62,601 nt of DNA, from positions 1 to 62,601 of the forward strand of contig CAVYCN010000016.1 of NCBI GenBank assembly GCA_963767005.1. The letters are read 5' to 3'. This document shows positions 1-62,601 of the stretch, piece by piece (position 1 is the stretch's first letter; each line of letters begins with the position of its first letter). The translations under genes were made by a program, and so were the position numbers. The notes beneath the pieces are model-generated. The model was not told the DNA's origin and searched no databases. It worked only from the letters and a program-made list of their open reading frames with translations. The stretch is from an uncultured Actinomycetes bacterium (lineage in GTDB: Bacteria > Actinomycetota > Thermoleophilia > UBA2241).

Positions 1-2
1 GC

Positions 3-167
3 CGCACGGTGTGGATCGAGGTCAAGACCGCGACTGGCCGGCAGAGCGACTACCAGGTCGACTTCGAACGGGCCGTCGTCGCCCACGGCTGCGAGTACCT
101 GCTGGCGCGCAGTTCGGCCGACGTCGACTGCCTCGTCGACTGCCTGACCGAAAGGATGTCCGCATGA
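3..167 (+). CDS. VRR-NUC domain nuclease, C-terminal part (gene truncated by window edge)
   Basis: Hand translation RTVWIEVKTATGRQSDYQVDFERAVVAHGCEYLLARSSADV matches the VRR-NUC EvK..Gr.s..Q..f......G..y...rs pattern. Stop overlaps the terL ATG (ATGA, 164-167). Confidence 0.75.
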   Translation, partial: RTVWIEVKTATGRQSDYQVDFERAVVAHGCEYLLARSSADVDCLVDCLTERMSA

Positions 168-1594
168 GCACCCGCGCCCGCATCGACCGCGCCGCCGCCC
201 TGGCCACCACTCATGCACCCGCACAGCCGAAGGGCAAGCGCCCCACGCCGCTCGAGTTCATCGAGAGCTTGTCGATCGACGACAAGGTGACGGGCGCGGC
301 TATCCCGTTCCGGCTCTGGGACAGTCAGCGCGAGATGCTGCGCCTCATCGTCGAGTCCGAGCGCCTCGTGCTGGTCAAGGCTCGCCAGCTCGGCGCCTCG
401 TGGCTCGCCCTGGCGTACATGCTCTACCTCGCCACCTTCGAGCAGGGACAGCTCTACCTCGTGGCGCGGCAGTCGCTCGAAGAATCTGCGGAGGGCATCG
501 TGCGCCTGCGCCGGATGCTGGCCTCAGTGCCCGAACGGTGGCGCTGCGAGGCGACCACCGACAACGTCTTCAGCATCGCCCTGGCGACCGGCTCGCGCAT
601 CCGCGCCCTGTCGTCGACCAAGTCGGTCGGCCGCGGCCTCGCGTCCCGCTACGTGATCGCCGACGAACTGGCCTTCTGGTCCGACAGCGAATCCCAGTTC
701 GCCGCCCTCGAGCCCGGCGCGCAACGCCTGCACGTGATCAGCACCGGCGCCGGCCCGCACGACTTCTTCCACCGCCTCTACCTGCAGGCCGTCTCGGGTG
801 AGGGCCGCTTCGTACCGGCCTTCTTCAGTTGGCGCGCCCACCCCGAACGTGATGATGCTTGGTGGCGGGCCAACGTCGAACTCGCGGCCTCGCCGACCCT
901 GGCGCGCCGCGAGTACTGCGAGCGGCCCGAGGACGCCTTCACGAGTCCGTCGGGCGTGTGGGCTGAGACGTTCTCGAGCGAGCGGAACGTCGACGACATC
1001 GAACCCGTGCCCAACTGGCAGACGGTGCGCGGAATCGACTGGGGCTACCACAGTCCCGCGGCTCTGTTCCTGCAGCTCTCACCCGCCGGCCAGCCCTTCA
1101 TCGTCCACGAGTACCTGCCGCACGACCTCGTCACCAACGAATTCGTCGCCGGCATCCTGCGCGAAGAGGCCAAGCTCGCCCTGGCCATCCCGCCGCACAC
1201 CTCCTACGTCGACCCCGCCGGCGCCCAGGTCAATGTCCAAGTGCAGACGCCCGAAGTCGAAGCCGCTCGTCGCGCCGGCCTTGCCCCCGTCTACCGTCAC
1301 AGCCTCATCCGTGAGGGCTGCACCCGCATCATGGACGCCCTGGCGGACCCCGAGCTGCCGCTTGTCGTCAGCACGCGCTGCCCATTCCTCATCGAAGCCC
1401 TCTCGAGCGCCAAGGTCGACCCCAACAAAGAGGGCGAGTATCTGAAGGACGGCTACTACGAGCACTGCTTGGACGCGCTCAGAATGATCATGCTTCACCT
1501 GCGACTCGGCCCCGTGCCCGAGTACAACCTGCCCGAACCCACGCCCGGCCCCGGCAGCGGCCTCTGGGGCCCCGGCGGCCGGCGGATCTGGTAG
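164..1594 (+). CDS. terL: Phage terminase large subunit
   Basis: Walker A-like LVKARQLGAS, Walker B YVIADELAF, nuclease motifs GIDWG and HCLDALR. Start set at ATG 164 (translational coupling). Confidence 0.9.
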   Translation: MSTRARIDRAAALATTHAPAQPKGKRPTPLEFIESLSIDDKVTGAAIPFRLWDSQREMLRLIVESERLVLVKARQLGASWLALAYMLYLATFEQGQLYLVARQSLEESAEGIVRLRRMLASVPERWRCEATTDNVFSIALATGSRIRALSSTKSVGRGLASRYVIADELAFWSDSESQFAALEPGAQRLHVISTGAGPHDFFHRLYLQAVSGEGRFVPAFFSWRAHPERDDAWWRANVELAASPTLARREYCERPEDAFTSPSGVWAETFSSERNVDDIEPVPNWQTVRGIDWGYHSPAALFLQLSPAGQPFIVHEYLPHDLVTNEFVAGILREEAKLALAIPPHTSYVDPAGAQVNVQVQTPEVEAARRAGLAPVYRHSLIREGCTRIMDALADPELPLVVSTRCPFLIEALSSAKVDPNKEGEYLKDGYYEHCLDALRMIMLHLRLGPVPEYNLPEPTPGPGSGLWGPGGRRIW

Positions 1595-1914
1595 TGATGA
1601 CCACCTCGACGACACCCGGCCGCCATCGACCCGCCAACGCCCTGACCGACGCCGCCCTCGAGCGCGCCGCCGCCGCCTTCGCGCCACCGGAGCCGGACCC
1701 CGCCGCCGTGCTGGCGCCGGCCGCCTCGCCGGACCTGGTCGACCCGCGCGCCCTGGCCGACGCCCTCGCGGCGCCGCTCAGCGCCCGCAGCCGTCGCGCC
1801 CGCCGCAAGGTTGCGCACCGGCGCAAGGTCGCCCGCGCCATCGCCGACCGCGAGCGCGAGCTGCGCCGGCGTGGGTATGTGCCCGACCGCGACGCAGACG
1901 AGGCGACGTCATGA
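1594..1914 (+). CDS. Hypothetical phage protein (Ala/Arg rich)
   Basis: ORF abuts the terL stop, with matching codon bias. Confidence 0.6.
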   Translation: MMTTSTTPGRHRPANALTDAALERAAAAFAPPEPDPAAVLAPAASPDLVDPRALADALAAPLSARSRRARRKVAHRRKVARAIADRERELRRRGYVPDRDADEATS

Positions 1915-2060
1915 CCCTGCCCGCAGAATCCCGTCTGACCGCGCTAGTGGCGCCGTACGTAGGCCATACAGCGCGTTCGCGCCCTTCCGAGGGGTCCTAC
2001 CCACCACACGCCCGAACGCCCCAAACAGGCCCACAGGGGCCGCCACAGCAAGGAGCCCAC

Positions 2061-2519
2061 ATGACAACGCAGATCCCCACCGCCAGTAGCCAGATCGCCG
2101 ACCTCGTCGCCGCTCGTCGCGCCGCCAACCCCGACGAGAAGATCGACGCCTCGTTCGCCGCCGTCCTGGCCGCCAACCCCGAACTGCGTGCACAGTACGC
2201 GCAGGAGTCCTTCGGCCCGTCGCCGATGAAGATCCCGCCCACCGCCATCGGCTCAAACCTCGGCCAGGCCGGCGCGCAGGCCGTCCAGCAGGTCGGCGCC
2301 GGGATGCCGAAGATGGGCCAGCCGCTGAGCGAAGCGGGCCCCGACAAGGCCCTCGCCGCCGCCATCACGTTGTGGTGCTGCGATCATGACCTCGACTCGA
2401 CGACCCTCGCCGGCATCGACGCCGCCCGCCTGGCCCTGCGCCGCGACCGCCCCGAGCTGTTCGAGTCATACGCCACCTGGCTCGCCGAGCAGCACGGCGG
2501 CGCCTCGGTCGAGTCATGA
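2061..2519 (+). CDS. Hypothetical phage protein, possibly scaffold-like
   Basis: AGGAG RBS before ATG 2061. Two A....L....PEL...Y motifs. Confidence 0.65.
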   Translation: MTTQIPTASSQIADLVAARRAANPDEKIDASFAAVLAANPELRAQYAQESFGPSPMKIPPTAIGSNLGQAGAQAVQQVGAGMPKMGQPLSEAGPDKALAAAITLWCCDHDLDSTTLAGIDAARLALRRDRPELFESYATWLAEQHGGASVES

Positions 2520-2716
2520 CCGCCGCCGAGCCCCGAAACGGAGTGCGGACGCCGGCCGAGGCCACGAATTATCTTCTTCGTGCCTGCGCCGAGAAGATGC
2601 GCGACGCCGAGCGCCGTGGCGAGCACCTCGGCATGCTCTCGGCCTACCTGGAACTGAACCACGACCCGGTGGATCGGGCGATCTGGAACCTCGCCGCCGC
2701 CGACGTCGCGTGCTGA
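2516..2716 (+). CDS. Hypothetical phage protein
   Basis: ATGA overlap with the upstream gene. Confidence 0.6.
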   Translation: MTAAEPRNGVRTPAEATNYLLRACAEKMRDAERRGEHLGMLSAYLELNHDPVDRAIWNLAAADVAC

Positions 2717-3387
2717 GCACCACCGCCCTGATCGTCGCCGACGCCAACCCGGACCTCGTCGCCTTCTTGGCCGGCCCGGTCGGCGCGGCGTTGCTGCGTC
2801 TGGTACCGCCGGCGACCGTTCAGCGCGCCCCCGACAAGAGCCGCCAGGCAACCGCCGAGCGCAGCCGCCAGACGAAGGAACTGCCGAAAAATGACACGTG
2901 GCCAAAATCGGCAGTTCTTGCGCAGTACCGCGAGCCGGCGTGGTCGGCGCCGCTGAAGGTCTGCACGAAGTGCGGTCACGCCCTGCCGGCCACCCTCGAG
3001 CAGTTCGGCCCACACGGCAGTACCAGCGACGGCCTGCGCTCCGTCTGCCGCCCCTGCCGGCGCACACGCAGCGTCGGCCTGCGTCGTGAGCCGCGGACGA
3101 CGGTGCCGCGCCAGCCCCGCCCCACGACGCCGGCGATCCAGCAGTGGTGCGCCCGCTACGCCGCCGAGCACCACTGCGGCGCCGATCAGGCCCGCGACGT
3201 ACTCACCCGTTGGCCGGCCGGTTGCGCCCTGGTGCACGAGCTGAAGCGCCTACGCCGGAGCCCGTACAGCCTGCCCGCGGCCCGCGCCTTCGTGCGCGCC
3301 TACCGCCAAGAGAATCCGTTCAGCGGCGTCAGAACCGCCCTCGCCGCCTACTGCCACATCGAAGAACCGACAAGGAGAATCCCGTGA
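2710..3387 (+). CDS. Phage protein with CxxC...CxxC zinc finger
   Basis: KVCTKCGHALP...F...SDGLRSVCRPC resembles the Zn finger often found N-terminal to phage HNH/EndoVII proteins. GTG start overlaps the previous stop. Confidence 0.6.
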   Translation: MLSTTALIVADANPDLVAFLAGPVGAALLRLVPPATVQRAPDKSRQATAERSRQTKELPKNDTWPKSAVLAQYREPAWSAPLKVCTKCGHALPATLEQFGPHGSTSDGLRSVCRPCRRTRSVGLRREPRTTVPRQPRPTTPAIQQWCARYAAEHHCGADQARDVLTRWPAGCALVHELKRLRRSPYSLPAARAFVRAYRQENPFSGVRTALAAYCHIEEPTRRIP

Positions 3388-4073
3388 GCATCGACTACAA
3401 CGCCCAGCGCGCCCGCCTGGCCGACAAACTGGTGGCCGCCGAGGGCGCCCGCGACGCCCTCGAAGGCGACCTCGGCGCCGCCTCCTACGCAGACCTTGAA
3501 GACGGCGGCAGCCGCGCCGCCGTCGTGGCTGCGAAGATCGCCGCGACTGAGGCCGACATCCGCGGCCTGCACGCCGCCGCCGCCGAGATCGACCGCGCCG
3601 ATCTCGCCGAGCGCGCCAAGGCCGAGGCCGACCACCGCGCCGATCTCGCCAAGCAGCTCGACCGCGCCCTCGTGGCCCTCGAGCGCGCCGACGCCAAGCT
3701 GGCCGACGAGCTGATCGCCTTCGCCGCGGCGAAGGCCGCCGCCGAAAAAGCGCAGGACAAAGCGGCCACCCTGGCCCGCCAGCTCGGCACGAAGCTGACC
3801 GGACCGGACCTGCGGCCGCGCCTGCGTTTCGCCGCCTGGAAAGCCGACGCCGCGCTGCCGCCGATGGAGTCGCTCGAGCTGCCGCCCGGCTGGACTCAGA
3901 TCGACGCCGACGCCGACCTGCGCATCAAGCGCAGTGCACGGCCGCTCCACCCCGAGCCGCGCCCGGCAGCGCCGACACGCCCGCTCGCGGCCGTCGACCC
4001 GATGCCGGCCCCCCTCCGCCCGGTCGACGAGCCGCTCGGCGAAGGGCAGATCCCGGCCGCCCTGCGCGGCTGA
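3384..4073 (+). CDS. Hypothetical coiled-coil phage protein
   Basis: AAGGAG RBS plus GTG 3384. Long Ala-rich helical sequence. Confidence 0.7.
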   Translation: MSIDYNAQRARLADKLVAAEGARDALEGDLGAASYADLEDGGSRAAVVAAKIAATEADIRGLHAAAAEIDRADLAERAKAEADHRADLAKQLDRALVALERADAKLADELIAFAAAKAAAEKAQDKAATLARQLGTKLTGPDLRPRLRFAAWKADAALPPMESLELPPGWTQIDADADLRIKRSARPLHPEPRPAAPTRPLAAVDPMPAPLRPVDEPLGEGQIPAALRG

Positions 4074-4312
4074 AGAAGTGTGGCTGAGAGTACGGGATTG
4101 CTCTCGGTCGCCGGGGCGGGTCTCGGTGTCTTCCTGCCCCACCAGCCGGCGGCCGGGCCGGGTCGCAGACTCCGCTCGGCCCGGCCGTCCGGCTCAAATC
4201 CTGAGTGCCGAGAAGTGCCGTTAGTGAACGCCAGCCCGCGACGCGGGCTCGTGAAAGGACATGAAGATGACGCATGCAGACGGAACCAAAGCCCCGCCGG
4301 CGCCCGGCCGCC

Positions 4313-4500
4313 AAGCCGTCGCCGAGCTGACGGCCGAGGGCCTGTCGCAGCGCGAGGTGGCGGACGTGATCGGGGTGGATGCCGCCACGGTCAATCGCGA
4401 TCTCGGCGTTGGAACGCAACGGACGAGCCAGACGACTACCCTCAAGATGATGAGTCCTGTGTTGCAGATACAACGCCCCCGAATCTCAGGTCGCCGGCCC
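4313..4500 (+). pseudogene. Silent alternative 3' cassette of the HTH gene
   Basis: Same HTH helix and turn as 4442-4927 but a different recognition helix (AATVNRD). It lacks the N-terminal domain and has an apparent 1-nt deletion near 4412. Confidence 0.6.
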
Positions 4501-4725
4501 GCAGGCCGCGGCGGGCGCAGCGGCCGGCGCGGCCGGCGACCCGAGCTTCGGGCGGTGAAGATTCACCGATACCCGTGTCGTCTAGAGCGTCGGTGACGGG
4601 CTCGGGTGGTGGATCTTCACCGGCAAGAGCCCTCTGATCGTGGAGCACCGTGGCGTGATCCACCCCGATCACGTCCGCCACCTCGCGCTGCGACAGGCCC
4701 TCGGCCGTCAGCTCGGCGACGGCTT
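4313..4725. repeat. Large imperfect inverted repeat with perfect 68-bp outer arms (4313-4380 and 4658-4725)
   Basis: The arms are exact reverse complements encoding AVAELTAEGLSQREVADVIGVD. Inner homology gtcgccggcc/ggccggcgac at 4490-4499 and 4531-4540. Confidence 0.95.
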
Positions 4726-4927
4726 CGCGGCGTTCCTCGATCGGCATCTTGACGTAGCCGTGGTACGTCTCCGCCCACTCGCGGCGCGTGAGGCCAAGGA
4801 GCGTGGGGACTTCGAGCTTGACGGCCAGGGCAATCGTGCGCCACCAGCCCTCGCCGATCTGCGCTAGGTTCCGCGAGAACTCAAGCGCATCATCGGCCGT
4901 AAGTGCGTTGGGGGTATCATTCGCCAT
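4442..4927 (-). CDS. HTH DNA-binding protein
   Basis: ERREAVAELTAEGLSQREVADVIGVDHATVLHD is a clear HTH. GGAAGG RBS before ATG 4927. Confidence 0.75.
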   Translation of the reverse strand: MANDTPNALTADDALEFSRNLAQIGEGWWRTIALAVKLEVPTLLGLTRREWAETYHGYVKMPIEERREAVAELTAEGLSQREVADVIGVDHATVLHDQRALAGEDPPPEPVTDALDDTGIGESSPPEARVAGRAGRCARRGLRAGDLRFGGVVSATQDSSS

Positions 4928-5401
4928 GCGGCCACCTTCCAAGCGGGGAGGGAACTGCCACGGCCGGGGACGCTGCAACGTCGCCCGGCCACCTTTCGTC
5001 TGTCATGCCTCGACCTCCAGGACGCCTTGGTCTGGATTGACCATAAGGTCCTGGCACAGTGCGGGTGAGCTACGAGGAGAACGTGCTGCCGAGGCCCTGA
5101 ACGTAAACCGGCCCGCCTCGAGTGAACGAGACGGGCCGGCTCGGGCGCGGCGTGTAGCGGGCGAGCGTGTCTGTGTGCCGGGGAGCGCTCGCCTGGTTCT
5201 TGGATTCGGTTGCGGTACGCTATGGCGGCACCGACGACGGTCATCGGGGGCGGCCTCTCTGAATGACCACGCTTTGACCACGGGACTTCGTTTTCCGATG
5301 CCCTTAGTAGCGGAACGTCGGATAACCGAAAGCGGCCAGGTGCAGGGAAGTTCCGAGACTCGGACAGGCCGAGCGCGACCCCGGATAACGCCTTCAGGGA
5401 C

Positions 5402-5446
5402 CTACGGAACCGAAGGTCGGGAGTTCGAATCTCTCCTGGCGCACCA
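5402..5446 (+). other. att site: 3' half of tRNA-Arg(ACG)
   Basis: ctacggaaccgaaggtcgggagttcgaatctctcctggcgcacca gives an ACG anticodon loop, T arm and CCA, with no matching 5' acceptor strand or D arm upstream. Confidence 0.85.
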
Positions 5447-5613
5447 GACTCCCCCCGCATATCGCACTCTTCGTCGAATGCTGCCGCAATCGCCGCGCTG
5501 TCCCTCGCGAAGATCGCGAGCACGGCGCGCGATGGCGGCGTGACAGTCGGCGTTGGGCTTGCGCCGGCTTGGTCACTCGGGTGCCTCCATCTGCTCGAAC
5601 GCCCCCGCTTGCG

Positions 5614-8250
5614 CTACTTCACCCTGAACGTCTTCCAGGCGGTCGCCGCGGCCGTGGTTGTCGCCGTCTTTGCGATCGTGGCCCTGATGCGATAGCGGCC
5701 CGTCTTGGCGGGCTTGCAGGTGCAGCTGTAGGTGCCGCTGGCGCCGATCGTCGCCGTCGTGGTCCTGACCTTGCGCCACTTGCCGTCCGCCTTGCGCTGC
5801 ACGGTGACGGTGACCTTCTCGCCGGCCAGGCTTGACGGTGTCACCGTGCCCTTGGCGGTGAGACGTTTGCCGAGCTTCAGGGCGCCACTTTTCAGGCCGC
5901 TCAACTTGAGCGTCAGGGTGGGCGTGATGAGCGACCCCGCCCGGGTCACCGTCACGCTATAGGTCTGCTTGGCGCCATCCGCGGCGGTGACCACGACGCC
6001 GATGACGGTGGCGCCCACCTTCAGGGCGATCGGGTTCGTGACCGTGGTACCGCCCACCTGCAGGGCGCAGCTGGCCTCGCCGTCGTTGGCCGTCGGGGTG
6101 ACGGTGATGGCGGCCACGCCGTTGGCGACGCTGTCTGTGTATCTTACGGTGGCCGGCGAGAAGGCCGGCTTGAGGGTGCCCGCCGAGACCGTCAGGCTGT
6201 AGAGGGTGTCGTCGCCGGATACCCAGGTCACGGTCAGGCTGTAGGTCCGCTGGGCGCCGCTTTGGGCGGTGACCACGACGTCGATGACGTTGAAGCCCGC
6301 ATAGAGGGCGATCGGGTTGGAGACCGTGCTGCCGTACACCTGCAGGACAGAAGAGGCGTTGACGTCGTTGCTCGTCGGAGTGACGGTGATGGCACTTACG
6401 CTGTTGGCGACGCTGTCTGTGTAGTTCAGGGTGGCCGGAGAGAAGGCCGGTCTCAGGGTGCCGGCCGAGACCGCGAGGCTCTTGAGGCTGTCGTCGCTCG
6501 AGGCAGCCGCCCGGGTGACCGTCAGGCTGTAGGTCCGCTGGGCGCCGCTTTGTGCGGTGACCACGACGCCGATGACGGTGGCGCCCACCTTCAGGGCGAT
6601 CGGGTTCGTGACCGTGGTACCGCCCACCTGCAGGGCGCAGCTGGCCTCGCCGTCGTTGGCCGTCGGGGTGACGGTGATGGCGGCCACGCCGTTGGCGACG
6701 CTGTCTGTGTAGGTCAGGGTGGATGACGCGAAGGCCGGACTCAAGGTCCCTTCCGAGACCGTCAGGCTCTTCAGGGTGTCGTCCCCAGAGAGCACGCTGA
6801 CGGTGAAGCTCGTGACGCTGGTGGCCACACCGCCGGGAGTCGTGACCGTGATTCTTCCGCTCGTGGCGCCGTTCGGCACGGTCGCCGTGATCTGCGTGTC
6901 GCCGACCACCTTGAAGCTCGCACTGACGCCGTTGAAGGCGACCTTGCTGGCGGCGGCAAGACCCGTGCCGGTCAAGGTCACGCTGGCACCCACCAGACCG
7001 AAGGCCGGGCTGAAGCTCACCAGCGTGGGGGCCGGCCAGCCGCCGTTGGAGGTGGCGACAATGACGCTGGAGTAGGTGGCGCTGGTCTCGTCGTATGTGT
7101 CGCCCGCCGCCCAGCCGTCACTGGCGTTGGCGAAGGCGACGCTGTTCAGGTACGTGTTCGCGATCGCAGGCGAACTCTGTGAGCTCCAAGTGCTGCCGGC
7201 GTCGGTAGTGGCGAGGATGGTCCCGGAGTAGCCCGCCGCCCAGCCGTCACTTGGGTTGGCAAAGGCGACGACCCCCGGGGACGCGTTCGCGAGCGGGCCC
7301 GAGCTCTGCTTGTTCCAAATCGTGCCACCGTCCGTTGTGACGAGTACGGTGCCGGGTTCGCCCACCGCCCAGCCGTCACTGGCGTTCGTGAAGGCGACGC
7401 CCGTCAACGCCAGGTCGGTCGTGTCTGCGTACTGGGTGTTCCAGGTGGCGCCGCCGTCGGTAGTTGCGAGAATCACGCCGCCGATGTCTTCGCCCTCGCT
7501 GTCGGTCTTGGAGCCCACTGCCCAGCCGTCACCGGCGTTGGCAAAGGCAACGGCGTTGAGCTGCGTGTCCGCGCTCGTGCCCAGGCTCTGCGGGCTCCAG
7601 CCGGCACCGCCGTCGGTGGTGGCCAGGATGACGCCCGTGTAGTAGTCGGGCTCGTCGGCCATCACCCGGCTGTCCCTCGGGTTGAGCCAGGCGCCGTTGC
7701 TGGGAGCCAATCCGCGAGGCCCATCGCCGACGAACACGAGGGCGGCGGAGTTAGAGCCCACCGCCCAGCCGTCACTGGCGTTGGCAAAGGCAACGCCGTT
7801 GAGCGACGTGTCCTGCGCTTCGGAGGCCGAGGCCGAGTACTGGGTGTTCCAGCTGATGCCGCCGTCGGTGGTGGCGAGGATGAGTCCATTGCCGGCGGCA
7901 TCGCCGACCGCCCAGGCGTGACTGACGTTGGTGAAGGCGACGCCGAGTAGTAGCGCGGAAGTCGGTGTGCCCGAACTCTGCGCGCGCCAGTTGGTGCCGC
8001 CGTTCGTGGTGGTGAGGATGACGGGGGCGAAGGTGTCCTCGTTCCAGCCCACTGCCCAACCGTCGCTGCTGGTAGCGAAGGCGACGCCAGTGAGGTTCGC
8101 GTTCGCAAGCACAGCCGAGCTCTGAAGGCTCCAGCCGACGGCGGCCAGCGCAGCGGCCGGCAACGCCAGGGCAAGGCTGAGCAGGAGGATCACGAGGGCG
8201 AGCGGGAGCACGACGGAACGAGTGCTGGAGCGGTGGCGAGGTCGTGACAT
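5614..8250 (-). CDS. Secreted protein: YCF48/BNR-type propeller repeats, IPT/TIG domain and three cadherin-like beta-sandwich domains
   Basis: Signal peptide, repeated VAFANASDGWAVG...ILATTDGG..W, PTLVSFSP...ITATVP (IPT), three DDTL.SL.VS.GTL.PAF...Y repeats. Confidence 0.85.
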   Translation of the reverse strand: MSRPRHRSSTRSVVLPLALVILLLSLALALPAAALAAVGWSLQSSAVLANANLTGVAFATSSDGWAVGWNEDTFAPVILTTTNGGTNWRAQSSGTPTSALLLGVAFTNVSHAWAVGDAAGNGLILATTDGGISWNTQYSASASEAQDTSLNGVAFANASDGWAVGSNSAALVFVGDGPRGLAPSNGAWLNPRDSRVMADEPDYYTGVILATTDGGAGWSPQSLGTSADTQLNAVAFANAGDGWAVGSKTDSEGEDIGGVILATTDGGATWNTQYADTTDLALTGVAFTNASDGWAVGEPGTVLVTTDGGTIWNKQSSGPLANASPGVVAFANPSDGWAAGYSGTILATTDAGSTWSSQSSPAIANTYLNSVAFANASDGWAAGDTYDETSATYSSVIVATSNGGWPAPTLVSFSPAFGLVGASVTLTGTGLAAASKVAFNGVSASFKVVGDTQITATVPNGATSGRITVTTPGGVATSVTSFTVSVLSGDDTLKSLTVSEGTLSPAFASSTLTYTDSVANGVAAITVTPTANDGEASCALQVGGTTVTNPIALKVGATVIGVVVTAQSGAQRTYSLTVTRAAASSDDSLKSLAVSAGTLRPAFSPATLNYTDSVANSVSAITVTPTSNDVNASSVLQVYGSTVSNPIALYAGFNVIDVVVTAQSGAQRTYSLTVTWVSGDDTLYSLTVSAGTLKPAFSPATVRYTDSVANGVAAITVTPTANDGEASCALQVGGTTVTNPIALKVGATVIGVVVTAADGAKQTYSVTVTRAGSLITPTLTLKLSGLKSGALKLGKRLTAKGTVTPSSLAGEKVTVTVQRKADGKWRKVRTTTATIGASGTYSCTCKPAKTGRYRIRATIAKTATTTAAATAWKTFRVK
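5984..6711. repeat. 158-bp exact direct repeat (5984-6141 = 6554-6711) between cadherin-like domains
   Basis: Direct comparison, offset 570 bp. Confidence 0.9.
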
Positions 8251-8571
8251 GGTCCCCCCTTGGGTAGGCGACGCAGACGCCAGGAAACGCCAAGAACGGC
8301 CCTTCGAGGCCGCTCTCGCCAGTCGCTCCCCACCAGGTCATGCAGGTGGTAGCACGAACGGCCGACGGGTCAAGGCGCCCTCAACTCACGGACTGCTCGT
8401 CTCGTGTCTGTCGTACGACTCCCCCCTACACCCCGCGGACCCTGTAGTCAACATTGGCGACGATCTGCCTTGCGAACGGGTCGGCGAAGTACTGCGTCTC
8501 GCGCGTGACGAGCCCGTGCCGCTGTGACTACGCCGCCTGCGATCCTTCGAGCGCGGCGGCTACTCAGCGGC

Positions 8572-9129
8572 TCACCGAGGCTCCAACGACTCAGGTACCA
8601 TCACCAGGCTCCGATACTCGGACTGCCAGCGGTTCGCCGGCCCCAGCAGGAAGACCGTATAGTCGTCCTTCGCGTTCCATAGGACCCACTGCTCGCTTTC
8701 GATCTCGGAGGTCGACGGATCGCTCGCGGTCCCGGTGTCGATGTCGCCGAGGACGAAGCCGCGCAGCCCGTTCATAGTGACCACCCGGGAGACAGTGAAG
8801 GACACGAGATGCTTCCCCAGGTCCTTGCTGCGGATGAGCGTCATGGCGGCGAGAGCCTGCGCGGGAGACTCCTGAGGAGCCCCGCGCCACGGCTGCAGAT
8901 AGACGGCGATGCGCGACCGGGCGCCTGGGTCCGTAAGCTCGACCTTCAGGGAGCCCTCGACGACTCCCGCCTGCACCGGGCCCGGGCGGAACGAGCTGGG
9001 ATACCGGAAGCTGCACTGCAATCTGGCGCTCGCGAAGGTCGCGATAGGCGGACCGGTGTGACCGCCGCACGCGTTCGCGCCGGCTACCCCGCCGACGAGC
9101 AGGGCCAGGACGAACAGACCACGCAACAT
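8572..9129 (-). CDS. Hypothetical exported or lipoprotein
   Basis: Hydrophobic N terminus followed by ANACGG. FRYPSSF motif as in PsbP-like proteins. Confidence 0.6.
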   Translation of the reverse strand: MLRGLFVLALLVGGVAGANACGGHTGPPIATFASARLQCSFRYPSSFRPGPVQAGVVEGSLKVELTDPGARSRIAVYLQPWRGAPQESPAQALAAMTLIRSKDLGKHLVSFTVSRVVTMNGLRGFVLGDIDTGTASDPSTSEIESEQWVLWNAKDDYTVFLLGPANRWQSEYRSLVMVPESLEPR

Positions 9130-9158
9130 CGAGCTACGGTCTGCCCCGCACTCGCCCC

Positions 9159-9539
9159 TCAGGGGACCGCGAAGTCGCCGCTCGAGAGATGACCCACCAG
9201 GGTGAAGCTGTCGCTGGCCGGCTGGTAGGTGTAGTCACCCACGGCCGTGCTGTCCTGCATCGGCCTGTTCGCGAAGGGGTTCTGCGGCCAGTTGTCGACG
9301 TAGGCGCCGATCGTGTCCTGATCGACGGCCGCCGGCATGCCGTCGTTGCTGTCGGCCGCGTAGCTTTCGACCCCCACTTGCAGGCGGTGGATGCTCTCCT
9401 TCACCCCGGCGTCTTTAGCCTTGCTGCGCTGGCCCAGATACGTCGGCACGGCGATGGTGGTCAGGATGCCGATGATGATGAGAACGAACAGCAGCTCGAT
9501 CAGCGTGAAGCCGTGCTGCCCCCTGCGAAACCCCTTCAT
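9159..9539 (-). CDS. Type IV pilin / T2SS pseudopilin
   Basis: Prepilin cleavage and N-methylation motif G|FTLIELL. GGAG RBS before ATG 9539. Confidence 0.9.
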   Translation of the reverse strand: MKGFRRGQHGFTLIELLFVLIIIGILTTIAVPTYLGQRSKAKDAGVKESIHRLQVGVESYAADSNDGMPAAVDQDTIGAYVDNWPQNPFANRPMQDSTAVGDYTYQPASDSFTLVGHLSSGDFAVP

Positions 9540-9789
9540 GTGTCTCCCCCTCCCCTGGTTGGCGAGAGCGCCGCGTCGCCGGGCCGCCACACGCGAGGGA
9601 CCAGCCCGGCGACCACGCGCGCCTCGCCTTTCACGGTAAAGGCGGATCCGCGCTTTTCCAGAGGCGGGGACCAAGAAGTGTTGTCACGCGTGGCGGTCCG
9701 CTTGGTGCCGCGGTGCCGGTGGTTGCCTAGCGGGGCACGTTCGGAAGAGAATCCTTGACGCCTCAAGTCCGCGACTCCGGGGAGCTCCC

Positions 9790-11070
9790 ATGCCGTACGC
9801 ACAGGATTTCGAGAAGGCCCTCCAGATCGGCCGTCCGCCCAACATCCAGACCCTGTTCCCGAACTCCAGGGCGCTGCTCGTCAGCGGCAAGGCCATCGAC
9901 CGGGCCATGCGCGCCAAGGGCAAGGCCATCGCGATCGCCGCCAACGCCCGCAACAGCTTCGTGGTGCGCGGCGCGCTGCGCGCCGCGCAGCGCGCGAACG
10001 CCGCGCTCATCATCGAGATCGCCAAGTCCGAGGGCGGCCAGAAGGCCTACTGCGCCGTGAACTACTGGAACATGGCGCGCGTCGTCGACGCCCTCTGCAA
10101 CGAGATGGGCATCACCGTCCCCGTCGCCATCCACGCCGACCACTACGGCATCAAGGACGGCAAGGACCTGGCGCAGGCCCTGGTCGAGGTGCCGACCATG
10201 TTCGAGGCGGGCATCACGTCGATCGCGATCGACGCGTCGCACCAGCCCAACGACCAGAACCTGCTCGCCAACCTCGCGGTGAACCCGCGCATCCCCGCCT
10301 GGGCCGGGCTCGAGACCGAGGTCGGCGAGATCAAGGGCGCGTCCGGCCTGTCCACCGCCGACGAGGCGCTCTTCCTCATCAAAGGCCTGAACGCGCACGG
10401 CATCTTCGCCGACTGGATCGCCCTGAACAACGGCACGACCCACGGCATCGAGGCCTCCAGCGCCGGCATCCAGGTCGAGCTCACCGCCGAGATCCACAAG
10501 GCCCTCACCCCCTACGAGGTGAGCGGCGCCCAGCACGGCACCTCGGGCAACAGCTCCGAGCGCCTGCGTGAGATCGCGGCCCGCACCCACACCACCAAGG
10601 CCAACGTGGCGACGGCGCTGCAGATGATCTCGTGGGGCCTCGAGGTCAACGACTACGGCAACGCCCAGCTCGACGCCGACGGCAACTTCATCAAGGTGCC
10701 GGGCGAGGGCGTGACCGAGGAGATGTGGGCTCAGGTGGTCGCCTACGCCGACGAGCGCGGCTGGAAGAAGGGCGACTACAAGAACCTGAACCTGCCGTTC
10801 GAGAGCAGGTTCCTGGCGCAGCCCGCCGAGATCCGCGAGCGCATGGCCGGGCGGGTCGAGGACTTCGTCTACGGCATGATGACGACCGTGCTGAACGGCC
10901 AGGACACCGCGGCGCTCGCCGTCGAGGCGATCCTCGCCGCGGGCTCCTTCGACCTCAAGCCGAAGGCCGCGCGGATCGAGGACCCGGCGCAGTGGACCGA
11001 GGCGAAGATCGTCGAGCGCGCCAAGTCACTCGACACCGAAAAGGGCGCCAAGGGCAACTTCGACGATTAG
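9790..11070 (+). CDS. fba: Class II fructose-bisphosphate aldolase
   Basis: HADH, IDASH, ETEVGEI, GTTHG, QHGTSG and KANVAT motifs. Confidence 0.9.
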   Translation: MPYAQDFEKALQIGRPPNIQTLFPNSRALLVSGKAIDRAMRAKGKAIAIAANARNSFVVRGALRAAQRANAALIIEIAKSEGGQKAYCAVNYWNMARVVDALCNEMGITVPVAIHADHYGIKDGKDLAQALVEVPTMFEAGITSIAIDASHQPNDQNLLANLAVNPRIPAWAGLETEVGEIKGASGLSTADEALFLIKGLNAHGIFADWIALNNGTTHGIEASSAGIQVELTAEIHKALTPYEVSGAQHGTSGNSSERLREIAARTHTTKANVATALQMISWGLEVNDYGNAQLDADGNFIKVPGEGVTEEMWAQVVAYADERGWKKGDYKNLNLPFESRFLAQPAEIRERMAGRVEDFVYGMMTTVLNGQDTAALAVEAILAAGSFDLKPKAARIEDPAQWTEAKIVERAKSLDTEKGAKGNFDD

Positions 11071-11112
11071 GGCCGGGCGCGCAGCGAAGCGACGCCGGCG
11101 TCGCCGGGGCGT

Positions 11113-11821
11113 CTACGACGCGACGGTCGCGCCGTTGCCGGCGCCGCGCACCAGGTGCAGCACGATCTCGACCGTGCCGCGGCAGGTGAAGCCGGCCGGC
11201 ACGGGCACGTGCCAGCGCGCAAAGGCGATCGGCACACGGGCGCGCACCGTGAAGGCGCCGCCGCTGCGCACGCACGATAGGGTGAGCGTGAGCGGCAGGT
11301 AATGACCCTGCAGGATCAGCCTGCCGACCGCCGGATAGCCGGCCGCGCTCGCGCCGGCCGAGCCGTCGGCCGACTTCAGCGTGACCGGCCTGGTGAGCAC
11401 GAAGCGGGCGGTCGGGTAGCTCTGCGCGCCGATCGCGGCGCGCTCCCGCTGGGTGCCGGAGTAGCCCGTCATGTCCACGGTCAGCGCGCAGCGGGTGACG
11501 CTGCCGTGGGCGACGGTCACCGCGCCCCACACCTTGGGCGTGCGAGCCTGCACGGTGGTGCGCAGGCCGAACGCGGTCACGGCGACGCGATAGCCCACGG
11601 TCGAGGCGGGACCGATGTGCCAGGTGCCGTCGAGCGGCGTGGCGACGCTCGCCGTGGTCGAGCTCGAACCACTCGGCTGGGGCGCCGGCTGTGGTCGCGG
11701 CAGCCGGCGTCGACGCGGGCGTGCCGCCGCGGTCCTTGAAGACGAAGACGCCTGCGACGGCCGCGACCGCGAGCGCGGCGACCAGAAGCAGGAGCAGCTG
11801 TCCTCTGCGCAGTCGTGCCAC
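11113..11821 (-). pseudogene. YceI-like lipid-binding protein, frameshifted near 11680
   Basis: RBS, GTG and signal anchor lie in one frame. The YceI domain (LDGTWHIG..STVGYRV...YPTARF) lies in another frame. Confidence 0.7.
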
Positions 11822-11980
11822 CGTCGCCTCCTTGCCCGCATTGACCCAGACACTCGGTACCAGGCGCGCGACGAAGTCGCGTCGGCCTGAACGACGTCGA
11901 CGACGTCGACCGCCGGTTCTATCGATCCATCGGGGCGAAAACTTGATACATGGAGGCGTCCGCCCGGGGGCGTCGAGAGC

Positions 11981-12086
11981 GTCAGCGCGGCACGGAGACC
12001 GGCCGCCAGGCACAGCGCGGGGTCAGCGCGGCACGGAGATCGGCCGCCAGGCACAGCGCGGGGTCAGCGCGGCACGTAGACCGGCC
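11981..12086. repeat. 41-bp tandem repeat, about 2.6 copies
   Basis: Units start at 11981, 12022 and 12063 (gtcagcgcggcacg...). The last unit overlaps the stop codon of the upstream gene. Confidence 0.9.
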
Positions 12087-13791
12087 ACCCGGGCGGGAAC
12101 GGCAGCCTGCCGGCCGGCCGATAGTGGGCGTGCAGCCAGGCGAACACCGGGGCCCAGGCGCGCGCCACCGCGGGGGTGACCGAGGTCCAGCCGCGGCCCA
12201 TCGACGCAAGCGACGGCACGGCGGTGCCCCAGGCCAGACCGTACGACGGCGAGGTGTCGAGGACGAGCGCGGGGCGATGCGTCTCGATCTCGCGCAGGAA
12301 CACGGGCACCTCGCGGGGAGCGTAGCCCGGAAAGTACAGAGCGAGCTGCATCACATAACGCGAGGGCGAGCGCCGGTCGGCGAGGAAGTTGACGGTCGCG
12401 TCGTAGCCGCCCCATACGAGGACGTAGGAGCCCGCTCGAGTGCGCGCGTCGACGAACGAGGCCTCGCGCCGGGCCTGCGGCCGCACCGCCTCCCAGCGGT
12501 GAGCGTGAACGACGCCGCCGGCCAGGTTGTGGAGCAACGCTTCGGCCGGCATGACAAGACCGCCGAGCGCGAGCGCGGCGAGCGCCGCCGTGGTGACCAC
12601 CGCGAGCCGCAGGGTCCGGCGGGCGGGGGCGCTGGCGGGGGCGGGCGGTCGGGGCGCGCTCGCGCGCGCCCCGACCGCCCGCCCCGCCAGCCCGTACAGG
12701 TCGACCAGCGCGAGGCCCAGCAGGAGCGTCGCCGGCAGGAGCCAGGGGAAGGCGTACTGCAGCCGCGAGTAGCCCGACGTCGCCGACAGCGCGATCTCGA
12801 CCGGCAACCAGACCACGGCGAGCAGCGCGAGCGTGTCGGTCACGCCGGCACGGCGCGCCGCGAACAAGCGGCGCGTCGTGAGCGCCCAGGCGACGGCGAC
12901 CGCGGCCGTGGCCGCGTAGCTGATACGGCTGGCGTCGAAGGCGAGGCTCGCCAGGCGATCGCCCAGCGTGTGGCCGCCGACGTACAGCACGTTGAAGCCG
13001 ATGTAGGCGGCACCGAAGGCCCCGACCGCCCCGACGAGCGCGAGGTACACGAGGACTGGGCCGATCACGAGCGCCGCGCCCGCCGCGGCGCCCGCCGCGG
13101 CCCGCCCGGCCACCCCACGCCGGCCCCGCGCGGTCGCGAGCCCGCAGATCGCGAGGGCGACCCACAGGCCGCAGTCGGTGGGTTTGAGCAGGAGGGCGCC
13201 GGCGCCGGCGGCACCGACCGCGACCCAGGTCGCGGTCGCACGCGCGGCGCCCGGTCGCCGGGCCAGGGCGAAGAGGGCGCAGCACTGGAGCACGACGCCG
13301 TACTCCTCCTCGTGGTCACCGCTGACGATGTGGGGGACGGCCAGCACGAAGAACAGGATCGCGAGGCCGGCCAGCAGCCAGCCGACCCGACGGCGCAGCA
13401 CGCGGAACAGCAGCACGGTGCTGGCCGCGAGCAGGCCGTACTCGAGCGCGAAGACGCCCCAGAACGAGCCGCCGCCCAGTATGAGCCCGACCGCGTTGGT
13501 CAGGTACAGCAGCGGGCCCTTGTTGTCGAACACGCCGCGGTACGGGGCGACGCCGTGAAGCAACTGTTGGCCGGCGTAGAGGTACACGCCGGCGTCGGTG
13601 CCGGGGGTGAAGCCGGTGATCGGGTCGAACAGGGCCAGCCACAGCACGCCCAGCGCCACCACCGCGAGGGCCGGCACGAGAACGCCGGCGAGACCCGCGC
13701 CCCGTGCCTGCTCGAACGGCAGGCCTGGTGCGACGCGCAGCCGCCCCGCGCGCTCGCGCGACAGATCGTCCAGTCCGACGCGGACCGCCAC
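12064..13791 (-). CDS. GT-C (ArnT/PMT-like, family 39) membrane glycosyltransferase
   Basis: TDAGVYLY..Q....GVAPYRGVFDNKGPLLY motif and multiple TM helices. Confidence 0.8.
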   Translation of the reverse strand: MAVRVGLDDLSRERAGRLRVAPGLPFEQARGAGLAGVLVPALAVVALGVLWLALFDPITGFTPGTDAGVYLYAGQQLLHGVAPYRGVFDNKGPLLYLTNAVGLILGGGSFWGVFALEYGLLAASTVLLFRVLRRRVGWLLAGLAILFFVLAVPHIVSGDHEEEYGVVLQCCALFALARRPGAARATATWVAVGAAGAGALLLKPTDCGLWVALAICGLATARGRRGVAGRAAAGAAAGAALVIGPVLVYLALVGAVGAFGAAYIGFNVLYVGGHTLGDRLASLAFDASRISYAATAAVAVAWALTTRRLFAARRAGVTDTLALLAVVWLPVEIALSATSGYSRLQYAFPWLLPATLLLGLALVDLYGLAGRAVGARASAPRPPAPASAPARRTLRLAVVTTAALAALALGGLVMPAEALLHNLAGGVVHAHRWEAVRPQARREASFVDARTRAGSYVLVWGGYDATVNFLADRRSPSRYVMQLALYFPGYAPREVPVFLREIETHRPALVLDTSPSYGLAWGTAVPSLASMGRGWTSVTPAVARAWAPVFAWLHAHYRPAGRLPFPPGWPVYVPR

Positions 13792-13901
13792 CGGCTTCCT
13801 CCTTCTCTTGTCGACACCTCCTTTACGAGCATCGTAGTCGACGAGTCAAGCGGGCCATCCTCATGCGCTTGCCACGAGATCCGGCTTCGTGTACAGTCAC
13901 C

Positions 13902-13917
13902 ATACCCCTCGGGGTAT
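13902..13917. promoter_or_regulatory. CsoR/RcnR-type operator 1 (ATACCCCTCGGGGTAT)
   Basis: ATAC-N8-GTAT palindrome with C/G tracts upstream of the FmdB gene. Confidence 0.7.
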
Positions 13918-13969
13918 TTGAGGCCGGGCCGGCTCCCAGCGAAGGAGCCGATCGAGAAGATGGAGGGAC

Positions 13970-14176
13970 ATGGCGCTCTACGATTTCGTCTGCGACCAGT
14001 GCGGCCACGCCTTCGAGGTGTTCGCCGTCGGCTTCATCAAGCCCGAGCAGCGCGAGTGTCCCGAGTGCGGCTCGCACGAGGTGCGGCAGAAGTTCTCGAG
14101 CTTCCTGCGCAGCACGACGGGCGCCGGCGGCGGCTGCGCCGCGCCGGCCGGCGGCCCCTTCACCTGAGGTTCCTGA
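13970..14176 (+). CDS. FmdB-family zinc-ribbon protein, probable selenoprotein (UGA 14165-14167, ending PFT-U-GS)
   Basis: YDFVCDQCG...CPECGS motif. In-frame UGA followed by GGT TCC TGA and a SECIS-like hairpin. Ends at 14167 if the UGA is a stop. Confidence 0.8.
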
Positions 14177-14182
14177 GCTCGG

Positions 14183-14200
14183 GCGGCGCGGTCGCGCCGC
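14183..14200 (+). promoter_or_regulatory. Putative bacterial SECIS element
   Basis: gcggcgc-GGTC-gcgccgc hairpin 15 nt after the UGA. Identical copy at 34617-34634. Confidence 0.7.
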
Positions 14201-14205
14201 AAGCT

Positions 14206-14237
14206 GCGACGAAGGCCCCATGCAGGGCCTTCGTCGT
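14206..14237 (+). terminator. Hairpin, possible terminator
   Basis: gacgaaggccc-catgca-gggccttcgtc stem. Confidence 0.45.
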
Positions 14238-14260
14238 CTCTGGTGCGAGGTCGCGAACAT

Positions 14261-14276
14261 ATACCCCTATGGGTAT
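14261..14276. promoter_or_regulatory. CsoR/RcnR-type operator 2 (ATACCCCTATGGGTAT)
   Basis: Same ATAC-N8-GTAT motif, overlapping a TATACT -10. Confidence 0.7.
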
Positions 14277-14315
14277 ACTTCCGCGGTCCGGCCAAACCGA
14301 CCGTGGAGTGTCGCC

Positions 14316-14522
14316 GTGATCGTCGTCGACGAACGTCTCTGCCCCCAGAACCACCCCTGCCCGGCGGCCTCGTCGTGCCCGCAGGGTGCCATCGTCCAGG
14401 ACGACGTCTTCTCGGCTCCCCGGATCGACCAGGAGCTCTGCACGGAGTGCGGCTTATGCACCCGAGCCTGTCGCGTGTTCTCGTTTGCGGCCGACGAGGT
14501 CACCGCCGGCTCGCCGTCGTGA
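14316..14522 (+). CDS. Small 4Fe-4S ferredoxin-like protein
   Basis: CPQNHPCPAASSCP and CTECGLCTRAC. GGAG RBS plus GTG. Confidence 0.85.
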   Translation: MIVVDERLCPQNHPCPAASSCPQGAIVQDDVFSAPRIDQELCTECGLCTRACRVFSFAADEVTAGSPS

Positions 14523-14541
14523 CGCGGCGGGTCCGTGCCCG

Positions 14542-15066
14542 TCAGGCTTCGTAGCCGGACCGGTACCGCTCGCAGAGGTCGACATAGATCTGCTTGAAGC
14601 CGCGCCAGGCGGCCTTGAAGTCGTCGTCGACGCGACGGTCGAGGATGCGCGCCGGCACGCCGGCGGCGATCGCCGCCGGCGGCACGACGGCGCGCTGCGG
14701 CACGACCGCCCCCTCGGCGACGACCGCCCAGCGGCCGATCTCGGCCCAGTCGCTCACCACGGACCCCATGCCGATGACCGCGTAGTCGTCGACACGAGCG
14801 GCGTTGTGGACGATCGCGCCGTGACCCAGGGTCACCCACGCGCCGATCGTGCAGGTCTCGCCGGGACGGGCGTGGACGACGCAGTTGTCCTCGATCGCGC
14901 AGCAGTCGCCGACGACGATGCGGCCGTAGTCACCGCGCAGCCGCGCGCCGGGGCCGATCCAGCAGCGCTCGCCGACCGTCACGTCGCCGAACACATCGGC
15001 CGACGGGTGGACCCACGTGCCGGCTCCCAGCCGGGGGCGCTTGCCCTCGAACGCGGCGACGCTCAC
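14542..15066 (-). CDS. Gamma carbonic anhydrase family (hexapeptide repeat) protein
   Basis: LRGD..RI.VG....IEDNCVVH...TLGHGAIVH. Confidence 0.9.
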   Translation of the reverse strand: MSVAAFEGKRPRLGAGTWVHPSADVFGDVTVGERCWIGPGARLRGDYGRIVVGDCCAIEDNCVVHARPGETCTIGAWVTLGHGAIVHNAARVDDYAVIGMGSVVSDWAEIGRWAVVAEGAVVPQRAVVPPAAIAAGVPARILDRRVDDDFKAAWRGFKQIYVDLCERYRSGYEA

Positions 15067-15097
15067 ACCCGACCGCCTGCGGACGCGGGCCGGTGCA

Positions 15098-15334
15098 TCA
15101 GCCCGAGATGCGCAGCGCGCGGTTGAGCCTGGCCTTGTCGAAGCCCACGACGGCGGTGCCGTTGACGTCGATCACCGGTACGCCCTGCTGGCCGGTCTTG
15201 CGGACCATCTCGGCGGCCGCCTGGGCATCGCGCGACACGTCGATCTCGCGGAACTTGACGCCGTTCTTCGTAAGGTAGTGCTTCGCCGCCGTGCAGTACC
15301 TGCAGGTCGGCGTCGAGTACACGGTGACCGCCAT
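15098..15334 (-). CDS. Glutaredoxin (YruB/NrdH-like)
   Basis: VTVYSTPTCRYC...GVPVI...VVGFD. AAGGAGG RBS. Confidence 0.9.
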   Translation of the reverse strand: MAVTVYSTPTCRYCTAAKHYLTKNGVKFREIDVSRDAQAAAEMVRKTGQQGVPVIDVNGTAVVGFDKARLNRALRISG

Positions 15335-15397
15335 GGCCGGAACCCTCCTTGTCGGGCGACGCACCCGTTCGCGGCGTCGCTGATTCGCGTCCAGTAT

Positions 15398-15413
15398 ATA
15401 CGCCCGGGGGTAT
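15398..15413. promoter_or_regulatory. CsoR/RcnR-type operator 3 (ATACGCCCGGGGGTAT)
   Basis: Third ATAC-N8-GTAT motif, upstream of the glutaredoxin. Confidence 0.65.
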
Positions 15414-15471
15414 ATTTCGGAACGTCGCCGGCGCCCGCGTGGGGCCCGGCCGCGGCCGTCACGCGATCGGC

Positions 15472-15960
15472 CTACCCGATCTGCAACGAGAACGTCGCTC
15501 GATCGGAGCCTGCAGGCGAGCCGAGCGTGACCGTCACCACCCAGCGGCCGCCCATGGTGAACTCGACGCCGCGCACGAGGTAGCGCCCCCGCCCCTGCGC
15601 TGTGACGCCATGGGCCGGCGCCGGCGCCATGCTCATCTGCGGCATGCCGATGCTGAAAGCCAGCCGGAGGTGATCGACCGCCTTGCCGGCGGGCGTCGTG
15701 ACCAGCACCGTCCAGGTCTGTGGCCGGCCGAGCGCGATGGAGCCGTGAGGCGGCGTGCAGGTCACGATGTAGCGCCCGTGACGGGAGGTGCCGGTGAGGT
15801 CGTGGATCACGGTCGTCTCGTGCGGCTTCGCCACCCCTCCGCAGCCGGCCGCCATCAGGGCGAGCACGACCAGGCCCGACGCGAGCACGACCAGGCGCGA
15901 CGAGAGCACGACATGACGGCGGCGTCTGCCAAGTGACGCCCTCGTGACCGGACCGCCCAA
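15472..15960 (-). CDS. FixH/YtkA-like lipoprotein (start uncertain)
   Basis: Lipobox AAGC. MPQM.M...G.GRY....F.MGGRW motif. Confidence 0.7.
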   Translation of the reverse strand: MGGPVTRASLGRRRRHVVLSSRLVVLASGLVVLALMAAGCGGVAKPHETTVIHDLTGTSRHGRYIVTCTPPHGSIALGRPQTWTVLVTTPAGKAVDHLRLAFSIGMPQMSMAPAPAHGVTAQGRGRYLVRGVEFTMGGRWVVTVTLGSPAGSDRATFSLQIG

Positions 15961-16013
15961 CTCGGCCTCCCTTCGAATCTCGACGCACCGCCGGCCGGGG
16001 TGCGATCGCTATA

Positions 16014-16727
16014 CTATCCGCAGGAAGACGTCGCAGCAGCCGGCCGCACCGTGCCGTCGGCCATGGTCAGGTGTCGCGTGCCGCGGCCGACGAGATCGGC
16101 GGCGTGCGTGACGAGCACGATGGTCGCGCCCGTCTCCTCGTGGACCCGCCCGAGCAGCTCCATGATCTCCGCCTCGGTCTGCTCGTCGAGGTTGCTGGTG
16201 GGTTCGTCGGCGAGCAACAGATGCGGCCGGTTGAGGAGCGCCCGCGCGATCACGACGCGCTGCTGCTGGCCGGCCGACAGGTGGCGCGGATGGCTACGTG
16301 CGGCGCCGTCCAATCCGACCAGCTCGAGCAGCTCCTCGGCGCGCTCGCTCGCCGCGGCGAGCTCGGCCGGCCCCAGCGCGAGCGGCAGCAGGACGTTCTG
16401 CAGGACCGTGAGCGATGGCAGCAGGCTGGGGAACTGGAAGACGAAGCCCATGTCGGTGTTGCGCAGCCGCGAGCGCCGCCGGTCCGAGAGGCGCCAGAGG
16501 TCGGTCCCTTCCAGGCGGACGACCCCCGCAGTCGGCCGGCTGAGCCCGGCGATCACGTTCAGCAGCGTCGTCTTGCCGGCCGCCGACCGCCCCGTGACGA
16601 CGACGAACTCGCCGACGGCCACCTCGAGGTCGACCTCGCGCAACGCGACCACGGGCAGGCTGCGCGACGCCTCGTAGACCTTGCTCACGCCGCGCAGCGA
16701 GACCATCGGCTGCCGGTCGTCGCTCAT
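16014..16727 (-). CDS. ABC transporter ATP-binding protein (LolD/MacB-like)
   Basis: GRSAAGKT, LSAGQQQR, LLADEPT. Confidence 0.9.
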   Translation of the reverse strand: MSDDRQPMVSLRGVSKVYEASRSLPVVALREVDLEVAVGEFVVVTGRSAAGKTTLLNVIAGLSRPTAGVVRLEGTDLWRLSDRRRSRLRNTDMGFVFQFPSLLPSLTVLQNVLLPLALGPAELAAASERAEELLELVGLDGAARSHPRHLSAGQQQRVVIARALLNRPHLLLADEPTSNLDEQTEAEIMELLGRVHEETGATIVLVTHAADLVGRGTRHLTMADGTVRPAAATSSCG

Positions 16728-17923
16728 TCCCGCATCGCCAGGGCCGGATCCTCGCCGCTCACGCGCAGCGCCGGCACGACCGCGGCGGCGGCAGTGGCGA
16801 GGAGCGCGAGACACAGGCCGGCTACGATCTGCGCGGTGAGGGCGCCTCCGCTCGGGTACACGAACGGGACCCCCAGCCGAGAGGCGATCAGCGTGTGGAA
16901 CAGGCCCACGCCGAAGCCGGCGACCGCCACGCCGGCGAGACCGCCGGCGCAGGCCATGACCAGGGCCTCGGCGAGCAGCGCCACGACGACGACACCGCGC
17001 GAGGCGCCCAGGGCGCGCAGCACGCCGAGCTCGCGTCGCCGTTCGTGGGCGGCCATCGACAGGAGCAGCACCATCACGACGAGAGCGAGCGCCAGCAGCA
17101 GCGCGAGGACCACGAGCATGACGTGCAAGAGGCCGGCGATCTGCGTGCGGTAGGCCGCGAACATCTGGGGCCGTACCATGGCGCTCACCCCGGGCACCGC
17201 CCGCGCGATCGCGCCGGCCACCTTGGTGGGGTCCGTCCCCGGCGTCACCTTGACCATGACCGACGACACGCGGTCCTTGGGGATGACGAGCGGCTTCACC
17301 GCCGTCGTGCGCGAGGAGCGCGCCATGGCGTAAGCGGTGGGCAGGGTGATGAACAGGCTGCGGTCGAGGTTGGTGCCGGTCGGCTCGAGCTTGCCGCGCA
17401 GCCACATGGTGTAGCCGTAGAGCATGACGTTGTAGTTGACCGGCGTGGTCACCTGGCTGCCGCCGACGGCCTGCTGCAGGCCGAGCCTGCCGCCGAGCTG
17501 CTGGCGCAGCCAGGGCTCGACTGTGAAGTCGGTGCGCGGGTCGAAGGCGACGATGAACATGTCGCTGACGGCGCAGCACGACGCGTGCGAGAGCGACTCC
17601 AGGTAGATCTGTGGCGAGGCGACCGCGACACCCCTGACCGCGGCGACGCGGGCCACGTCGGCCTGCGGCATCCAGCGGCGTGAGACGGTGCCCATGAGCA
17701 GGGCGCCGTCGACCTCGGTCGCGGCGCCGCGTGGCACGACGACGACATCGGCACCGAGCCGGGCGGCGGCCAGGTGCAGGCTGTCCTGTCCACCGCGCAC
17801 GAGGATCGCCGTCGAGACCGCGAAGGCGGCGATGGCGAAGGCGCAGATGGCGATCAGCCAGCTCCGCACCGGGTCGCCCGCGGCGTTGCGCAGCGCGAGG
17901 ACGGTCAGGCGGCCGATCTTCAC
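16724..17923 (-). CDS. ABC transporter permease (FtsX/MacB-like)
   Basis: ERRRELGVLRALGA motif. Periplasmic ASCC. Confidence 0.9.
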   Translation of the reverse strand: MKIGRLTVLALRNAAGDPVRSWLIAICAFAIAAFAVSTAILVRGGQDSLHLAAARLGADVVVVPRGAATEVDGALLMGTVSRRWMPQADVARVAAVRGVAVASPQIYLESLSHASCCAVSDMFIVAFDPRTDFTVEPWLRQQLGGRLGLQQAVGGSQVTTPVNYNVMLYGYTMWLRGKLEPTGTNLDRSLFITLPTAYAMARSSRTTAVKPLVIPKDRVSSVMVKVTPGTDPTKVAGAIARAVPGVSAMVRPQMFAAYRTQIAGLLHVMLVVLALLLALALVVMVLLLSMAAHERRRELGVLRALGASRGVVVVALLAEALVMACAGGLAGVAVAGFGVGLFHTLIASRLGVPFVYPSGGALTAQIVAGLCLALLATAAAAVVPALRVSGEDPALAMRE

Positions 17924-18205
17924 GGAACCGCCATCGGCGCGCGCGGCGCGACGATCGCGATCGTCACGAGCTTCATGTCGACCTGCCTGACGGGCTCACG
18001 ACCCCTCCCCCTCACCGCGGACCGGCGGCTCACACGGCACCCGCCTGCCACCGGCGGCTCACACGGCCACGCGTCGCTGCGCGCCCGACCGTCGGCACCC
18101 TACCCGAACCTTGCAGCCGGGACGAACGTTTGCGACTATGTCACCCCCGCTCGCCTAGCGTCGTCTCCAGCACCGCCCGCGGCACGAGCGCCGCCGCCAG
18201 TGGCC

Positions 18206-18253
18206 TTGACGGCCACTCTCGCATGGCGGTTATAATGAGCATATGCTAATAAT
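18206..18253 (+). promoter_or_regulatory. Sigma70 promoter (TTGACG-19-TATAAT) with overlapping AGCATATGCT palindrome
   Basis: Seen directly upstream of the DUF134 gene. Confidence 0.65.
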
Positions 18254-18268
18254 CACGCGAGCCTGACC

Positions 18269-19009
18269 GTGGCACGTCCGCCGATCGAGCGAGCCGTCTC
18301 CGGGCTGCCCCGCGCCGCGCTGTTCAAGCCGGCCGGGATCCCGGCCCGTGAGCTCGAACGGCTGCGCCTCACGGTCGACGAGCTCGAGGCGATCCGCCTG
18401 GTCGACCGCGGGGGCCTGAGCCACGAGCAGGCGGCCGCCGCCATGGGCGTGTCGCGCCAGACGGTGGGGCGCACGCTCGAGCACGGCCGCGCGATCGTCG
18501 CCGAGGCGCTGACCGAGGGCAAGGCCCTCTTCATCGAGGGCGGCGCCTACCGGGTGGCGCCCGGGCGCCCGTGCTGCCGCGAGCGGGCTGCCGATCCAGG
18601 ACAAGCACGACGAGGGAGTGCCAGAGACATGACCGACACAGCACCTGCCACCCGCATCGCCATCCCGTCCGACGCGCCCGGCGGGCTCACCGCGCCGCGC
18701 TCCGGCCACTTCGGCCGGTGCGAGTGCTTCACCATCGTCGACATCGTCGACGGCAAGGTCGCCCAAGTCGAGGTGCTCGACAACGCCCCGCACGTCGAGG
18801 GCGGCTGCATGGCGCCCGTCATGACCCTCGCTCGCCAGCGCGTCGACGCCATCGTCGTCGACGGCATCGGCGGCCGGCCGCTGGCCGGCTTCAACCAGGC
18901 CGGGATCGCCGTGCTCCAAGGCACGGGCGTCGACGCCGGTGGCGCCGTGACCGCCTACCTCGCGGGTGACCTGCCCGTGGTGGGCTTCGAGGGCGCCTGC
19001 CACCACTGA
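18269..19009 (+). CDS. DUF134 HTH protein fused in frame to a NifB/NifX-family domain (internal ATG 18629)
   Basis: FKPAGIP...DELEAIRLVD...MGVSRQT, followed by HFGRC..F...NAPH..GGC...GIGGRP. Confidence 0.85.
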   Translation: MARPPIERAVSGLPRAALFKPAGIPARELERLRLTVDELEAIRLVDRGGLSHEQAAAAMGVSRQTVGRTLEHGRAIVAEALTEGKALFIEGGAYRVAPGRPCCRERAADPGQARRGSARDMTDTAPATRIAIPSDAPGGLTAPRSGHFGRCECFTIVDIVDGKVAQVEVLDNAPHVEGGCMAPVMTLARQRVDAIVVDGIGGRPLAGFNQAGIAVLQGTGVDAGGAVTAYLAGDLPVVGFEGACHH

Positions 19010-19015
19010 CCGCAA

Positions 19016-19059
19016 GCGCGGCCGGCGGGGGCGGCTGACGCCGCCCCCGCCGGCCGCGC
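19016..19059 (+). terminator. Long GC hairpin
   Basis: gcgcggccggcgggggcggc-tgac-gccgcccccgccggccgcgc. Confidence 0.55.
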
Positions 19060-19200
19060 CCCCTGCCGCGCTTTCCCAACTCCCCTCTCCACCCTCGCCC
19101 GCGCATCGGCGTCGCGCGTCGCGGTAGGCTGCGCCCGTAGCGACCGAGTGCTCACGCGAGACGATTGACAGGAGATGCGTTGACACGTATATATGAAAAC

Positions 19201-19614
19201 ATGCAAATACGCGAAGACGTCACTACCTCTATCGCGGCACCCGCGGCGGCCGACCTCCAGCCCGTCTTCCACGCGCACGCCGAGCTCTGCAAGGCGCTCG
19301 CCAACGAGCACCGCCTGGCCATCCTCTACACGCTGAGCCAGGGCGAGCGCTGTGTCGGCGACCTCGCCACCGAGATCGGCATCTCCGTGCACAACGTCTC
19401 GCAGCATCTCCGCCTGCTCAAGGAGCGGCGTCTGGTGCAGTCGCGCAAAGAGGCCCAGACCGTCTACTACTCGATCACCAACCCCAAGTTCATCCAGGGC
19501 TGCACGCTCATCCGTCAGGCCCTGATCGAACAGCACCAGGCCCAGGGGCAGTCACTGCTCGCAGCCGAGCTGCTCGACGCCGTCCAGCGCCTGCCGTTGC
19601 CTATGGCGGAGTAA
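19201..19614 (+). CDS. ArsR/SmtB-family regulator (BigR/SqrR-like)
   Basis: CKALANEHRLAIL...ERCVGDL...NVSQHL...VYY...GC. TTGACA boxes and an AT-rich operator lie at 19165-19210. Confidence 0.85.
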   Translation: MQIREDVTTSIAAPAAADLQPVFHAHAELCKALANEHRLAILYTLSQGERCVGDLATEIGISVHNVSQHLRLLKERRLVQSRKEAQTVYYSITNPKFIQGCTLIRQALIEQHQAQGQSLLAAELLDAVQRLPLPMAE

Positions 19615-19744
19615 CCGGGTCACCCCTCGCCCTCCGGCCCGGAGGGCTCGCACGTCAAGACCAGCCGACCAAGGGGGCAGCAGCCCCACGGCACGCCGCC
19701 CTTGTGAACCAAAGCACAAGGGGCGTCGACAGAAGGAGAGAGCC

Positions 19745-19996
19745 ATGGCGGAAGACTTGAGCACGATCCAGGCGGAGAAGATCGTGGACGCGCGCGGCAC
19801 CTCGTGCCCCGGGCCCATCCTGGCGGCCAAGAAGGGCATCCCCGGCGTGAGTGTGGGTGGTGTCATGGAGGTCCAGGCCACCGACACCGGGACCACGAAA
19901 GACCTGCCGGCCTGGGCCAAGAAGATGGGTCACGAGTTCCTCGGCGTGGTCGAGGAGCCCGGCTACATGCGCCTCTTCGTCAAGAAGATGAAGTGA
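19745..19996 (+). CDS. tusA: TusA-family sulfur carrier
   Basis: VDARGTSCPGP. Confidence 0.9.
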   Translation: MAEDLSTIQAEKIVDARGTSCPGPILAAKKGIPGVSVGGVMEVQATDTGTTKDLPAWAKKMGHEFLGVVEEPGYMRLFVKKMK

Positions 19997-19998
19997 TC

Positions 19999-20436
19999 AT
20001 GGCGGAGGCTCAGGCAGACGAGGGCCAGGCCTACGCGCCGCGCATCCTGGTCTTCAGCACCAACAACATCTCCGATCCCGGCATCGACCTGGCCGGCAGC
20101 TCGCATCTGCACTACTCGCCCCAGGTCACGGTGATCAGCCTGCCCTGCACGAGCGGCATCAAGCCGAGCTGGGTGCTGTACGCCATGGAACAGGGTTTCG
20201 ACGGCGTGTTCGTAGCGGCCGACGGCGACGAGTGCGCGTACCTGCCGGACTGCAGCGAGCGCACGGCCGCCATCATGACGCGGGCGCAGAAGCTCCTCGA
20301 GGAGCACGGCTTCGCGCCGCAGCGCGTGCGCATGGCGGCCATCTGCTCGGTGTGCGCCGAGCCCTTCACCAACTACATGCACGAGTACTCGAGGTCCCTG
20401 GCAACGCTCGGACCCTCCCGGAAGGCGACCGCATGA
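19999..20436 (+). CDS. mvhD: MvhD/FlpD-like iron-sulfur subunit
   Basis: LPCTSGI...GFDGVFV..DG.EC.Y...RVRMAAICSVC. Confidence 0.8.
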   Translation: MAEAQADEGQAYAPRILVFSTNNISDPGIDLAGSSHLHYSPQVTVISLPCTSGIKPSWVLYAMEQGFDGVFVAADGDECAYLPDCSERTAAIMTRAQKLLEEHGFAPQRVRMAAICSVCAEPFTNYMHEYSRSLATLGPSRKATA

Positions 20437-23141
20437 AGTACGACGCTCTCGTGGTGGGCAGCGGCATCGGCGGCATGGAGTCGGCCCTCAAGCTCGGCGA
20501 CATGGGCTACAAGGTGCTCGTGGTCGAGAAGGAACCGAGCGTGGGCGGCAAGATGATCCTGCTCAGCAAGGTCTTCCCCACGCTTGACTGCGCAAGCTGC
20601 ATCTCCACGCCCAAGATGGGCGCCACCATCCACCACCCCAACATCGACGTCCTGACCTACGCCGAGGTCGGCAGCATCCGCGGCGACGGCCAGGGCGGCT
20701 ACCACGCCACGGTCCACCAGAAGCCGAAGTACGTCGACGAAGCCGCCTGCACGGGCTGCCGTCAGTGCGAGATGGCCTGCAACGTGGCGGTCCCGGACGA
20801 GTTCAACGCCGACATGGTGTCGCGGCGGGCGGCCTTCATCGCCTTCCCGCAGGCGGTGCCCAAGAAGGCCGTCATCAGCCGCGAGGGCGTGTCGCCCTGC
20901 AGCTACGAGTGCCCGGCCGGCATCAAGGCGCACGGCTACGTGGCGCGCGTGCGCAGCGGCCAGTACGACGAGGCCTTCGACCTCGTGCTCGAGACGACGC
21001 CGCTCGTCGGCAGCCTGGGCCGCGCCTGCTACGCGCCCTGCGAGGAGCAGTGCACGCGCGGCGAGCTCGAAGGCCCCCTGCCCATCCGCCGGCTCAAGCG
21101 CTTCATCGCCGACCGGCGCTACGGCGGCCGGGGCGGCGACGCACGCCCGACGCCCGAGCGGCCCGAGCCGAACGGCCACCGGGTGGCCGTCGTGGGATCG
21201 GGCCCGGCCGGCCTCACCGCGGCCTGGCAGCTCGCCCGTCAGGGCTACGCCGTGAAGGTCTTCGAGGCGGCGCCGCAGCCGGGCGGCATGCTGCGCCTCG
21301 GCATCCCCGCCTACCGCCTGCCGGGCGACGTCGTCGACGACGACGTCGCCAACGTCACGGCGATCGGCGTCGAGATCGAGACCGGCGCGCGCGTCGACGA
21401 TCCGCTCGCCCTCAAGGACCGCGGCTTCGACGCCGTGCTCGTGGCGACCGGCACGCACCGGGCCGTGCAGCTGCGCGTGTCCGGCGAGGAGCTCGAGGGC
21501 GTGCAGAGCGCGCTCGCGTTCCTGGCCGACGTCAAGCTCGGCAAGCCCGTCGACGTGGCGGGCCGCAAGGTCCTCGTGGTCGGCGGCGGCAACGTGGCGA
21601 TCGACGCCGCCCGCACCGCCCGCCGTCTGGGCGCCGCCTCGGTCGACCAGGCCAGCCTCGAGTGCTGTGAAGAGATGCCGGCCCACGACTTCGAGGTCGA
21701 GGAGGCGCGCGCCGAGGGGATCACGCTGCACGACGGCTGGGGCATCGACCGCTTCATCGGCGACGGCCGCGTACAGGGCGCCGAGCTCAAGGTCTGCACC
21801 TGCGTGTTCGACCCCGAGGGGCGCTTCCACCCCGAGTACGACGAGGCGCAGCGCAAGAGCCTGGCTTGCGACCTCGTGATCGTGGCCGCCGGCATGATGG
21901 CCGACACCGACTCGTTCGGCCTCGATGCCAACGGCAACCGCACGCTGAAGGCCGACCCCGGCACGCTGCAGACGGCGGTGCCGCACGTCTTCGCCGCCGG
22001 CGACGTCGTGACGGGACCGACGATGATCACGACAGCCGTCGGCCAGGGCCGCCGCGCGGCCTTCATGATCGACCGCTACGTGCGCGGTGAGGCCCTCGAT
22101 GCCGCGGCGTTCGACGGGCCGCTCGCCGCGGTCGACAAGGAGGCCGTGCTCGCCCGGCAGGACGTCTACGACCGGCGCGAGCCGCTCGAGTCGCACGTCG
22201 CGATGAGCGCGGCGCCCGACGACTTCGCCGAGACCGAGAGCCCGCTCACCGAGGACGAAGCCTTCCTGGCCGCCGCGCGCTGTCTCGACTGCGGCGTGTG
22301 CTCGGAGTGCCACGCCTGCGTCGACGCCTGCCCGGCGGACGCCATCAAGCTCGACATGCGCGGCGAGGACATCGAGGTCGACGTCGGCGCGGTCGTCCTG
22401 GCGACCGGCTTCAAGCTCTTCCCTGCCGACGCCAAGCCGCAGTACGGCTACGGCCGTTTCAAGAACGTGATCACCGGCATGCAGATGGACCGCCTGCTCG
22501 CGCCCACGCGCCCCTACAACGCGGTGCTGCGCCCGGGCGACGGCAAGGTGCCCGACAACATCGCCTACATCATGTGCACCGGCTCGCGCGACGAGACGGT
22601 CGACAACCCGCTCTGCTCCAAGATCTGCTGCATGTACTCGGTCAAGCAGAACCAGCTCATCATGGGCGCCCTGCCGCTCGCCGACGTGACCGTCTACTAC
22701 ATCGACGTGCGCTCGGTCGGCAAGGGCTACGACGAGTTCTACCGGCAGGCCAGGGACATGGGCGCCAACTTCGTCAAGGGCCGCGTCTCGGGGGTCACCG
22801 AGACCGACGAGGGCAACCTCGTGCTGCGCTACGAGGACATCGAGAACGGCGGCGCGCTCACCGAGGCCGAGCACGACATGGTCGTGCTTGCCGTCGGCGT
22901 GCAGCCCAACCGCGAGGTCGCCGGCCTGTTCGAGGACGGCGCGCTCGGCCTCGACGACCACTTCTACGTCGGCGAGGCCGACGAGGACATCGACCCCGGC
23001 CGCACCAACCTGCCGGGCGTCTTCGTCGCCGGGTCGGCGGCGGGGGCCAAGGACATCCCCGACTCCATCCTCCACGCGGGCGCCGCGGTCGCCCAGGCCG
23101 CCGCCCATCTGGAGCGCGCGAAAGTGAAGGTGCACGCATGA
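20433..23141 (+). CDS. hdrA: HdrA-like flavoprotein with an inserted GltD-type NAD(P)H module (HdrL-like)
   Basis: GSGIGG, KVFPTLDCASC, CTGCRQC. Insert with CSYECP, GRACYAPCEEQC, GSGPAG and GGGNVA. CTGSR...CSKICC. Confidence 0.85.
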   Translation: MKYDALVVGSGIGGMESALKLGDMGYKVLVVEKEPSVGGKMILLSKVFPTLDCASCISTPKMGATIHHPNIDVLTYAEVGSIRGDGQGGYHATVHQKPKYVDEAACTGCRQCEMACNVAVPDEFNADMVSRRAAFIAFPQAVPKKAVISREGVSPCSYECPAGIKAHGYVARVRSGQYDEAFDLVLETTPLVGSLGRACYAPCEEQCTRGELEGPLPIRRLKRFIADRRYGGRGGDARPTPERPEPNGHRVAVVGSGPAGLTAAWQLARQGYAVKVFEAAPQPGGMLRLGIPAYRLPGDVVDDDVANVTAIGVEIETGARVDDPLALKDRGFDAVLVATGTHRAVQLRVSGEELEGVQSALAFLADVKLGKPVDVAGRKVLVVGGGNVAIDAARTARRLGAASVDQASLECCEEMPAHDFEVEEARAEGITLHDGWGIDRFIGDGRVQGAELKVCTCVFDPEGRFHPEYDEAQRKSLACDLVIVAAGMMADTDSFGLDANGNRTLKADPGTLQTAVPHVFAAGDVVTGPTMITTAVGQGRRAAFMIDRYVRGEALDAAAFDGPLAAVDKEAVLARQDVYDRREPLESHVAMSAAPDDFAETESPLTEDEAFLAAARCLDCGVCSECHACVDACPADAIKLDMRGEDIEVDVGAVVLATGFKLFPADAKPQYGYGRFKNVITGMQMDRLLAPTRPYNAVLRPGDGKVPDNIAYIMCTGSRDETVDNPLCSKICCMYSVKQNQLIMGALPLADVTVYYIDVRSVGKGYDEFYRQARDMGANFVKGRVSGVTETDEGNLVLRYEDIENGGALTEAEHDMVVLAVGVQPNREVAGLFEDGALGLDDHFYVGEADEDIDPGRTNLPGVFVAGSAAGAKDIPDSILHAGAAVAQAAAHLERAKVKVHA

Positions 23142-24877
23142 GCGGCCGCAGGATCGGTGTCTACGTCTGCCAGTGCGGCGGCAACATCGGCGACTACGTC
23201 GACGTCGACAAGGTCGTCGCCGCGGTGGAGCACGACCCCGACGTCGAGGTCGCTCGCAGCGCGATGTTCACCTGCTCCGACGCGACGCAGCAGGAGATCG
23301 TGCAGGACGCCCACGAGAAAGGCCTCGACGCGCTCGTCGTGGCCTCGTGCTCGCCCAAGCTCCACACGATGACGTTCCGCGACGTCGCCAGACGAGCGGG
23401 CCTGAACCCGTTCCAGTACACCCAGGTGAACATCCGCGAGCAGTGCTCGTGGACGCACACCGACGACCACGAGGGGGCGACCGAGAAGGCGCTGCGCCTC
23501 GTGCGCGCCGGCATCAACCGCACCCGGCTCACCGAACCGCTCGAGCCCATCGTCGTCGAGACCACGCCCAGGAGCCTGGTAGTGGGCGGCGGCATCGCCG
23601 GCCTGCGGGCCGCGCTCGGCCTGGCCGAGATCGGGCTCGCCGTGTTCCTCGTCGAGAAGGAGGATCGGCTCGGCGGCTGGGTGGCCGGTTTCGGCACCAT
23701 GTACCCCAACGGCCGCAACGGCGCCGAGATGATCGCGCGACTCGAAGCGGCGGTGCGCGCCCACCCGGCGATCACCGTCTTCACGAACGCCGAGCTCGTC
23801 GCCAAGGGCGGCAGCTTCGGCAACTACGAGGTGACGGTGGCGCTGCAGGGCGAGCGCCTCGAGACCGTGCGGCTCGAGGTCGGCTCGGTCATCGTGGCCA
23901 CCGGCTTCGAAGCCTACCAGCCGGCCCCGGGCGAGCTCGGCTACGGTCACGACGGCGTGGTCACCCTGCCCGAGCTCAAGCGCCTGCTCGACGCGTCGGA
24001 CGGCCCGCTCATGCGGGACGGCCGTCTGGTGCAGACGGTCGCCTACATCTACTGCGTGGGCAGCCGCCAGGACGAGGGCGCCGAGGACGCCCACACCTAC
24101 TGCTCGCGCTACTGCTGCACGGCTGCCGTCCACGCCGCGCTCGAGGCGGCCCGCAGGGGCGACCCGGCCCTGCGCCAGTACCACCTTTACCGCGACATGC
24201 GCACCTACGGCAAGTACGAGCTCCTCTGGGGCGAGTCGCGCGAGCAGGGCTCGCTCTATCTGCGCGTGCCCGACGACGAGCCGCCCACCGTCGAGGAGCT
24301 CCCCGGCGGCGGTCTCAAGGTCACGGCCCGCGACCTGCTGACCGGCGGCGCCGAGGTGGCGATACCGGCCGACCTCGTCGTGCTGGTCACCGGCATGGTG
24401 CCGCGCGACAACGACGGCCTGGTGAGCACCCTCAAGCTGCCGGTGGGTCGCGACGGCTTCTTCAACGAGATCCACCCCAAGCTGCGCCCCGTGGAGACGG
24501 TGGTCGACGGCGTGTCCATCTGCGGCGCCTGCCAGTCTCCGAAGAACTCGTCCGAGGCCGTCGCCAGCGGCCTTGCGGCCGTCACGCACAGCGGCGCCAT
24601 GCTCAAGCGCGGCTTCGCCGAGCTCGACCCGATGGTCGCGACGGTCGCGGCCGACGCCTGCACCTGGTGCGGCGCCTGCCGCGAAGCCTGCCCCTACGAC
24701 GCAGTCGCCCAGGTCGAGGCCGGCGACAGGACCGTGGCCGAGGTCGTCAAGACCGCCTGCAAGGGCTGCGGTGGCTGCGTGCCGGTCTGCCCGAGCGACG
24801 CGATCGACCTGCAGGGCTACACCGACGCGCAGGTCAGAGCGATGATCGACGGCTTGCTGGGGGTGAGCTGCGCATGA
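23138..24877 (+). CDS. hdrA: HdrA-like flavoprotein (N-terminal domain, FAD domain, C-terminal ferredoxin)
   Basis: VYVCQCGGNI, CSPKLH, NIREQCSW, GGGIAG, CVGSR..CSRYCC, E.HPKLRPVET and two CxxCxxC motifs. Confidence 0.9.
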   Translation: MSGRRIGVYVCQCGGNIGDYVDVDKVVAAVEHDPDVEVARSAMFTCSDATQQEIVQDAHEKGLDALVVASCSPKLHTMTFRDVARRAGLNPFQYTQVNIREQCSWTHTDDHEGATEKALRLVRAGINRTRLTEPLEPIVVETTPRSLVVGGGIAGLRAALGLAEIGLAVFLVEKEDRLGGWVAGFGTMYPNGRNGAEMIARLEAAVRAHPAITVFTNAELVAKGGSFGNYEVTVALQGERLETVRLEVGSVIVATGFEAYQPAPGELGYGHDGVVTLPELKRLLDASDGPLMRDGRLVQTVAYIYCVGSRQDEGAEDAHTYCSRYCCTAAVHAALEAARRGDPALRQYHLYRDMRTYGKYELLWGESREQGSLYLRVPDDEPPTVEELPGGGLKVTARDLLTGGAEVAIPADLVVLVTGMVPRDNDGLVSTLKLPVGRDGFFNEIHPKLRPVETVVDGVSICGACQSPKNSSEAVASGLAAVTHSGAMLKRGFAELDPMVATVAADACTWCGACREACPYDAVAQVEAGDRTVAEVVKTACKGCGGCVPVCPSDAIDLQGYTDAQVRAMIDGLLGVSCA

Positions 24878-25167
24878 CGACGACGAACGGCAACGGCCAC
24901 CACACCGCCGTGAGAACGGCGGCACCCGGCCAGCGCGACCCGCGCGAGATCGTGCGCGACGAGCAGGTCATGCGGCGCCGTATCCTGGCCGCCCTGGCCG
25001 CCGGCCCGCTCACCGTGCCCGAGATCGCCGCGGCACTCGAGTGCCCGGCGCACGAGGCCATGGTCTGGGTCATGGGGCTGCGCAAGTACGGCTGGGTGGC
25101 CGAGATCAAAGAGGTCACCGACGACGGCTACTTCCGCTATCGGGTGGCCGAGAGGGAGGGCTCATGA
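24874..25167 (+). CDS. Small winged-HTH protein
   Basis: ILAAL..GPLTVPEIA..L......W.MGLRKYG. ATGA coupling on both sides. Confidence 0.75.
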   Translation: MTTTNGNGHHTAVRTAAPGQRDPREIVRDEQVMRRRILAALAAGPLTVPEIAAALECPAHEAMVWVMGLRKYGWVAEIKEVTDDGYFRYRVAEREGS

Positions 25168-25469
25168 CGACGATCGTGAACCCCGGCCTCGCGTCGGAGC
25201 TCGCGCGCTCCGACGACTTCAACGCCGACGCCTGCATGAACTGCGGCGTGTGCTCGGCCATCTGCCCCATGGAGCTCGAGGTGCAGCCGCGTGTGCTGTT
25301 CCGCTACGTCCTGCTCGGCATGGAGGACCAGGTGAGAGCCGAGACCGAGCACGTCTTCTCGTGCCTGCTCTGCAAGCTCTGCGAGGAGAACTGCCCTTGG
25401 GGCGTGCGCATCGCCGACAACGTGCGCACGCTGCGTCACCACATCAACCGCACCGTCCACGGTCTCTAG
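25164..25469 (+). CDS. hdrC: HdrC-like 2x[4Fe-4S] protein
   Basis: CMNCGVCSAICP and CLLCKLCEENCP. Confidence 0.85.
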   Translation: MTTIVNPGLASELARSDDFNADACMNCGVCSAICPMELEVQPRVLFRYVLLGMEDQVRAETEHVFSCLLCKLCEENCPWGVRIADNVRTLRHHINRTVHGL

Positions 25470-25475
25470 GAGGAG

Positions 25476-26453
25476 ATGGCCATGCCCCTACCGACCGGCG
25501 ACGTCATCGGCATCCTGGGCGACAACCTGCGCATCCGCGGGTCGGTCCTGCCGCTCTCGAGGAGAGTGGCGACGAAGTGGACCGAGGGCCTCGACCTGCC
25601 GCGTGGCGGCGAGACCGTCCTGTACACCGGGATGATGTACCAGCTCATCCCGTACATCGAAGGCCTCGTGAAGGCCGAGCAGCGCCTCGGCGACTCGTCA
25701 CTCGCGAAGTGGACCGGGCTGGGCCGCGCGGTCAACCGCGTGATCAACCTGTCGGCGTTCATGGCGCGGCCCTCGGCCGCCGAGCGCGCCCTGTTCGATC
25801 GGGTGCCGATCAACGTCGTCCATCTGCTGCGGGCGGCCGGGGTCGAGTTTGGCGCCCTCTACGAGGATGACCTCTACTCCGGCGCTCTGGCCTACGACTT
25901 GGGCCTGGACGAGGTCTTCGCCGAGCACGCCCGGCGCGTGGCGGCGACGCTGCGTCGGCGTGGTGTGCGGCGGGTCATCACGATCGACCCGCACACCACG
26001 AACATGCTGCGCAGCGTCTACCCCAAGGTCCTCGACGGCTTCGAGGTCGAGGTGCGCAGCTACCTCGAGGTGCTCTGCGACCGGGGTCTCAAGTCGAACG
26101 GCCACGGCGGCGGGCGCCTGTCGGGCGACGTGGCCGTGCACGACTCGTGCGTCTTTGCCCGCTACGAGGGGCTCGTCGACCAGCCGCGTGAGCTGCTGGC
26201 CGCCACCGGCCTCACGCTCCACGAGCCCGAGCACGCCGGTCGCCAGACCTGGTGCTGCGGCGGCCCCGTCGAGTCGCTCTATCCGGCCAAGGCGGCCGCC
26301 AACGCGGCCCGTCGCGCCGGCGAGCTCAGTGCCGCCGCGAGCGAGGTCGTCACGATGTGCCCCATGTGCTACGTCAACTTGAGCGGAGCCGCCGGCGGCA
26401 CCGTGCGCTTCACCGACATCTCCGAGTATCTACGCAACGCCTGCGCATCCTGA
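25476..26453 (+). CDS. CCG-domain protein (HdrB/HdrD/GlpC-like)
   Basis: HDSC...WCCGG...CPMC in the C-terminal domain. The N-terminal CCG domain is degenerate (YSG, DPHT). Confidence 0.8.
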   Translation: MAMPLPTGDVIGILGDNLRIRGSVLPLSRRVATKWTEGLDLPRGGETVLYTGMMYQLIPYIEGLVKAEQRLGDSSLAKWTGLGRAVNRVINLSAFMARPSAAERALFDRVPINVVHLLRAAGVEFGALYEDDLYSGALAYDLGLDEVFAEHARRVAATLRRRGVRRVITIDPHTTNMLRSVYPKVLDGFEVEVRSYLEVLCDRGLKSNGHGGGRLSGDVAVHDSCVFARYEGLVDQPRELLAATGLTLHEPEHAGRQTWCCGGPVESLYPAKAAANAARRAGELSAAASEVVTMCPMCYVNLSGAAGGTVRFTDISEYLRNACAS

Positions 26454-26468
26454 AAGGAGCCTGGGACC

Positions 26469-26999
26469 ATGGAGGAGCAGACTCAGACCGTGCCCGCGGC
26501 TACCGACGAGGGCCACGTCGCCACGAGCAAGAAGACGATCATCGTCTTCAGCGGCGACTTCGACAAGATGATGGCTGCCTTCATCATCGCCAACGGCGCC
26601 GCCGCGATGGGCGACGACGTCACCATGTTCTTCACCTTCTGGGGCCTGAACGCCCTGCGCCGCCCCGAGAAGGTGTCGGTGAAGAAGCCCAAGAGCACGC
26701 TGCAGGCCATGTTCGGCCGCATGATGCCGCGCGGGCCGAACAAGCTCGGCCTATCGAAGATGAACTTCGCCGGCGTGGGCGCGCCCCTCATGAAGAAGGT
26801 CATGAAGGACAACCACGTGATGACCCTCGACGAGCTCATCGCCACGGCCAGGGAGCAGGAGATCAAGCTGGTCGCCTGCACGATGTCGATGGACGTCATG
26901 GGGCTGCGCGAAGAGGAGCTCATCGACGGCCTCGAGTTCGCCGGTGTCGGCTCATATCTGGCCGAAGCCGACGAGGCCAACGTCAATCTCTTCATCTGA
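26469..26999 (+). CDS. DsrE/DsrF/DrsH-like sulfurtransferase (DrsE_2/YrkE type)
   Basis: FSGDFDK, MFFTFWGL, ACTMSMD. Confidence 0.9.
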   Translation: MEEQTQTVPAATDEGHVATSKKTIIVFSGDFDKMMAAFIIANGAAAMGDDVTMFFTFWGLNALRRPEKVSVKKPKSTLQAMFGRMMPRGPNKLGLSKMNFAGVGAPLMKKVMKDNHVMTLDELIATAREQEIKLVACTMSMDVMGLREEELIDGLEFAGVGSYLAEADEANVNLFI

Positions 27000-27015
27000 G
27001 CGGAGCGGAGGAACC

Positions 27016-27426
27016 ATGGGCAAGCTGGTCATCGGTCTCGCGAGCGGCAGCCTCGAGCGGCTCCTCGTGACGAGCACGGTCACGGGCGGCGCGGTCGCCC
27101 TCGATATGGACGTCGACATCTATCTGCTGCTGGGCGGCGCCTACGCCTTTCGCAAGGACGTCGCCGGCAAGGGCGGCTACACCGACCGCCCCGAGCTCGC
27201 CGACGAGCTGGCGACCGGCATGGCCGCAAGCGCGGTGCCGGCGCCCCTCGACAACCTGCGCAAGCTCAAGGCCGACGGCAACGTGCACGTCCACTGCTGC
27301 GGCACGGCCGGCAAGATCTGGGGCGCCGGTGCGCTCGACGATTTCGTCGACGTGGTCGACGACATCGTCGGCATCGCCGAGTACATCACGAGCTGCGAGG
27401 CCGCCGACGTCGTCCAGGTGCTCTGA
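27016..27426 (+). CDS. Second DsrE-like protein
   Basis: SGSLERL...VDIYL...VHVHCCG...DDIVGI pattern. Confidence 0.75.
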   Translation: MGKLVIGLASGSLERLLVTSTVTGGAVALDMDVDIYLLLGGAYAFRKDVAGKGGYTDRPELADELATGMAASAVPAPLDNLRKLKADGNVHVHCCGTAGKIWGAGALDDFVDVVDDIVGIAEYITSCEAADVVQVL

Positions 27427-27457
27427 GCCCGCGGCTCGAACTACCGCCACGACGCTC

Positions 27458-27799
27458 ATGTCCGAGCAGTCCAGCGATCACGCCGCCGCCCAGCCGGCGG
27501 CGTGGCATGCCGAGGCGGCGCTCTGTCGGGTTCTCTCCGACGAGACCCGGCTCGGCATGCTCGCCGCCCTCGCGGCCGGCCCGTTGTCGGTCACGGAGCT
27601 CTGTCGGCGTCTCGGCCTGCCCCAGTCCACCGCCTCGCGCCACCTCAAGGTCCTCCGTGACCAGTCTCTGGTGGTCGCGACGCGTGACGCCCAGCGGGTG
27701 CTGTACCGCCTGCGGGACCGCCATCTGCTGAAAGTGATCGCCGTGCTCGACCGCTATCTCGCCTGGACCGGCGCCATGGGACGAGGAGCGCTCCCGTGA
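27458..27799 (+). CDS. ArsR-family regulator
   Basis: LSDETRL.ML..L...PLSVTEL...QSTASRHL. Confidence 0.85.
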   Translation: MSEQSSDHAAAQPAAWHAEAALCRVLSDETRLGMLAALAAGPLSVTELCRRLGLPQSTASRHLKVLRDQSLVVATRDAQRVLYRLRDRHLLKVIAVLDRYLAWTGAMGRGALP

Positions 27800-28512
27800 A
27801 CGAAGCCAGCAGCGACGGCGGCCGGCGCCTGGCGGAGGGCTGCATGGTGTGCGGCGCCACCCTTCTCTACGAGAGCACCCCGACGACCCAGAGCTGTCGC
27901 TACTGCGGCCGGCGCGAGTCGACCTTGATCCGCTGCCCGGCCGGGCACTTCGTCTGCGACGCGTGCCATGCGGCGCCGACCGCGGACCTCATCCGGCGCA
28001 CGCTCGCCGGCGCGACCGAGGTCGACCCCGCCGCGCTGCTCGAACGGGTCATGGCGCTGCCCGGCCTGCCCATGCACGGCGCCGAGCACCACGGCATCGT
28101 GCCCGGCGTGATCGTCGTCGCCGCGCGCAACGCCGGCGCGACGGTGCCGGCCGACGCACTCGACACGGTGCTGCGACGGGGCGCCAGGGTGCCGGGCGGC
28201 TGGTGCGGTTACTATGGCGCCTGTGGCGCCGCGGTGGGCGCCGGCATAGCCGTGAGCGCGCTGACGGGCGCCACGCCGCTCAAGGGCGAGGAGCGCTCGC
28301 TCGCGCTGGCCGCGACCGCGCAGGCCCTCGAGCGCATGCTCGATGGGCAGCCGCGCTGCTGCAAGCGGGCCTCGCGCCTGGCGATCGCGGCCGCCGTGGA
28401 GTTCCTGCGCGACCGGCTGGGCATCGATCTGCCCGCACCCGGCGCCGTCGTCTGCTCCTCTTCGGAGCGCAACAGGGAGTGCGCAGGCGCCGACTGCCCG
28501 TACTACACCTGA
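27796..28512 (+). CDS. Cys-rich DUF5714-like protein
   Basis: C..CG..L.Y, C..GHFVCD.CH, MHGAEHH, GGWCG..GACGA, RCCKR, CPYY. Confidence 0.8.
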   Translation: MNEASSDGGRRLAEGCMVCGATLLYESTPTTQSCRYCGRRESTLIRCPAGHFVCDACHAAPTADLIRRTLAGATEVDPAALLERVMALPGLPMHGAEHHGIVPGVIVVAARNAGATVPADALDTVLRRGARVPGGWCGYYGACGAAVGAGIAVSALTGATPLKGEERSLALAATAQALERMLDGQPRCCKRASRLAIAAAVEFLRDRLGIDLPAPGAVVCSSSERNRECAGADCPYYT

Positions 28513-28597
28513 GCGGCTCGTCGCCCGCAGGTCGGGCGGCGCCCCTCACCATCGCGGGCCTCCCTCCGCGTGCCCCCGAGGCCATGGCCGGCCCCCC

Positions 28598-28990
28598 TCA
28601 CAGCACGTGGCCGGTCAGTCCGATGGAGAGCACGATGAGCACGATCACGCTGAAGGTCACGTAGAGACGGTCACGCTGGACCGCGAAGGCACCGAGCGCG
28701 CAGAGCATGCGCGCCACCGGCGTGAGGACTAGCACGACCAGGCCGAGCGCGATGATGCCGATCGGGTCGAAGGCGGCCGCGCTGCGCACGATCGCGGCGG
28801 GAGTGCTGAACGTCTGGGCGGCGCCGAAGCTGTGGTAACGAGCGGCGGCGCCGGCGTGTTCGACCAGGTAGGCGACGCCGCCGGCTGCGACCAGCGCCGC
28901 GGCGGCGACCACACCGACGCGTAGCACGAGACCCATCGCGGCCTCCACCGCCCTGTCGTTCAGACGCTCGCCGCGGCCCGACCGCTTCAC
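28598..28990 (-). CDS. DUF1634 membrane protein
   Basis: Typical TauE partner. LRVGV...GIIALGL.VL..TPVAR. Confidence 0.8.
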   Translation of the reverse strand: MKRSGRGERLNDRAVEAAMGLVLRVGVVAAAALVAAGGVAYLVEHAGAAARYHSFGAAQTFSTPAAIVRSAAAFDPIGIIALGLVVLVLTPVARMLCALGAFAVQRDRLYVTFSVIVLIVLSIGLTGHVL

Positions 28991-29820
28991 AGGTGCAGCC
29001 CCGTGACGATCATCTCAGCGCCGAGCGCCAGGATGGCGACGGCAAAGACGAGGCGCAGCAGGCGGACCCGCGCGCCGATCAGCAACCGCGCGCCGACCAG
29101 CGAGCCCGCGAGCACGCCGAGCACCACGGGCATGGCGAGTCCCGGGGCGATGAAGCCGCGGCGCAGGTAGACGCCGGCGCTCGCGGCAGCGGTCACCCCG
29201 ATCATGAAGTTGCTCGTCGTCGTGGAGACCTTGAATGGCAGACGCATCGCCTGGTCCATGGCCAGCACCTTGACCGCGCCGGAGCCGATGCCCAGCAGGC
29301 CCGAGAGCACGCCGGCGATCGCCATGATGCCGAAGCCGAGCGGCACGCGCCGCGGCGTGTAGGTGACCTCGCCGCTCGACGTCGGGTAGCTGCCGGCCAG
29401 GCGCAGACGATGCGCGAGACTGTCGCCTGTGGCGACGGCGTCGCCGGCCTGCTCGTGGATCGTCACCGTCAGGTAGACCGAGACGAGCAGGACGAGGCCG
29501 AAAACGACCTCGATGGCCGCCCCCGGCAGCATCGCGGTGACACTCGCCCCGACGATCGCCCCGGCGGTCGTCGCCACCACGAGGAACGTGCCCGCTCGCA
29601 TGTTGGTGAAGCCCTCCTTCAGGTACGCGGCCGCGGCCCCCGACGAGGTGGCGATGACCGAGACGAGCGACGCACCGATCGCGTAGTGGATGTCGACGCC
29701 GAGCGCCACGGTGAGCAGCGGTACGATGACCACTCCTCCGCCGAGACCGGTCAGCGCGCCGAGCAGGCCCGCGCACAGGGAGCCGGCGAAGACGATGGCG
29801 GTGAAGGCGAGCACGCTCAT
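28987..29820 (-). CDS. TauE/SafE sulfite exporter family
   Basis: GLGGGVVIVP, GIGSGAVKV, TTTSNFMIGVT. Confidence 0.9.
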   Translation of the reverse strand: MSVLAFTAIVFAGSLCAGLLGALTGLGGGVVIVPLLTVALGVDIHYAIGASLVSVIATSSGAAAAYLKEGFTNMRAGTFLVVATTAGAIVGASVTAMLPGAAIEVVFGLVLLVSVYLTVTIHEQAGDAVATGDSLAHRLRLAGSYPTSSGEVTYTPRRVPLGFGIMAIAGVLSGLLGIGSGAVKVLAMDQAMRLPFKVSTTTSNFMIGVTAAASAGVYLRRGFIAPGLAMPVVLGVLAGSLVGARLLIGARVRLLRLVFAVAILALGAEMIVTGLHL

Positions 29821-29888
29821 GCCTGCGCCACCCTTACCGGCACGGTGCGCGCCACGCTCCCGCCGGCCGCCGACCGCACGCGTCCCGC

Positions 29889-31010
29889 TCAGCCATGCAG
29901 AGCCGCCTGGAGGACGAGGCTACTCAACGCCACGGTCGCCCAGAGCACGGCGCCCAGGGCGAGCGGGCGCAACCCGGCCGCCTTGAGCTGCCTCGGCTGG
30001 ACCGAGAGACCGATCGCGGCCAGTGCCATCGTGATCAGGAAGAGCGCCCCGGACGACATCGGAGCATGCAAGGAGTGCGGGATCAGACCGAGGCTGTTCA
30101 GAGCGGCGCTCACGAGGAAGCCAACCAGGAACCAGGGGACGAGCTGCGCGAGGCGAGGGCGCGCGCCGGCCGCCGGCTCCCAGCCGGCCGAGTCCGGCCC
30201 CTTGGCCGACGCGCCTGACTGGCCGGCGAGCGACGCGCCGCCGCGGCGGCGCGGGCCCAGGGCGAGAGCGAACGTGATCGGGATGATCATCAGGGTGCGG
30301 GTGAGCTTCACGACGACGCCGTAATCGCCCGCGGCGTGGCCGTAGCTGTACGCGGCGGCGACGACCGAGCTCGTGTCGTTGACGGCGGTGCCCGCCCACA
30401 GACCGAAGGCGTGCTGGGAGAGCCCGAACAGGTGCCCGATCGTCGGGTAGGTCAGGACGGCGATCACGTTGAAGGCGAAGATCGTGCTGATCGCGTAGGC
30501 GACCTCGGATTCGGCGGCGCCGATCACCGCCGTCGTGGCGGCGATCGCCGAGGCGCCGCAGATGCCAGTGCCAACGCCGATCAACGTCCGCAAGGCGCCG
30601 TCGACGCCGAGCAGCCGGCCCGCCCCCCAGGCGACCAGGAGCGCCAGCGAGAGCGTGCCGAGCATCACCGGCAGCGAGGAGAGCCCGGTGCGAGCGATCT
30701 CGGCCAGCGAGAGACCGCTACCCAGCAGGACGATCGAAAGCTGGAGCACGATGCGGCTGCTGAATGCGATGCCCGGGGCCATCCGCGCGGCGCGCAGGCG
30801 CGGGCCCCCCAGGCCCGCGACGAGCACCCCGAAGACGATGCCGAACACCGGCCCGCCGATCACCGGCACGAGGTGTGCCAACAGGGTGGCGAGTGCGGCT
30901 ATGACGACGCACGCCACGAGACCGGGCAGCAAGGCCAGCCAGGCCGCCGGGCGACCCGCGGCCGGCTCCAGCGTCATGGTCGGAGCGTCAGCCGCAGCGG
31001 GCGTGGTCAC
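29889..31010 (-). CDS. YeiH/UPF0324 putative sulfate exporter
   Basis: GTGICGASAIAA, GTAVNDTSSV, VKLTR. Confidence 0.9.
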   Translation of the reverse strand: MTTPAAADAPTMTLEPAAGRPAAWLALLPGLVACVVIAALATLLAHLVPVIGGPVFGIVFGVLVAGLGGPRLRAARMAPGIAFSSRIVLQLSIVLLGSGLSLAEIARTGLSSLPVMLGTLSLALLVAWGAGRLLGVDGALRTLIGVGTGICGASAIAATTAVIGAAESEVAYAISTIFAFNVIAVLTYPTIGHLFGLSQHAFGLWAGTAVNDTSSVVAAAYSYGHAAGDYGVVVKLTRTLMIIPITFALALGPRRRGGASLAGQSGASAKGPDSAGWEPAAGARPRLAQLVPWFLVGFLVSAALNSLGLIPHSLHAPMSSGALFLITMALAAIGLSVQPRQLKAAGLRPLALGAVLWATVALSSLVLQAALHG

Positions 31011-31076
31011 TCGAGAGGCCTCAGGGGCGATGGTGGGACGATCGGATCACCCAGCCAGTATGTTGAGACGGTTCCC

Positions 31077-31122
31077 ATCAGTCCAACGCATTGTCCTTGG
31101 TCGCATCATCAGTAGAATTGAT
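31077..31122. promoter_or_regulatory. LysR T-N11-A boxes in a divergent promoter
   Basis: ATCA-N7-TGAT at 31108-31122 and a similar box at 31077-31091. Confidence 0.55.
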
Positions 31123-31125
31123 TTC

Positions 31126-32013
31126 ATGGCCGTCACCGTCCGCCAGCTCGAGGTCTTCGCCACCGTCGCCCGCCTGGGCAGTGTGACGCGCGGCGCCGAG
31201 CGCCTGCACCTCACGCAGTCGGCGGCCAGCATGTCGCTCAGACAACTCGAGCGTGCCCTCGACGGGCCCCTGTTCGCGCGGGTCGGGCGGGGCCTTGTGC
31301 TGAACGACCGCGGACGGGCGCTGCTGCCGCGCGTCGAGAGCCTGCTCGCCGAGCTTGCCGAGCTCGAAGAGGTCGGGCGCGGTGCGGGCTCCGCGCCCGC
31401 CGGCGAGCTGCTCATCGGCTGCTCGACGACGATCGGCAACTACCTGATGCCGGCCCTGATCAAGGCGTTCAACGACAGCTACGTCAACGTCGTCGTCCAC
31501 CTGCGGGTCGGCCTCACCGACGAGGTCGCTACGGCGCTCTGCAACGGCCTGGTCGACGGCGGTCTGGTGGAAGGCGAGGTGGCCGACCCACGCTTGCGCG
31601 TGGAGCCCTGGCTGCGCGACGAGCTCGTCTGCATCGCCGCCCCGGGGAGCCCCCTCGCCTCACGCGACGAGATGACGGCCGTTGAGCTCGCGGACCGACC
31701 CTGGGTGCTGCGCGAACAGGGCTCGGGGACACGCAGCACGGTCGCGGCCGCCTTTGCCCGCGAAGGCCTGCGCCTGGCGCATGGCTACGAGCTGGGGCCG
31801 ACGCCGGCGGTCAAGAGTGCCGTGGCAGCGGGTATGGGGGTGAGCTGCCTCTCGCGTACCGCCGTCGCGCTGGAGCTCGCCAGCGGGACGCTTGTCGAAG
31901 TGCGCACGTCGCTGCACATCGAACGCTGGTTTCACATTCTGACACGCCGCAACGAACGGCCCAGCCGGTTGCTCACGACCTTCCTCGACCGGCTTCGGGA
32001 CAGGGCGCGCTGA
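31126..32013 (+). CDS. LysR regulator (YeiE/CysL-like)
   Basis: LHLTQSAAS, STTIGNY, REQGSGTR. Confidence 0.9.
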   Translation: MAVTVRQLEVFATVARLGSVTRGAERLHLTQSAASMSLRQLERALDGPLFARVGRGLVLNDRGRALLPRVESLLAELAELEEVGRGAGSAPAGELLIGCSTTIGNYLMPALIKAFNDSYVNVVVHLRVGLTDEVATALCNGLVDGGLVEGEVADPRLRVEPWLRDELVCIAAPGSPLASRDEMTAVELADRPWVLREQGSGTRSTVAAAFAREGLRLAHGYELGPTPAVKSAVAAGMGVSCLSRTAVALELASGTLVEVRTSLHIERWFHILTRRNERPSRLLTTFLDRLRDRAR

Positions 32014-32095
32014 CCGGCCGCAGGGCGGCCGCGCTGCAGGTCCCACCATCCGCCCGCCCAGGTCGCACAGCGGCTCGGCGCGGGCGTGTCCAGCG

Positions 32096-32422
32096 TTACG
32101 CTTTGACGATCTCGATCGCGACGTCGGCCGGCAGGGCCAGGCCGGCCGCCACACGCAGCGCCTTGAGCGCCGCGGCCGGCACGATACAGTCGATGCAGAC
32201 ACCGGTACCGCTACCTGGGGTCAGCAGCCGGCTGGGCACCCGCGGATCGATCTCGGCGTAGGCGTCGAGCGGCTCGTCGGCGGCCAGGCGGGCCGCGTAG
32301 CGCTCGATGTTGTCGCAGGTCGTCTCGACGGCGAACGACACGGCCCGGCCGTCGCTCGTCTCAGCCCGCAGTGTGGTGTCGTGGCCGCAGATACCGGCCT
32401 TCACGTGCGCGGTGCCGTTCAT
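32096..32422 (-). CDS. Conserved Cys-containing hypothetical protein (DUF6951-like)
   Basis: GICGH.T...TTC...CIVP...KA..VAAGLALP.DV.I. Confidence 0.7.
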   Translation of the reverse strand: MNGTAHVKAGICGHDTTLRAETSDGRAVSFAVETTCDNIERYAARLAADEPLDAYAEIDPRVPSRLLTPGSGTGVCIDCIVPAAALKALRVAAGLALPADVAIEIVKA

Positions 32423-32461
32423 GCGATGCGTCGTCCTTTCACGGTCCGTACTGGTCGAGGG

Positions 32462-33085
32462 TCAGCGGCGCGCATGCGCGGCCTGTCGTGCCGCGGCCGT
32501 GACGCACGGCCTGGCCGCCACCAGGGCGAGATGGTACGGCAACAGTGTGCCCGGCTCGTGGGCCGCGCGCTCGTCGAGGCCCATGCCGGCCACGATCTCG
32601 CGCACCCGCCCGAGACCGAGGACATGCCCCGGCGGCGGCCCCACGGGCCGCTCGACGTCGGCCCAGTCGACGACCACGAACAGGCCGCCGGGGCGCAGCA
32701 GGCGCGTGACCTGGGCGAGCGCCGCGGGCTGGTCGTAGAGATGGTGCAGCACGTCGACCATCACCACCCGGTCGGCGACGCCGTCGGGCGCCGGCACCTC
32801 GTTCGCGGCGGTCTCGACGACCTCGACCCGGGCGGCGAGCTCGGAGGTGAGTCTGGCGCGCAGCGCGTCGGCCAGCTCGGCCAGCGCCTCGACTGCGATC
32901 AGCCGCCCGCGCGGCAGCGCCGCCGCCATGGCGACGCTGTAGACACCGGTGCCGGCGCCGTAGTCGACCACGGTCTCGTCGCCGGCGAGGCGCAGCAGCG
33001 ACACGACGACGGCCGGCGGCAGGGCCTCGAGGCGCTCCGCCGCCTCGAGGTTGTGCGCATGCGTGGGGTCGAACGCGTCGGCCAT
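32462..33085 (-). CDS. Class I SAM-dependent methyltransferase
   Basis: DYGAGTG, LRPGG, GPP. Confidence 0.85.
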   Translation of the reverse strand: MADAFDPTHAHNLEAAERLEALPPAVVVSLLRLAGDETVVDYGAGTGVYSVAMAAALPRGRLIAVEALAELADALRARLTSELAARVEVVETAANEVPAPDGVADRVVMVDVLHHLYDQPAALAQVTRLLRPGGLFVVVDWADVERPVGPPPGHVLGLGRVREIVAGMGLDERAAHEPGTLLPYHLALVAARPCVTAAARQAAHARR

Positions 33086-33513
33086 CAGCCGAGGGCCGCC
33101 ACGACCCGAGCGAAGCGCAAAGCGACCTCGCCGGCGACGGCGTCGAGCACGGGATTCTCGATCCCGCCGAGCATGCTGCGCGGGTCGACGGCGCGCACCA
33201 GGACGGCCGGGCCGTCCTCGTAGACGACCACGTTGCAGGGCAGGAACACGCCGAGGTCGGGCTCGGCCTCGAGGGCCTTGTGGGCGAGCGGCGGGTTGCA
33301 GGCGCCGATGATCAGGTAGCGGCCGCGCTCGACGCCGAGCTTCTCGCGCAGCGTCGCCTGCACGTCGATCTCGCACAGCACGCCGAAGCCCTCGTCCTTG
33401 AGCGCCGCCTTCACGCTCGCCACGACCTCGTCGAACGGCGCCTGCAGGGTCGTGCCGATGGCGTAGTCGGGCACCGGCGCGACGCCGTCGCGGGCCGTCT
33501 TCTCAGCGGCCAT
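33085..33513 (-). CDS. DUF302 protein
   Basis: GFGVL.EID, GACNP, LPCNVVV. Confidence 0.9.
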   Translation of the reverse strand: MAAEKTARDGVAPVPDYAIGTTLQAPFDEVVASVKAALKDEGFGVLCEIDVQATLREKLGVERGRYLIIGACNPPLAHKALEAEPDLGVFLPCNVVVYEDGPAVLVRAVDPRSMLGGIENPVLDAVAGEVALRFARVVAALG

Positions 33514-33917
33514 CAGACGGCCACCGGTGCGACGGTCGTGATCTCGAACGACGGCGGCCGCTGGAGATGCTTCTTCACCGCGCAGAGGTTCATGGCATTC
33601 ACGATAGCGTCACGGTACTTGTCGGGGAAGCCGGCCGGCAAGCGCAGCTCCAGGTCGATGCGGCCGATCATGCCGGACGCGGGGTCGACGTGTGGCCGCA
33701 GCGTGAGCTCGGAGCCGGCCGGGTCGAGGCCGCGCTGCTGCATGAAGCCGAGCGCGTAGATGCCGGCGCAGGTCCCGATCGACGCGAGGAACAGGTCGAA
33801 CGGCGCGGGCGCCGAGTCGTCGCCACCGCCGCCGGCCGGCTGGTCGGTCTTGACCGTGAACCCCGCCCAGTCGGCGTAGACCCGCTTGCCGCCCGGAAAG
33901 TACACCCTCATCTCCAT
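33513..33917 (-). CDS. OsmC-family protein
   Basis: TDQP..GGG..SAP.PFDLFLAS.GTCAG...CAVKKH. Confidence 0.9.
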   Translation of the reverse strand: MEMRVYFPGGKRVYADWAGFTVKTDQPAGGGGDDSAPAPFDLFLASIGTCAGIYALGFMQQRGLDPAGSELTLRPHVDPASGMIGRIDLELRLPAGFPDKYRDAIVNAMNLCAVKKHLQRPPSFEITTVAPVAV

Positions 33918-33965
33918 CACGCCGCTCCTTCTTGGTCGCCGCCCCCGCTGAGGCGTATCGCGACG

Positions 33966-33999
33966 ATTGCCATGTTGCGAAATTTCGAAACTCGGCAAT
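33966..33999. promoter_or_regulatory. Palindromic operator in the divergent osmC/arsR promoter
   Basis: attgcc..gttgcgaaatttcgaaac..ggcaat. Confidence 0.65.
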
Positions 34000-34008
34000 A
34001 ATAGCGCC

Positions 34009-34335
34009 GTGGACACTGACCGACAACGCTACGCCCTGCACGCCGCGGTCTTCGCGGCGCTCGCCAACCCTACCCGGCACGAGCTCATGCACCATCTCTG
34101 CGCCGGACCCCGCACCCCGAGCGAGCTGGCCGACCTGCTCGACGTGAGCCGGCCGAACGTCTCGCAGCACCTCGCCGTGCTGCAGCGCGAGGGCCTCGTG
34201 CGGCGCACGCACGAGGACGGACGGGTGCTCTGGGGCGTCGTCGATCGCCGCCTGTCGCAAGCGTGCGCGCTGATCGACGAGATCCTCGGACACGAGCTGG
34301 CCGAGCGCGCCCGGGCGCTCGCCCAGAACGGCTGA
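34009..34335 (+). CDS. ArsR-family regulator
   Basis: FAALANPTR...NVSQHL...AC. GTG start 34009. Confidence 0.85.
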   Translation: MDTDRQRYALHAAVFAALANPTRHELMHHLCAGPRTPSELADLLDVSRPNVSQHLAVLQREGLVRRTHEDGRVLWGVVDRRLSQACALIDEILGHELAERARALAQNG

Positions 34336-34400
34336 AAGGCAAGGCAGGCCACCATGTCCCACCCCTCGTTCACCCTCAGCACGACCCGGGGCGAGCTCTG

Positions 34401-34613
34401 ATGGCCGAGGTCGACCTCGTCTGCCGCGACTGCGAGCACGCCTTCCGGATCGTGACGCGCGTCACCGGCGTCGGCATCAAGGAACGCCAGAAGCAGTGTC
34501 CGGCCTGCGGCTCGCACGACGTGCGGCAGAGCTTCGCCAGCTACCTGCGCAACGGCCCGCTGTCGAGCCCCGGCTGCGGCGCGGGTCGCACGAGCTACGG
34601 CTGAGGGCGCTAG
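34401..34613 (+). CDS. FmdB-type zinc-ribbon protein, probable selenoprotein (UGA 34602-34604, ending SYG-U-GR)
   Basis: CRDC...CPACGSHDVRQ. UGA GGG CGC TAG followed by a SECIS-like hairpin. Confidence 0.8.
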
Positions 34614-34616
34614 CCC

Positions 34617-34634
34617 GCGGCGCGGTCGCGCCGC
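34617..34634 (+). promoter_or_regulatory. Putative bacterial SECIS element
   Basis: gcggcgc-GGTC-gcgccgc, 12 nt after the UGA. Confidence 0.7.
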
Positions 34635-34647
34635 ACCACGAGACCGC

Positions 34648-34980
34648 TCAGCTCCGGCGCCGCCGCGGCCCCGCTTCGGTGCGCCGCGGCACGAGGAACT
34701 CGCCGCGACTGTAGCTCGCCGGGATGTCCTCGGTGCCGCGCAGCAGACCGGGCACGGCCCTGGGCTCGACCTCGAAGCCGCGCGAGCACACCGGGCACAT
34801 GATCACATACGACGACTCGACCGGCACGAGCGGCAGACCGCACACGGTCAGCCAGCGCTGGGTCTGCACCACCGCCCAGGGCGCGTCGACCGCGCAGGAC
34901 GCGCACACCCGCGATGACGTCTTGCCGCGCAGGCGCACCGTCTTGTGACCCCGGCGCCGTATGACCGCTTCCACTCCCAC
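34648..34980 (-). CDS. Zinc-ribbon domain protein
   Basis: CASC...W.T...LPL.P....Y...CPVC. Confidence 0.7.
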   Translation of the reverse strand: MGVEAVIRRRGHKTVRLRGKTSSRVCASCAVDAPWAVVQTQRWLTVCGLPLVPVESSYVIMCPVCSRGFEVEPRAVPGLLRGTEDIPASYSRGEFLVPRRTEAGPRRRRS

Positions 34981-35130
34981 ACCGTAAGCTTACAGGGCAA
35001 CGCGGGGGCGGGCGCGCGTTGCCTGACCAGGCAACGCGCGCCCGCCCCCGCTCTCAGCTTCGTATCAGGCGGTCGTTGCCAGAGGAGGCTACGGAGGTTG
35101 ACCCACGGCGCGGCCAGGGGCCGACCGTTG

Positions 35131-35640
35131 TCAGTCGAGGCAACGGTCGCGCAGAGCCATGCGGGCGTGGATGCGCGCCATGACGGCGGGCGAGGTGAGG
35201 ACGCAGGCGACCATCGCCGCGGCGATCCCGGTCGGCACCAGCAGGATGCCGCCCAGGGTGTCGATGAAGAGGCCGAGGCCGGGACGCAGCGGGTCCCACA
35301 CGTGCCAGCCCGCCGAGAAGCACACCAGCGTGATGGCGACGCCGGCTGCCGATACCCCCAGGCACGGCAACGCGGCGAGCCGCGACGGCCGCACGAGCAC
35401 CATGACCGCGCCGATCGCGACCACGGCGAGCGCCAGGGCGAGCACCGGCCCGCCCCACGGCGTGGCCAGGGCCGCGTTCACGCCGCGCGCGGCGTTCGGG
35501 CTCAGGTTGACGTTGTGGCCGGTCGAGAGGTTGGCCCAGGGCAGGAACACGCCGGCCGTGACGGCGCTGCCGAGCGTCAGCGTGACGACGCCGTCGCCGA
35601 CCCAGTCGGCGCGCGAGAACCCGCGCCGCAGCACTCGCAT
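35131..35640 (-). CDS. Hypothetical membrane protein
   Basis: Four TM segments, FLPW motif, GGAGG RBS. Confidence 0.7.
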   Translation of the reverse strand: MRVLRRGFSRADWVGDGVVTLTLGSAVTAGVFLPWANLSTGHNVNLSPNAARGVNAALATPWGGPVLALALAVVAIGAVMVLVRPSRLAALPCLGVSAAGVAITLVCFSAGWHVWDPLRPGLGLFIDTLGGILLVPTGIAAAMVACVLTSPAVMARIHARMALRDRCLD

Positions 35641-35725
35641 TCGACCTCCCCTCGGTTGCCCGGACCCTGTCTGTATCGGCGCAGGCCTCTGATATCCTCA
35701 GTACCTTCCCGGGCATCGTAATGAC

Positions 35726-36190
35726 GTGAGCGACCACCACTTTCCACGCGACGAGTACTTCATGCGCCTCGCGCTGCGCGAGGCCGTGCGCGCGGGCAAG
35801 CAGGGCGACGTGCCGATCGGCGCCGTCGTGACCTTCCAGGGCGAGATCATCGGCGCGGCCGGCAACGAGCGCGAGCTGCGCCAGAGCCCCACGGCGCACG
35901 CCGAGATCCTGGCGATCGAGCAGGCCGCCCGCCGCATCGGCCACTGGCGCCTGCTCGACACGGTGATCTACGTGACGATCGAGCCCTGCCCGATGTGCGC
36001 CGGCGCGATCGTGCTGGCGCGCATCCCCCGCCTGGTCTACGGCGCGCCCGACGAGAAGGCCGGCGCCACCGGCACGCTGTTCGACATCGTGCGCGACCCC
36101 CGTCTGAACCATTCGGTCGAGGTCGTCGGCGGGGTGCTCGAGGACGAGTCGGTCGAGCTCCTCCAGGACTTCTTCAAACAGCGGCGCTGA
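35726..36190 (+). CDS. tadA: tRNA adenosine(34) deaminase
   Basis: AHAE, EPCPMC, LNH. Confidence 0.95.
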   Translation: MSDHHFPRDEYFMRLALREAVRAGKQGDVPIGAVVTFQGEIIGAAGNERELRQSPTAHAEILAIEQAARRIGHWRLLDTVIYVTIEPCPMCAGAIVLARIPRLVYGAPDEKAGATGTLFDIVRDPRLNHSVEVVGGVLEDESVELLQDFFKQRR

Positions 36191-36320
36191 GCCGGCCGGC
36201 AGGCGCCGGGCGCTCAGGGGCGCGGCGTCCGGCTTGGCCCTTGCCGCGCGGCGCTACGCCCTCTGCGCGCCGCACACCCTGCGGTATACTGACGCCTTGC
36301 CGACCCGGTCGGGCGAGCGC

Positions 36321-36414
36321 GGAGAGGTGTCCGAGCTGGCTCAAGGAGCGCGACTGGAAATCGCGTAGGCGGGGGTAACCTGTCTCGTGGGTTCGAATCC
36401 CACCCTCTCCGCCA
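36321..36414 (+). tRNA. tRNA-Ser(GGA)
   Basis: GGAGAGG/CCTCTCC acceptor, ctGGAaa loop, long variable arm, CCA. Confidence 0.95.
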
Positions 36415-36446
36415 TCCACGCACCGACCGCTCGGCGGCACGCCCGC

Positions 36447-36539
36447 GGAGAGGTGGCTGAGCTGGCTGAAAGCGGCGGTCTCGAAAACCGTTAAGCGTCG
36501 TTTGGCGCTTCGAGGGTTCGAATCCCTCCCTCTCCGCCA
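36447..36539 (+). tRNA. tRNA-Ser(CGA)
   Basis: GGAGAGG acceptor, ctCGAaa loop, long variable arm, CCA. Confidence 0.95.
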
Positions 36540-36644
36540 TGTGCAGCACGTTTCGCCCCCCTGATCGCAGACGACTGCCGCCACGCCACCACCCGAGCTT
36601 CACTCGGCGCGACGAGGTGCCGACACAGCCGGTGGAGGAGGGAG

Positions 36645-36926
36645 ATGTCTCTACCGGTGGCATACGTGGCGTCCGTCCTGCTGGTCGCAGGCTGCCTGGC
36701 CCTCGGCATGAAGCTGTGGGGAGTCCGGCTCCGGTGGGTCGACGTCCTCCTCATCGCCGGGCTGTGCTGCGCGATCGCCCCGTTGCCAAGGGCCGGCTGG
36801 GCCCTCGCGACGCTCGTGATGGGGCTCCTCCTCGTGAAGGTGAAGGACATGGAGCTCTGGCCGGACACCCTGGTCCTGGTGATCGCGGCGAACGTCGTGT
36901 GGATGGTGACGTTCGGGGTGCCTTAG
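36645..36926 (+). CDS. Small hypothetical membrane protein
   Basis: GGAGG RBS. Hydrophobic sequence. Confidence 0.65.
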   Translation: MSLPVAYVASVLLVAGCLALGMKLWGVRLRWVDVLLIAGLCCAIAPLPRAGWALATLVMGLLLVKVKDMELWPDTLVLVIAANVVWMVTFGVP

Positions 36927-37342
36927 CCTCGCGTCTTCGACCGGTTCAGAGCGACGGCGGCGCGCAGGAGCTCCTTCAGGCCCTCCTCGTCGATGCCGTC
37001 GCCCTCGCGGAAGTCGATGGCGCGTCTCACCGTCCCGTCCTGCGTGAAGAGGCCCGACGGATCCTCCAGTGACGCGCCCTTGGCGAAGGTCAGCTTGACG
37101 TGGTCCTTGTAGGTCTCGCCGGTACAGATCATCCCGTCGTGCGACCACACCGGCACACCCCGCCACTTCCACTCCTCCACGACGTCGCGGTCGGCCTCCT
37201 TGACCAGCGCACGCAGCCGCCTGAGCACCTCGCCCCGCCAGTCGCCCAGCTCCTCGATCCTCGCGTCGATCAGCCGCGCGGGCGACATCTCTGCCTGTGG
37301 CTCGCTGGACGGGTCCGTCTGTGACTTGCTCTTCTCCACGAC
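36923..37342 (-). CDS. DUF1801 protein (start uncertain)
   Basis: DWRG...EEWKW.GVPVWSH.G.ICTGETYK..VKLTFAKGA.L.DP. Confidence 0.9.
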   Translation of the reverse strand, partial: VVEKSKSQTDPSSEPQAEMSPARLIDARIEELGDWRGEVLRRLRALVKEADRDVVEEWKWRGVPVWSHDGMICTGETYKDHVKLTFAKGASLEDPSGLFTQDGTVRRAIDFREGDGIDEEGLKELLRAAVALNRSKTRG

Positions 37343-37507
37343 CGTTCCCTCTTCCCCTGGTCCCGGAGGTCTCACTCCACCAGGCCCTTCGTCCGGCCCG
37401 CAGGGCTCCCGACAAACGTTCCAAGACCGCGCCGAATCCGGTACCGTATGCCTCTATGTTTCGGCTCCAGGGGAAGCGGTGGCAGAGGGCCTCGGGAGGG
37501 TCCGCGC

Positions 37508-40500
37508 GTGACGTCGTCTGAGCACGGCGAGGGCCGGCTCGGGCTCAACTTCACCGTGGCCGCCGATCCCGCGCGGCTGCAGGATGCCCGCGAGACGGTG
37601 CGCGAGCACGTGGCGCGGTACTGCAGCGACGAGTCAGTCGTGAGCGACGTCGTGCTGGCGATCGAAGAGGCCTGCTCGAACGCCATGCGCCACAGCGGCT
37701 CGCGCGACCCGATCGACGTGTCGCTCTGCTTCGACGGCGACTGCCTGCGCGTCACCGTGCGCGACCGCGGTCACGGCTTCGACGTCGAGGCCTTCGATCC
37801 CGACCGCCTGCCCGACGCCGCGGCCGACTGCGGCCGCGGCCTGTTCCTGATCTCACATCTCTGCGACGAGATGGAGCTCTGCTGCAGCGGCGGCACCGAG
37901 GTGCGCCTGCTCAAGCGCCTGTCCGGCGCCGCGGCCGGCGGCGGCGCGCACGCGTGGGGCGCGACGGGCGGGCTCGCGGCGAGCGCCGCGAGCCCGCCCG
38001 TCGCGCCCCACGCCGACGACGCCACGCGACGTCTGCGCGAGACCGAGTGCTACCTCGCCGACGTCCTCGAGCTCATGACCGACGCCTTCGTATCGGTCGA
38101 CCACGAGTGGCGCTACACGGTGGTCAGTCCGCGCGCCGAAGAGATCATCGGGCGGCCGGCGCAGGAGCTGCTGGGGCGCTCCATGGAGGAGCTCTTCCCC
38201 GACATGCTGGGCTGGCCGCACTACCGCGCCGTGATGAGCGAGCGCCGGCCACGGGCGTTCGAGGTGTGGTCGAAGCCGCTCGAGCGCTGGCTCGAGATCA
38301 ACGCCTACCCCACCGCCCACGGCCTCTCGATCCTCTTCACCGACATCTCGCTGAAGAAGTCGGCGGAGACCTCCCTGCGCGAGGCCGAGCAGACGGTGCG
38401 CGCCGGCCAGGAGAGCTTTCGCGGGCTCTTCGACGCCATGGCCGAGGGCGTGGCGCTGCACGAGCTCGTCTACGCCGACGGCCGCGCCGTGGACTACCGC
38501 ATCCTCGACGTGAACCCCGCCTACGAAAGCCAGGCCGGTGTGAGCGCGGACGCGGCCCGCGGCACCCTCGCAAGCGAGCTGTACGGCACGGGTGAGCCGC
38601 CGTACCTCGACGAGTTCGCGCGCGTCGCCGAGACGGGCGAGCCTGCCTGGCTCGACGTGTACTTCGCCCCACTCGCGCGCCGCTTTCGCATCTCGGTCGT
38701 GCGGCTGGCGCCGGGCGGCTTTGCCACGGTGTTCGAGGACGTCACGGCCCAGACGGCGACCCAGGCGGCGCTCGAGACAAGCCGGCGACGAGCCGACCTC
38801 CTCACCTGGACCGCGAGCTCGCTGCTTGCGACCGACGACCCGCACGGCCTGATCGAGCAGCTCTGCGCCAGGGTCATGGCCGAGCTCGACTGTCAGGCCT
38901 TCTTCAACTTCCTCGTCGACCCCGAGGCCGGCCGGCTGCACCTGAACGCCTGTGCCGGCATCCCCGACGAGGAGGCCCGCAGGATCGAGTGGCTCGACTA
39001 CGGAGTCGCAGTCTGCGGCTGCGCCGCCCGCGACGCCGAGCGCATCGTGGCCGCGGAGATCCCGACCACGCACGATCCCCGCACCGAGCTGGTCGCGTCG
39101 TACGGCATCACGGCCTACGCGGCCAATCCGCTCATGAGCGAGGGCCGCGTGCTGGGCACGCTCTCCTTCGGCACCCGTACGCGCACGAGCTTCTCGGACG
39201 ACGACCTCGCCCTCATGAAGGCGGTCGCCGACCACGTCGCCATCGCCATCTCACACAGCCAGGCCGACGAGGAGCGCCGCCGCCTGCTGGCCGTCTCGCA
39301 GCAACAGACCGAGGCGCTGCAGGCGCAGAGCGCGGAGCTGCGCGATCGCGCCGACGAGCTACGCCGGCGCGATCGCCTGAACACGGCGCTGACCGAGATC
39401 GACGTGCTGATCAACTCCACGCTGCGTTCCGACGAGATCATGCGCAGGGTGGTGGCGGCCGCCGTCGAGGCCGTGGGCTGCGACAGTGCCATGATCGCCC
39501 TGAGCCACGGCGACGACTGGGTCGCCGAGTACGGCTATCCCGAGGTGCCCGGCGTCATCCATGAGAGTGTGCGCGGCGACGAGGCGCCCTTCATGATGAC
39601 AGCCGTCACCGAACACCGCCCCGTCGCGATCGACGACTGCGAGCACGACCCTCGCTGCATCTCCGAGGTGCAGCGCCGGTTCGGGGTGCGCTCGGTGATG
39701 TGTCTGCCTCTGATGGGACGCGACGACGCGCTCGGCGTCATCTTCTTCAACCACCACCGCACCGCCGTGCCCTTCGACGGACCTACCATCGACTTTGCCG
39801 GCAAGCTCGCGCTCGCCATCTCGCTGGCGCTGGAGAACGCGCGCCTCTACGAGGAACAGCAGCGCATCGCCACGACCCTGCAGGCCAACTTCATCCACCC
39901 GCTGCCACAGGTTGCCGGCCTCGAGCTCGGCGAGGTCTCGCAGGCCGCCTTCGCACCCGAGCTCATCGGCGGCGACTTCAGCGACGCCTTCCTGCTGCCC
40001 GACGGCACGATCGCCATCCTGATCGGCGACGTGGCCGGCAAAGGTGTGCGCGCAGCCGGCCTCACCGAGACCGTGCGCAGCACCGTACGCGCCTTCGCGA
40101 CGATCGACGCGGCGCCGCCCTTCGTGCTGCGCAAGACGAGCGAGGCGCTGCTGCGCTACGCGCCCGACGAGCCCCACGTCACCGCCTTCTTCGGCGTGCT
40201 CGATCAGCGTGCCGGGCTCCTGCTCTGCGCGAGCGCCGGGCACCCCGCTCCGATCCATCTGTCGCCGGCGTCATGCCGGCCGCTCGAGGTGACTTACGGC
40301 CCGCCGCTCGGCTCGTTCGCGCACGACTACGCCACGACCCGCGTCGCGCTGACCGGCGACGACTACCTGGTGCTGTACACCGACGGCGCGCTCGAGGCGC
40401 GCCGCGACACCGAACAGTTCGGCGAGGCGCGCCTGCTCGACGCGGTCGCCGCCCTGCGTGGCGGCTCCGCTCAGGATCTGGCCGACGGCATCCTGGCCGC

Positions 40501-40564
40501 CGTCGTCGGTTTCGCCGGCCAGCTACGCGACGACCTGCAGGTCGTGACGCTGCGCCTGGGCTAG
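37508..40564 (+). CDS. HATPase_c(RsbW-like)-PAS-PAS-GAF-GAF-SpoIIE phosphatase
   Basis: EACSNAMRH/GRGLFLI, GGDF.D, GDVAGKG, LYTDG, DDL. Confidence 0.9.
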   Translation: MTSSEHGEGRLGLNFTVAADPARLQDARETVREHVARYCSDESVVSDVVLAIEEACSNAMRHSGSRDPIDVSLCFDGDCLRVTVRDRGHGFDVEAFDPDRLPDAAADCGRGLFLISHLCDEMELCCSGGTEVRLLKRLSGAAAGGGAHAWGATGGLAASAASPPVAPHADDATRRLRETECYLADVLELMTDAFVSVDHEWRYTVVSPRAEEIIGRPAQELLGRSMEELFPDMLGWPHYRAVMSERRPRAFEVWSKPLERWLEINAYPTAHGLSILFTDISLKKSAETSLREAEQTVRAGQESFRGLFDAMAEGVALHELVYADGRAVDYRILDVNPAYESQAGVSADAARGTLASELYGTGEPPYLDEFARVAETGEPAWLDVYFAPLARRFRISVVRLAPGGFATVFEDVTAQTATQAALETSRRRADLLTWTASSLLATDDPHGLIEQLCARVMAELDCQAFFNFLVDPEAGRLHLNACAGIPDEEARRIEWLDYGVAVCGCAARDAERIVAAEIPTTHDPRTELVASYGITAYAANPLMSEGRVLGTLSFGTRTRTSFSDDDLALMKAVADHVAIAISHSQADEERRRLLAVSQQQTEALQAQSAELRDRADELRRRDRLNTALTEIDVLINSTLRSDEIMRRVVAAAVEAVGCDSAMIALSHGDDWVAEYGYPEVPGVIHESVRGDEAPFMMTAVTEHRPVAIDDCEHDPRCISEVQRRFGVRSVMCLPLMGRDDALGVIFFNHHRTAVPFDGPTIDFAGKLALAISLALENARLYEEQQRIATTLQANFIHPLPQVAGLELGEVSQAAFAPELIGGDFSDAFLLPDGTIAILIGDVAGKGVRAAGLTETVRSTVRAFATIDAAPPFVLRKTSEALLRYAPDEPHVTAFFGVLDQRAGLLLCASAGHPAPIHLSPASCRPLEVTYGPPLGSFAHDYATTRVALTGDDYLVLYTDGALEARRDTEQFGEARLLDAVAALRGGSAQDLADGILAAVVGFAGQLRDDLQVVTLRLG

Positions 40565-40641
40565 CGGCGCCGGCGCTCGATGTCACCGGTCGAACGCCGC
40601 GGCTGCACGCTCCCGGCGGACGTGGTAATCTCACCAGCCAC

Positions 40642-40716
40642 GGGCAATTAGCTCAGGGGGAGAGCGCCTGCTTCACACGCAGGAGGTCGTTGGTTCAAAT
40701 CCAACATTGCCCACCA
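40642..40716 (+). tRNA. tRNA-Val(CAC)
   Basis: GGGCAAT/ATTGCCC acceptor, ttCACac loop, CCA. Confidence 0.95.
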
Positions 40717-40760
40717 CTCGCCACCCGACGCGCGACGCGCGACACCCGGAAGGACGTGGC

Positions 40761-41819
40761 GTGACGAGCGAGCATCCGGCAAGCAGCGTCGACACTCATG
40801 CCGATCAGCACGCGCGGCTGCGCGCGTACTACGGCTCCGTGGTCGGCTCGCGGGACGACCTGCAGCACAGCGTCTGCTGCTCGACCGAGACCCCCCGGCG
40901 CAACGACGCGGTCGCCGCTCTGCTGCCGCGCGAAGTGCTCGATCGGCACTACGGTTGCGGCTGTCCGTTGCCCGACGACGAGCTCGCCGGCCTCTCCGTG
41001 CTCGACCTGGGCTGCGGGGCCGGCCTCGACTGTTTCGTGGCCGCCCACAAGGTCGGGCCGCGGGGCCGCGTGCAGGGCCTCGACATGACGACGGAGCTGC
41101 TCGACGTCGCGCGCCGCAACGTCGCCCCGGTCACGGCGGCGTTCGGCTTCGACCGGGCCAACGTCGAGTTCCACGAAGGCTACATCGAGACCGCCGCGCC
41201 CATCGCGGACGCCTCTGTCGACCTCATCATCTCGGACTGCGTCATCAACCTCTCTCCCGCCAAGGACGAGGTGTTCGCCACGGCGTTTCGCGTGCTCAAG
41301 GACGGCGGCGAGCTGTACTTCGCCGACGTCGTCGCCGACCGGCGCGTGCCGGAGCCCATCGCCGCCGACCCCGTGCTGGTGGCCGAGTGCCTCGGCGGCG
41401 CGCTCTACGAGCACGATCTCTTCGACGTCATGCGCGACGCCGGCTTCGGCGATCCTCGCGTCCTGCAGCGGTCGGTCACGGCCACCGACGTGGCCGGGGA
41501 GCCGATCACGTTCTTCTCCGTCGTCGTGCGCGCCTTCAGGTTCGTCGAGCCGCTCGACCGGCGCTGCGAGGACTACGGCCAGGTGGCGACCTACCGCGGC
41601 ACGATCGCGGGGCTGCCGGCCCGTTACGAGCTCGACGACCACCACGTGTTCGAGGCCGGCCGGCCGGCGCCCGTCTGCCGCAACACGGCCCGCATGCTGA
41701 GCCAGACACGGCTCGCGCGCCATTTCGACGTGACGCCGCCGCTGCGCCACTTCGGGCTCTTCGCCTGCGGCACACCGAGAGGCCCCGCAGCGGCGCACCA
41801 GGGCGGATGCTGCTGCTGA
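40761..41819 (+). CDS. arsM: Arsenite methyltransferase (long AS3MT/ArsM type)
   Basis: YYG...CC, YGCG, LDLGCGAG.D, S.CVINL, ECLGGALY, CEDYGQ, VC.NTA.ML, C-terminal CCC. Confidence 0.85.
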   Translation: MTSEHPASSVDTHADQHARLRAYYGSVVGSRDDLQHSVCCSTETPRRNDAVAALLPREVLDRHYGCGCPLPDDELAGLSVLDLGCGAGLDCFVAAHKVGPRGRVQGLDMTTELLDVARRNVAPVTAAFGFDRANVEFHEGYIETAAPIADASVDLIISDCVINLSPAKDEVFATAFRVLKDGGELYFADVVADRRVPEPIAADPVLVAECLGGALYEHDLFDVMRDAGFGDPRVLQRSVTATDVAGEPITFFSVVVRAFRFVEPLDRRCEDYGQVATYRGTIAGLPARYELDDHHVFEAGRPAPVCRNTARMLSQTRLARHFDVTPPLRHFGLFACGTPRGPAAAHQGGCCC

Positions 41820-41835
41820 GCGCAGCGAGCGCGCC

Positions 41836-43077
41836 GTGAACCTCGACGGCGCGATCCGGCACTACCGCGTCGGCGACGAGGAGGTCGATTCGATCGACCT
41901 CAAGGCGCTCCTCGTCAGTCGCGGCGTACGGGTCGACGGCGAGGTCTACCGCCGGCTCTCCGCGAGTGCCCGGCTCTCGCCGGACCCGCTCACCTGCAAC
42001 TGCCTGATCCTGCCGGACGGGACCATCGTCCAGCTCACCGACCTCGCCCTCCACATGAGCTACGTGCGGTCGGCGATCTCCTGGGACCTGCTGCGTCAGC
42101 TCCGCTACCTCCGGCAGCTCACGACGCCCTTCAGCCTGGGCCTGGCGCCGGCCGGCCGTGCGGAGCTCCGCTACGAAGGACACCCGGTGAGCGAGGTGAG
42201 CTTCCCGCCACGGTCGGCCTTCTACGATCGATGCACGGGCAGCGGCCTGCCGTTTCGCGGCAACGCCGTGCTCCAGGGCCGCGATTGGGTCTCGTTCCAG
42301 TGCCTGTGGCCGTGCGCCTACGCCTGTGCGGGTGAGCCCTGCCAGTACTGCTACTCGGGCGGCGTCTTCGCCAGTCTCGCCCGGAGAGGGCGGCCCCTGC
42401 CGACGTTCCCCACGCCCGAGGACGCGGCCGAGATCGTCGACTTCGCGCTGCACCACGAAGGGAACGTGACCAGCGTCCAGATCACCGGCGGCTCGACCTA
42501 CGACACGGAAGCCGAGTACCGGCTCATCAGGGGGTATCTCGAGGCGATCGACCGGCGCGTCGGCCGCGAGAACCTGAGCGGCGAGATCGTCGTCTACGCG
42601 ACGCCGCCGCGCGATCCGCGGTCCCTCGAGCCGATCTTCGCCGCCGGCGCCGACCGCGTCTCGATGAGCTTCGAGATCTGGGACGAAGAGCTCGCGCGCG
42701 CGGTGATGCCGGGCAAGGCGAAAGCGGTCGACCGCGCCCGCCATCTCGAGTGCCTCGAGTACGTCGCGGCGACCCACGGCGCGGGCGCGGCCTGCAGCAA
42801 TTTCATCGTCGGGCTCGAATCCGCGGAGAGTTGCCTCGAGGGCGCCGAGTATCTCGCCGCCCGTGGGATCGTGCCGATCGCGTCGGTCTGGATCCCGTTC
42901 GGTCGACCCGTGCTCGGCTCGATGCGGGCGCCCGACCTCGCCTACTTGCGGCGCATCAAGCGCGGCCTTGCCCGGATCTACGAGCGCTCCGGCCTGGAGC
43001 CCCCGGGCGGCACGGGGCTCAACGTCTGCATGTGCCGCGACGTGCAGCGCCACCGGCGGGCCATCCTGGCGGCCTGA
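41836..43077 (+). CDS. Radical SAM protein, non-canonical Cys spacing
   Basis: CLWPCAYACAGEPCQYC, ITGGS, FIVGLE. Extra TCNC and VCMC. Confidence 0.85.
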   Translation: MNLDGAIRHYRVGDEEVDSIDLKALLVSRGVRVDGEVYRRLSASARLSPDPLTCNCLILPDGTIVQLTDLALHMSYVRSAISWDLLRQLRYLRQLTTPFSLGLAPAGRAELRYEGHPVSEVSFPPRSAFYDRCTGSGLPFRGNAVLQGRDWVSFQCLWPCAYACAGEPCQYCYSGGVFASLARRGRPLPTFPTPEDAAEIVDFALHHEGNVTSVQITGGSTYDTEAEYRLIRGYLEAIDRRVGRENLSGEIVVYATPPRDPRSLEPIFAAGADRVSMSFEIWDEELARAVMPGKAKAVDRARHLECLEYVAATHGAGAACSNFIVGLESAESCLEGAEYLAARGIVPIASVWIPFGRPVLGSMRAPDLAYLRRIKRGLARIYERSGLEPPGGTGLNVCMCRDVQRHRRAILAA

Positions 43078-43213
43078 CGACGGCGGGCGATCCTGCACGG
43101 CCGGGCGCTACACCGGTAGTACCGGCCCGTCCATACGGAGCGGCGTAGCCGGTCGGGTCGGCGTAGAATCTGTGGTGACCTCGCAGGCGATCAGGACAGG
43201 ACTGCCGCTCCCT

Positions 43214-43786
43214 GTGATCGAGACGAGCCCCAACCGTGTGTCTCACCCCGGCGAGCATCGTCTGCTGCCGGCACTCGCCGTGCCGCCCGCCGACGTCACG
43301 CTCTGCGCGGCCCTGGCCGCCGATCTGCCGGCGATCCGGCGCGCGGTGCGCGCCGCCTTCGGCCACGACCTCGAGGCCCGCCTCGTGGAGCGCCTCGAGC
43401 GCGAGGGGCGCGTGCGGGTCTCGCTCGTGGCGCGCGCCGCGGGCGAGGTCGTCGGTCACGCCATGCTGAGCCGCGCCGCGCTCGTCGCGCGCGGCGGCTC
43501 CTGGCCGGCGCTCGCCCTGGCGCCGGTCGCCGTCGTGCCCGACCGGCAGCGGCGCGGCATCGGCAGCGCGCTCGTGCAGGCCTGCCTCGCCCTGGCCGGC
43601 CCCGGCCTGCCGGTCTTCGTGATCGGCGCGCCGGCCTTCTACGGCCTGTTCGGCTTCGAGCCGGCCGAGCCCTACGGCGTGACCTCGCGCTTCGACGTGC
43701 CGCTCGGCCACTTCATGGTGCGGCCCGGCGCCGGCGCGCCGGCGCCGCTGCCGCGACTGCTCGACTACCCCCCGGCGTTCGGCTGA
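43214..43786 (+). CDS. GNAT N-acetyltransferase (YhbS-like, start uncertain)
   Basis: LAPVAV.PD.QRRGIGSAL, FVIG.PAFYG.FGF, YPPAF. Confidence 0.85.
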   Translation: MIETSPNRVSHPGEHRLLPALAVPPADVTLCAALAADLPAIRRAVRAAFGHDLEARLVERLEREGRVRVSLVARAAGEVVGHAMLSRAALVARGGSWPALALAPVAVVPDRQRRGIGSALVQACLALAGPGLPVFVIGAPAFYGLFGFEPAEPYGVTSRFDVPLGHFMVRPGAGAPAPLPRLLDYPPAFG

Positions 43787-43870
43787 GGCGCTTGCGCTCA
43801 CGGCCTAGGGCGGTCGCGCCGGGCCGGATCTCGGCCGACTCCGAGCCGGCCGTCGACCCGGACGACCGAA

Positions 43871-44041
43871 ACGAACTCACGTTCGTCTATCGGCCCCCGC
43901 TCAGGCTCGCCGAGCGGTCTCCCGTCACCCATCTGCTCGCGGCACCGCTGCCGCGGCGGGGGCGGTGCCGCGAGCGGCACCGCCCCCGCCGCGGCAGCGG
44001 TGCACCCCCGTCGTCGGGTCAGACAACGAACGTCTGTTCGT
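43871..44041. promoter_or_regulatory. Two ACGAAC-N4-GTTCGT palindromes (LexA/Cheo-box-like) flanking a 62-bp palindrome
   Basis: Boxes at 43871-43886 and 44026-44041. Perfect hairpin at 43942-44003. Confidence 0.6.
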
Positions 44042-44286
44042 GACGGCGCAGGCTCGCGTATCGACGCCGCGGACGGCCCCGACGCGTCTCTTGGACCGTT
44101 TGTCGGTTGCGCGACCGTTGCGAGGATAATAAAGTGCCGTGTTGGCCCGCGCCGGCTCCTCGCGCGGGGCCGTAGTTACGGGGCGCGCGCCGGCGCCGGT
44201 CAGGAGCTTCCGCACGTATACCCAGACCGGGCGCCCGCAAGGTGGCCCGCACACGGCGAGAAACAACCCCTACGGAGGTGGAGAGG

Positions 44287-46248
<1,962 letters not shown>

Positions 46249-46284
46249 ACACCGGCGTCCAGCACCAGCACGCACCGCGCAAAG

Positions 46285-46324
46285 AGGGGCGGGCGGCCTT
46301 GCGGCCGCCCGCCCCTTTCGCTTT
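46285..46324 (+). terminator. Rho-independent terminator
   Basis: 14-bp GC stem followed by a T-rich tail after acs. Confidence 0.7.
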
Positions 46325-46555
46325 GGCCATCCTGTCCAAGGCCGCCCGACCCGGCGCGCCGCCCGGCGGCGCGCCGGGTCGGGCGCCGAGTGACCGGGGT
46401 GTACACTATCGGCATTGCTTCTGACGCACGGGGCGACCGCGCGGCCCGAGTCGGGCCACCTCCTCCACAGGAGCCCGACGCGCGCCCGGCCCACCCCGGC
46501 GACGTCGCGGACGGCCGAAGTGGAGTGAGATGACACGCGCACCGAGGGACGACTG

Positions 46556-49234
46556 ATGAGCACACGCAACCTCGACAAGCTGTTCGACCCCAAGTCGGTG
46601 GCGGTGATCGGCGCCTCCAACACCAAGGGGTCGGTGGGCTACATCCTGCTGCGCAACCTGATCGGCGCCGAGTACGAGGGCGTCGTCTACCCGGTCAACC
46701 GCACCGCGATGTCGGTGCAGGGCATCCAGGCCTACCCGACCATCTCGCAGGTGCCGCGCAAGATCGACCTCGCCATCATCGCCGTGCCGGCCAAGACCGT
46801 GCCCGACGTGGTGCGCGAGTGCGGCGAGGCCGGCGTGTCGGGCGCCGTCATCGTCTCGTCGGGCTTCAAGGAGATCGGCGCCCAGGGCAAGAAGCTCGAA
46901 GAGCAGGTGCTGAGCATCGCCGAATCCTACGGGCTGCGCCTCGTCGGCCCGAACTGCCTCGGCTACGTGCGGCCCGGGCGCCACCTGAACGCGACCTTCG
47001 CCCACGTCATGCCCGAAGCCGGCCGCGTCGCCTTCATCAGCCAGTCGGGCGCGCTCGGTACGGCCATCCTCGACTGGGCGACCGCCAACAAGGTCGGCTT
47101 CTCGGCCTTCGTGTCGGTCGGTTCCATGTGCGACGTCGACTTCGGCGACCTCATCGACTACTTCGGCGCCGACCCGCAGACCAACTCGATCATCCTCTAC
47201 GTCGAGGCGCTGCCCGACGCCCGCAAGTTCATGAGCGCCGCGCGCCACTTCGCCAAGACCAAGCCGATCATCGTGGTCAAGTCGGGGCGCAGCGCGCGCG
47301 CCGCCATGGCGGCCGCCTCGCACACCGGCGCCATCGCCGGCGACGACACGCTCTACAGCGCGGCCTTCCGCCGCGCCGGCGTGGTGCGCGTCGACGAGAT
47401 CCAGGACCTGTTCGACGCGAGCGAGGCGCTGTCGCGCGTCTCGAGCCCGCGCGGTCCTGCGCTCGGTATCGTCACCAACGCCGGCGGCCCCGGCGTGATG
47501 GCGACCGACCGCCTGCTGTCGCTGGGCGGCGAGCTCGCCGAGCTGCGGCCCGAGACCGACGCCAAGCTCAAGGAGTGCCTGCCGTCGTTCGCGGCCCGCG
47601 GCAACCCGGTCGACGTCGGCGGCGACGCCGACGCCGAGCGCTACGCGACGGCCGCCGCCGCCCTCATGGACGACCCGAACTGCGACGGCGTGCTCGCCAT
47701 CCTCACGCCGCAGGCGATGAGCTACCCGACCCAGACCGCCGAGGCGCTGATCGAGGTCGCTCGGCGCCACCCGCGCAAGCCGCTGCTCACCTCGTTCATG
47801 GGCGAGATCAAGGTGGCCGAAGGTATCGCGGCGTTCCGTTCGGCCCACGTGCCGACCTTCGACGCGCCCGAGGACGCGGTGCGCGCCTACCTGTACATGT
47901 ACCAGTACACCAAGAGCCTGCAGGTCCTCTACGAGACGCCGACCGACATCCTGCCGCAGTTCAACCCCGACCGCGACAAGGTCAAGGGCATCTTCGTCGA
48001 GGTCGCCCGGCAGCAGCGTTCGACGCTCACCGAGATCGAGGCCAAGGACGTGCTCGAGGCCTACGGCCTGCCGGTGGTCAAGACCGTGCTGGCGACGAGT
48101 CCCGAGGAATGCGCGAAGCTGGCCGAGCAGATCGGCTTCCCGGTCGCCATCAAGATCCTCTCGCACGACATCACGCACAAGTCCGACGTCGGCGGCATCG
48201 CGCTCAACGTGCGGTCGGCGCCCGAAGCGGCCAAGCAGTTCAGCAAGATCACGGAGCGCGTGCACGCGGCGAAGCCCGAGGCCAAGCTCATGGGCGTGAC
48301 CGTCCAGGCCATGTCGCGCGGCGGCTACGAGGTGATCATCGGCTCGCGCAAGGACCGCACGTTCGGACCGGCCCTCATGTTCGGCATGGGCGGCACCGGC
48401 GTCGAGCTCTACCGCGACGTCGCGGTCGACTTCCCGCCGCTCAATCAGGCCCTGGCCAAGACCATGATCAACGACACCAAGGTGTCGCAGCTGCTGCGCG
48501 GCTATCGCGGCGGCACGCCGGTCGACATGGAGGCGCTCGAGCAGGCGCTCGTCAAGGTGAGCTACCTGCTGGTCGACTTCCCCGAGATCGTCGAGATGGA
48601 CGTGAACCCGCTGCAGGTGCGGCCCGACGGCATGGCAGCGCTCGACGCGCGCATCATGATCGAGCCCCGCGACGTGCGCAAGATCGCCCAGGCCGGCTCG
48701 CACCTGATCATCTCGATGTACCCGACCAAGTACGACTGGCAGATCAACCTGGGCCAGGAGAAGGTCGAGCTGCGCGCGATCCGTCCCGAAGACGAAGAGC
48801 TCTGGCGTGAGATGATCGGGTCGCTGTCCGACGCCACCGCCGAGTACCGCTTCTTCGGGCCGGTCAAGGAGATCACCAAGACGATGCTGGTGCGCTACTG
48901 CCACATCGACTACGACCGCGAGATCGCGATCGCCGCGATCGGCGGCAAGGGCCGCAAGCGGCAGATGCTCGGCGTGGCGCGCCTCACGATCGAGACGGCC
49001 AATGCCGAAGAGGGCGAGTTCGCCATCGTCGTGCGCGACAGCTATCAGCGCAAGGGTCTGGGCAGCCGCCTGATGACGGCTCTGATCGAGGCCGCCCGTG
49101 ACCAGTACGTGCGCGAGATCTACGGCCACGTGCTGGCCAATAACTCGGGCATGCTGCGCTTCGCCGAGTCGCTCGGCTTCGACATCAGGCCCTCCGACGA
49201 CCCCGAGATCCGCCAGGCGGTGCTGCGCGTGTAG
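46556..49234 (+). CDS. pat: NDP-forming acyl-CoA ligase-like plus C-terminal GNAT (Pat/PatZ-like protein acetyltransferase)
   Basis: GPNCLG, SQSGA, ASHTG, HKSDVGG, C-terminal GNAT with QRKGLG. Confidence 0.85.
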   Translation: MSTRNLDKLFDPKSVAVIGASNTKGSVGYILLRNLIGAEYEGVVYPVNRTAMSVQGIQAYPTISQVPRKIDLAIIAVPAKTVPDVVRECGEAGVSGAVIVSSGFKEIGAQGKKLEEQVLSIAESYGLRLVGPNCLGYVRPGRHLNATFAHVMPEAGRVAFISQSGALGTAILDWATANKVGFSAFVSVGSMCDVDFGDLIDYFGADPQTNSIILYVEALPDARKFMSAARHFAKTKPIIVVKSGRSARAAMAAASHTGAIAGDDTLYSAAFRRAGVVRVDEIQDLFDASEALSRVSSPRGPALGIVTNAGGPGVMATDRLLSLGGELAELRPETDAKLKECLPSFAARGNPVDVGGDADAERYATAAAALMDDPNCDGVLAILTPQAMSYPTQTAEALIEVARRHPRKPLLTSFMGEIKVAEGIAAFRSAHVPTFDAPEDAVRAYLYMYQYTKSLQVLYETPTDILPQFNPDRDKVKGIFVEVARQQRSTLTEIEAKDVLEAYGLPVVKTVLATSPEECAKLAEQIGFPVAIKILSHDITHKSDVGGIALNVRSAPEAAKQFSKITERVHAAKPEAKLMGVTVQAMSRGGYEVIIGSRKDRTFGPALMFGMGGTGVELYRDVAVDFPPLNQALAKTMINDTKVSQLLRGYRGGTPVDMEALEQALVKVSYLLVDFPEIVEMDVNPLQVRPDGMAALDARIMIEPRDVRKIAQAGSHLIISMYPTKYDWQINLGQEKVELRAIRPEDEELWREMIGSLSDATAEYRFFGPVKEITKTMLVRYCHIDYDREIAIAAIGGKGRKRQMLGVARLTIETANAEEGEFAIVVRDSYQRKGLGSRLMTALIEAARDQYVREIYGHVLANNSGMLRFAESLGFDIRPSDDPEIRQAVLRV

Positions 49235-49328
49235 CGCAGCGCCGTTCGCCGACTGCGCACCCGACGAGACGGGGGCACCGCCGGCGGCTGGCGTGCCACC
49301 ATTGTCCCGCGGGCAGAATAGGGGCCGC

Positions 49329-50348
49329 GTGAATCGTCGTCGGGGAATCACCGCTATCGGCGCGCCCGCCGTCGCGTCGCTACTCGCGGCGGCGGCGCTC
49401 ACGCGCGCGCTCGTGCGCCGCGCCGAACGGCGCTACCCACGACCGGCCGGCGCGGTCACCGTCGACGGCGTCGAGCTGCGCTACACGGTCACGGGAGCAG
49501 GCCGGCCGGTCGTGCTGGTGCACGGCCTGCTCGGCTCGACCTACGACTACGACGCGCTGGCCGCCCTGCTGTCGGCGCGCTTCCGGGTGATCGCCTTCGA
49601 CCGTCCCGGCAACGGCTACAGCACGGCCCCGCCGGGCGAGGGTCAGACACCGATCGGTCAGGCCTACCTGCTGCACGAGGCGATCCGCCGTCTCGGCGTC
49701 GAGCGACCCCTGATCGTAGGGTACTCGCTGGGCGCCGCGGTGGCGGTAGCCTGGGCCGAGCTCTACCCCGACGACGTGGCCGCCGTGGTCACCGTCGGCG
49801 GCCACGTCATGCCCTATCGCCTGCCGGTCGCGCGCCTGGCGCGCCTGCTGCGCCTGCCGCTGCTCGGCCGCCTGGTCGCCGGCACCCTGCTCGTGCCGAT
49901 TGCCTACCCCGTCGGCCACGAACTGCTCGCCCTGGCCTGCTCGCCGCAGCCGCTGCCGCAAGCGTACGCGGGCGCCGCCCTGGCGGTGGCGCTGCGTCCG
50001 GGGCCCTTTCGCCACGCCGCCGAAGACCTCGAGCGCGCGTCCGCCGACCTGCGCACGCTGGCCGGCGGCTACGGCGCGCTCGACGTGCCCTTCGTCGTCG
50101 TGGTCGGCGCCTACGACCGGATCGCGCCGGCGGCCGAGTCCGAGGCCTTCCACCGGCGCCTGCGCCACTCGCGCCTGATCGTCGTCGGCGACGGCGGCCA
50201 CGCGCTGCACGTCACCCACGCACCGGCGGTGGCCGCCGCCGTCGAGGCCGCCTGGAGCATGGCCGACCGGGCCGTCGCCGACCGGGACGCGGCGGCCGGA
50301 GTCGGCGGTCCGAGTGACGAGGCGGCGGCCGGCGCGGCGTCGGCCTGA
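49329..50348 (+). CDS. Alpha/beta hydrolase
   Basis: LVHG, DRPGNGYS, GYSLG, GGH. Confidence 0.85.
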   Translation: MNRRRGITAIGAPAVASLLAAAALTRALVRRAERRYPRPAGAVTVDGVELRYTVTGAGRPVVLVHGLLGSTYDYDALAALLSARFRVIAFDRPGNGYSTAPPGEGQTPIGQAYLLHEAIRRLGVERPLIVGYSLGAAVAVAWAELYPDDVAAVVTVGGHVMPYRLPVARLARLLRLPLLGRLVAGTLLVPIAYPVGHELLALACSPQPLPQAYAGAALAVALRPGPFRHAAEDLERASADLRTLAGGYGALDVPFVVVVGAYDRIAPAAESEAFHRRLRHSRLIVVGDGGHALHVTHAPAVAAAVEAAWSMADRAVADRDAAAGVGGPSDEAAAGAASA

Positions 50349-50427
50349 CGGCCGGCCGGGCGTAGCGCGCCGTGCCGAGGCCCCCCTCACGTTGCGCCCC
50401 CCGGGGGCCGCGGGTAGACTCGCTGAT

Positions 50428-50697
50428 GGCCGCGCTAGGCGGGGAGCCAGCGGTGCCCTGTACCCGCAATCCGCTACAGCGGGGCTGAATCCCCGCCCGA
50501 GGGGCCGTCCCGCGGAGCAGTCGGCCGATGCGCGGCGTCGATGGCCGGGCCCCACGCAATGGGAACCTGCGAACCCCGTCAGGTCCGGGAGGAAGCAGCG
50601 GTAAGTAGGCGCTCCCATGTGCCGTGGGTTCTCCTGGCCGGAGCTTGCGCCCGGCAAAGGCGTCCGGAGGATGAGCTTCGACGGCGGGTGCGCGGCC
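50428..50697 (+). ncRNA. ffs: SRP RNA, large (Alu-containing) bacterial type
   Basis: gtcaggtccgggaggaagcagc core. 5' Alu gcggtgccctgtacccgcaatccgct. Ends pair (ggccgcgc/gcgcggcc). TAGACT -10 upstream, T run downstream. Confidence 0.92.
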
Positions 50698-50740
50698 GCT
50701 TTTTGATCCTTGCGCGCGCGGATCGTCTGGCGGAGGCCGC

Positions 50741-51136
50741 ATGAGCTTCACAGGCGTCGTCATCGAGGAGAGCCTGGCCGATCCCGGCGTGCTGCGCCGC
50801 CTGCGCGTCGTGGCGACGAAGATCGAGCCCGTCACCGCCGGGCATCGCACGCCCTGGCTGACGCGCTGGACCCTGCACACGATCGCGGTCGCCGACGACG
50901 AGGCGGCGGCCGTCGCCGAGCTCCTGAGCGGCGCCTTGCTGCCGGGCCACTGGTACGCCGACTTCAAGGGCGAGCGCCAGCACTACGTCGTGTTCCCCGG
51001 CAAGGTCTTCGTCGTCGAGCGCGACCGCCCCGAGCAGTACGACGCCGTCGTGGCGCACGGGCTCGAGTGCGGCATCCCCGCGCACCAGCTCGACTTCTCG
51101 CCGGCGATCGCCGACTGGCAGCGGCCCGCGACCTGA
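50741..51136 (+). CDS. Conserved hypothetical protein
   Basis: GVVIEESL...WTLH...WYADF...YVVF..KVF...GIP..QLDF. GGAGG RBS. Confidence 0.75.
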   Translation: MSFTGVVIEESLADPGVLRRLRVVATKIEPVTAGHRTPWLTRWTLHTIAVADDEAAAVAELLSGALLPGHWYADFKGERQHYVVFPGKVFVVERDRPEQYDAVVAHGLECGIPAHQLDFSPAIADWQRPAT

Positions 51137-51199
51137 CCCGGTCGTCACCGCGCCGCTTCTTTCACCGCTTGGCCCCCTCCGGGTACACTAGGCGCGCCC

Positions 51200-53080
51200 A
51201 TGGAGCTCTCTCTCTACCGCAAATACCGGCCGCAGACCTTCGCCGAGATCGCCGGCCAGGACCACGTCTCGCAGACGCTGCGCAACGCCGTGAGCAGCGG
51301 CGCGGTGGCGCACGCCTACGTGTTCGCCGGCTCGCGCGGCACCGGCAAGACGAGCATGGCCAAGATCCTCGCCAAGGCGCTCAACTGCACCGGCGCCGAT
51401 CCCGAGCACCCGGTCACGGCGCCGACCGTCACGCCCTGCGGCGTGTGCGAGAGCTGCCGCGCCATCGCCGCCTCGACGGCGCTCGACGTGATCGAGATGG
51501 ACGCCGCCTCAAACCGCGGCATCGACGACATCCGCGAGCTGCGCGACAAGGTCGGCTACGCGCCGGTCCAGGGCCGCTCCAAGGTCTACATCGTAGACGA
51601 GGCCCACATGCTCACCAAGGAGGCCTTCAACGCCCTCCTCAAGACCCTCGAAGAGCCGCCGCCGCACGTCGTCTTCGTGCTCGCCACGACCGAGGTCCAC
51701 AAGATACCGGCGACCATCCTGTCGCGCTGCCAGCGCTTCGACTTTCGCCGCCCGCGCGTGCACGACATCGCCATGGTGCTGAGCCAGATCGCGGCCAGCG
51801 AGAAGATCGACGTCGACGAGCCGGCCGTGCTCGAGATCTCCCGCCACGCCGAGGGCGGCTTTCGCGATGCGATCGGCACGCTCGAGAAGCTCGCCACGTA
51901 CTTCGGCGGCGTCGCCATCACGTCGCGCGAGGTGCTCGACGTGCTCGGTGTGATCGACAGCGAGGTGCTCTTCGAGATCGTCGACATCGTGATCGAGCGC
52001 GACCCGGCCGGCGTGCTGCTCTTCGTGCAGCGCCTGGCCGAGCGCGGCACGAGCTACCCGCAGTTCATCCACGACCTGCTGCGCCATCTGCGCCAGATCT
52101 TCCTCGTCCAGTACCTGAGCGACGTGGCCGACGACCCCGCCACGCTGGTCGCCCTCTCGCAGAACCTCGAGATCGACGAGCAGCTCCTCGACCGGCTCGG
52201 CCGCCAGGCCCATCAGTTGAGCGGCCGCGAGCTGCTGCGCCTGATCGAGCTGCTGGGCAACGCCCAGACCGAGATCCGCGGCGGGCTCGACCCGCGCCTG
52301 CAGCTCGAGATGGCGCTCGTCAAGGCGGCCCGGCCCGAGGTCGACCACTCGCCCGACGCCCTCGAGGAGCGTCTGCGGCGCCTCGAATCGGGCAGCGTGC
52401 CCATGACCCGGCCGGCCGGCGGCGCCACGAGTCGCGCGGCCGAGACGCCCGCCGCGCGAGCCGGCGCCCAGCCGGCGGCCGCGGCCTCGCTCGCCCGCTC
52501 GGCGGCCGCCGCGGCGGCGCCCCCGGCGCCGGCCAAGGCGGCGGCGGCGGCCGAGACCGGCGCGACGCCGGCCGTACCCGCACCCGCTGCGGCGCAGGCC
52601 GCGGCCGCGGCGCCCGCAGCCGAGGCCGAAGGCGGCGCCGGGCCGGCCCCTGAAGCGCCGGCCGAGCAGCCGCCGGCCGGCGAGCCCGCGGCGGCGCCCG
52701 CAGCCGAGGCCGAAGGCGGCGCCGGTCGCGTCAAGCGCGCCTGGCAGCTCGTGCTGCAGCAGGCCGAGGCGCAGAGCGTGGCGCTGTTCGCCGTGCTCAA
52801 GGACGCGCGCGTGCACGCCGACGGCGAGCGCCTGATCGTGACCCTGCCCTCGAGCCTCGCCTACGGCAAGGCCTCCACCCCCGACAACCGCGAGCTGCTG
52901 GCCGCCATCATCGTGCGCACGACGGGCGACACGCCGCAGCTCGAGTACGAGCTCGCAAGCGGGCCCGACGCTCCGGCGCAGCCGCAGGCCGCGCCGTCCG
53001 ACCCGGGCCTCACCATCGCCCAACGCATCGCGCTCGCCAAGCGCGAGCTCGAGGCGAGCGACCTCCACGACGACGACTAA
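51200..53080 (+). CDS. dnaX: DNA polymerase III gamma/tau
   Basis: [25 protein letters not shown]. Confidence 0.97.
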
Positions 53081-53094
53081 GGAGAGACGCCTTC

Positions 53095-53418
53095 ATGAAC
53101 CCGCAGTACCAGAAGATGCTCCGCCAGGTCCAGGACATGCAGAAGGCCATGGCCAAGGCCCAGGAGGAGCTCGCCCAGGAGACCGTCGAAGCGAGCGCCG
53201 GGGGCGGCACGGTCACGGTCGTCGTGACGGGCAGCCTCGAGGTGCGTGAGGTGCGCATCGACCCCGCCGCCGTCGACCCCGACGACGTCGAGATGCTGCA
53301 GGACCTGGTCACCGCCGCCACCAACGAGGCGCTGCGCGCCGCTCAGGCGCTCGCCCAGCAGAAGCTGGGCGGCGCGACGTCGGGCGTCGACCTGCCCAAC
53401 ATCCCGGGCCTGTTCTAG
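53095..53418 (+). CDS. ybaB: YbaB/EbfC nucleoid-associated protein
   Basis: [17 protein letters not shown], plus synteny with dnaX and recR. Confidence 0.95.
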
Positions 53419-53717
53419 GCCGCGCACCCGCCCGACACCGGCGGCCCCGCGCCCTTTCGGCAAGCCGATCGCGGGCCGCGCCGCGGCCGCCAACCGCCCG
53501 GCGGCCATTGAAGGCCGCCACGCGGTTGGCTATCCTTGCGATAGCGGACGCTTTTGCTCCGCTAAGGTAAGCGACGGACCGCCCATGCGAGGCCTGTTGC
53601 CCACCGTGATGGGCCTCTGTAAGATTGCGTGTTGGCGCCTCCCGTGTTTTGGGCCGGCGGTGCGCCACATTGTCCCAACGACGACGGGACCGTCTGTGCT
53701 GCTAGGAGTGACCATCG

Positions 53718-54320
53718 TTGTATTCACCTGCGGTTGAGCGCCTGATCACGGAGCTGTCCAAGCTCCCCGGCATCGGCCCCCGCACAGCGCAGCGGCTCGC
53801 GTTCCACATCCTCAAGACCCGGCCCGAAGAGATCCTCCCCCTGGCCACGGCCATCACCGAGGTCAAGGAGAAGATCGGCTTCTGCAGGCGCTGCTTCAAC
53901 CTGGCCGAGGGCGAGCTCTGCACGATCTGCGCCGACGCGCGTCGTGACCAGTCGCTGCTCTGCGTGGTCGAGCAGCCGGCCGACATCATCCCGATCGAGC
54001 GCACCCGCGAGTATCGCGGCCTGTACCACGTGCTCGGCGGGGCGCTGTCGCCGCTCGACGGGGTCGACCCCGGCGACCTGCACCTGGCCGAGCTGACCGA
54101 ACGCGTCGCGGCGGGTGTCGACGAGGTCATCGTCGCCACCAACCCGACGATGACCGGCGAGGCGACGGCGCTCTACATCGCCGACCTGCTGCCGCCCGGC
54201 GTGCGCGTGTCGCGCCTGGCGAGCGGCCTGCCGGTCGGCGGCGATCTCGAGTACGCCGACGAGCTCACGCTCGGGCGGGCGTTCACGGGACGGCGCGAGA
54301 TGCGACACGACACGGCCTGA
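53718..54320 (+). CDS. recR: Recombination protein RecR
   Basis: LPGIGPRTAQR, C4 zinc finger, GEATA, LEYAD. Confidence 0.97.
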   Translation: MYSPAVERLITELSKLPGIGPRTAQRLAFHILKTRPEEILPLATAITEVKEKIGFCRRCFNLAEGELCTICADARRDQSLLCVVEQPADIIPIERTREYRGLYHVLGGALSPLDGVDPGDLHLAELTERVAAGVDEVIVATNPTMTGEATALYIADLLPPGVRVSRLASGLPVGGDLEYADELTLGRAFTGRREMRHDTA

Positions 54321-54338
54321 ACGACCGCGGAGGACGAC

Positions 54339-54941
54339 GTGAAGACGGCGACCAGCAAGGCAAAGCACGAAGTGGCTCTGACCGAGATCCGGTGGCACGG
54401 CCGCGGCGGCCAGGGCGCGGTGACCGCGGCCAAGATGGTCGCCGAGGTCGCCCTGGGCCAGCAGAAACACTTTCAGGCGTTCCCCGAGTACGGTCCCGAA
54501 CGCTCGGGCGCGCCGATCGTCGCCTTCACGCGCATCAGCGACGAGCCCATCCAGATCTTCTCGGGCGTCGAGCACCCCGGCATCGTCGCCGTGCTCGATC
54601 CGTCGCTGCTCACCATCGTCGACGTCACCAAGGGCGCGCCCGACGACGCCATCGTGCTGATCAACAGCGACCTGCCGCCGGCGGCGCTGCGCGCCAAGGC
54701 GCACATGCAGGGTCGCAAGCTCTACACGGTGGCGGCTACCAAGATCGCCGTCGAGACGATCGGCCGGGCGATCCCCAACACGCCGATGGTCGGCGCCCTG
54801 GTGCGCATCGCCGGCCTGTTCCCGCTCGAGAGCGTGGTCTCGTTCATGCGCGCCGAGTTCGGCAAGAAGTTCCCGCCCAAGGTGGTCGAGGGCAACGTGG
54901 CCGCCCTGACGCGTGCCTACGAGGAGGTCCAGGGCGAATGA
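54339..54941 (+). CDS. porC: 2-oxoacid (pyruvate):ferredoxin oxidoreductase gamma subunit
   Basis: HGRGGQG, PEYGPERSGAP, PNTPMVGA. Confidence 0.93.
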   Translation: MKTATSKAKHEVALTEIRWHGRGGQGAVTAAKMVAEVALGQQKHFQAFPEYGPERSGAPIVAFTRISDEPIQIFSGVEHPGIVAVLDPSLLTIVDVTKGAPDDAIVLINSDLPPAALRAKAHMQGRKLYTVAATKIAVETIGRAIPNTPMVGALVRIAGLFPLESVVSFMRAEFGKKFPPKVVEGNVAALTRAYEEVQGE

Positions 54942-55327
54942 CGCCACAAAAGAAGAGCGCCACTCAGAAGAAGCCCGCCGCGGCCGGCGCGCGCCCGCCG
55001 CGCGCCGCCAAGCCCAAGGCCAAGCACTGGGACATCGAGGGCATCGACGACTGGGGCGCGAGCCGCCACGAGCTCGGCGCCACCATCCCGACCGCCGGCA
55101 ACTCGGTCGAGAACGAGACCGGCGGCTGGCGCACCAACGTGCCGACCATCGACCCCGCCAAGTGCACCGGCTGCATGCTCTGCTACTTCTACTGCCCCGA
55201 CGCCTCGATCCTGATCGAGAACGACGTGGCGACGGGCGTCGATCTCAAGCACTGCAAGGGCTGCGGCATCTGTGCCGCCGAGTGCCCGGCTGGTGCGATC
55301 ACCATGAGCGTCGAGGAGAAGGAGTAG
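54938..55327 (+). CDS. porD: POR delta subunit (2x[4Fe-4S])
   Basis: TGGWR, CTGCMLC..YCPD, CKGCGICAAECP. Confidence 0.92.
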   Translation: MTPQKKSATQKKPAAAGARPPRAAKPKAKHWDIEGIDDWGASRHELGATIPTAGNSVENETGGWRTNVPTIDPAKCTGCMLCYFYCPDASILIENDVATGVDLKHCKGCGICAAECPAGAITMSVEEKE

Positions 55328-55329
55328 CC

Positions 55330-56532
55330 GTGGCTACCGTCGCACCCATCCTCGCGGTCACCGGCAACGAGGCCGTCGCCGAAGCGATGCGCCAGGTCAA
55401 CCCCGACGTCGTGGCCGCCTACCCCATCACGCCGCAGACCGAGATCGTGCAGATCTTCGCCCAGTACGTCGCCGACGGAAAGGTCGACACCGAGTTCGTC
55501 ACGGTCGAGAGCGAGCACTCGGCGATGAGCGCGGCCATCGGCTCCGCCGCCGGCGGCGCCCGCACCATGACGGCGACGAGCTCGCAGGGCCTCGCCCTCA
55601 TGTGGGAGCTCCTGCACGTCGCCTCGGGCTACCGCCTGCCGATCGTCATGGCCAACGTCAACCGTGCCCTGTCGGGGCCGATCAACATCCACTGCGATCA
55701 CTCCGACTCCATGGGCGCGCGCGACACCGGCTGGGTCCAGCTCTACGGCGAGGCCCACCAGGAGGCCTACGACAACCACCTCATGGCGGTGCGCATCGCC
55801 GAGCATCCCGACGTCCGCACGCCCGTCATGACCATGACCGACGGCTTCATCGTGAGCGGCGCCATCGGCCCGCTCCAGGAGCTCGAGACCGAGCAGGTGC
55901 AAGACTTCATCGGGCCCTTCAAGGCGATCAACCCGATGCTCGACACCGCGCACCCGGTCACGGTCGGCCCGTTCGACGGCCTGCACGGCTGGTTCTTCGA
56001 GCACAAGTCGGCCCAGCAGGCGGCCATGGACCGTGCCCTCAAGGTGGTCGACGAGATCGACCGCGAGTACGCCGCCCTGTCGGGCCGCCGCTACGACCTG
56101 CTCGACCCGTACCGCATGGACGACGCCGACTTCGCCATCGTGGTGGTCGGCTCCACGGCCGGCGCCACGCGCATGGTCGTCGACAAGCTGCGCGACCAGG
56201 GCGTGAAGGCCGGCATGATCCGCGTGCGGCTGTTCCGCCCGTTCCCCGCCGCCCAGTACGCCAAGCTGCTGAGCCGCTGCAAGGTGGTCGGCGTGCTCGA
56301 TCGCGCCGAGTCGTTCGGCGCCCAGGGCGGCCCGCTGTTCCTCGAGGTGCGCGCGGCGCTCTACGACTGCGACCCGCACCCCAAGGTGCTGCCCTTCATC
56401 TACGGCCTCGGCGGCCGCGACATCTTCCCCGACAACATCGAAGAGGCGTTCTCGGCGCTGCGCAAGGCGGGATCGGCCAAGAAGGTCGACACCCGACGGC
56501 GCTACCTCAACTTGCGCAAGGACGAGGTGTGA
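55330..56532 (+). CDS. porA: POR alpha subunit
   Basis: YPITPQT, ESEHSAMS, ATSSQG, GLGGRD. Confidence 0.95.
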   Translation: MATVAPILAVTGNEAVAEAMRQVNPDVVAAYPITPQTEIVQIFAQYVADGKVDTEFVTVESEHSAMSAAIGSAAGGARTMTATSSQGLALMWELLHVASGYRLPIVMANVNRALSGPINIHCDHSDSMGARDTGWVQLYGEAHQEAYDNHLMAVRIAEHPDVRTPVMTMTDGFIVSGAIGPLQELETEQVQDFIGPFKAINPMLDTAHPVTVGPFDGLHGWFFEHKSAQQAAMDRALKVVDEIDREYAALSGRRYDLLDPYRMDDADFAIVVVGSTAGATRMVVDKLRDQGVKAGMIRVRLFRPFPAAQYAKLLSRCKVVGVLDRAESFGAQGGPLFLEVRAALYDCDPHPKVLPFIYGLGGRDIFPDNIEEAFSALRKAGSAKKVDTRRRYLNLRKDEV

Positions 56533-56534
56533 CC

Positions 56535-57362
56535 ATGGCGATCAGGACCAACGGCAAGCCCAAGGACGCCGCGCCCGGCGCGAGCCTGTACGAGGTGATC
56601 AAGGGCATCGACTTCGAAAAGCGCGAGCTGCTCGGCAAGCCCCGCGGCCGCGGCCTCTTCGACCTCGTGCGCGACCGCGACGGCGCCCTGCGCTGCTACG
56701 CCTGCACGCTGTGCGAGCGCGCCTGTCCCACCGACTGCATCGAGATCGACTACTGCCCCGAGCACCCCGAGCTGCCGTTCGACGCGGCGGCGGCCCGCGA
56801 GGCGGCCCTGAACGCGCTGCCGCCGGGGGCGAGCTGCGGCGCGGGCTCGGCCTGCGTGATCGGCGAGGAGCCGACGCCGCGCATGCTGCTGCCCGAGATC
56901 GACATGAAGCTCTTCGACGCGGTCGCCGCCAGGCTGCGCGACGGCTCCGGCCTGATCGAGGCGCTGCACACCACCCAGGAGACCTTCGGCTGGCTGCCGC
57001 GCCGCGCCCTCGAAGAGATCGCGGCCGAGCTCAAGGTGCCGTTCTCGAAGGTCTACGGCGTGGCCAGCTTCTACAACCAGTTCCGCCTGGAGCCGGTCGG
57101 CAAGTACGTGATCAGCGTCTGCCTGGGCACGGCCTGCCACGTGGCCGGCGCGCCGCTCGTCGTCGAAGCCTTCTCGCAGGAGCTCGAGGTCGAGGTCGGC
57201 GGCACCACCCCCGACATGCTCTTCACGCTGCAGACGGTGAACTGCGTGGGCGCCTGCGCCCTGGCCCCGGCCGTACGCATCGGCGACGAGGAGACCCACG
57301 GACGCATGACCCCGGCGAGCGCCCGCAAGCTCGTCACGACGCTGCGCCGCAAGGAGGCCTGA
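56535..57362 (+). CDS. NuoE/HydC(BfuC)-like [2Fe-2S] subunit with an N-terminal half-NuoI 4Fe-4S domain
   Basis: RDRDGALRCYACTLCERACP, followed by VCLGTACH...CVGACALAP. Confidence 0.85.
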   Translation: MAIRTNGKPKDAAPGASLYEVIKGIDFEKRELLGKPRGRGLFDLVRDRDGALRCYACTLCERACPTDCIEIDYCPEHPELPFDAAAAREAALNALPPGASCGAGSACVIGEEPTPRMLLPEIDMKLFDAVAARLRDGSGLIEALHTTQETFGWLPRRALEEIAAELKVPFSKVYGVASFYNQFRLEPVGKYVISVCLGTACHVAGAPLVVEAFSQELEVEVGGTTPDMLFTLQTVNCVGACALAPAVRIGDEETHGRMTPASARKLVTTLRRKEA

Positions 57363-57363
57363 G

Positions 57364-59277
57364 GTGGCTGCCAAGACTGCCAAGACACTCACCCGGGCCA
57401 AGCGCGTCGAGGCCGCCCTGGCGGCCGCGCTACGGCCCGAGAACACGACCGGCGGCGAGGGCACGGTCAAGATCCGCGTCTGCGCCGGCACTACCTGCAA
57501 CGCCTCGGGCCGCGCCGAGCTCGTCGCGGCCCTCGCCGCCGAGCTCGAGCGGCGCGGCCTGACCGACACGGTCACCGTCGTCGAGACCGGCTGCCACGGC
57601 CTGTGCCAGGAGGGCCCGATCGCCGTCGTGCACCCGAAGGGCATCTTCTACCCGCGCCTCAAGCCGCGCGACATGGCGGCGATCGTCGAGACGAGCGTCG
57701 TCGGCGACGGCGTCGTGGAGCGTCTGCTCTACCACGACCCGGCGACCGACCAGCCGATCGAGCTCGAGAGCGAGGTGCCGTTCTACGCCCGCCAGCACCG
57801 CGTGGCGCGCGCCATCAACGGCTTCATCGACCCAACCTCGATCGACGACTACCTGGCGCGCGGCGGCTACGCGGCGCTTGCCAAGGTGCTCGCCGCCGAC
57901 GACCCCGTGGCCGTCATCGACGAGGTCGAGCAGGCCGGCCTGCGCGGCCGCGGCGGCGCCGGCTTCCCGGCCGGCAAGAAGTGGCGCTACTGCCGCGAGA
58001 ACCCGGGCGACAAGCACTACATCATCTGCAACGGCGACGAGGGCGACCCCGGCGCCTTCATGGATCGCGCCGTGCTCGAGGACAACCCGCACTCGGTGAT
58101 CGAGGGCATGCTGATCGCGGCCTTCGCGATGAGCTCCGACGAGGGCTACATCTACGTGCGTCACGAGTACCCGCTGGCCGTCGCCCGGCTGCGTCACGCC
58201 CTCGAGCAGGCGCGCGAGCGCGGCCTGCTCGGCAGTGACATCCTGAACACCGGCTGGGACTTCGACCTGCGCATCAACCAGGGCGCGGGCGCCTTCGTCT
58301 GCGGCGAGTCCACGGCCCTCACGGCGAGCATCGAGGGCAACCGTGGCATGCCGCGCGGCAAGCACATCCGCACGGTCGCCCACGGCCTCTACCAGCAGCC
58401 CACCAGCCTGAACAACGTCGAGACCTACGCCACTGTGCCCTGGATCGTGAACCACGGCGCCAAGGCCTTCGCGGCGATGGGCACCGCGACCTCGAAGGGC
58501 ACCAAGATCTTCTCGCTCACCGGCAAGGTGCGAAACTCCGGCCTGGTCGAGGTGCCGATGGGCACCACCCTGCGCGAGGTGATCTTCGACATCGGCGGCG
58601 GCATGCTGCCCGGCCGCGAGTTCAAGGCCGTGCAGCTCGGCGGCCCCTCGGGCGGCTGCCTGCCGGCCGAGCTGCTCGATACGCCGATCGACTTCGAGAG
58701 CCTCACTGCCTACGGCTCGATGATGGGCTCGGGCGGCATGGTCGTGACCGACGACTCCACCTGCATGGTCGACTTCGCCAAGTACTTCTTCGCCTTCACG
58801 GCGCAGGAGTCGTGCGGCAAGTGCGTGCCCTGCCGCGTGGGCACCCAGCGCATGCTCGAGATCCTCGAGCGCATCTGCGCCGGCGAGGGCACGCTCGACG
58901 ACCTCGACCGTCTCGAGCAGCTCTCCGAGGACGTGATCGAGGGCTCGCTCTGCCAGCTCGGCGGCAGCGCCCCCAACCCGGTGCTCACCACGCTGCGCTA
59001 CTTCCGCGACGAGTACGTCGCCCACGTCGTCGACAAGCGCTGCCCGGCCAGGGTCTGCCGGCCGCTCATCCGCTACACCGTGAACGACAACTGCACGGGC
59101 TGCTACGCCTGCACCATGGCCTGCCCCACCAAGGCGGTCAAGGGCGAGCGCAAGAAGCTCCAGAAGATCGACCAGAGACTCTGTACCAAGTGCGACACCT
59201 GTCGCCAGGTCTGCAACTTCGACGCCATCACGGTCGAGACCGGCGTGCTGGCCACCGTGGGAGGGAGGTCGAAATGA
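57364..59277 (+). CDS. NuoF/HydB(BfuB)-like FMN/NAD subunit
   Basis: N-terminal [2Fe-2S], GLRGRGGAGFP, DEGDPGAFMD, FVCGES, GGPSGGC, ESCGKC.PCR, C-terminal 2x[4Fe-4S]. Confidence 0.92.
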   Translation: MAAKTAKTLTRAKRVEAALAAALRPENTTGGEGTVKIRVCAGTTCNASGRAELVAALAAELERRGLTDTVTVVETGCHGLCQEGPIAVVHPKGIFYPRLKPRDMAAIVETSVVGDGVVERLLYHDPATDQPIELESEVPFYARQHRVARAINGFIDPTSIDDYLARGGYAALAKVLAADDPVAVIDEVEQAGLRGRGGAGFPAGKKWRYCRENPGDKHYIICNGDEGDPGAFMDRAVLEDNPHSVIEGMLIAAFAMSSDEGYIYVRHEYPLAVARLRHALEQARERGLLGSDILNTGWDFDLRINQGAGAFVCGESTALTASIEGNRGMPRGKHIRTVAHGLYQQPTSLNNVETYATVPWIVNHGAKAFAAMGTATSKGTKIFSLTGKVRNSGLVEVPMGTTLREVIFDIGGGMLPGREFKAVQLGGPSGGCLPAELLDTPIDFESLTAYGSMMGSGGMVVTDDSTCMVDFAKYFFAFTAQESCGKCVPCRVGTQRMLEILERICAGEGTLDDLDRLEQLSEDVIEGSLCQLGGSAPNPVLTTLRYFRDEYVAHVVDKRCPARVCRPLIRYTVNDNCTGCYACTMACPTKAVKGERKKLQKIDQRLCTKCDTCRQVCNFDAITVETGVLATVGGRSK

Positions 59278-62200
59278 GTCCCACCGCGACCGACACCCAA
59301 GTCAAGCTCACCATCAACGGCACGCTGGTCACCGCCACCAAGGGCGAGACCGTCCTGCAGGCGGCCAAGCGGGCCGGTATCGAGATCCCGGCACTCTGCA
59401 ACGTCGACGGCATGGCTCCCTGGGGCGCCTGCCGGCTCTGCCTGATCGAGATCGAGGGCTGGTCCAAGCTGCAGGCGGCCTGCACCACCTGGGTCGACAA
59501 CGGCCTCGTGGTGCGCACCGAGACGCCACGCGTGCGGGCCAAGCGCGAGAGCTACCTCAAGATGTACCTGTCCGACCACGACTCGTACTGCGAGGCGCCC
59601 TGCAGCAACGCCTGCCCCACGCACATCGACATCCCGGCGTTCCTCGAGCGCATCGCCGACGGCGACTTCGCCGCCGCCTCGGCGCTCGTCGCCGACGACC
59701 TGCCCTTCGCCGGCGTGCTGGGCCGCGTCTGCCCGCGCTACTGCGAGCCCGAGTGCCGCCGCGGCCAGGTCGACGACCCGATCGCGATCTGCGCCCTGCA
59801 CCGCGCCGCCGGCGACAAGAGCCCGGCCAAGCTCATGGCCGGCCCGTCCACCGGCAAGCGCGTCGCCGTGATCGGCGGCGGCCCGGCCGGCCTGTCGGCC
59901 GCCTGGTATCTCACGCGCGCCGGCCACGCCGTGACCGTCTACGACCGCAACGACAAGCCGGGCGGCATGCTGCGCTACAGCGTGCCGCCGTTCCGGCTGC
60001 CCGAGGCCGTGCTCGACCGTGAGCTCGAGCCCCTGTGGGACGCCGGCGTGCGCTTCGTCGACGGCGTCGGCCTGGGCAGCGAGGTCACGCTCGAGGGCCT
60101 GCTGCAGGCCGGCATGGACGCCGTCTTTGTGGGCGTCGGCGCCTGGCGCGGCCGCAGCGCCCGCCTGGCGGGCGCCAAGGCCGCGCTCGACGGCCTCGAG
60201 TTCCTGCGTACCCTGCACGAGGGCCGCAAGCCGCGTCTGGGCAAGGCGGTCGTCGTGATCGGCGACGGCCAGACGGCCCTCGACGCGGCGCGCAGCGCCG
60301 TGCGTCTCGGCGCCGCGAGCGTCACCGTGGTGGCGCGCCACGCGGCCGACGCCCTGCCGGCCGGCACCCGCGACGTCGCGGCCGCCACCGACGAAGGCGT
60401 CGCGTTCGTCTACTCGGCCGAGGCCCGCAAGGTCGCGACCGACAAGGCCGGCAAGAGCACCGGCGTCGAGTGCGTCGCCGTGAGCGCCGGCGCCGACGGC
60501 AAGCTGCACCCCGAGCGGGGCTCGGCCTTCGTCGTGCCGGCCACGAGCGTGATCGTGGCCCACGACTACACCCCCGACGTGGGCGACTCCGACGAGGAGC
60601 TCGGCTTCACGCCCTGGGGCACCCTCGAAGCCGACCCGTTCACCGGCCGCACGCAGACCCCCGGCGTCTTCGCCGGCGGCGACGCCGTGTCGGCCGCCAA
60701 GTCGGCGATCCACGCGGTCGCGGCCGGCAAGCGCGCCGCCTTTGCGATCGACGCCTGGCTCAGGGGCGACGACCTCGACGAGCTCGAAGCCGACCTCGCC
60801 CTCTACGCCGGCCTGCCCTACCTCGAGCAGCTCCACGACGCCGGCAGGCTCTCAGAGGTCGGCCGCCGGCTCGTCGAACGCTCGCCCGTCTGGCTCAAGA
60901 TGGGCTCGGCCGCCGCGGCCACGCCGCGCGTCAAGATGCCGGCCGCGCCGGTCGCCAAGCGCACGGCCGGCTTCGACGAGGTCGAGAAGGGCTTCTCGGC
61001 CGCTCAGGCCAAGGCCGAGGCGGCCCGCTGCCTGCAGTGCGTCTGCCCGTCGAACGGTGACTGCGAGCTGCAGCGCCTGGGCGTCGAGTACGACGTGACC
61101 GACAACGACCTCGTCGTGAGCGGCGCCCTCGTGCGCCAGGTCGAGGCGGCTCACGAGCACCCCTTCATCTACCGCGACATGGACCGCTGCATCGCCTGCG
61201 GGCGCTGCGTACGGGTCTGCCGCGACGTCGCCGGGCCGGCCTGCTACGACTTCTCGGGCCGCGGCTTCGCGATCCGCGTCGACACGCCCTACGGCGAGCC
61301 CCTGCAGCTTGCCGACTGCATCACCTGCGGGCGCTGCGTGACCGTCTGCCCGACCGGCGCGCTCACCATGAACGAGCGCGAGCTGCGCTCGTTTCGCAAC
61401 GACGAGTCGCGCTGCATCATGTGCCACGAGTGCGTCGACGTCTGCCCGGCCGACGCCATCAAGGAGACCAACGTCTTCGAGCAGGCCCGCGACCGCTGGC
61501 ACGAGCTCGTGACCAAGGGCTCCGGCCTGGCCGGCGGCCATCGCATGTGCGCCGGCTGCGGCGCGCCGATCGTGGTGCGCCAGGTGCTCATGGGCACCGA
61601 GGACCCGGTCGTCGTGGCGGCCGCCACCGGCTGCCTCGAGGTCTCGACCACGATCTACCCCTACACCTCGTGGACCGGCAGCTACATCCACACCGCCTTC
61701 GAGAACGCCGCCGCCACCCTGTCCGGCGTCGAGACGGCCTTCCGCTCGCTCAAGAAGCAGGGCAAGCTCGAAGACAACGTCAAGTTCATCGCCTTCGGCG
61801 GCGACGGCGGCACCTACGACATCGGCCTGCAGTCGCTGTCGGGCGCCATGGAGCGTGGCCACAACATGCTCTACGTGTGCTACGACAACGGCGCCTACAT
61901 GAACACCGGCTTCCAGCGCTCCGGCGCCACGCCGGTGGGCGCCTGGACGACGACGAGCCCGGTCGGCAAGGCAGCCGAGGGCAAGATCCAGAACCGCAAG
62001 GACCTGACCGACATCATGATCGCCCACGGCCTGCGCTACGTGGCCCAGGCCTCGCCGCACGACCCGCGCGACCTCGTGCGCAAGGCGGCGCGCGCCCTGG
62101 CCACCGAAGGCCCGTCGTTCCTCAACGTCATCGCCCCCTGCCCGCGTGGCTGGCGGGCCGACGGCGCCGAGACGATCGAGCTCGCCCGCGAGGCGGTCAA

Positions 62201-62465
62201 CACCTGCTACTGGCCGCTGTTCGAGGTCGAAGACGGGCAGTACAAGCTCACCTACCGCCCGCGCGAGAAGCAGCCGATCATCCCCTGGCTCAAGAAGCAG
62301 GGCCGCTTCGCGCACCTCTTCAAGCCCGCGGGCGCGGAGCAGCTCGAGCGCCTGCAGGACTGGGTCGACTACGAGTGGGAGCGCCTCCTGCGCAAGTGCG
62401 GCGAGCCCGCCCAGACCGTCTGGGAGGCGGAGGCGCAGGGCACCTGCCTGCCGGCGGCCGAGTAA
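59274..62465 (+). CDS. Fusion: HydA/NuoG N-terminal [2Fe-2S], GltD/Nfn-like FAD module, ferredoxin domains and PorB (TPP-binding beta subunit)
   Basis: IPALC..GACRLC..ACT; CSNACP, GRVCPRYCE.EC, GGGPAG; RCLQC.C....CEL; CIACGRCVRVC; then GHRMCAGC, TGCLEV, AFENAAA, GGDGGTYDIG, YDNGAYMNTG, PCPRGW. One uninterrupted frame. Confidence 0.9.
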   Translation: MSPTATDTQVKLTINGTLVTATKGETVLQAAKRAGIEIPALCNVDGMAPWGACRLCLIEIEGWSKLQAACTTWVDNGLVVRTETPRVRAKRESYLKMYLSDHDSYCEAPCSNACPTHIDIPAFLERIADGDFAAASALVADDLPFAGVLGRVCPRYCEPECRRGQVDDPIAICALHRAAGDKSPAKLMAGPSTGKRVAVIGGGPAGLSAAWYLTRAGHAVTVYDRNDKPGGMLRYSVPPFRLPEAVLDRELEPLWDAGVRFVDGVGLGSEVTLEGLLQAGMDAVFVGVGAWRGRSARLAGAKAALDGLEFLRTLHEGRKPRLGKAVVVIGDGQTALDAARSAVRLGAASVTVVARHAADALPAGTRDVAAATDEGVAFVYSAEARKVATDKAGKSTGVECVAVSAGADGKLHPERGSAFVVPATSVIVAHDYTPDVGDSDEELGFTPWGTLEADPFTGRTQTPGVFAGGDAVSAAKSAIHAVAAGKRAAFAIDAWLRGDDLDELEADLALYAGLPYLEQLHDAGRLSEVGRRLVERSPVWLKMGSAAAATPRVKMPAAPVAKRTAGFDEVEKGFSAAQAKAEAARCLQCVCPSNGDCELQRLGVEYDVTDNDLVVSGALVRQVEAAHEHPFIYRDMDRCIACGRCVRVCRDVAGPACYDFSGRGFAIRVDTPYGEPLQLADCITCGRCVTVCPTGALTMNERELRSFRNDESRCIMCHECVDVCPADAIKETNVFEQARDRWHELVTKGSGLAGGHRMCAGCGAPIVVRQVLMGTEDPVVVAAATGCLEVSTTIYPYTSWTGSYIHTAFENAAATLSGVETAFRSLKKQGKLEDNVKFIAFGGDGGTYDIGLQSLSGAMERGHNMLYVCYDNGAYMNTGFQRSGATPVGAWTTTSPVGKAAEGKIQNRKDLTDIMIAHGLRYVAQASPHDPRDLVRKAARALATEGPSFLNVIAPCPRGWRADGAETIELAREAVNTCYWPLFEVEDGQYKLTYRPREKQPIIPWLKKQGRFAHLFKPAGAEQLERLQDWVDYEWERLLRKCGEPAQTVWEAEAQGTCLPAAE

Positions 62466-62487
62466 CGCGAGCGTAACTGCCCACGCG

Positions 62488-62526
62488 AGGGCGGCGGCGG
62501 CGCCGACGCGCCGCCGCCGCCCTTTT
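62488..62526 (+). terminator. Rho-independent terminator
   Basis: 16-bp GC stem plus TTTT closing the por/bfu operon. Confidence 0.75.
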
Positions 62527-62601
62527 CGTTACCGCAGAGTAGACGAGCGCCGGTGCACGGAGCTCCGCCCGCCGACGCTGCTACACTGAACGGCGGCTAC
62601 C

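Follow-up and report, generated by a model that had tools for sequence, protein, structure and literature searches.

Can inversion of a short DNA segment replace the recognition helix of a regulatory protein together with the sites to which this helix binds? The question is raised by a locus near the beginning of contig C16, the first 62,601 bp of which (the window) were analysed here. In the initial annotation two head-to-head cassettes enclosed by inverted repeats were interpreted as a shufflon-like specificity switch in a phage or satellite regulator. According to the data presented below, the locus resembles a single rearrangement of a widespread and likely swappable module more than it does a programmed switch.

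The element carrying the cassettes

Bases 1–4073 of the window contain a resolvase-like fragment, the gene of a terminase large subunit and an endonuclease VII-like gene, while no match to capsid or portal was found among the genes of the window. The main landmarks of the element outside the cassettes are the following:

164–1594, plus strand: terminase large subunit of the host element (phrog_2, E 6.5e-27)
5221–5401, plus strand: element end (att arm), 94% identical to the copy on contig C18, with TGACCAC repeats at 5264 and 5275
5402–5446, plus strand: 3′ half of tRNA-Arg(ACG), likely attR; the whole tRNA is present in relatives, and no copy is called in the source assembly

In line with the origin initially proposed, the host element is a terminase-bearing satellite or prophage remnant. 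Related terminases were registered in 8 of the 89 genomes of the taxonomic family, and in the two relatives that were opened a tyrosine integrase gene lies about 4.5 kb upstream of terL, accompanied in one of them by a primase-like gene. Such a setting appears to resemble that of small phage satellites. A large terminase is unusual for satellites. The expectation that an integrase should be sought to the left is supported by these relatives, but here the corresponding position would fall left of the window, in a part that is not assembled. The cassettes occupy the variable right end of the element, are found in none of the 11 other genomes of the genus, and their region contains no att-arm motifs. 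Related small integrated elements, besides the one at 164–4073 of the window, are G007:C8 and G011:C1, as well as C2:682845 and C3:12510 of the source assembly; an integrase, a primase-like gene and a large terminase characterize this family of elements. An 878-aa secreted repeat protein (window 5614–8250) adjoins attR; in another assembly its gene is divided into two parts (P0179, P0180).

Organization of the inverted locus

The locus itself is composed of the following features; C18 denotes the contig with a sister copy of the element, and P0002 a related protein, both described below.

4144–4194, no strand: strong hairpin, left border of the variable region, common to the C18 copy
4254–4596, plus strand: SD-like AAAGGA and an ORF from ATG 4267 (or 4261), predicted only; unrelated N-terminal residues run into the left arm and helix B
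4313–4380, plus strand: left arm, exact inverted copy of the right one; a short GCCGC microhomology marks its junction with unrelated DNA
4381–4401, plus strand: recognition helix B (AATVNRD)
4408–4420, no strand: palindrome B1, reduced to 13 bp; the C18 and P0002 versions have 14 bp and stay in frame (VANAT)
4442–4927, minus strand: 161-aa gene; four-helix N-domain, three-helix HTH and disordered tail, without the C-terminal methyltransferase of its closest full-length relatives
4461–4474, no strand: palindrome B2, GTTGCAGATACAAC
4478–4553, no strand: central GC hairpin, join of the linkers of both cassettes
4554–4567, no strand: palindrome A2, GGTGAATCTTCACC
4608–4621, no strand: palindrome A1, GGTGAAGATCCACC, with one mismatch; perfect in the C18 copy
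4637–4657, minus strand: recognition helix A (HATVLHD), in frame with the 161-aa gene
4658–4725, minus strand: right arm, exact 68 bp, coding for AVAELTAEGLSQREVADVIGVD of the 161-aa gene

The arms are identical over all 68 bp (0 mismatches) and, as was claimed from the start, end exactly at the HTH turn, namely at the codon for D of VIGVD. Their inner end is the point where cassettes of different alleles diverge throughout the family. The lack of mismatches means that the event is recent or that the arms are kept equal. In the 3.44-Mb assembly only eight exact inverted repeats of at least 30 bp were found with copies up to 5 kb apart: two represent an IS inserted into itself, five are 30–44 bp long and one is formed by the C16 arms, the IS element's own repeats being the only longer ones. 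This IS3-type element (C2:677117–679657) is inserted in an inverted self-copy with nested repeats of 563 and 707 bp and lies beside another terminase element; an assembly fold-back was considered for this nested structure and rejected. A 44-bp exact inverted repeat is situated between two convergent paralogous genes of solute-binding proteins (C12:83919–85677), and with a second, 30-bp pair further out this may be an invertible or converted locus.

Both helices and both pairs of palindromes were found where they had been described, with spacings of 54 bp (A) and 53 bp (B), and within the whole assembly the tight palindrome motifs are confined to the cassettes. The second HTH copy, that of cassette B, is matched by the family HMM with E 6.8e-17. 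In silico flip of the 277-bp segment between the arms keeps the frame through helix B. After the flip both operator pairs remain in place, within 220 bp, and, with no other copies of the motifs in the assembly, any effect of a switch would have to be exerted in trans.

The homology suggested for the centre of the locus was reproduced for the inner halves of the cassettes (global alignment score 43 against a mean of −19 and a maximum of 15 in 300 shuffles), but the centre itself is a GC hairpin that is also present in the single unduplicated linker of C18 (−30 kcal/mol there and −38.8 kcal/mol in the window). It aligns with this linker about equally well in both orientations (scores 89 and 93.5). 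Differences of the window from the C18 copy cluster in the hairpin and in both first palindromes. Cassette B, previously regarded as silent, is not clearly so: the AAAGGA motif at 4254–4259 precedes by 7 nt the ATG at 4267, which is in frame with the arm and helix B. Its short palindrome, initially noted along with an apparent frameshift, does exist, but it is private to the C16 contig (C18 and P0002 are intact), and the frame is shifted only after the helix. The DNA outside the left arm bears no relation to the N-domain (alignment score 18, shuffles 20). Scanning of the locus for promoters and terminators gave none, the hairpin at 4144–4194 not being called a terminator as it has no T-run.

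The protein and its family

In the structure model of the 161-aa protein the 60-aa N-domain is entirely helical (four short helices), the recognition helix spans residues 91–101 with pLDDT of about 90, and disorder follows. The C-terminal cargo domain of the family, a methyltransferase or a helical region, is absent, and the protein ends in a low-confidence tail; closest full-length relatives of the gene are Dam fusions. The nearest distinct relatives share 48–56% identity with E values down to 1.8e-31. A profile built from 11 relatives collected 378 representatives at E<=1e-30, and the best 150 of these 378 were taken for detailed analysis, which comprised 156 proteins, 154 of them with an HTH anchor (a few misplaced). 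They form an unnamed phage family with a small N-domain, an HTH, two in-gene 14-bp palindromes and often a DNA methyltransferase (often PF13384 with PF05869), which was found in 19 of the 33 scanned representatives longer than 250 aa. One member (L046, 1257–2450) has a long C-terminal domain where others have the methyltransferase, and we take this domain to resemble the Gp37/Gp68 radical-SAM protein. Repeated HTH units characterize two family matches, P0101 (640 aa, 8 matched stretches) and P0050.

No ParB domain was recognized: there is no Pfam ParB match at E 0.1, and the HTH part matches only phrog_1033 (E 0.004). Fold searches gave only generic HTH matches over 42–45 residues (best Z 8.7 for LsrR; 7.2 for KorB), the search of viral models gave none at E<=0.001, and the atlas comparison returned HTH clusters only. 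No matches were obtained by scanning viral contigs with the single protein query. Scans with DNA patterns matched 1 viral, 18 metagenome and 11 genome stretches; of the metagenome stretches 12 belong to the family, of the genome stretches none, others being chance matches that were dropped. Locus L040 was discarded as non-family and L041 as lying on the same contig as L036, while L054 and L055 proved to be one gene. Among 401 genomes of the class the family was found in the source genome only, and ten others gave generic HTH matches.

Recognition helices and palindromes are coordinated

In 94 of the 154 proteins a 5-residue word compatible with a perfect G..C 14-bp palindrome is present within 12 aa of the helix, as compared with 8 on average and 12 at most after shuffling, and this word usually recurs about 18–25 residues further on. 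At the DNA level palindromes were registered in 11 of 15 family loci and in 41 of 440 control windows. Covariation was estimated for the 106 of 154 proteins with a callable site, bases being back-inferred from peptides. Helix position 0 tracks palindrome base 4 (MI 1.08, null 0.17; D→G in 49 of 50 cases), position 1 tracks base 2 (MI 1.28, null 0.27; Q→A 23/24, E→C 14/17) and position 6 tracks base 5 (MI 0.98, null 0.11; R→C 76/77, other residues 1/29). Three cross pairs stay at their null levels (0.13/0.11, 0.16/0.16 and 0.19/0.20), as would not be expected from plain linkage. The nearest neighbour by helix shares 2.24 of the 3 bases, the nearest by N-domain 1.31 and a random protein 1.18. 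With phylogeny controlled, only 3–5 independent pairs per trait are available, too few for significance to be reached; the direction agrees (4.9 of 5 for R→C), with p of 0.06 at best.

Both cassettes of the window conform to this code: D, H, H of helix A correspond to G4, G2, A5, and D, A, R of helix B to G4, T2, C5. Unrelated family members with the sequence of helix B carry VASAT or VANAT, and the nearest relative by helix A has GENSP. The correspondence between helix and palindrome that was suspected in the window extends, residue by base, to the family as a whole. Since the helix and the palindrome covary across the family and both cassettes of the window fit the code, the palindromes are likely to be the protein's own putative sites.

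One could suppose instead that the palindromes are co-inherited marks, such as recombination or replication sites residing in the same block, rather than operators of the HTH. Helix and sites do lie within about 100 bp and travel together, and the operator role is deduced from sequence. Yet only particular pairs of positions covary, the cross pairs remaining at the null level, and the residues concerned lie at the beginning and on one face of the predicted recognition helix, which makes this supposition highly improbable.

Exchange of the whole block is suggested by four other sets of genes (P0005/P0006, P0162/P0164/P0165, P0170/P0171 and P0166/P0168), which are near-identical and differ only in the helix and palindrome stretch. 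Their N-flanks are 85–95% and C-ends 85–100% identical, while the palindrome stretch is only 19–38% identical; the database is clustered at 90%, which hides identical cassettes and inflates the impression of swapping. Since near-identical genes share flanks and differ in the cassette, the helix-palindrome cassette is likely exchanged family-wide, its left edge probably being the HTH turn everywhere.

Sister element and the origin of the arrangement

The sister copy of the element is situated at positions 143463–144822, in the last 1.4 kb of C18. Besides the att arm, it shares with the window 187 identical bp on the other side. It is inserted in a heavy-metal-chaperone gene at a GAC core by the same element end as at the tRNA-Arg junction of the window; the gene is interrupted here and whole on C14:80502, so that some members of the population have probably received the element at a secondary site. 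Both cassettes are present on C18 with 92–96% identity, in reversed polarity with respect to the att end. They stand back-to-back, joined at a CGATCA microhomology without N-domain or arm, i.e. the same two cassettes are connected at opposite ends. Each runs into a methyltransferase piece, cassette A into the methyltransferase domain; for the C-terminal piece the match is weak (E 0.013). Only C18 retains such remnants. The element also includes an excisionase-like gene of the HTH_17 type, to which a piece of the methyltransferase is fused in inverted orientation. No single inversion yields the C18 layout, and we found no simple pathway from one layout to the other.

P0002, encoded by a 3,630-bp Logan contig, has the N-terminus of the window protein letter for letter, helix B in frame and an intact palindrome. 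It matches the in silico flip through residue 100, and agreement with the B side of the window extends to 32 of its last 41 residues. Beyond the second palindrome the sequence departs from the flip product and runs along the C18 linker instead. The predicted alternative protein is thus supported by an independent contig as far as the N-terminus and helix B are concerned, but its tail is not that of the flip product. An assembler operating with short words could also walk from the N-domain through the arm into cassette B. The reciprocal product (left N-terminus with helix A) was not found; this carries little weight, as that ORF is passed over by gene callers.

With roughly even confidence we assume that two alleles, A and B, of a helix-palindrome cassette from a phage HTH-methyltransferase gene family were fused head-to-head once by illegitimate recombination and are passively flippable by homology, without being a programmed switch. 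In the parent phage a presumed dimer would bind two palindromes in its own reading frame and damp its own operon, that is the methyltransferase and downstream early genes, and cassettes would be exchanged between co-infecting phages via recombination in conserved flanks. The satellite may have acquired two alleles, joined in its variable end at microhomologies, with the methyltransferase lost; the junctions (GCCGC at the left arm and the GC hairpin in the centre) would then be scars of microhomology or template switching. The shared 68-bp flank would make the piece flippable, any flipping being occasional and needing no dedicated enzyme. Unrelated DNA outside the left arm and the different, CGATCA junction on C18 favour such a single fusion, as does the rarity of the layout: among 16 other family loci (downstream sequence of 600 bp or more being available for 13; the window served as positive control) none has a second cassette or inverted arm. 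What speaks against it is P0002, as well as the fact that two independent accidents joining the same alleles are not parsimonious, since C16 and C18 both carry both cassettes, in opposite orientation and with reversed polarity to att.

The same observations bear on a selected reversible switch, in which the N-domain would receive helix A or B through inversion between the arms, and both proteins would serve the satellite in trans against helper phages with A- or B-type palindromes in their own HTH-methyltransferase genes. Exact in-frame arms, conformity of both cassettes to the family code, the agreement of P0002 with the in silico flip and the reversed polarity on C18 are consistent with it, and a consensus built from reads of both orientations could look like the garbled centre. 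The 85-bp repeat of pneumococcal spnIII hsdS inverts at about 1–2% without its recombinase or RecA (PMC6620402). Nevertheless, the 16 family loci and the 11 other genomes of the genus lack the layout, the last residues of P0002 follow the C18 linker, the combination of left N-terminus with helix A did not appear, the methyltransferase is lost, and with both operator pairs close by after the flip nothing changes in cis. As had been stated initially for the window, no recombinase is seen, and this applies to C16 as assembled; the assembly has no serine resolvase (PF00239), and none of its 9 tyrosine recombinases is on C16. Such a switch is possible but doubtful. Its fullest version, in which a satellite two-state invertible switch changes the recognition helix within an exchangeable helix-and-operator unit of about 100 bp, obeying a nearly one-residue-one-base code and facing two operator types of helpers, seems unlikely. 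Since the layout does not recur and is known from assembled sequence, the locus is not filed here as a programmed inversion.

An artificial origin has also to be considered: single-cassette genes of two strains (N-domain with A and N-domain with B) could be joined by the assembler or by fold-back at the GC hairpin. The assembly does mix strains, its contig ends overlapping others over 3 kb at 92–100% identity, and the metal-chaperone gene is present in both states. P0002 could simply be an allele with a single cassette. The window departs from the C18 copy in its centre and in both first palindromes, and this copy itself lies at a contig end. Errors of this kind have been reported for long-read metagenome assemblies (10.1101/2025.04.22.649783). 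Fold-back, however, would repeat one cassette on both sides rather than give A and B, and a second real junction would be required, since the DNA beyond the left arm shows no relation to the N-domain. On C18 the two cassettes are present as well, joined differently. Three overlaps within the same strain show only 0–2 differing letters in 3,000, and the assembly contains no other unexplained long inverted repeat. We consider a chimera quite unlikely, and retain the single fusion of two alleles as the preferred explanation.

Relation to known systems

In-gene sites are familiar from parS, located inside parB/spo0J, and from lambda O, whose gene contains the ori iterons, direct repeats for replication, while operators of lambdoid immunity are non-coding. 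To our knowledge, neither lambda O and lambdoid immunity modules nor M.Ecl18kI have been described as invertible, and known cases of inversion act on restriction, pilus or tail genes.

The locus resembles hsdS and other programmed inversions (PMC6620402, PMC9881135) in having inverted repeats inside a coding sequence and an oppositely oriented donor of a DNA-recognition module. A flip would change sequence specificity in both cases, and the spnIII repeat is similar in length and needs no known recombinase. The module of C16 differs in consisting of one HTH helix with its own likely target sites on a 277-bp segment; its layout is non-recurrent, has no recombinase nearby and is known here in its assembled orientation. 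Intragenic invertons (PMC10028968) likewise recode a part of a gene by in-gene inversion, and the HTH clan is enriched among their genes; those are recoded from the opposite strand, whereas C16 would bring a paralogous cassette in frame. With ParB/Noc and parS/NBS (PMC7383237) the family would share an HTH acting on a palindrome, with specificity set by few residues; it lacks the N-terminal (CTP-binding) domain of ParB, and its specificity is hypervariable. As with parS, the palindrome presumably read by the HTH lies within the gene; it covaries strongly with the helix. The HTH-fused methyltransferase M.Ecl18kI (PMC2760811) differs in its non-coding operator.

In the open literature at the level of listings and abstracts no description of the family or of an invertible helix-plus-operator cassette was found, though similar cases may be contained in the inversion lists of PMC9881135 and PMC10028968. 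If the segment does flip, the specificity of a transcription factor would be changed by inversion, a case for which no description was met there either. The family offers hundreds of natural HTH variants, each with a likely binding site beside the helix and a simple residue-to-base code. The usual problem of specificity change would be solved here by protein and site travelling as a single block. The code makes rules of HTH recognition directly testable and could supply orthogonal repressor-operator pairs. Cassettes A and B on one N-domain make a ready natural pair for comparison of binding, and the near-identical gene sets provide a ready-made natural series of specificities.

What the first reader, a model, noticed from the sequence alone, without database searches (positions are those of the whole stretch)
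19201..27799. NAD(P)H-linked Hdr complex embedded in a TusA/DsrE sulfur relay under ArsR control
Seen: arsR-tusA-mvhD-hdrA(GltD insert)-hdrA-wHTH-hdrC-CCG-dsrE-dsrE-arsR, mostly ATGA-coupled, with TauE/DUF1634, YeiH and LysR next door. No hydrogenase, Flx, lipoate-binding protein or Dsr genes are in the cluster. Established: TusA and DsrE carry persulfide sulfur, HdrA bifurcates electrons, and the sHdr system of sulfur oxidisers uses lipoate-binding proteins and two HdrB/C pairs. Inference: a distinct Hdr type that reduces or oxidises protein-bound persulfide using NAD(P)H via the built-in GltD module, for sulfane-sulfur detoxification or respiration.
Basis: partly seen in the sequence, partly recalled or inferred. 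Interest (0 to 1): 0.72.

Follow-up and report, generated by a model that had tools for sequence, protein, structure and literature searches.

The report
Sulfur-carrier-linked Hdr/Qmo-type flavoenzyme cassette
A tightly packed gene cluster, kept in the same order in many uncultured bacteria, encodes an iron-sulfur flavoenzyme related to the heterodisulfide reductases of methanogens together with small sulfur-carrier proteins, and it likely uses NADH to reduce carrier-bound sulfur to hydrogen sulfide by a route for which we found no description in print.

Summary
The genes are real and in the stated order. The core tusA-mvhD-hdrA::gltD-hdrA'-wHTH-hdrC-CCG is intact in 55 of 55 full-context relatives, and dsrE-type genes accompany 53. 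The second arsR and TauE/YeiH/LysR are local only. The two HdrA proteins are complementary halves of a predicted heterodimer with one bifurcation-type flavin. The GltD site is NADH-type here. (1) 'MvhD' is rewired: two canonical cysteine positions are lost and a new invariant CxxC appears; 79 of 80 such copies lie beside tusA, against 0 of 10 canonical ones. (2) HdrC+CCG is replaced by a membrane QmoC-like protein in 13 of 38 resolved cassettes. So CCG is more likely an electron port than the sulfur-cleaving site. Best model: NADH-driven, likely confurcating, reduction of carrier-bound sulfane sulfur at the rewired MvhD; direction is unproven. The host has no Dsr, Sat or AprA match. The parts are known (HdrL/type III HdrA, Qmo swaps); I found no paper describing this cassette. 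This scan noted it before in other genomes.

The parts
19165..19210 (+). Conserved promoter/operator-like stretch (TTGAC ... GTATAT ... ATGCAAAT) overlapping the arsR start; likely autoregulatory ArsR site (inferred)
   Evidence: Similar motif visible upstream of arsR in most of the 21 related loci printed; not picked up by the consensus scan
19201..19614 (+). ArsR/SmtB repressor with conserved Cys30, Cys51, Cys101 (possible sulfane-sulfur sensor, inferred)
   Evidence: PF01022; Cys in 30/30, 28/30, 30/30; orthologue in 27 of 55 loci; below the BigR model cut-off
19745..19996 (+). TusA sulfur carrier (CPGP, Cys21); the only TusA-family match in this genome
   Evidence: PF01206; Cys21 in 63/63
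19999..20436 (+). Rewired MvhD: MvhD fold; N-terminal cysteines and the first Cys of GCHxGDC lost; invariant Cys50, Cys79, Cys85, Cys116-x-x-Cys119
   Evidence: PF02662; alignment to 5ODC_D; model matches 5ODC_D at TM 0.75; five Cys in 63/63; tusA linkage
20433..23141 (+). HdrA half 1 (HdrL/type III, 902 aa): flavin domain with the inserted ferredoxin split by a GltD/NfnB module; no N-terminal cluster domain and no C-terminal ferredoxin; keeps Cys56 (=Cys197), Lys738 (=Lys409) and Asp686 (=Glu356); 'LE' nucleotide site
23138..24877 (+). HdrA half 2 (579 aa): N-terminal cluster domain and C-terminal ferredoxin, no inserted ferredoxin; lost the Cys197 equivalent; Lys409->His332, Glu356->Lys281 (predicted non-bifurcating)
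24874..25167 (+). 97-aa winged-helix protein, invariant member of the cassette (W-x-M-x-x-R-K-Y-G motif), no conserved Cys; role unknown
   Evidence: 78 of 80 loci; conservation; weak HTH hits
25164..25469 (+). Short HdrC-like 2x[4Fe-4S] protein
   Evidence: TIGR03290 below cut-off; 8 Cys invariant
25476..26453 (+). CCG-domain protein with one five-Cys site (C225, C260, C261, C295, C298); the N-terminal site has no Cys (DPHTT)
   Evidence: PF02754 once; 80/80; nearest solved relative EtfD 9OJN by sequence and fold
26469..26999 (+). DsrE2-like sulfur carrier (Cys137)
   Evidence: PF13686 at 7e-64; NF047629 below cut-off; Cys in 41/41
27016..27426 (+). Second DsrE-like protein (Cys95)
   Evidence: No Pfam or NCBIfam hit; Atlas DsrE clusters at 0.97; 18 of 80 loci, Cys in 18/18
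27458..27799 (+). Second ArsR; local, not part of the conserved cassette
   Evidence: PF01022; 1 of 55 full-context loci

Best explanation
The cluster encodes an Hdr/Qmo-type complex built on two complementary HdrA halves that likely pair into a heterodimer and likely use NADH to reduce sulfane sulfur carried by TusA and DsrE to H2S, with the rewired MvhD as the predicted sulfur-contacting site. Shown: gene order, domain complementarity, conserved residues, the tusA link of the CxxC MvhD, and the HdrC+CCG/QmoC swap. Inferred from the methanogen Hdr architecture: one bifurcation-type FAD (half 1) has three ports. The low-potential port (inserted ferredoxin) is plugged by the GltD module and exchanges electrons with NAD(H). 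The high-potential port runs through HdrC to the single-cluster CCG protein, or to a membrane QmoC in sister cassettes, and likely reaches menaquinone. The mid-potential port (the MvhD arm), normally fed by a hydrogenase, Fdh or Flx, has no such partner here and would serve carrier-bound sulfur. Run in the confurcating direction, one electron from NADH and one from the HdrC arm would be delivered to the MvhD cysteines and release sulfide, giving an electron sink and sulfane-sulfur disposal, likely under control of a cysteine-bearing ArsR.
For: Synteny 55/55. 13 of 13 matches in a second phylum sample have tusA-CxxC mvhD-hdrA::gltD. Cys197/N-terminal-domain complementarity is invariant (Cys in 65/65 of half 1, none in 76 of half 2), the pattern proposed to mark HdrA heterodimers (PMC9012536). 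The host encodes both halves fused in a 1488-aa paralogue. Lys409 is kept only in half 1 (69/69 against His70/Asp6); PMC12054007 names it as the bifurcation marker and says GltD would block the ferredoxin site. The CxxC MvhD lies within 600 nt of tusA in 79 of 80 cases, the canonical form in 0 of 10, and the same CxxC occurs in a 31%-identical sister cassette. QmoC-type cassettes (13 of 38; four His nearly invariant) have no CCG site yet keep tusA, MvhD and dsrE. Carrier cysteines are invariant. The host has no Dsr/Sir, Sat or AprA match, a futalosine-type menaquinone gene, and separate Mvh-, Flx- and MetFV-linked Hdr loci. 22 of 42 carriers have no haem-copper oxidase match, which fits an anaerobic electron sink.
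Against: No biochemical, expression or interaction data. Direction is not determined. With recalled standard potentials (NADH about -320 mV, menaquinol about -74 mV, polysulfide about -260 mV) the confurcating reduction would be roughly 60 mV per electron uphill unless protein persulfides are easier to reduce. SQR-like genes lie within 7 kb upstream in 6 of the 12 carriers that have one, and 20 of 42 carriers have a haem-copper oxidase match; both fit oxidation equally. Half 1 carries Asp rather than Glu at the Glu356 position in 44 of 70. DsrE is missing from 2 of 55 loci. No natural TusA-MvhD fusion was found (the two candidates look frameshifted). The MvhD cysteines could simply re-ligate an Fe-S cluster. 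Loci were selected by similarity and are related, so the counts are not independent.
Confidence: 0.4

Rival explanations
1. Same three-port wiring, run oxidatively: sulfide or thiol sulfur is oxidised on the carriers and the electrons are bifurcated to NAD+ and menaquinone, or sulfane sulfur is oxidised to sulfite as in sHdr and exported by TauE.
For: Works like type II sHdr, whose sHdrB3 binds only one noncubane cluster and whose electrons are proposed to go to menaquinone (PMC11094781). SQR-like genes lie close upstream in 6 carriers. Recalled potentials make sulfide -> NAD+ plus menaquinone downhill. TauE lies next door in this genus.
Against: No lipoate carrier in the cluster and only one GcvH-family gene, elsewhere in the genome. 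No SQR match in the host with the queries used. SQR-like genes are not enriched in carriers (12 of 42 against 13 of 28). TauE is not conserved (3 of 80). Oxidation to sulfite (about -40 mV, recalled) cannot drive NAD+ reduction.
Confidence: 0.22
2. The CCG protein is the catalytic site, as in DsrK: NADH electrons flow GltD -> HdrA -> HdrC -> single noncubane cluster, which cleaves TusA/DsrE persulfide (the mechanism implied by the first reader).
For: DsrK reduces protein-bound sulfur with one noncubane cluster (PMC10861901). The five ligands and the DPHTT motif are invariant (80/80). HdrC-CCG fusions occur among distant relatives.
Against: DsrK, HmcF and TmcB keep an extra catalytic Cys, whereas this protein has no conserved Cys beyond the five ligands. 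It is replaced by QmoC in 13 of 38 cassettes, including one in the same genus with 94%-identical TusA. A 39%-identical DPHTT relative sits beside a LutB-type lactate-oxidation gene without Hdr. The nearest structures are EtfD and LutA.
Confidence: 0.18
3. TusA and DsrE are accessory (sulfur supply for cluster assembly, or redox sensing), and the complex is an NAD(H):menaquinone or ferredoxin-coupled oxidoreductase for redox balancing with no sulfur substrate.
For: Type II Qmo proteins occur without Dsr and Apr and have no known role (PMC10504309). Neighbours include metal/Fe-S handling genes (NifB/NifX-like, DUF134). TusA is common in the class (130 of 201).
Against: The other Hdr loci of the same genome, and the Mvh-linked QmoC cassettes of relatives, carry no tusA. 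Some cassettes carry two tusA and two dsrE. The MvhD change tracks tusA almost perfectly.
Confidence: 0.15

Closest known systems
HdrL of Desulfobacterium autotrophicum (PMC2702500) / type III HdrA, HdrA9-11 of ANME-1 and Bathyarchaeota (PMC12054007, PMC9012536)
   Same: HdrA with a GltD/NfnB module inserted in the ferredoxin domain, next to an MvhD gene; Lys409 kept; tandem HdrA pair with complementary Cys197 and N-terminal domain.
   Different: In the passages read, those occur with Fdh, Dsr, Mvh or further hdrA genes; TusA and DsrE were not found in the two ANME papers. Here the MvhD is rewired and the partners are TusA, DsrE, a wHTH and either HdrC+single-cluster CCG or QmoC.
QmoABC / QmoAB-HdrBC / QmoAB-HdrD (PMC10504309)
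   Same: Two unequal HdrA-type subunits plus a terminal module that is either membrane QmoC or soluble HdrC/CCG.
   Different: No AprAB or Sat in the host. MvhD is separate and rewired rather than fused to QmoB. A GltD insert and sulfur carriers are present. Both halves fall outside the one apr-linked QmoA/QmoB pair in the tree.
sHdr types I and II of sulfur oxidisers (PMC11094781, PMC4378227)
   Same: Hdr-type flavoprotein clustered with TusA and DsrE carriers; type II has a one-cluster CCG subunit and a proposed route to menaquinone.
   Different: No LbpA, lipoate ligase, two-cluster sHdrB1, EtfAB or EMO in the cluster. Two large HdrA halves with MvhD and GltD instead of a minimal sHdrA homodimer.
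DsrK/DsrC of DsrMKJOP (PMC10861901)
   Same: A single noncubane-type CCG site plus two cubane clusters (split here over HdrC and CCG), beside a protein sulfur carrier.
   Different: No extra catalytic Cys; no DsrM, DsrC or DsrAB; DsrK model score 23.5 against a cut-off of 400.
MvhAGD-HdrABC of methanogens (PDB 5ODC, 8RVU, 7BKB)
   Same: Homologous HdrA, MvhD, HdrC and CCG folds.
   Different: Heterodimer instead of homodimer; no hydrogenase in the cluster; no two-cluster HdrB; altered MvhD ligands.

Membership tests
HdrL / type III HdrA (protein level) | GltD/NfnB domain inserted into the HdrA inserted ferredoxin | tested here: met
   55/55 loci
HdrL / type III HdrA (protein level) | Lys409 and Glu356 at the flavin | tested here: inconclusive
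   Lys738 kept (69/69); the Glu356 position is Asp here (Asp44/Glu25/Gln1 of 70)
Heterodimeric tandem HdrA (PMC9012536 pattern) | [quoted passage not shown] | tested here: met
Methanogen-type HdrABC | HdrB with two CCG motifs / two noncubane clusters | tested here: not met
   one site only, 80/80
Methanogen-type HdrABC | MvhD with canonical cysteines and a donor module (MvhAG, Fdh, Flx, Elp) in the cluster | tested here: not met
sHdr type I/II | Lipoate-binding protein LbpA linked to the cluster | tested here: not met
   none in the cluster; single GcvH-family gene on another contig
sHdr type I/II | shdrC1B1AHC2B2 or shdrC1B1AHB3-etfAB-emo arrangement | tested here: not met
   gene order against PMC11094781
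sHdr type I/II | TusA and DsrE carriers linked to the cluster | tested here: met
sHdr type I/II | Phylogenetic grouping with sHdrA | not tested
   no sHdrA row in the tree; only a phmmer hit to 6TJR, far weaker than to methanogen HdrA
QmoABC / QmoAB-HdrBC | Partner APS reductase (AprAB) and Sat in the genome | tested here: not met
   no Sat match (control rang in 5 of 14); AprA from an apr locus gives only a 26% partial hit; one search had no ringing control
QmoABC / QmoAB-HdrBC | Two unequal HdrA subunits with a swappable QmoC or HdrC/CCG end | tested here: met
   25 CCG, 13 QmoC-like, 6 unresolved of 44; QmoC model 206 bits against a cut-off of 300 for the one sister protein scanned
QmoABC / QmoAB-HdrBC | Clade with apr-linked QmoA/QmoB | tested here: inconclusive
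   outside the tusA-linked clades, but only one Qmo pair was sampled and QmoB is a long branch
DsrK | One CCG motif plus the extra GECGH cysteine | tested here: not met
   one motif, no further conserved Cys
Persulfide-sensing ArsR (BigR/SqrR type) | Cys pair responding to sulfane sulfur | tested here: inconclusive
   three conserved Cys; BigR model 51.8 bits against a cut-off of 155
Flavin-based electron bifurcating enzymes | Coupled turnover of high- and low-potential partners | not testable with these tools
   needs purified enzyme

The most novel reading that the evidence does not exclude
A third kind of sulfur-dissimilating Hdr, independent of Dsr, Apr and lipoate, in which MvhD has been turned from an electron wire into the catalytic site for carrier-bound sulfur. 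Flavin confurcation of NADH and menaquinol would drive cytoplasmic sulfur respiration in about a fifth of the genomes sampled from the host's class and in several other phyla.
Probability: 0.3. Interest if true: 0.85.

Novelty: new variant of a known kind. Interest (0 to 1): 0.62.

Why it matters
What Hdr-type complexes act on in organisms without coenzyme M/B, Dsr or Apr is an open question. This cassette names candidate substrates (TusA/DsrE-bound sulfur), a candidate catalytic site (five invariant cysteines of a small MvhD variant) and two natural versions of the terminal arm. That makes the question testable with small recombinant proteins. The marker is present in 43 of 201 genomes sampled from the host's class and 11 of 251 from another phylum. 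None of the 43 has dsrA, so a sulfur role would be missed by current marker genes.

Tried and rejected
Complex prediction of the MvhD variant with TusA: no answer (score 0.00; no support and no evidence against). RNA runs: no RNA holder was listed. The wide structural search was not run because the machine was busy. Longer forms of MvhD: 30 hits, mostly MvhD-HdrA read-throughs; the two with TusA (P0293, P0317) look frameshifted and were rejected as natural fusions. Plasmid collection: one 35% HdrA hit, not followed up. The metagenome scan with a distant archaeal CCG relative gave 4 loci: one full cassette, one short contig with CCG and tusA, and two without Hdr, one beside a LutB-type gene. 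The promoter/terminator scan found nothing at the arsR start. SQR-like genes and haem-copper oxidase are not enriched in carriers against relatives without the cassette (12/42 vs 13/28; 20/42 vs 11/28). Rejected: TauE/YeiH/LysR and the second arsR as core parts; filing as sHdr, DsrK, Qmo proper or methanogen HdrABC. No cultured carrier was identified (cluster look-up of 10 representatives gave only MAG names). Literature searches that found no description of the cassette; one search returned nothing on sHdrA structure. Appel et al. 2021 (HdrA(BC) module classes), Ernst et al. 2021 and Kümpel et al. 2024 were seen only as citations and could hold a description. No supplements were read; those of PMC12054007, PMC9012536 and PMC10504309 may list such clusters.
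Full report
Observation. The window is contig C16 of a 3.44-Mb genome rated 100% complete; the closest relatives are labelled Thermoleophilia. ORF and family scans confirm arsR (19201-19614), tusA (19745-19996), mvhD (19999-20436), hdrA with a GltD insert (20433-23141), a second hdrA (23138-24877), a wHTH gene (24874-25167), hdrC (25164-25469), a CCG gene (25476-26453), dsrE2 (26469-26999), a DsrE-like gene (27016-27426) and a second arsR (27458-27799). Four of ten junctions are ATGA overlaps, five are 2-31 bp gaps and arsR-tusA is 130 bp.

Conservation. A scan of species genomes with the CCG protein gave 162 relatives, of which the best 80 were kept; titles include Actinomycetota, Chloroflexota, Bacillota and Dormiibacterota. 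In the 55 loci with enough flank, tusA-mvhD-hdrA::gltD-hdrA'-wHTH-hdrC-CCG was present at the expected positions in 55, a dsrE-type gene in 53, an arsR orthologue in 27 and the downstream arsR in 1 (25 shorter loci left out). TauE and DUF1634 were in 3 of 80, YeiH in 1, LysR in none. In an even sample of 201 genomes of the host's class, the CCG protein was in 28 and dsrA in 21 others, with no overlap. TusA itself is common (130 of 201), but in this genome the cluster's copy is the only match. These genomes are kin, so the counts are descriptive.

The HdrA pair. Against solved methanogen HdrA, half 1 has the flavin domain and the inserted ferredoxin, split by a ~410-residue GltD/NfnB module, but no N-terminal cluster domain and no C-terminal ferredoxin; half 2 has the reverse. 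Cys56 of half 1, equivalent to the trans-ligand Cys197, is invariant (65/65) and absent from half 2 (0 of 76). PMC9012536 (passages) proposes this pattern as the mark of HdrA heterodimers. The host carries both halves in one 1488-aa ORF beside mvhD-metV-metF-hdrC-hdrB. The bifurcation-linked Lys409 (PMC12054007, passages) is kept in half 1 (69/69; Glu356 position Asp44/Glu25/Gln1) and replaced in half 2 (His70/Asp6 of 76; Glu356 position mostly Lys/Arg). The GltD nucleotide site reads LE here and in 54 of 67 loci, RR in 13; by the recalled rule for Rossmann folds this predicts NADH here and NADPH in the minority. GltD-inserted HdrA is in print as HdrL (PMC2702500, passages), HdrA9-11 and type III. 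A tree of 63 flavin-core rows (59 different) puts tusA-linked half 1 (22 rows, support 97/97) and half 2 (23 rows, 97/93) in their own clades. These lie apart from the host's Mvh-, Flx- and Met-linked HdrAs and from one apr-linked QmoA/QmoB pair. sHdrA and methanogen HdrA were not in the tree.

MvhD is rewired. The fold is MvhD (model pLDDT 83; TM 0.75 to 5ODC_D), but the N-terminal cysteines and the first Cys of GCHxGDC are gone, while Cys50, 79, 85, 116 and 119 are invariant (63/63). Across all loci then held, 79 of 80 CxxC-type copies lay within 600 nt of tusA; the other is at a contig edge with tusA further on. None of 10 canonical copies did, and 8 partial or unclassified hits were set aside. 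In a 251-genome sample of another phylum, 11 genomes had 13 matches, all with tusA upstream, the CxxC and a GltD-inserted hdrA downstream. In methanogens MvhD passes electrons from hydrogenase or Fdh to the flavin as part of a mobile arm (PMC6019823, PMC12350162; passages); here no such donor is encoded and tusA stands directly upstream. A fold of the pair gave no answer.

The terminal arm is swappable. The CCG protein has one five-Cys site and a cysteine-free N-terminal site (DPHTT, 80/80), which recurs in most of the 150 distant representatives. Its nearest solved relatives are EtfD and LutA, then HdrB. DsrK also has one site but keeps an extra Cys thought to be catalytic (PMC10861901, passages); this protein has none. 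A 39%-identical relative sits beside a LutB-type gene with no Hdr. One QmoC-type cassette is in the same genus, with TusA 94%, HdrL 84% and HdrA' 72% identical. QmoC-type and CCG-type rows are mixed in the tree. The QmoC-like proteins keep eight cluster cysteines and four near-invariant histidines. A more distant sister cassette keeps tusA, the CxxC, the wHTH and QmoC but has a short half 1 without the GltD insert. The same swap is known for Qmo (QmoABC against QmoAB-HdrBC/HdrD), and type II Qmo proteins without Dsr and Apr are noted as unexplained (PMC10504309, passages). Since cassettes without any CCG site keep the carriers, the carriers' partner is more likely the rewired MvhD arm than the CCG protein.

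Host context. There is no nitrite/sulfite reductase domain, no Sat, no AprA beyond a 26% partial hit (one search lacked a ringing control) and no SQR match with two queries. There is one GcvH-family gene elsewhere, two NiFe hydrogenase loci, one haem-copper oxidase and one futalosine-pathway gene. Among 42 other carriers and 28 relatives without the marker, SQR-like genes (12 against 13) and oxidases (20 against 11) show no enrichment, though 6 of the 12 SQR-like genes in carriers lie within 7 kb upstream of the cassette.

Mechanism. Mapping onto the methanogen enzyme gives one bifurcation-type flavin with three ports: NAD(H) at the GltD insert, HdrC-CCG or QmoC towards menaquinone, and the rewired MvhD towards TusA/DsrE-bound sulfur. 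I favour the reductive, confurcating direction (0.40): the host lacks routes to process sulfite, and half the carriers lack an oxidase. Recalled standard potentials do not favour it, and the oxidative direction (0.22), a DsrK-like CCG site (0.18) and an accessory role for the carriers (0.15) remain open. All steps beyond sequence and synteny are inferred.

Known and new. It works like sHdr (carriers beside an Hdr flavoprotein; PMC11094781, PMC4378227, passages) and is built like Qmo, but fails the membership tests for sHdr, Qmo proper, DsrK and methanogen HdrABC. Searches, and passages of PMC8528874, PMC12142623 and PMC13490349, showed no description of this cassette. Appel et al. 2021 was not read and no supplements were read. 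Seven earlier notes of this scan describe the same cassette or its MvhD in other genomes; they are not independent evidence. Verdict: real, widespread, apparently uncharacterised; new variant of a known kind; interest 0.62.

Noticed in passing
G000:C7, C4 (two loci), C18 (L081-L084): The host has four further Hdr loci: a fused 1488-aa HdrL-HdrA with MvhD-MetV-MetF-HdrC-HdrB, a Flx-type Hdr, an Mvh-type Hdr, and a locus with an 1117-aa GltD-bearing HdrA, an 811-aa HdrA-MvhD and a 394-aa HdrC fusion.
   Followed up: partly
L120, L125, L126, L131, L134, L138: Another cassette in relatives, hdrA-qmoC-hdrA-mvhD-mvhG-mvhA, joins a QmoC-like membrane protein to a hydrogenase, with canonical MvhD and no tusA in the stretches fetched.
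   Followed up: partly
L001:12375-19294, L133, L132, L128, L129: A distant sister cassette arsR-tusA-mvhD(CxxC)-hdrA-hdrA-wHTH-qmoC-dsrE without the GltD insert, in L001 and L133 lying convergent with the CCG type.
   Followed up: partly
P0299, P0300, P0301: CxxC-type MvhD fused behind a response-regulator receiver domain.
   Followed up: no
window:54339-62462: por genes followed by NuoE-like, NuoF-like and a 1063-aa protein joining a 2Fe-2S/GltD module to PorB: a 2-oxoacid oxidoreductase apparently wired to an NAD(P)H module.
   Followed up: no
window:27796-32013: DUF5714 (MbdU-like), DUF1634, TauE, YeiH and a YeiE-like LysR; the same block flanks a QmoC-type cassette in a genome of the same genus (L127).
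   Followed up: partly
window:13970-19009 and 32099-34335: Small metal/redox genes around the cassette: zinc ribbon, small ferredoxin-like ORF, glutaredoxin, DUF134, NifB/NifX-like, OsmC, DUF302, a third ArsR.
   Followed up: no
L028, L034, L042, L144: Variants with doubled carriers in front: dsrE2-tusA-dsrE-tusA-mvhD.
   Followed up: partly
L121, L031, L127, L136: SQR-like genes lie just upstream of some cassettes (L121, L127, L136), with a small TusE/DsrC-like ORF (label recalled, no family hit) in L121 and L031.
   Followed up: partly
G000:C10 (L085:4956-9431): A four-subunit soluble NiFe hydrogenase with an NAD-binding subunit (sulfhydrogenase-like; label recalled).
   Followed up: no

Follow-up and report, generated by a model that had tools for sequence, protein, structure and literature searches.

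A PorB-BfuA fusion with a split NuoI link points to a fused form of the predicted Por-Bfu oxidoreductases in an uncultured thermoleophilian

Within a 62,601-nt stretch of contig CAVYCN010000016.1 (hereafter the window), from an uncultured Thermoleophilia bacterium, we found six neighbouring genes, arranged as porC-porD-porA-bfuC-bfuB-fusion gene (Table 1). Gene calls and family models agreed with a first-pass annotation, made from the sequence alone, that porC-porD-porA are followed by nuoE-like and nuoF-like genes and that the genes are tightly coupled: neighbours overlap by 4 nt or lie 1-2 nt apart. The single closing terminator proposed there was recovered in part, as a 17-bp hairpin stem region (62487-62524) lies 3' of the fusion gene, but a consensus terminator scan did not list this hairpin. 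A sigma-70 promoter scan of the locus found none, and since only 18 nt separate the end of recR from porC, the transcript may begin upstream of porC. The position beside dnaX-ybaB-recR and the gene order were the same in every locus long enough to show them, and no complex I membrane arm is present at the por-bfu locus.

Table 1. Features of the por-bfu locus, in positions of the window.
Feature	Positions	Strand	Basis
porC, gamma subunit (CoA-binding domain III), 200 aa	54339..54941	+	TIGR02175 198 bits, above cut-off 81; PF01558
porD, delta subunit with 2x[4Fe-4S], 129 aa	54938..55327	+	TIGR02179 92 bits, above cut-off 60; two ferredoxin motifs
porA, alpha subunit, 400 aa	55330..56532	+	best model NF040682 PorA 477 bits, below cut-off 550
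bfuC fusion, 275 aa: NuoI N-half, then NuoE/HydC [2Fe-2S] subunit	56535..57362	+	Pfam, NCBIfam, alignment
N-terminal half of split NuoI in BfuC (C54, C57, C60, C64)	56616..56753	+	TIGR01971 positions 19-63 of 121
BfuC thioredoxin-like domain, cluster C1 (C196, C201, C237, C241)	56937..57344	+	PF01257, residues 135-270; invariant in 20/20
bfuB, 637 aa	57364..59277	+	closest solved: eight Bfu-family B chains, E 5e-234 to 5e-184
Altered BfuB nucleotide site (S316, R336)	58309..58371	+	alignment; equivalent to Glu274/Phe294 in C. saccharolyticus NfnB
BfuA (NfnA/StnC-type) + NuoI C-half + PorB fusion, 1063 aa	59274..62465	+	Pfam, NCBIfam, structure matches
A1 [2Fe-2S] domain (C42, C53, C56, C70)	59295..59525	+	PF13510; invariant in 105/105
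GltD/NfnL-like insert; two [4Fe-4S] sites and FAD fold retained	59589..60773	+	structure matches, alignments
Decayed NADP(H)-binding domain	60159..60569	+	both motifs kept in 0/105 fusions vs 48/51 controls
A2/A4 2x[4Fe-4S] domain	61146..61373	+	PF22117
C-terminal half of split NuoI in fusion (C714, C717, C720, C724)	61368..61517	+	TIGR01971 positions 68-117 of 121
PorB domain	61518..62465	+	best model NF008819 PorB 363 bits, below cut-off 405; 9BT4 beta E 5e-81
Terminator-like hairpin, U-rich tail	62487..62530	+	RNA fold z = -5.2; 0/200 shuffles equally stable

The locus encodes alpha, beta, gamma and delta POR domains, with a TPP motif and three [4Fe-4S] motif sets. It shares the porC-D-A-B order and the TPP and cluster motifs with the four-subunit PFOR of M. 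acetivorans (PDB 9BT4), which was the best match for both alpha (E 1e-86 for porA, its closest solved structure) and beta; the flavoprotein module found here is absent from the subunit types in the available part of a review of these enzymes (PMC13768988). In the PorB domain the TPP/Mg motif (fusion residues 842-872) and the candidate proximal-cluster ligands (C759, C762, C787, C956) and N877 are invariant, and porA has Thr at the oxalate oxidoreductase Arg position. Pyruvate, the predicted substrate, is not fixed, because neither porA nor PorB reached a POR equivalog cut-off. The same wiring could conceivably serve a branched-chain or other 2-oxoacid, as high scores came from VOR models too (332 bits for alpha, 300 for beta) and many OFORs are broad in substrate; we consider this very improbable, given that for both alpha and beta the top ranks went to POR models and to the solved POR of M. 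acetivorans, that the porCDAB order is that of four-subunit PFORs, and that the genome has separate KOR- and IOR-like genes.

PorB itself forms the C terminus of a 1063-aa protein, just as the first-pass annotation had described. Pfam divides this protein into Fer2_4 (8-84), Fer4_20 (106-183), Pyr_redox_2 (196-485), Fer4_Nqo3 (630-698), a lone Fer4 (710-730) and TPP_enzyme_C (785-952), and the NCBIfam PorB model spans residues 746-1038, which sets the PorB start at ~61510 (~61515 in the earlier reading). No H-cluster or molybdopterin family appeared among the best 25 of its 27 Pfam matches, consistent with the absence of H-cluster and Mo-bisPGD domains noted before. Within the BfuA moiety, the A3 ligands (H102, C106, C591, C597) are invariant among full-length fusion clusters, and the A2/A4 domain is the best-conserved part (mean pairwise identity 85%).

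The fusion is not an assembly artefact, judging by the distinct ORFs, protein clusters and contigs of relatives that all span the junction. A stop or frameshift ahead of PorB had been named beforehand as the sign of a false fusion; the ORF has no internal stop, and the junction was uninterrupted in 71/301 genomes of the class, restricted to two families. Among 36 loci examined, with duplicates and contig-edge fragments left out, 21 further distinct full-length fusion ORFs were found, and 105 of the 120 listed protein clusters were full-length fusions. In relatives, gap-free contigs also crossed the junction, in a single DNA run and a single RNA run. Frameshifted loci (L005, L016/L088 and L022) were broken at a different site in each, and a single-chain structure model of the fusion had pLDDT below 50 across the junction region (623-761). 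A literature search for the PorB-BfuA fusion architecture found no paper describing it, in line with the earlier impression that the three-way fusion is new. From the covalent fusion, a single complex is very likely, which upholds this part of the earlier proposal of one complex coupling a 2-oxoacid to NAD(H) and ferredoxin.

BfuC carries the C1 [2Fe-2S] cluster and BfuA both A1 and A2, as in the BfuABC family, while BfuB has FMN-site, SLBB, NADH_4Fe-4S and C-terminal 2x[4Fe-4S] domains (Pfam). We counted the BfuB ligands in an alignment and compared them with Supplementary Figs 9-10 of PMC9304861: B5 (C40/45/77/81), B1 (C484/487/490/530), B2 (Zn; C467/H554/C560/C565) and B3-B4 (C577-C617) were kept across 18 aligned copies, except for one internal deletion and one frameshifted C terminus. 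The bifurcating-type residues A231-F232-M233 and F311 are present as well. With every ligand and motif in place and Bfu-family B chains as the closest solved structures, the B subunit is by sequence of the bifurcating type, as had been claimed.

Fusion residues 1-740 found their best sequence and fold matches in Nfn-Bfu/StnABC/NfnABC (PDB 9BOV, 8OH5, 9N5U), which share the [2Fe-2S] domain, a GltD insert dividing the A3 ligands, the A2/A4 domain and the BfuBC core. The NfnA/StnC alignments stop at residue 698-742, ahead of their FdhF-like domain, which here is replaced by half a NuoI and PorB; moreover, the A7 Lys has become His, the NADP motifs are lost, and the A4 branch, a dead end in Stn, is likely the main input here.

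The NADP(H) domain has D331 inside the glycine loop and has lost the Arg pair at 355-356 and the motif at 429-432. The glycine triplet was retained in 7/105 fusions, the Arg pair in 1/105 and both in none, as against 51, 48 and 48 of the 51 controls. Conservation of this domain in the fusions was 44%, compared with 61-65% for the FAD parts, whereas the controls showed the opposite trend (55% vs 44-54%), and the GltD domain is the least conserved region of the fusion protein. The loss is specific to the fusions, since close complex I paralogues retain the motifs. Thus, an Nfn-type NADPH arm is unlikely, and the earlier suggestion of NADP(H) coupling through the GltD/Nfn module was not supported. 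H176 replaces the A7 Lys ligand, and His stands at this FAD-proximal position in 103/105 fusions; this is not decay by itself, because His is also found in three complex I paralogues whose NADP site is intact. A functional Nfn-type site linking pyruvate, NADPH, NADH and ferredoxin would accord with the FAD glycine motif retained in 104/105, the Arg or Lys at the StnC R239-equivalent position in all 105, the invariance of every cluster cysteine of the fusion, and the high pLDDT of the modelled GltD domain. Yet given the motif counts, their specificity and the inverted conservation, we regard such a site as very unlikely, and the FAD arm (A3-A6-A7-FAD) probably stores electrons or persists as a structural remnant, with no NADPH port.

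The BfuB nucleotide site is also altered, at contacts named for NfnB in PMC11829005, in 22/23 POR-linked BfuB copies (the exception, G018, has a canonical NAD site). The NADP-specific HydB of Thermoanaerobacter kivui has the identical Ser and Arg at both positions, and its HydABC (PDB 8A6T; PMC8578170) showed 20.8 U/mg with NADP+ and <0.01 with NAD+; that enzyme differs in being a hydrogenase, and the role of the pair in its specificity is a candidate one. On this match BfuB may use NADP+, although Ser at the S316 position is also seen in NAD-using WorB. Were NADP used, BfuB would more likely be its site than the GltD domain, and we place NADP+ slightly ahead of NAD+ as the BfuB acceptor.

The ferredoxin domains first reported in the fusion are indeed present, but the motif ahead of PorB is one half of a split NuoI, the other half being on BfuC, in a 120-aa N-terminal extension overlooked by the first-pass annotation. 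The halves are complementary in their TIGR01971 positions (Table 1), and their cysteines are invariant in 20/20 aligned BfuC copies and 105/105 fusions. A paralogous cassette (BfuB 68% identical), the input module of complex I, lies inside nuoI of the same genome's complex I operon, which holds no other nuoI, and this arrangement recurred in 18/20 loci fetched from relatives. In 20 relatives, an orphan gene rejoins both NuoI halves directly onto PorB in one ORF (confirmed in 9/9 loci fetched from those genomes), and G037 has a plain porCDAB at the equivalent chromosomal position. A structure-based test of whether the halves pair gave 0.36 (best control 0.00); at least 57% of contacts agreed between runs, and partner pLDDT was 51-58. 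The mark was reached by 116/157 solved and 2/215 mismatched pairs; of these, 18 solved pairs and the two mismatched ones scored 0.60 or less. Resemblance to solved NuoI may account for the pass, and the test weakly suggests that the halves pair.

By its sequence, the split domain is NuoI-derived and not NuoI itself, a complex I subunit with both ferredoxin motifs on a single chain that docks on NuoB/D/H; here the motifs lie on two proteins, and the locus has no membrane arm. Replacement of NuoEFG by Bfu was predicted for Nuo-Bfu in PMC9304861, the available part of which describes no split NuoI, GltD insert or reuse of the module on POR. We propose that the cassette within nuoI was duplicated into porCDAB, between porA and porB, and that the split NuoI, by which it docks on complex I, would now dock it on POR. 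This direction is argued from gene context; a quick tree was midpoint-rooted and does not show it.

As the first-pass annotation had stated, Por-associated Bfu clusters were predicted from genome surveys: Por-Bfu, unpurified, was predicted in 2022 from 12 sequences in clades 35, 44 and 45, Dehalococcoides mccartyi among the hosts (PMC9304861). As in that class, POR subunits, here of all four types, cluster with a full BfuBC core, for which coupled reduction of NAD+ and ferredoxin was proposed, and the Dehalococcoides B subunit likewise has Ser at the S316 position. Por-Bfu as described there is a Type 2 system of Chloroflexi and Proteobacteria, in which the four POR subunits are separate and BfuA is small and lacks A3 and A5; here, an NfnA-type BfuA with A3 retained is joined to PorB, six genes replace seven, and a split NuoI forms the link. 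The best reading is a fused variant of this predicted class, a putative bifurcating pyruvate:ferredoxin/NAD(P)+ oxidoreductase. The sequence itself shows the fusion, the full TPP, FMN and Fe-S ligand sets, the split NuoI-type 2x[4Fe-4S] domain and the lost GltD NADP motifs.

We consider it reasonably probable that the six genes encode a single complex in which pyruvate is oxidised to acetyl-CoA and CO2 and its electrons are bifurcated, part going to ferredoxin and part to NAD+ or NADP+. Electrons would pass from TPP via the PorB proximal cluster and the PorD clusters to the rebuilt NuoI dicluster, and then via A4, A2 and A1 to the B1-FMN-C1 site, where a hydride would go to NAD(P)+ and low-potential electrons via B3/B4 to ferredoxin. 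Accordingly balanced, 2 pyruvate, 2 CoA, NAD(P)+ and 2 one-electron ferredoxin equivalents would yield 2 acetyl-CoA, 2 CO2, NAD(P)H and 2 reduced equivalents. The closest functional model, WorABCSL of Acetomicrobium mobile (PDB 9MQX), feeds a low-potential donor through A4 into a Bfu core and needs both NAD+ and ferredoxin; it differs in using a tungsten aldehyde oxidoreductase on separate subunits, without fusion, GltD insert or NuoI halves. That it bifurcates from an equally low-potential donor counts for our reading, and the four other POR_N genes of the genome count against it. The genome, 100% complete, has no match of note to PDH E1, acetyl-CoA synthase or Rnf, making a catabolic POR role plausible.

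A single complex without obligate bifurcation, acting as a pyruvate:NAD(P)+ oxidoreductase or leaking through PorD with Bfu as a loose diaphorase, seems unlikely to us, though it has points in its favour. At -500 mV, pyruvate is able to reduce each acceptor by itself, and with no PDH E1 in the genome, a route leading directly to NAD(P) would be of use. Both PorD clusters are retained; PorD usually passes electrons to free ferredoxin, and nothing seen here blocks such an exit. PadI, whose chemistry is that of a phenylglyoxylate:NAD+ oxidoreductase, has ferredoxin motifs ahead of its beta domain (a model match). However, the B3/B4, B5 and B2 ligands, absent from non-bifurcating homologues, are kept in nearly all copies, and Wor-Bfu requires both acceptors under the same thermodynamics.

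Returning to pyruvate-oxidising bifurcation, the reverse would be pyruvate synthesis by carboxylation of acetyl-CoA, with NAD(P)H and reduced ferredoxin confurcated as donors. PFORs are reversible, and a reductive role was proposed for Dehalococcoides Por-Bfu (PMC9304861). The mixed donor, however, would average -390 mV (NAD) or -440 mV (NADP) against -500 mV for ferredoxin alone, costing by hand arithmetic ~+42 (NAD) or ~+23 (NADP) kJ per 2 pyruvate, and no acetyl-CoA synthase gene was found in the genome. With synthesis less favourable than from ferredoxin alone, oxidation is the likelier direction and the reductive one very improbable.

A bolder version of the oxidative reading is possible but doubtful: an NADP+-specific bifurcating pyruvate oxidoreductase built from a transplanted complex I input module, with a NuoI dicluster made from two polypeptides and the FMN site taking over from the FAD domain as the NADP port, and with an orphan NuoI-PorB lacking the cassette that would swap the POR core to a ferredoxin-only form in some relatives. 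Were it NADP-linked, the enzyme would yield NADPH and reduced ferredoxin directly from pyruvate, and would be useful in metabolic engineering and in modelling how carbon flows in actinobacteria of anoxic peat and sediment. The loss of the NADP site on the FAD side, paired with the change on the FMN side, offers a testable two-residue rule for NAD versus NADP in HydB/BfuB.

Por-Bfu as a predicted class was already known; what appears new is the PorB-BfuA fusion with its split NuoI link. PMC9304861 left it as a question whether por genes adjoining bfuABC encode one enzyme or two, and the conserved covalent fusion is the strongest genetic answer to it, as well as a defined six-gene target for a first Por-Bfu assay. 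The locus also illustrates how a split NuoI adaptor may let a module pass between a respiratory complex and a soluble enzyme.

We found the window to hold, as the first-pass annotation had described, six tightly spaced genes, porC-porD-porA-bfuC-bfuB and the gene of a 1063-aa fusion that ends in PorB, on contig C16 of a 3.44-Mb genome (G000) with a completeness score of 100%. The six chains add up to about 2,700 residues, and in the fusion we recognise an NfnA/StnC-type BfuA and the C-half of NuoI ahead of PorB. Examination of 36 loci yielded 21 other distinct full-length fusion ORFs, as well as frameshifts in the fusion ORF of three genomes, each at a different place. Used as a protein query, the junction region returned 593 matches (105 of the 120 listed being at least 1000 aa long), and 71 of 301 genomes of the class carried the junction in one frame at no less than 76% identity, exclusively in families f1 and f4; plain PorB was found in family f6 and in part of f4. 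Phylum-wide, the junction appeared in 3/401 genomes, all three from these same families f1/f4, and where records carrying the full fusion bear a name, they are MAGs of Actinomycetota, mostly Thermoleophilia. As for a stop or frameshift ahead of PorB, which according to the annotation would refute the fusion if seen in reads, gap-free contigs of relatives spanned the junction in one DNA run and one RNA run, the RNA-run contigs being no demonstration of a single transcript. The ORFs, protein matches, class genomes and spanning contigs of relatives rule out an assembly artefact or read-through as the source of the fusion. In the sequencing-run search, no run contained half of the query words, and the small shares that did occur say nothing about habitat. 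A single-chain AlphaFold2 model of the fusion (pTM 0.58) did not resolve the junction or provide a domain arrangement, and a Foldseek search returned NfnA matches again and nothing further.

At the operon's borders, the terminator proposed to close it has a candidate in a strong hairpin 3' of the stop, but the consensus terminator scan missed this hairpin, and a promoter scan of the locus found no promoter. Only 18 nt separate the end of recR, which has an apparent TTG start, from porC; recR and the por genes may therefore share a transcript. In one genome (G123), the fused operon occurs twice on a single contig, complete in both cases (L148 and L149).

Taken together, the fusion is real and conserved, and is a variant of Por-Bfu, itself a predicted kind. 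That Por-associated Bfu clusters are predicted from genomes is borne out by PMC9304861, which presents Por-Bfu as a Type 2 enzyme of seven subunits known from prediction only, with a BfuA lacking A3. In contrast, the A subunit of the window's locus is large, of the NfnA type and fused to PorB. We found no description of this architecture in a search of open-access text, and the covalent three-way fusion appears new within the literature searched.

Loci and features with their coordinates (G000, source genome; C, contig; L, fetched locus)
Feature	Position	Remarks
dnaX-ybaB-recR	window 51200-54320	immediately upstream of the por genes
porC-porD-porA-bfuC-bfuB and fusion gene	window 54339..62465 (+)	
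Invariant cysteines of BfuC	window 56754-56860	C68, C74, C101, C107, after the NuoI half
GltD-like flavoprotein region	window 20892-25466	then ferredoxin-motif ORFs resembling an HdrA/HdrC-type cluster
Complex I operon with Bfu/Nfn cassette inside nuoI	L093:6172-11287 = G000:C8:118171-123286	halves fused to NuoE and to NuoG/GltD subunit
Second, conventional complex I	G000:C8:44000-55000	nuoI intact
Orphan NuoI-PorB gene (example)	L141:8395-9825	longer, acidic C terminus
2x[4Fe-4S] ferredoxin gene	G000:C7:147703-147879 (-)	minus strand
Second OFOR cluster (L135)	G000:C19:106500-110600	order porC-like, GltD-like, porA-like, porB-like; delta gene not detected

Regarding the substrate, PorC and PorD scored above their subfamily cut-offs in model searches, and for PorA and PorB the pyruvate synthase models ranked first, ahead of the VOR, oxalate and phenylglyoxylate models, with scores below the equivalog cut-offs. 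The closest solved structure for both PorA and PorB was M. acetivorans POR, and in PorB the residues of the TPP motif, together with four cysteines that are candidates for the proximal cluster, were invariant in 105/105 fusions. The source genome contains five POR_N genes; its searches gave no PDH E1 beyond one weak match (E 1e-3), no match to acetyl-CoA synthase and no RnfC above cut-off. Given the ranking of the POR models and structure and the lack of convincing PDH E1, acetyl-CoA synthase or RnfC matches in this genome, pyruvate oxidation is the likely reaction of the complex. With acetyl-CoA synthase absent from the matches, an autotrophic Wood-Ljungdahl context was dropped. The porA-like and porB-like products of L135 share 35-39% identity with the alpha and beta subunits encoded in the window.

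The origin of the Bfu part may be read from NuoI, which is split at this locus: BfuC residues 28-73 matched positions 19-63 of the NuoI model, and fusion residues 699-748 matched positions 68-117. A paralogous cassette with the same two NuoI halves, whose BfuB shares 68% identity with that of the window, occupies exactly nuoI's place in a nuo operon of the same genome; this complex I is a candidate ferredoxin- and NAD(P)H-confurcating proton pump. The cassette-in-nuoI layout recurred at 18 of the 20 relatives' loci that we retrieved and was present in three f6 genomes without the POR fusion, and one genome (G037) has unfused porCDAB at the identical dnaX-ybaB-recR position. In a quick, midpoint-rooted BfuB tree with SH-aLRT values and long branches, from which we took groupings alone, all 23 POR-linked BfuB grouped with one complex I copy (SH-aLRT 100). 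We infer from gene context, rather than from the tree, that copying ran from complex I to POR.

A second junction-matching gene occurs in 20 genomes, all of one genus, 14 of which also carry the full junction. In nine of nine orphan genes fetched (L139-L147), PorB directly follows the two rejoined NuoI halves, and porA, porC and porD were all absent from the 11-13 kb fetched around each; the product is possibly a swap-in beta subunit. That the two halves form one 2x[4Fe-4S] domain is best supported by their rejoining in nature, and a structure-based pair prediction lends this weak support (0.36 vs 0.00 for controls). The additional cysteines of BfuC could possibly form an extra metal site. The conventional complex I adjoins a putative cytochrome oxidase subunit, which suggests a facultative lifestyle of the host.

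The annotation had also considered coupling to NADP(H) possible, with the GltD module as a hallmark of Nfn-type A subunits. The three NfnA/StnC chains with solved structures carry, in their second Rossmann fold, a Tyr-Arg-Arg motif as well as a glycine triplet. The triplet was kept in 7/105 fusions, the Arg pair in 1/105 and both in 0/105, vs 51/51, 48/51 and 48/51, respectively, in 51 GltD-like controls. In the fusions, conservation was 44% for the NADP domain and 61-65% for the FAD parts; the corresponding values in the controls were 55% and 44-54%. The loss of these motifs largely rules out a working Nfn NADPH arm. Since the fusions retain every cluster cysteine, their FAD motifs and the Arg that corresponds to StnC R239, the arm probably still folds and carries its cofactors, with its NADPH port probably lost. 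His176 was ruled out as a mark of decay, as three complex I paralogues with an intact NADP site share the His. C173 and C657 of the fusion are also invariant, beyond the cysteines assigned to clusters.

BfuB matched eight Bfu-family B chains before any NuoF, and the ligands of B1, B2, B3, B4, B5 and C1 were all found, in agreement with Supplementary Figs 9 and 10 of PMC9304861. At its nucleotide site (residues counted by hand from the alignment), S316 and R336 replace Glu274 and Phe294, the NADH contacts of C. saccharolyticus NfnB in PMC11829005; the same holds in 22/23 POR-linked copies. According to PMC8578170, T. kivui HydB is NADP-specific and C. autoethanogenum HytB is called NADP-dependent; the former has the identical Ser/Arg pair at both positions and the latter shares the Ser. 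However, WorB also has this Ser, with His at the second site, and since WorB uses NAD, Ser316 alone was dropped as proof of NADP use. In NuoF, the equivalent Glu governs the choice between NADH and NADPH.

We compared this B site with the A-side GltD NADP site, scored by alignment, in 23 complex I paralogue loci (22 scorable). The A-side NADP motifs were lost in 6/7 paralogues with a Ser/Arg B site, and the A-side glycine triplet was kept in 15/15 with a canonical or decayed B site. The six losses fall in one clade and thus represent about two concordant events, with two exceptions (the G015 complex I copy and the G018 POR copy). This suggests that the site of NADP binding may have shifted from FAD to FMN. 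The BfuB paralogues of the source genome are 95% identical over residues 300-339 vs 45-58% in N-terminal windows, a pattern that fits gene conversion of the former stretch between these paralogues. In three genomes (G011, G004 and G023; L121, L118 and L107), the complex I BfuB copy is decayed and the POR-linked copy intact. Three f6 loci (L101-L103) display the opposite decay of the complex I cassette, with NuoI-N fused to a shortened NuoE/F without B3-B5 and the NADP site of the GltD subunit intact, and probably encode an NADPH-driven complex I. The source genome holds two further BfuB paralogues with canonical NAD sites (L133 and L134, on C3 and C6), one beside an NfnAB-like pair and the other without an adjacent BfuA, and, where contigs break off at the end of C1 and the start of C18, fragments of a HydABC-like FeFe hydrogenase.

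In the mechanism we propose, electrons would pass from TPP through the PorB cluster, PorD, the NuoI dicluster, A4, A2 and A1 to B1-FMN-C1, the minimal bifurcation site as defined in PMC11829005. WorABCSL receives its low-potential donor via A4 and requires both acceptors, and may serve as an analogue for donor entry through A4. The main weak point of this scheme is that PorD may still leak electrons to free ferredoxin. By hand arithmetic from published potentials, oxidation of 2 pyruvate releases ~42 kJ (NAD) or ~23 kJ (NADP), vs roughly zero for ferredoxin alone; the reverse, making pyruvate by confurcation, costs as much as oxidation releases. Given this release, the complex would favour pyruvate oxidation even in the face of a reduced ferredoxin pool.
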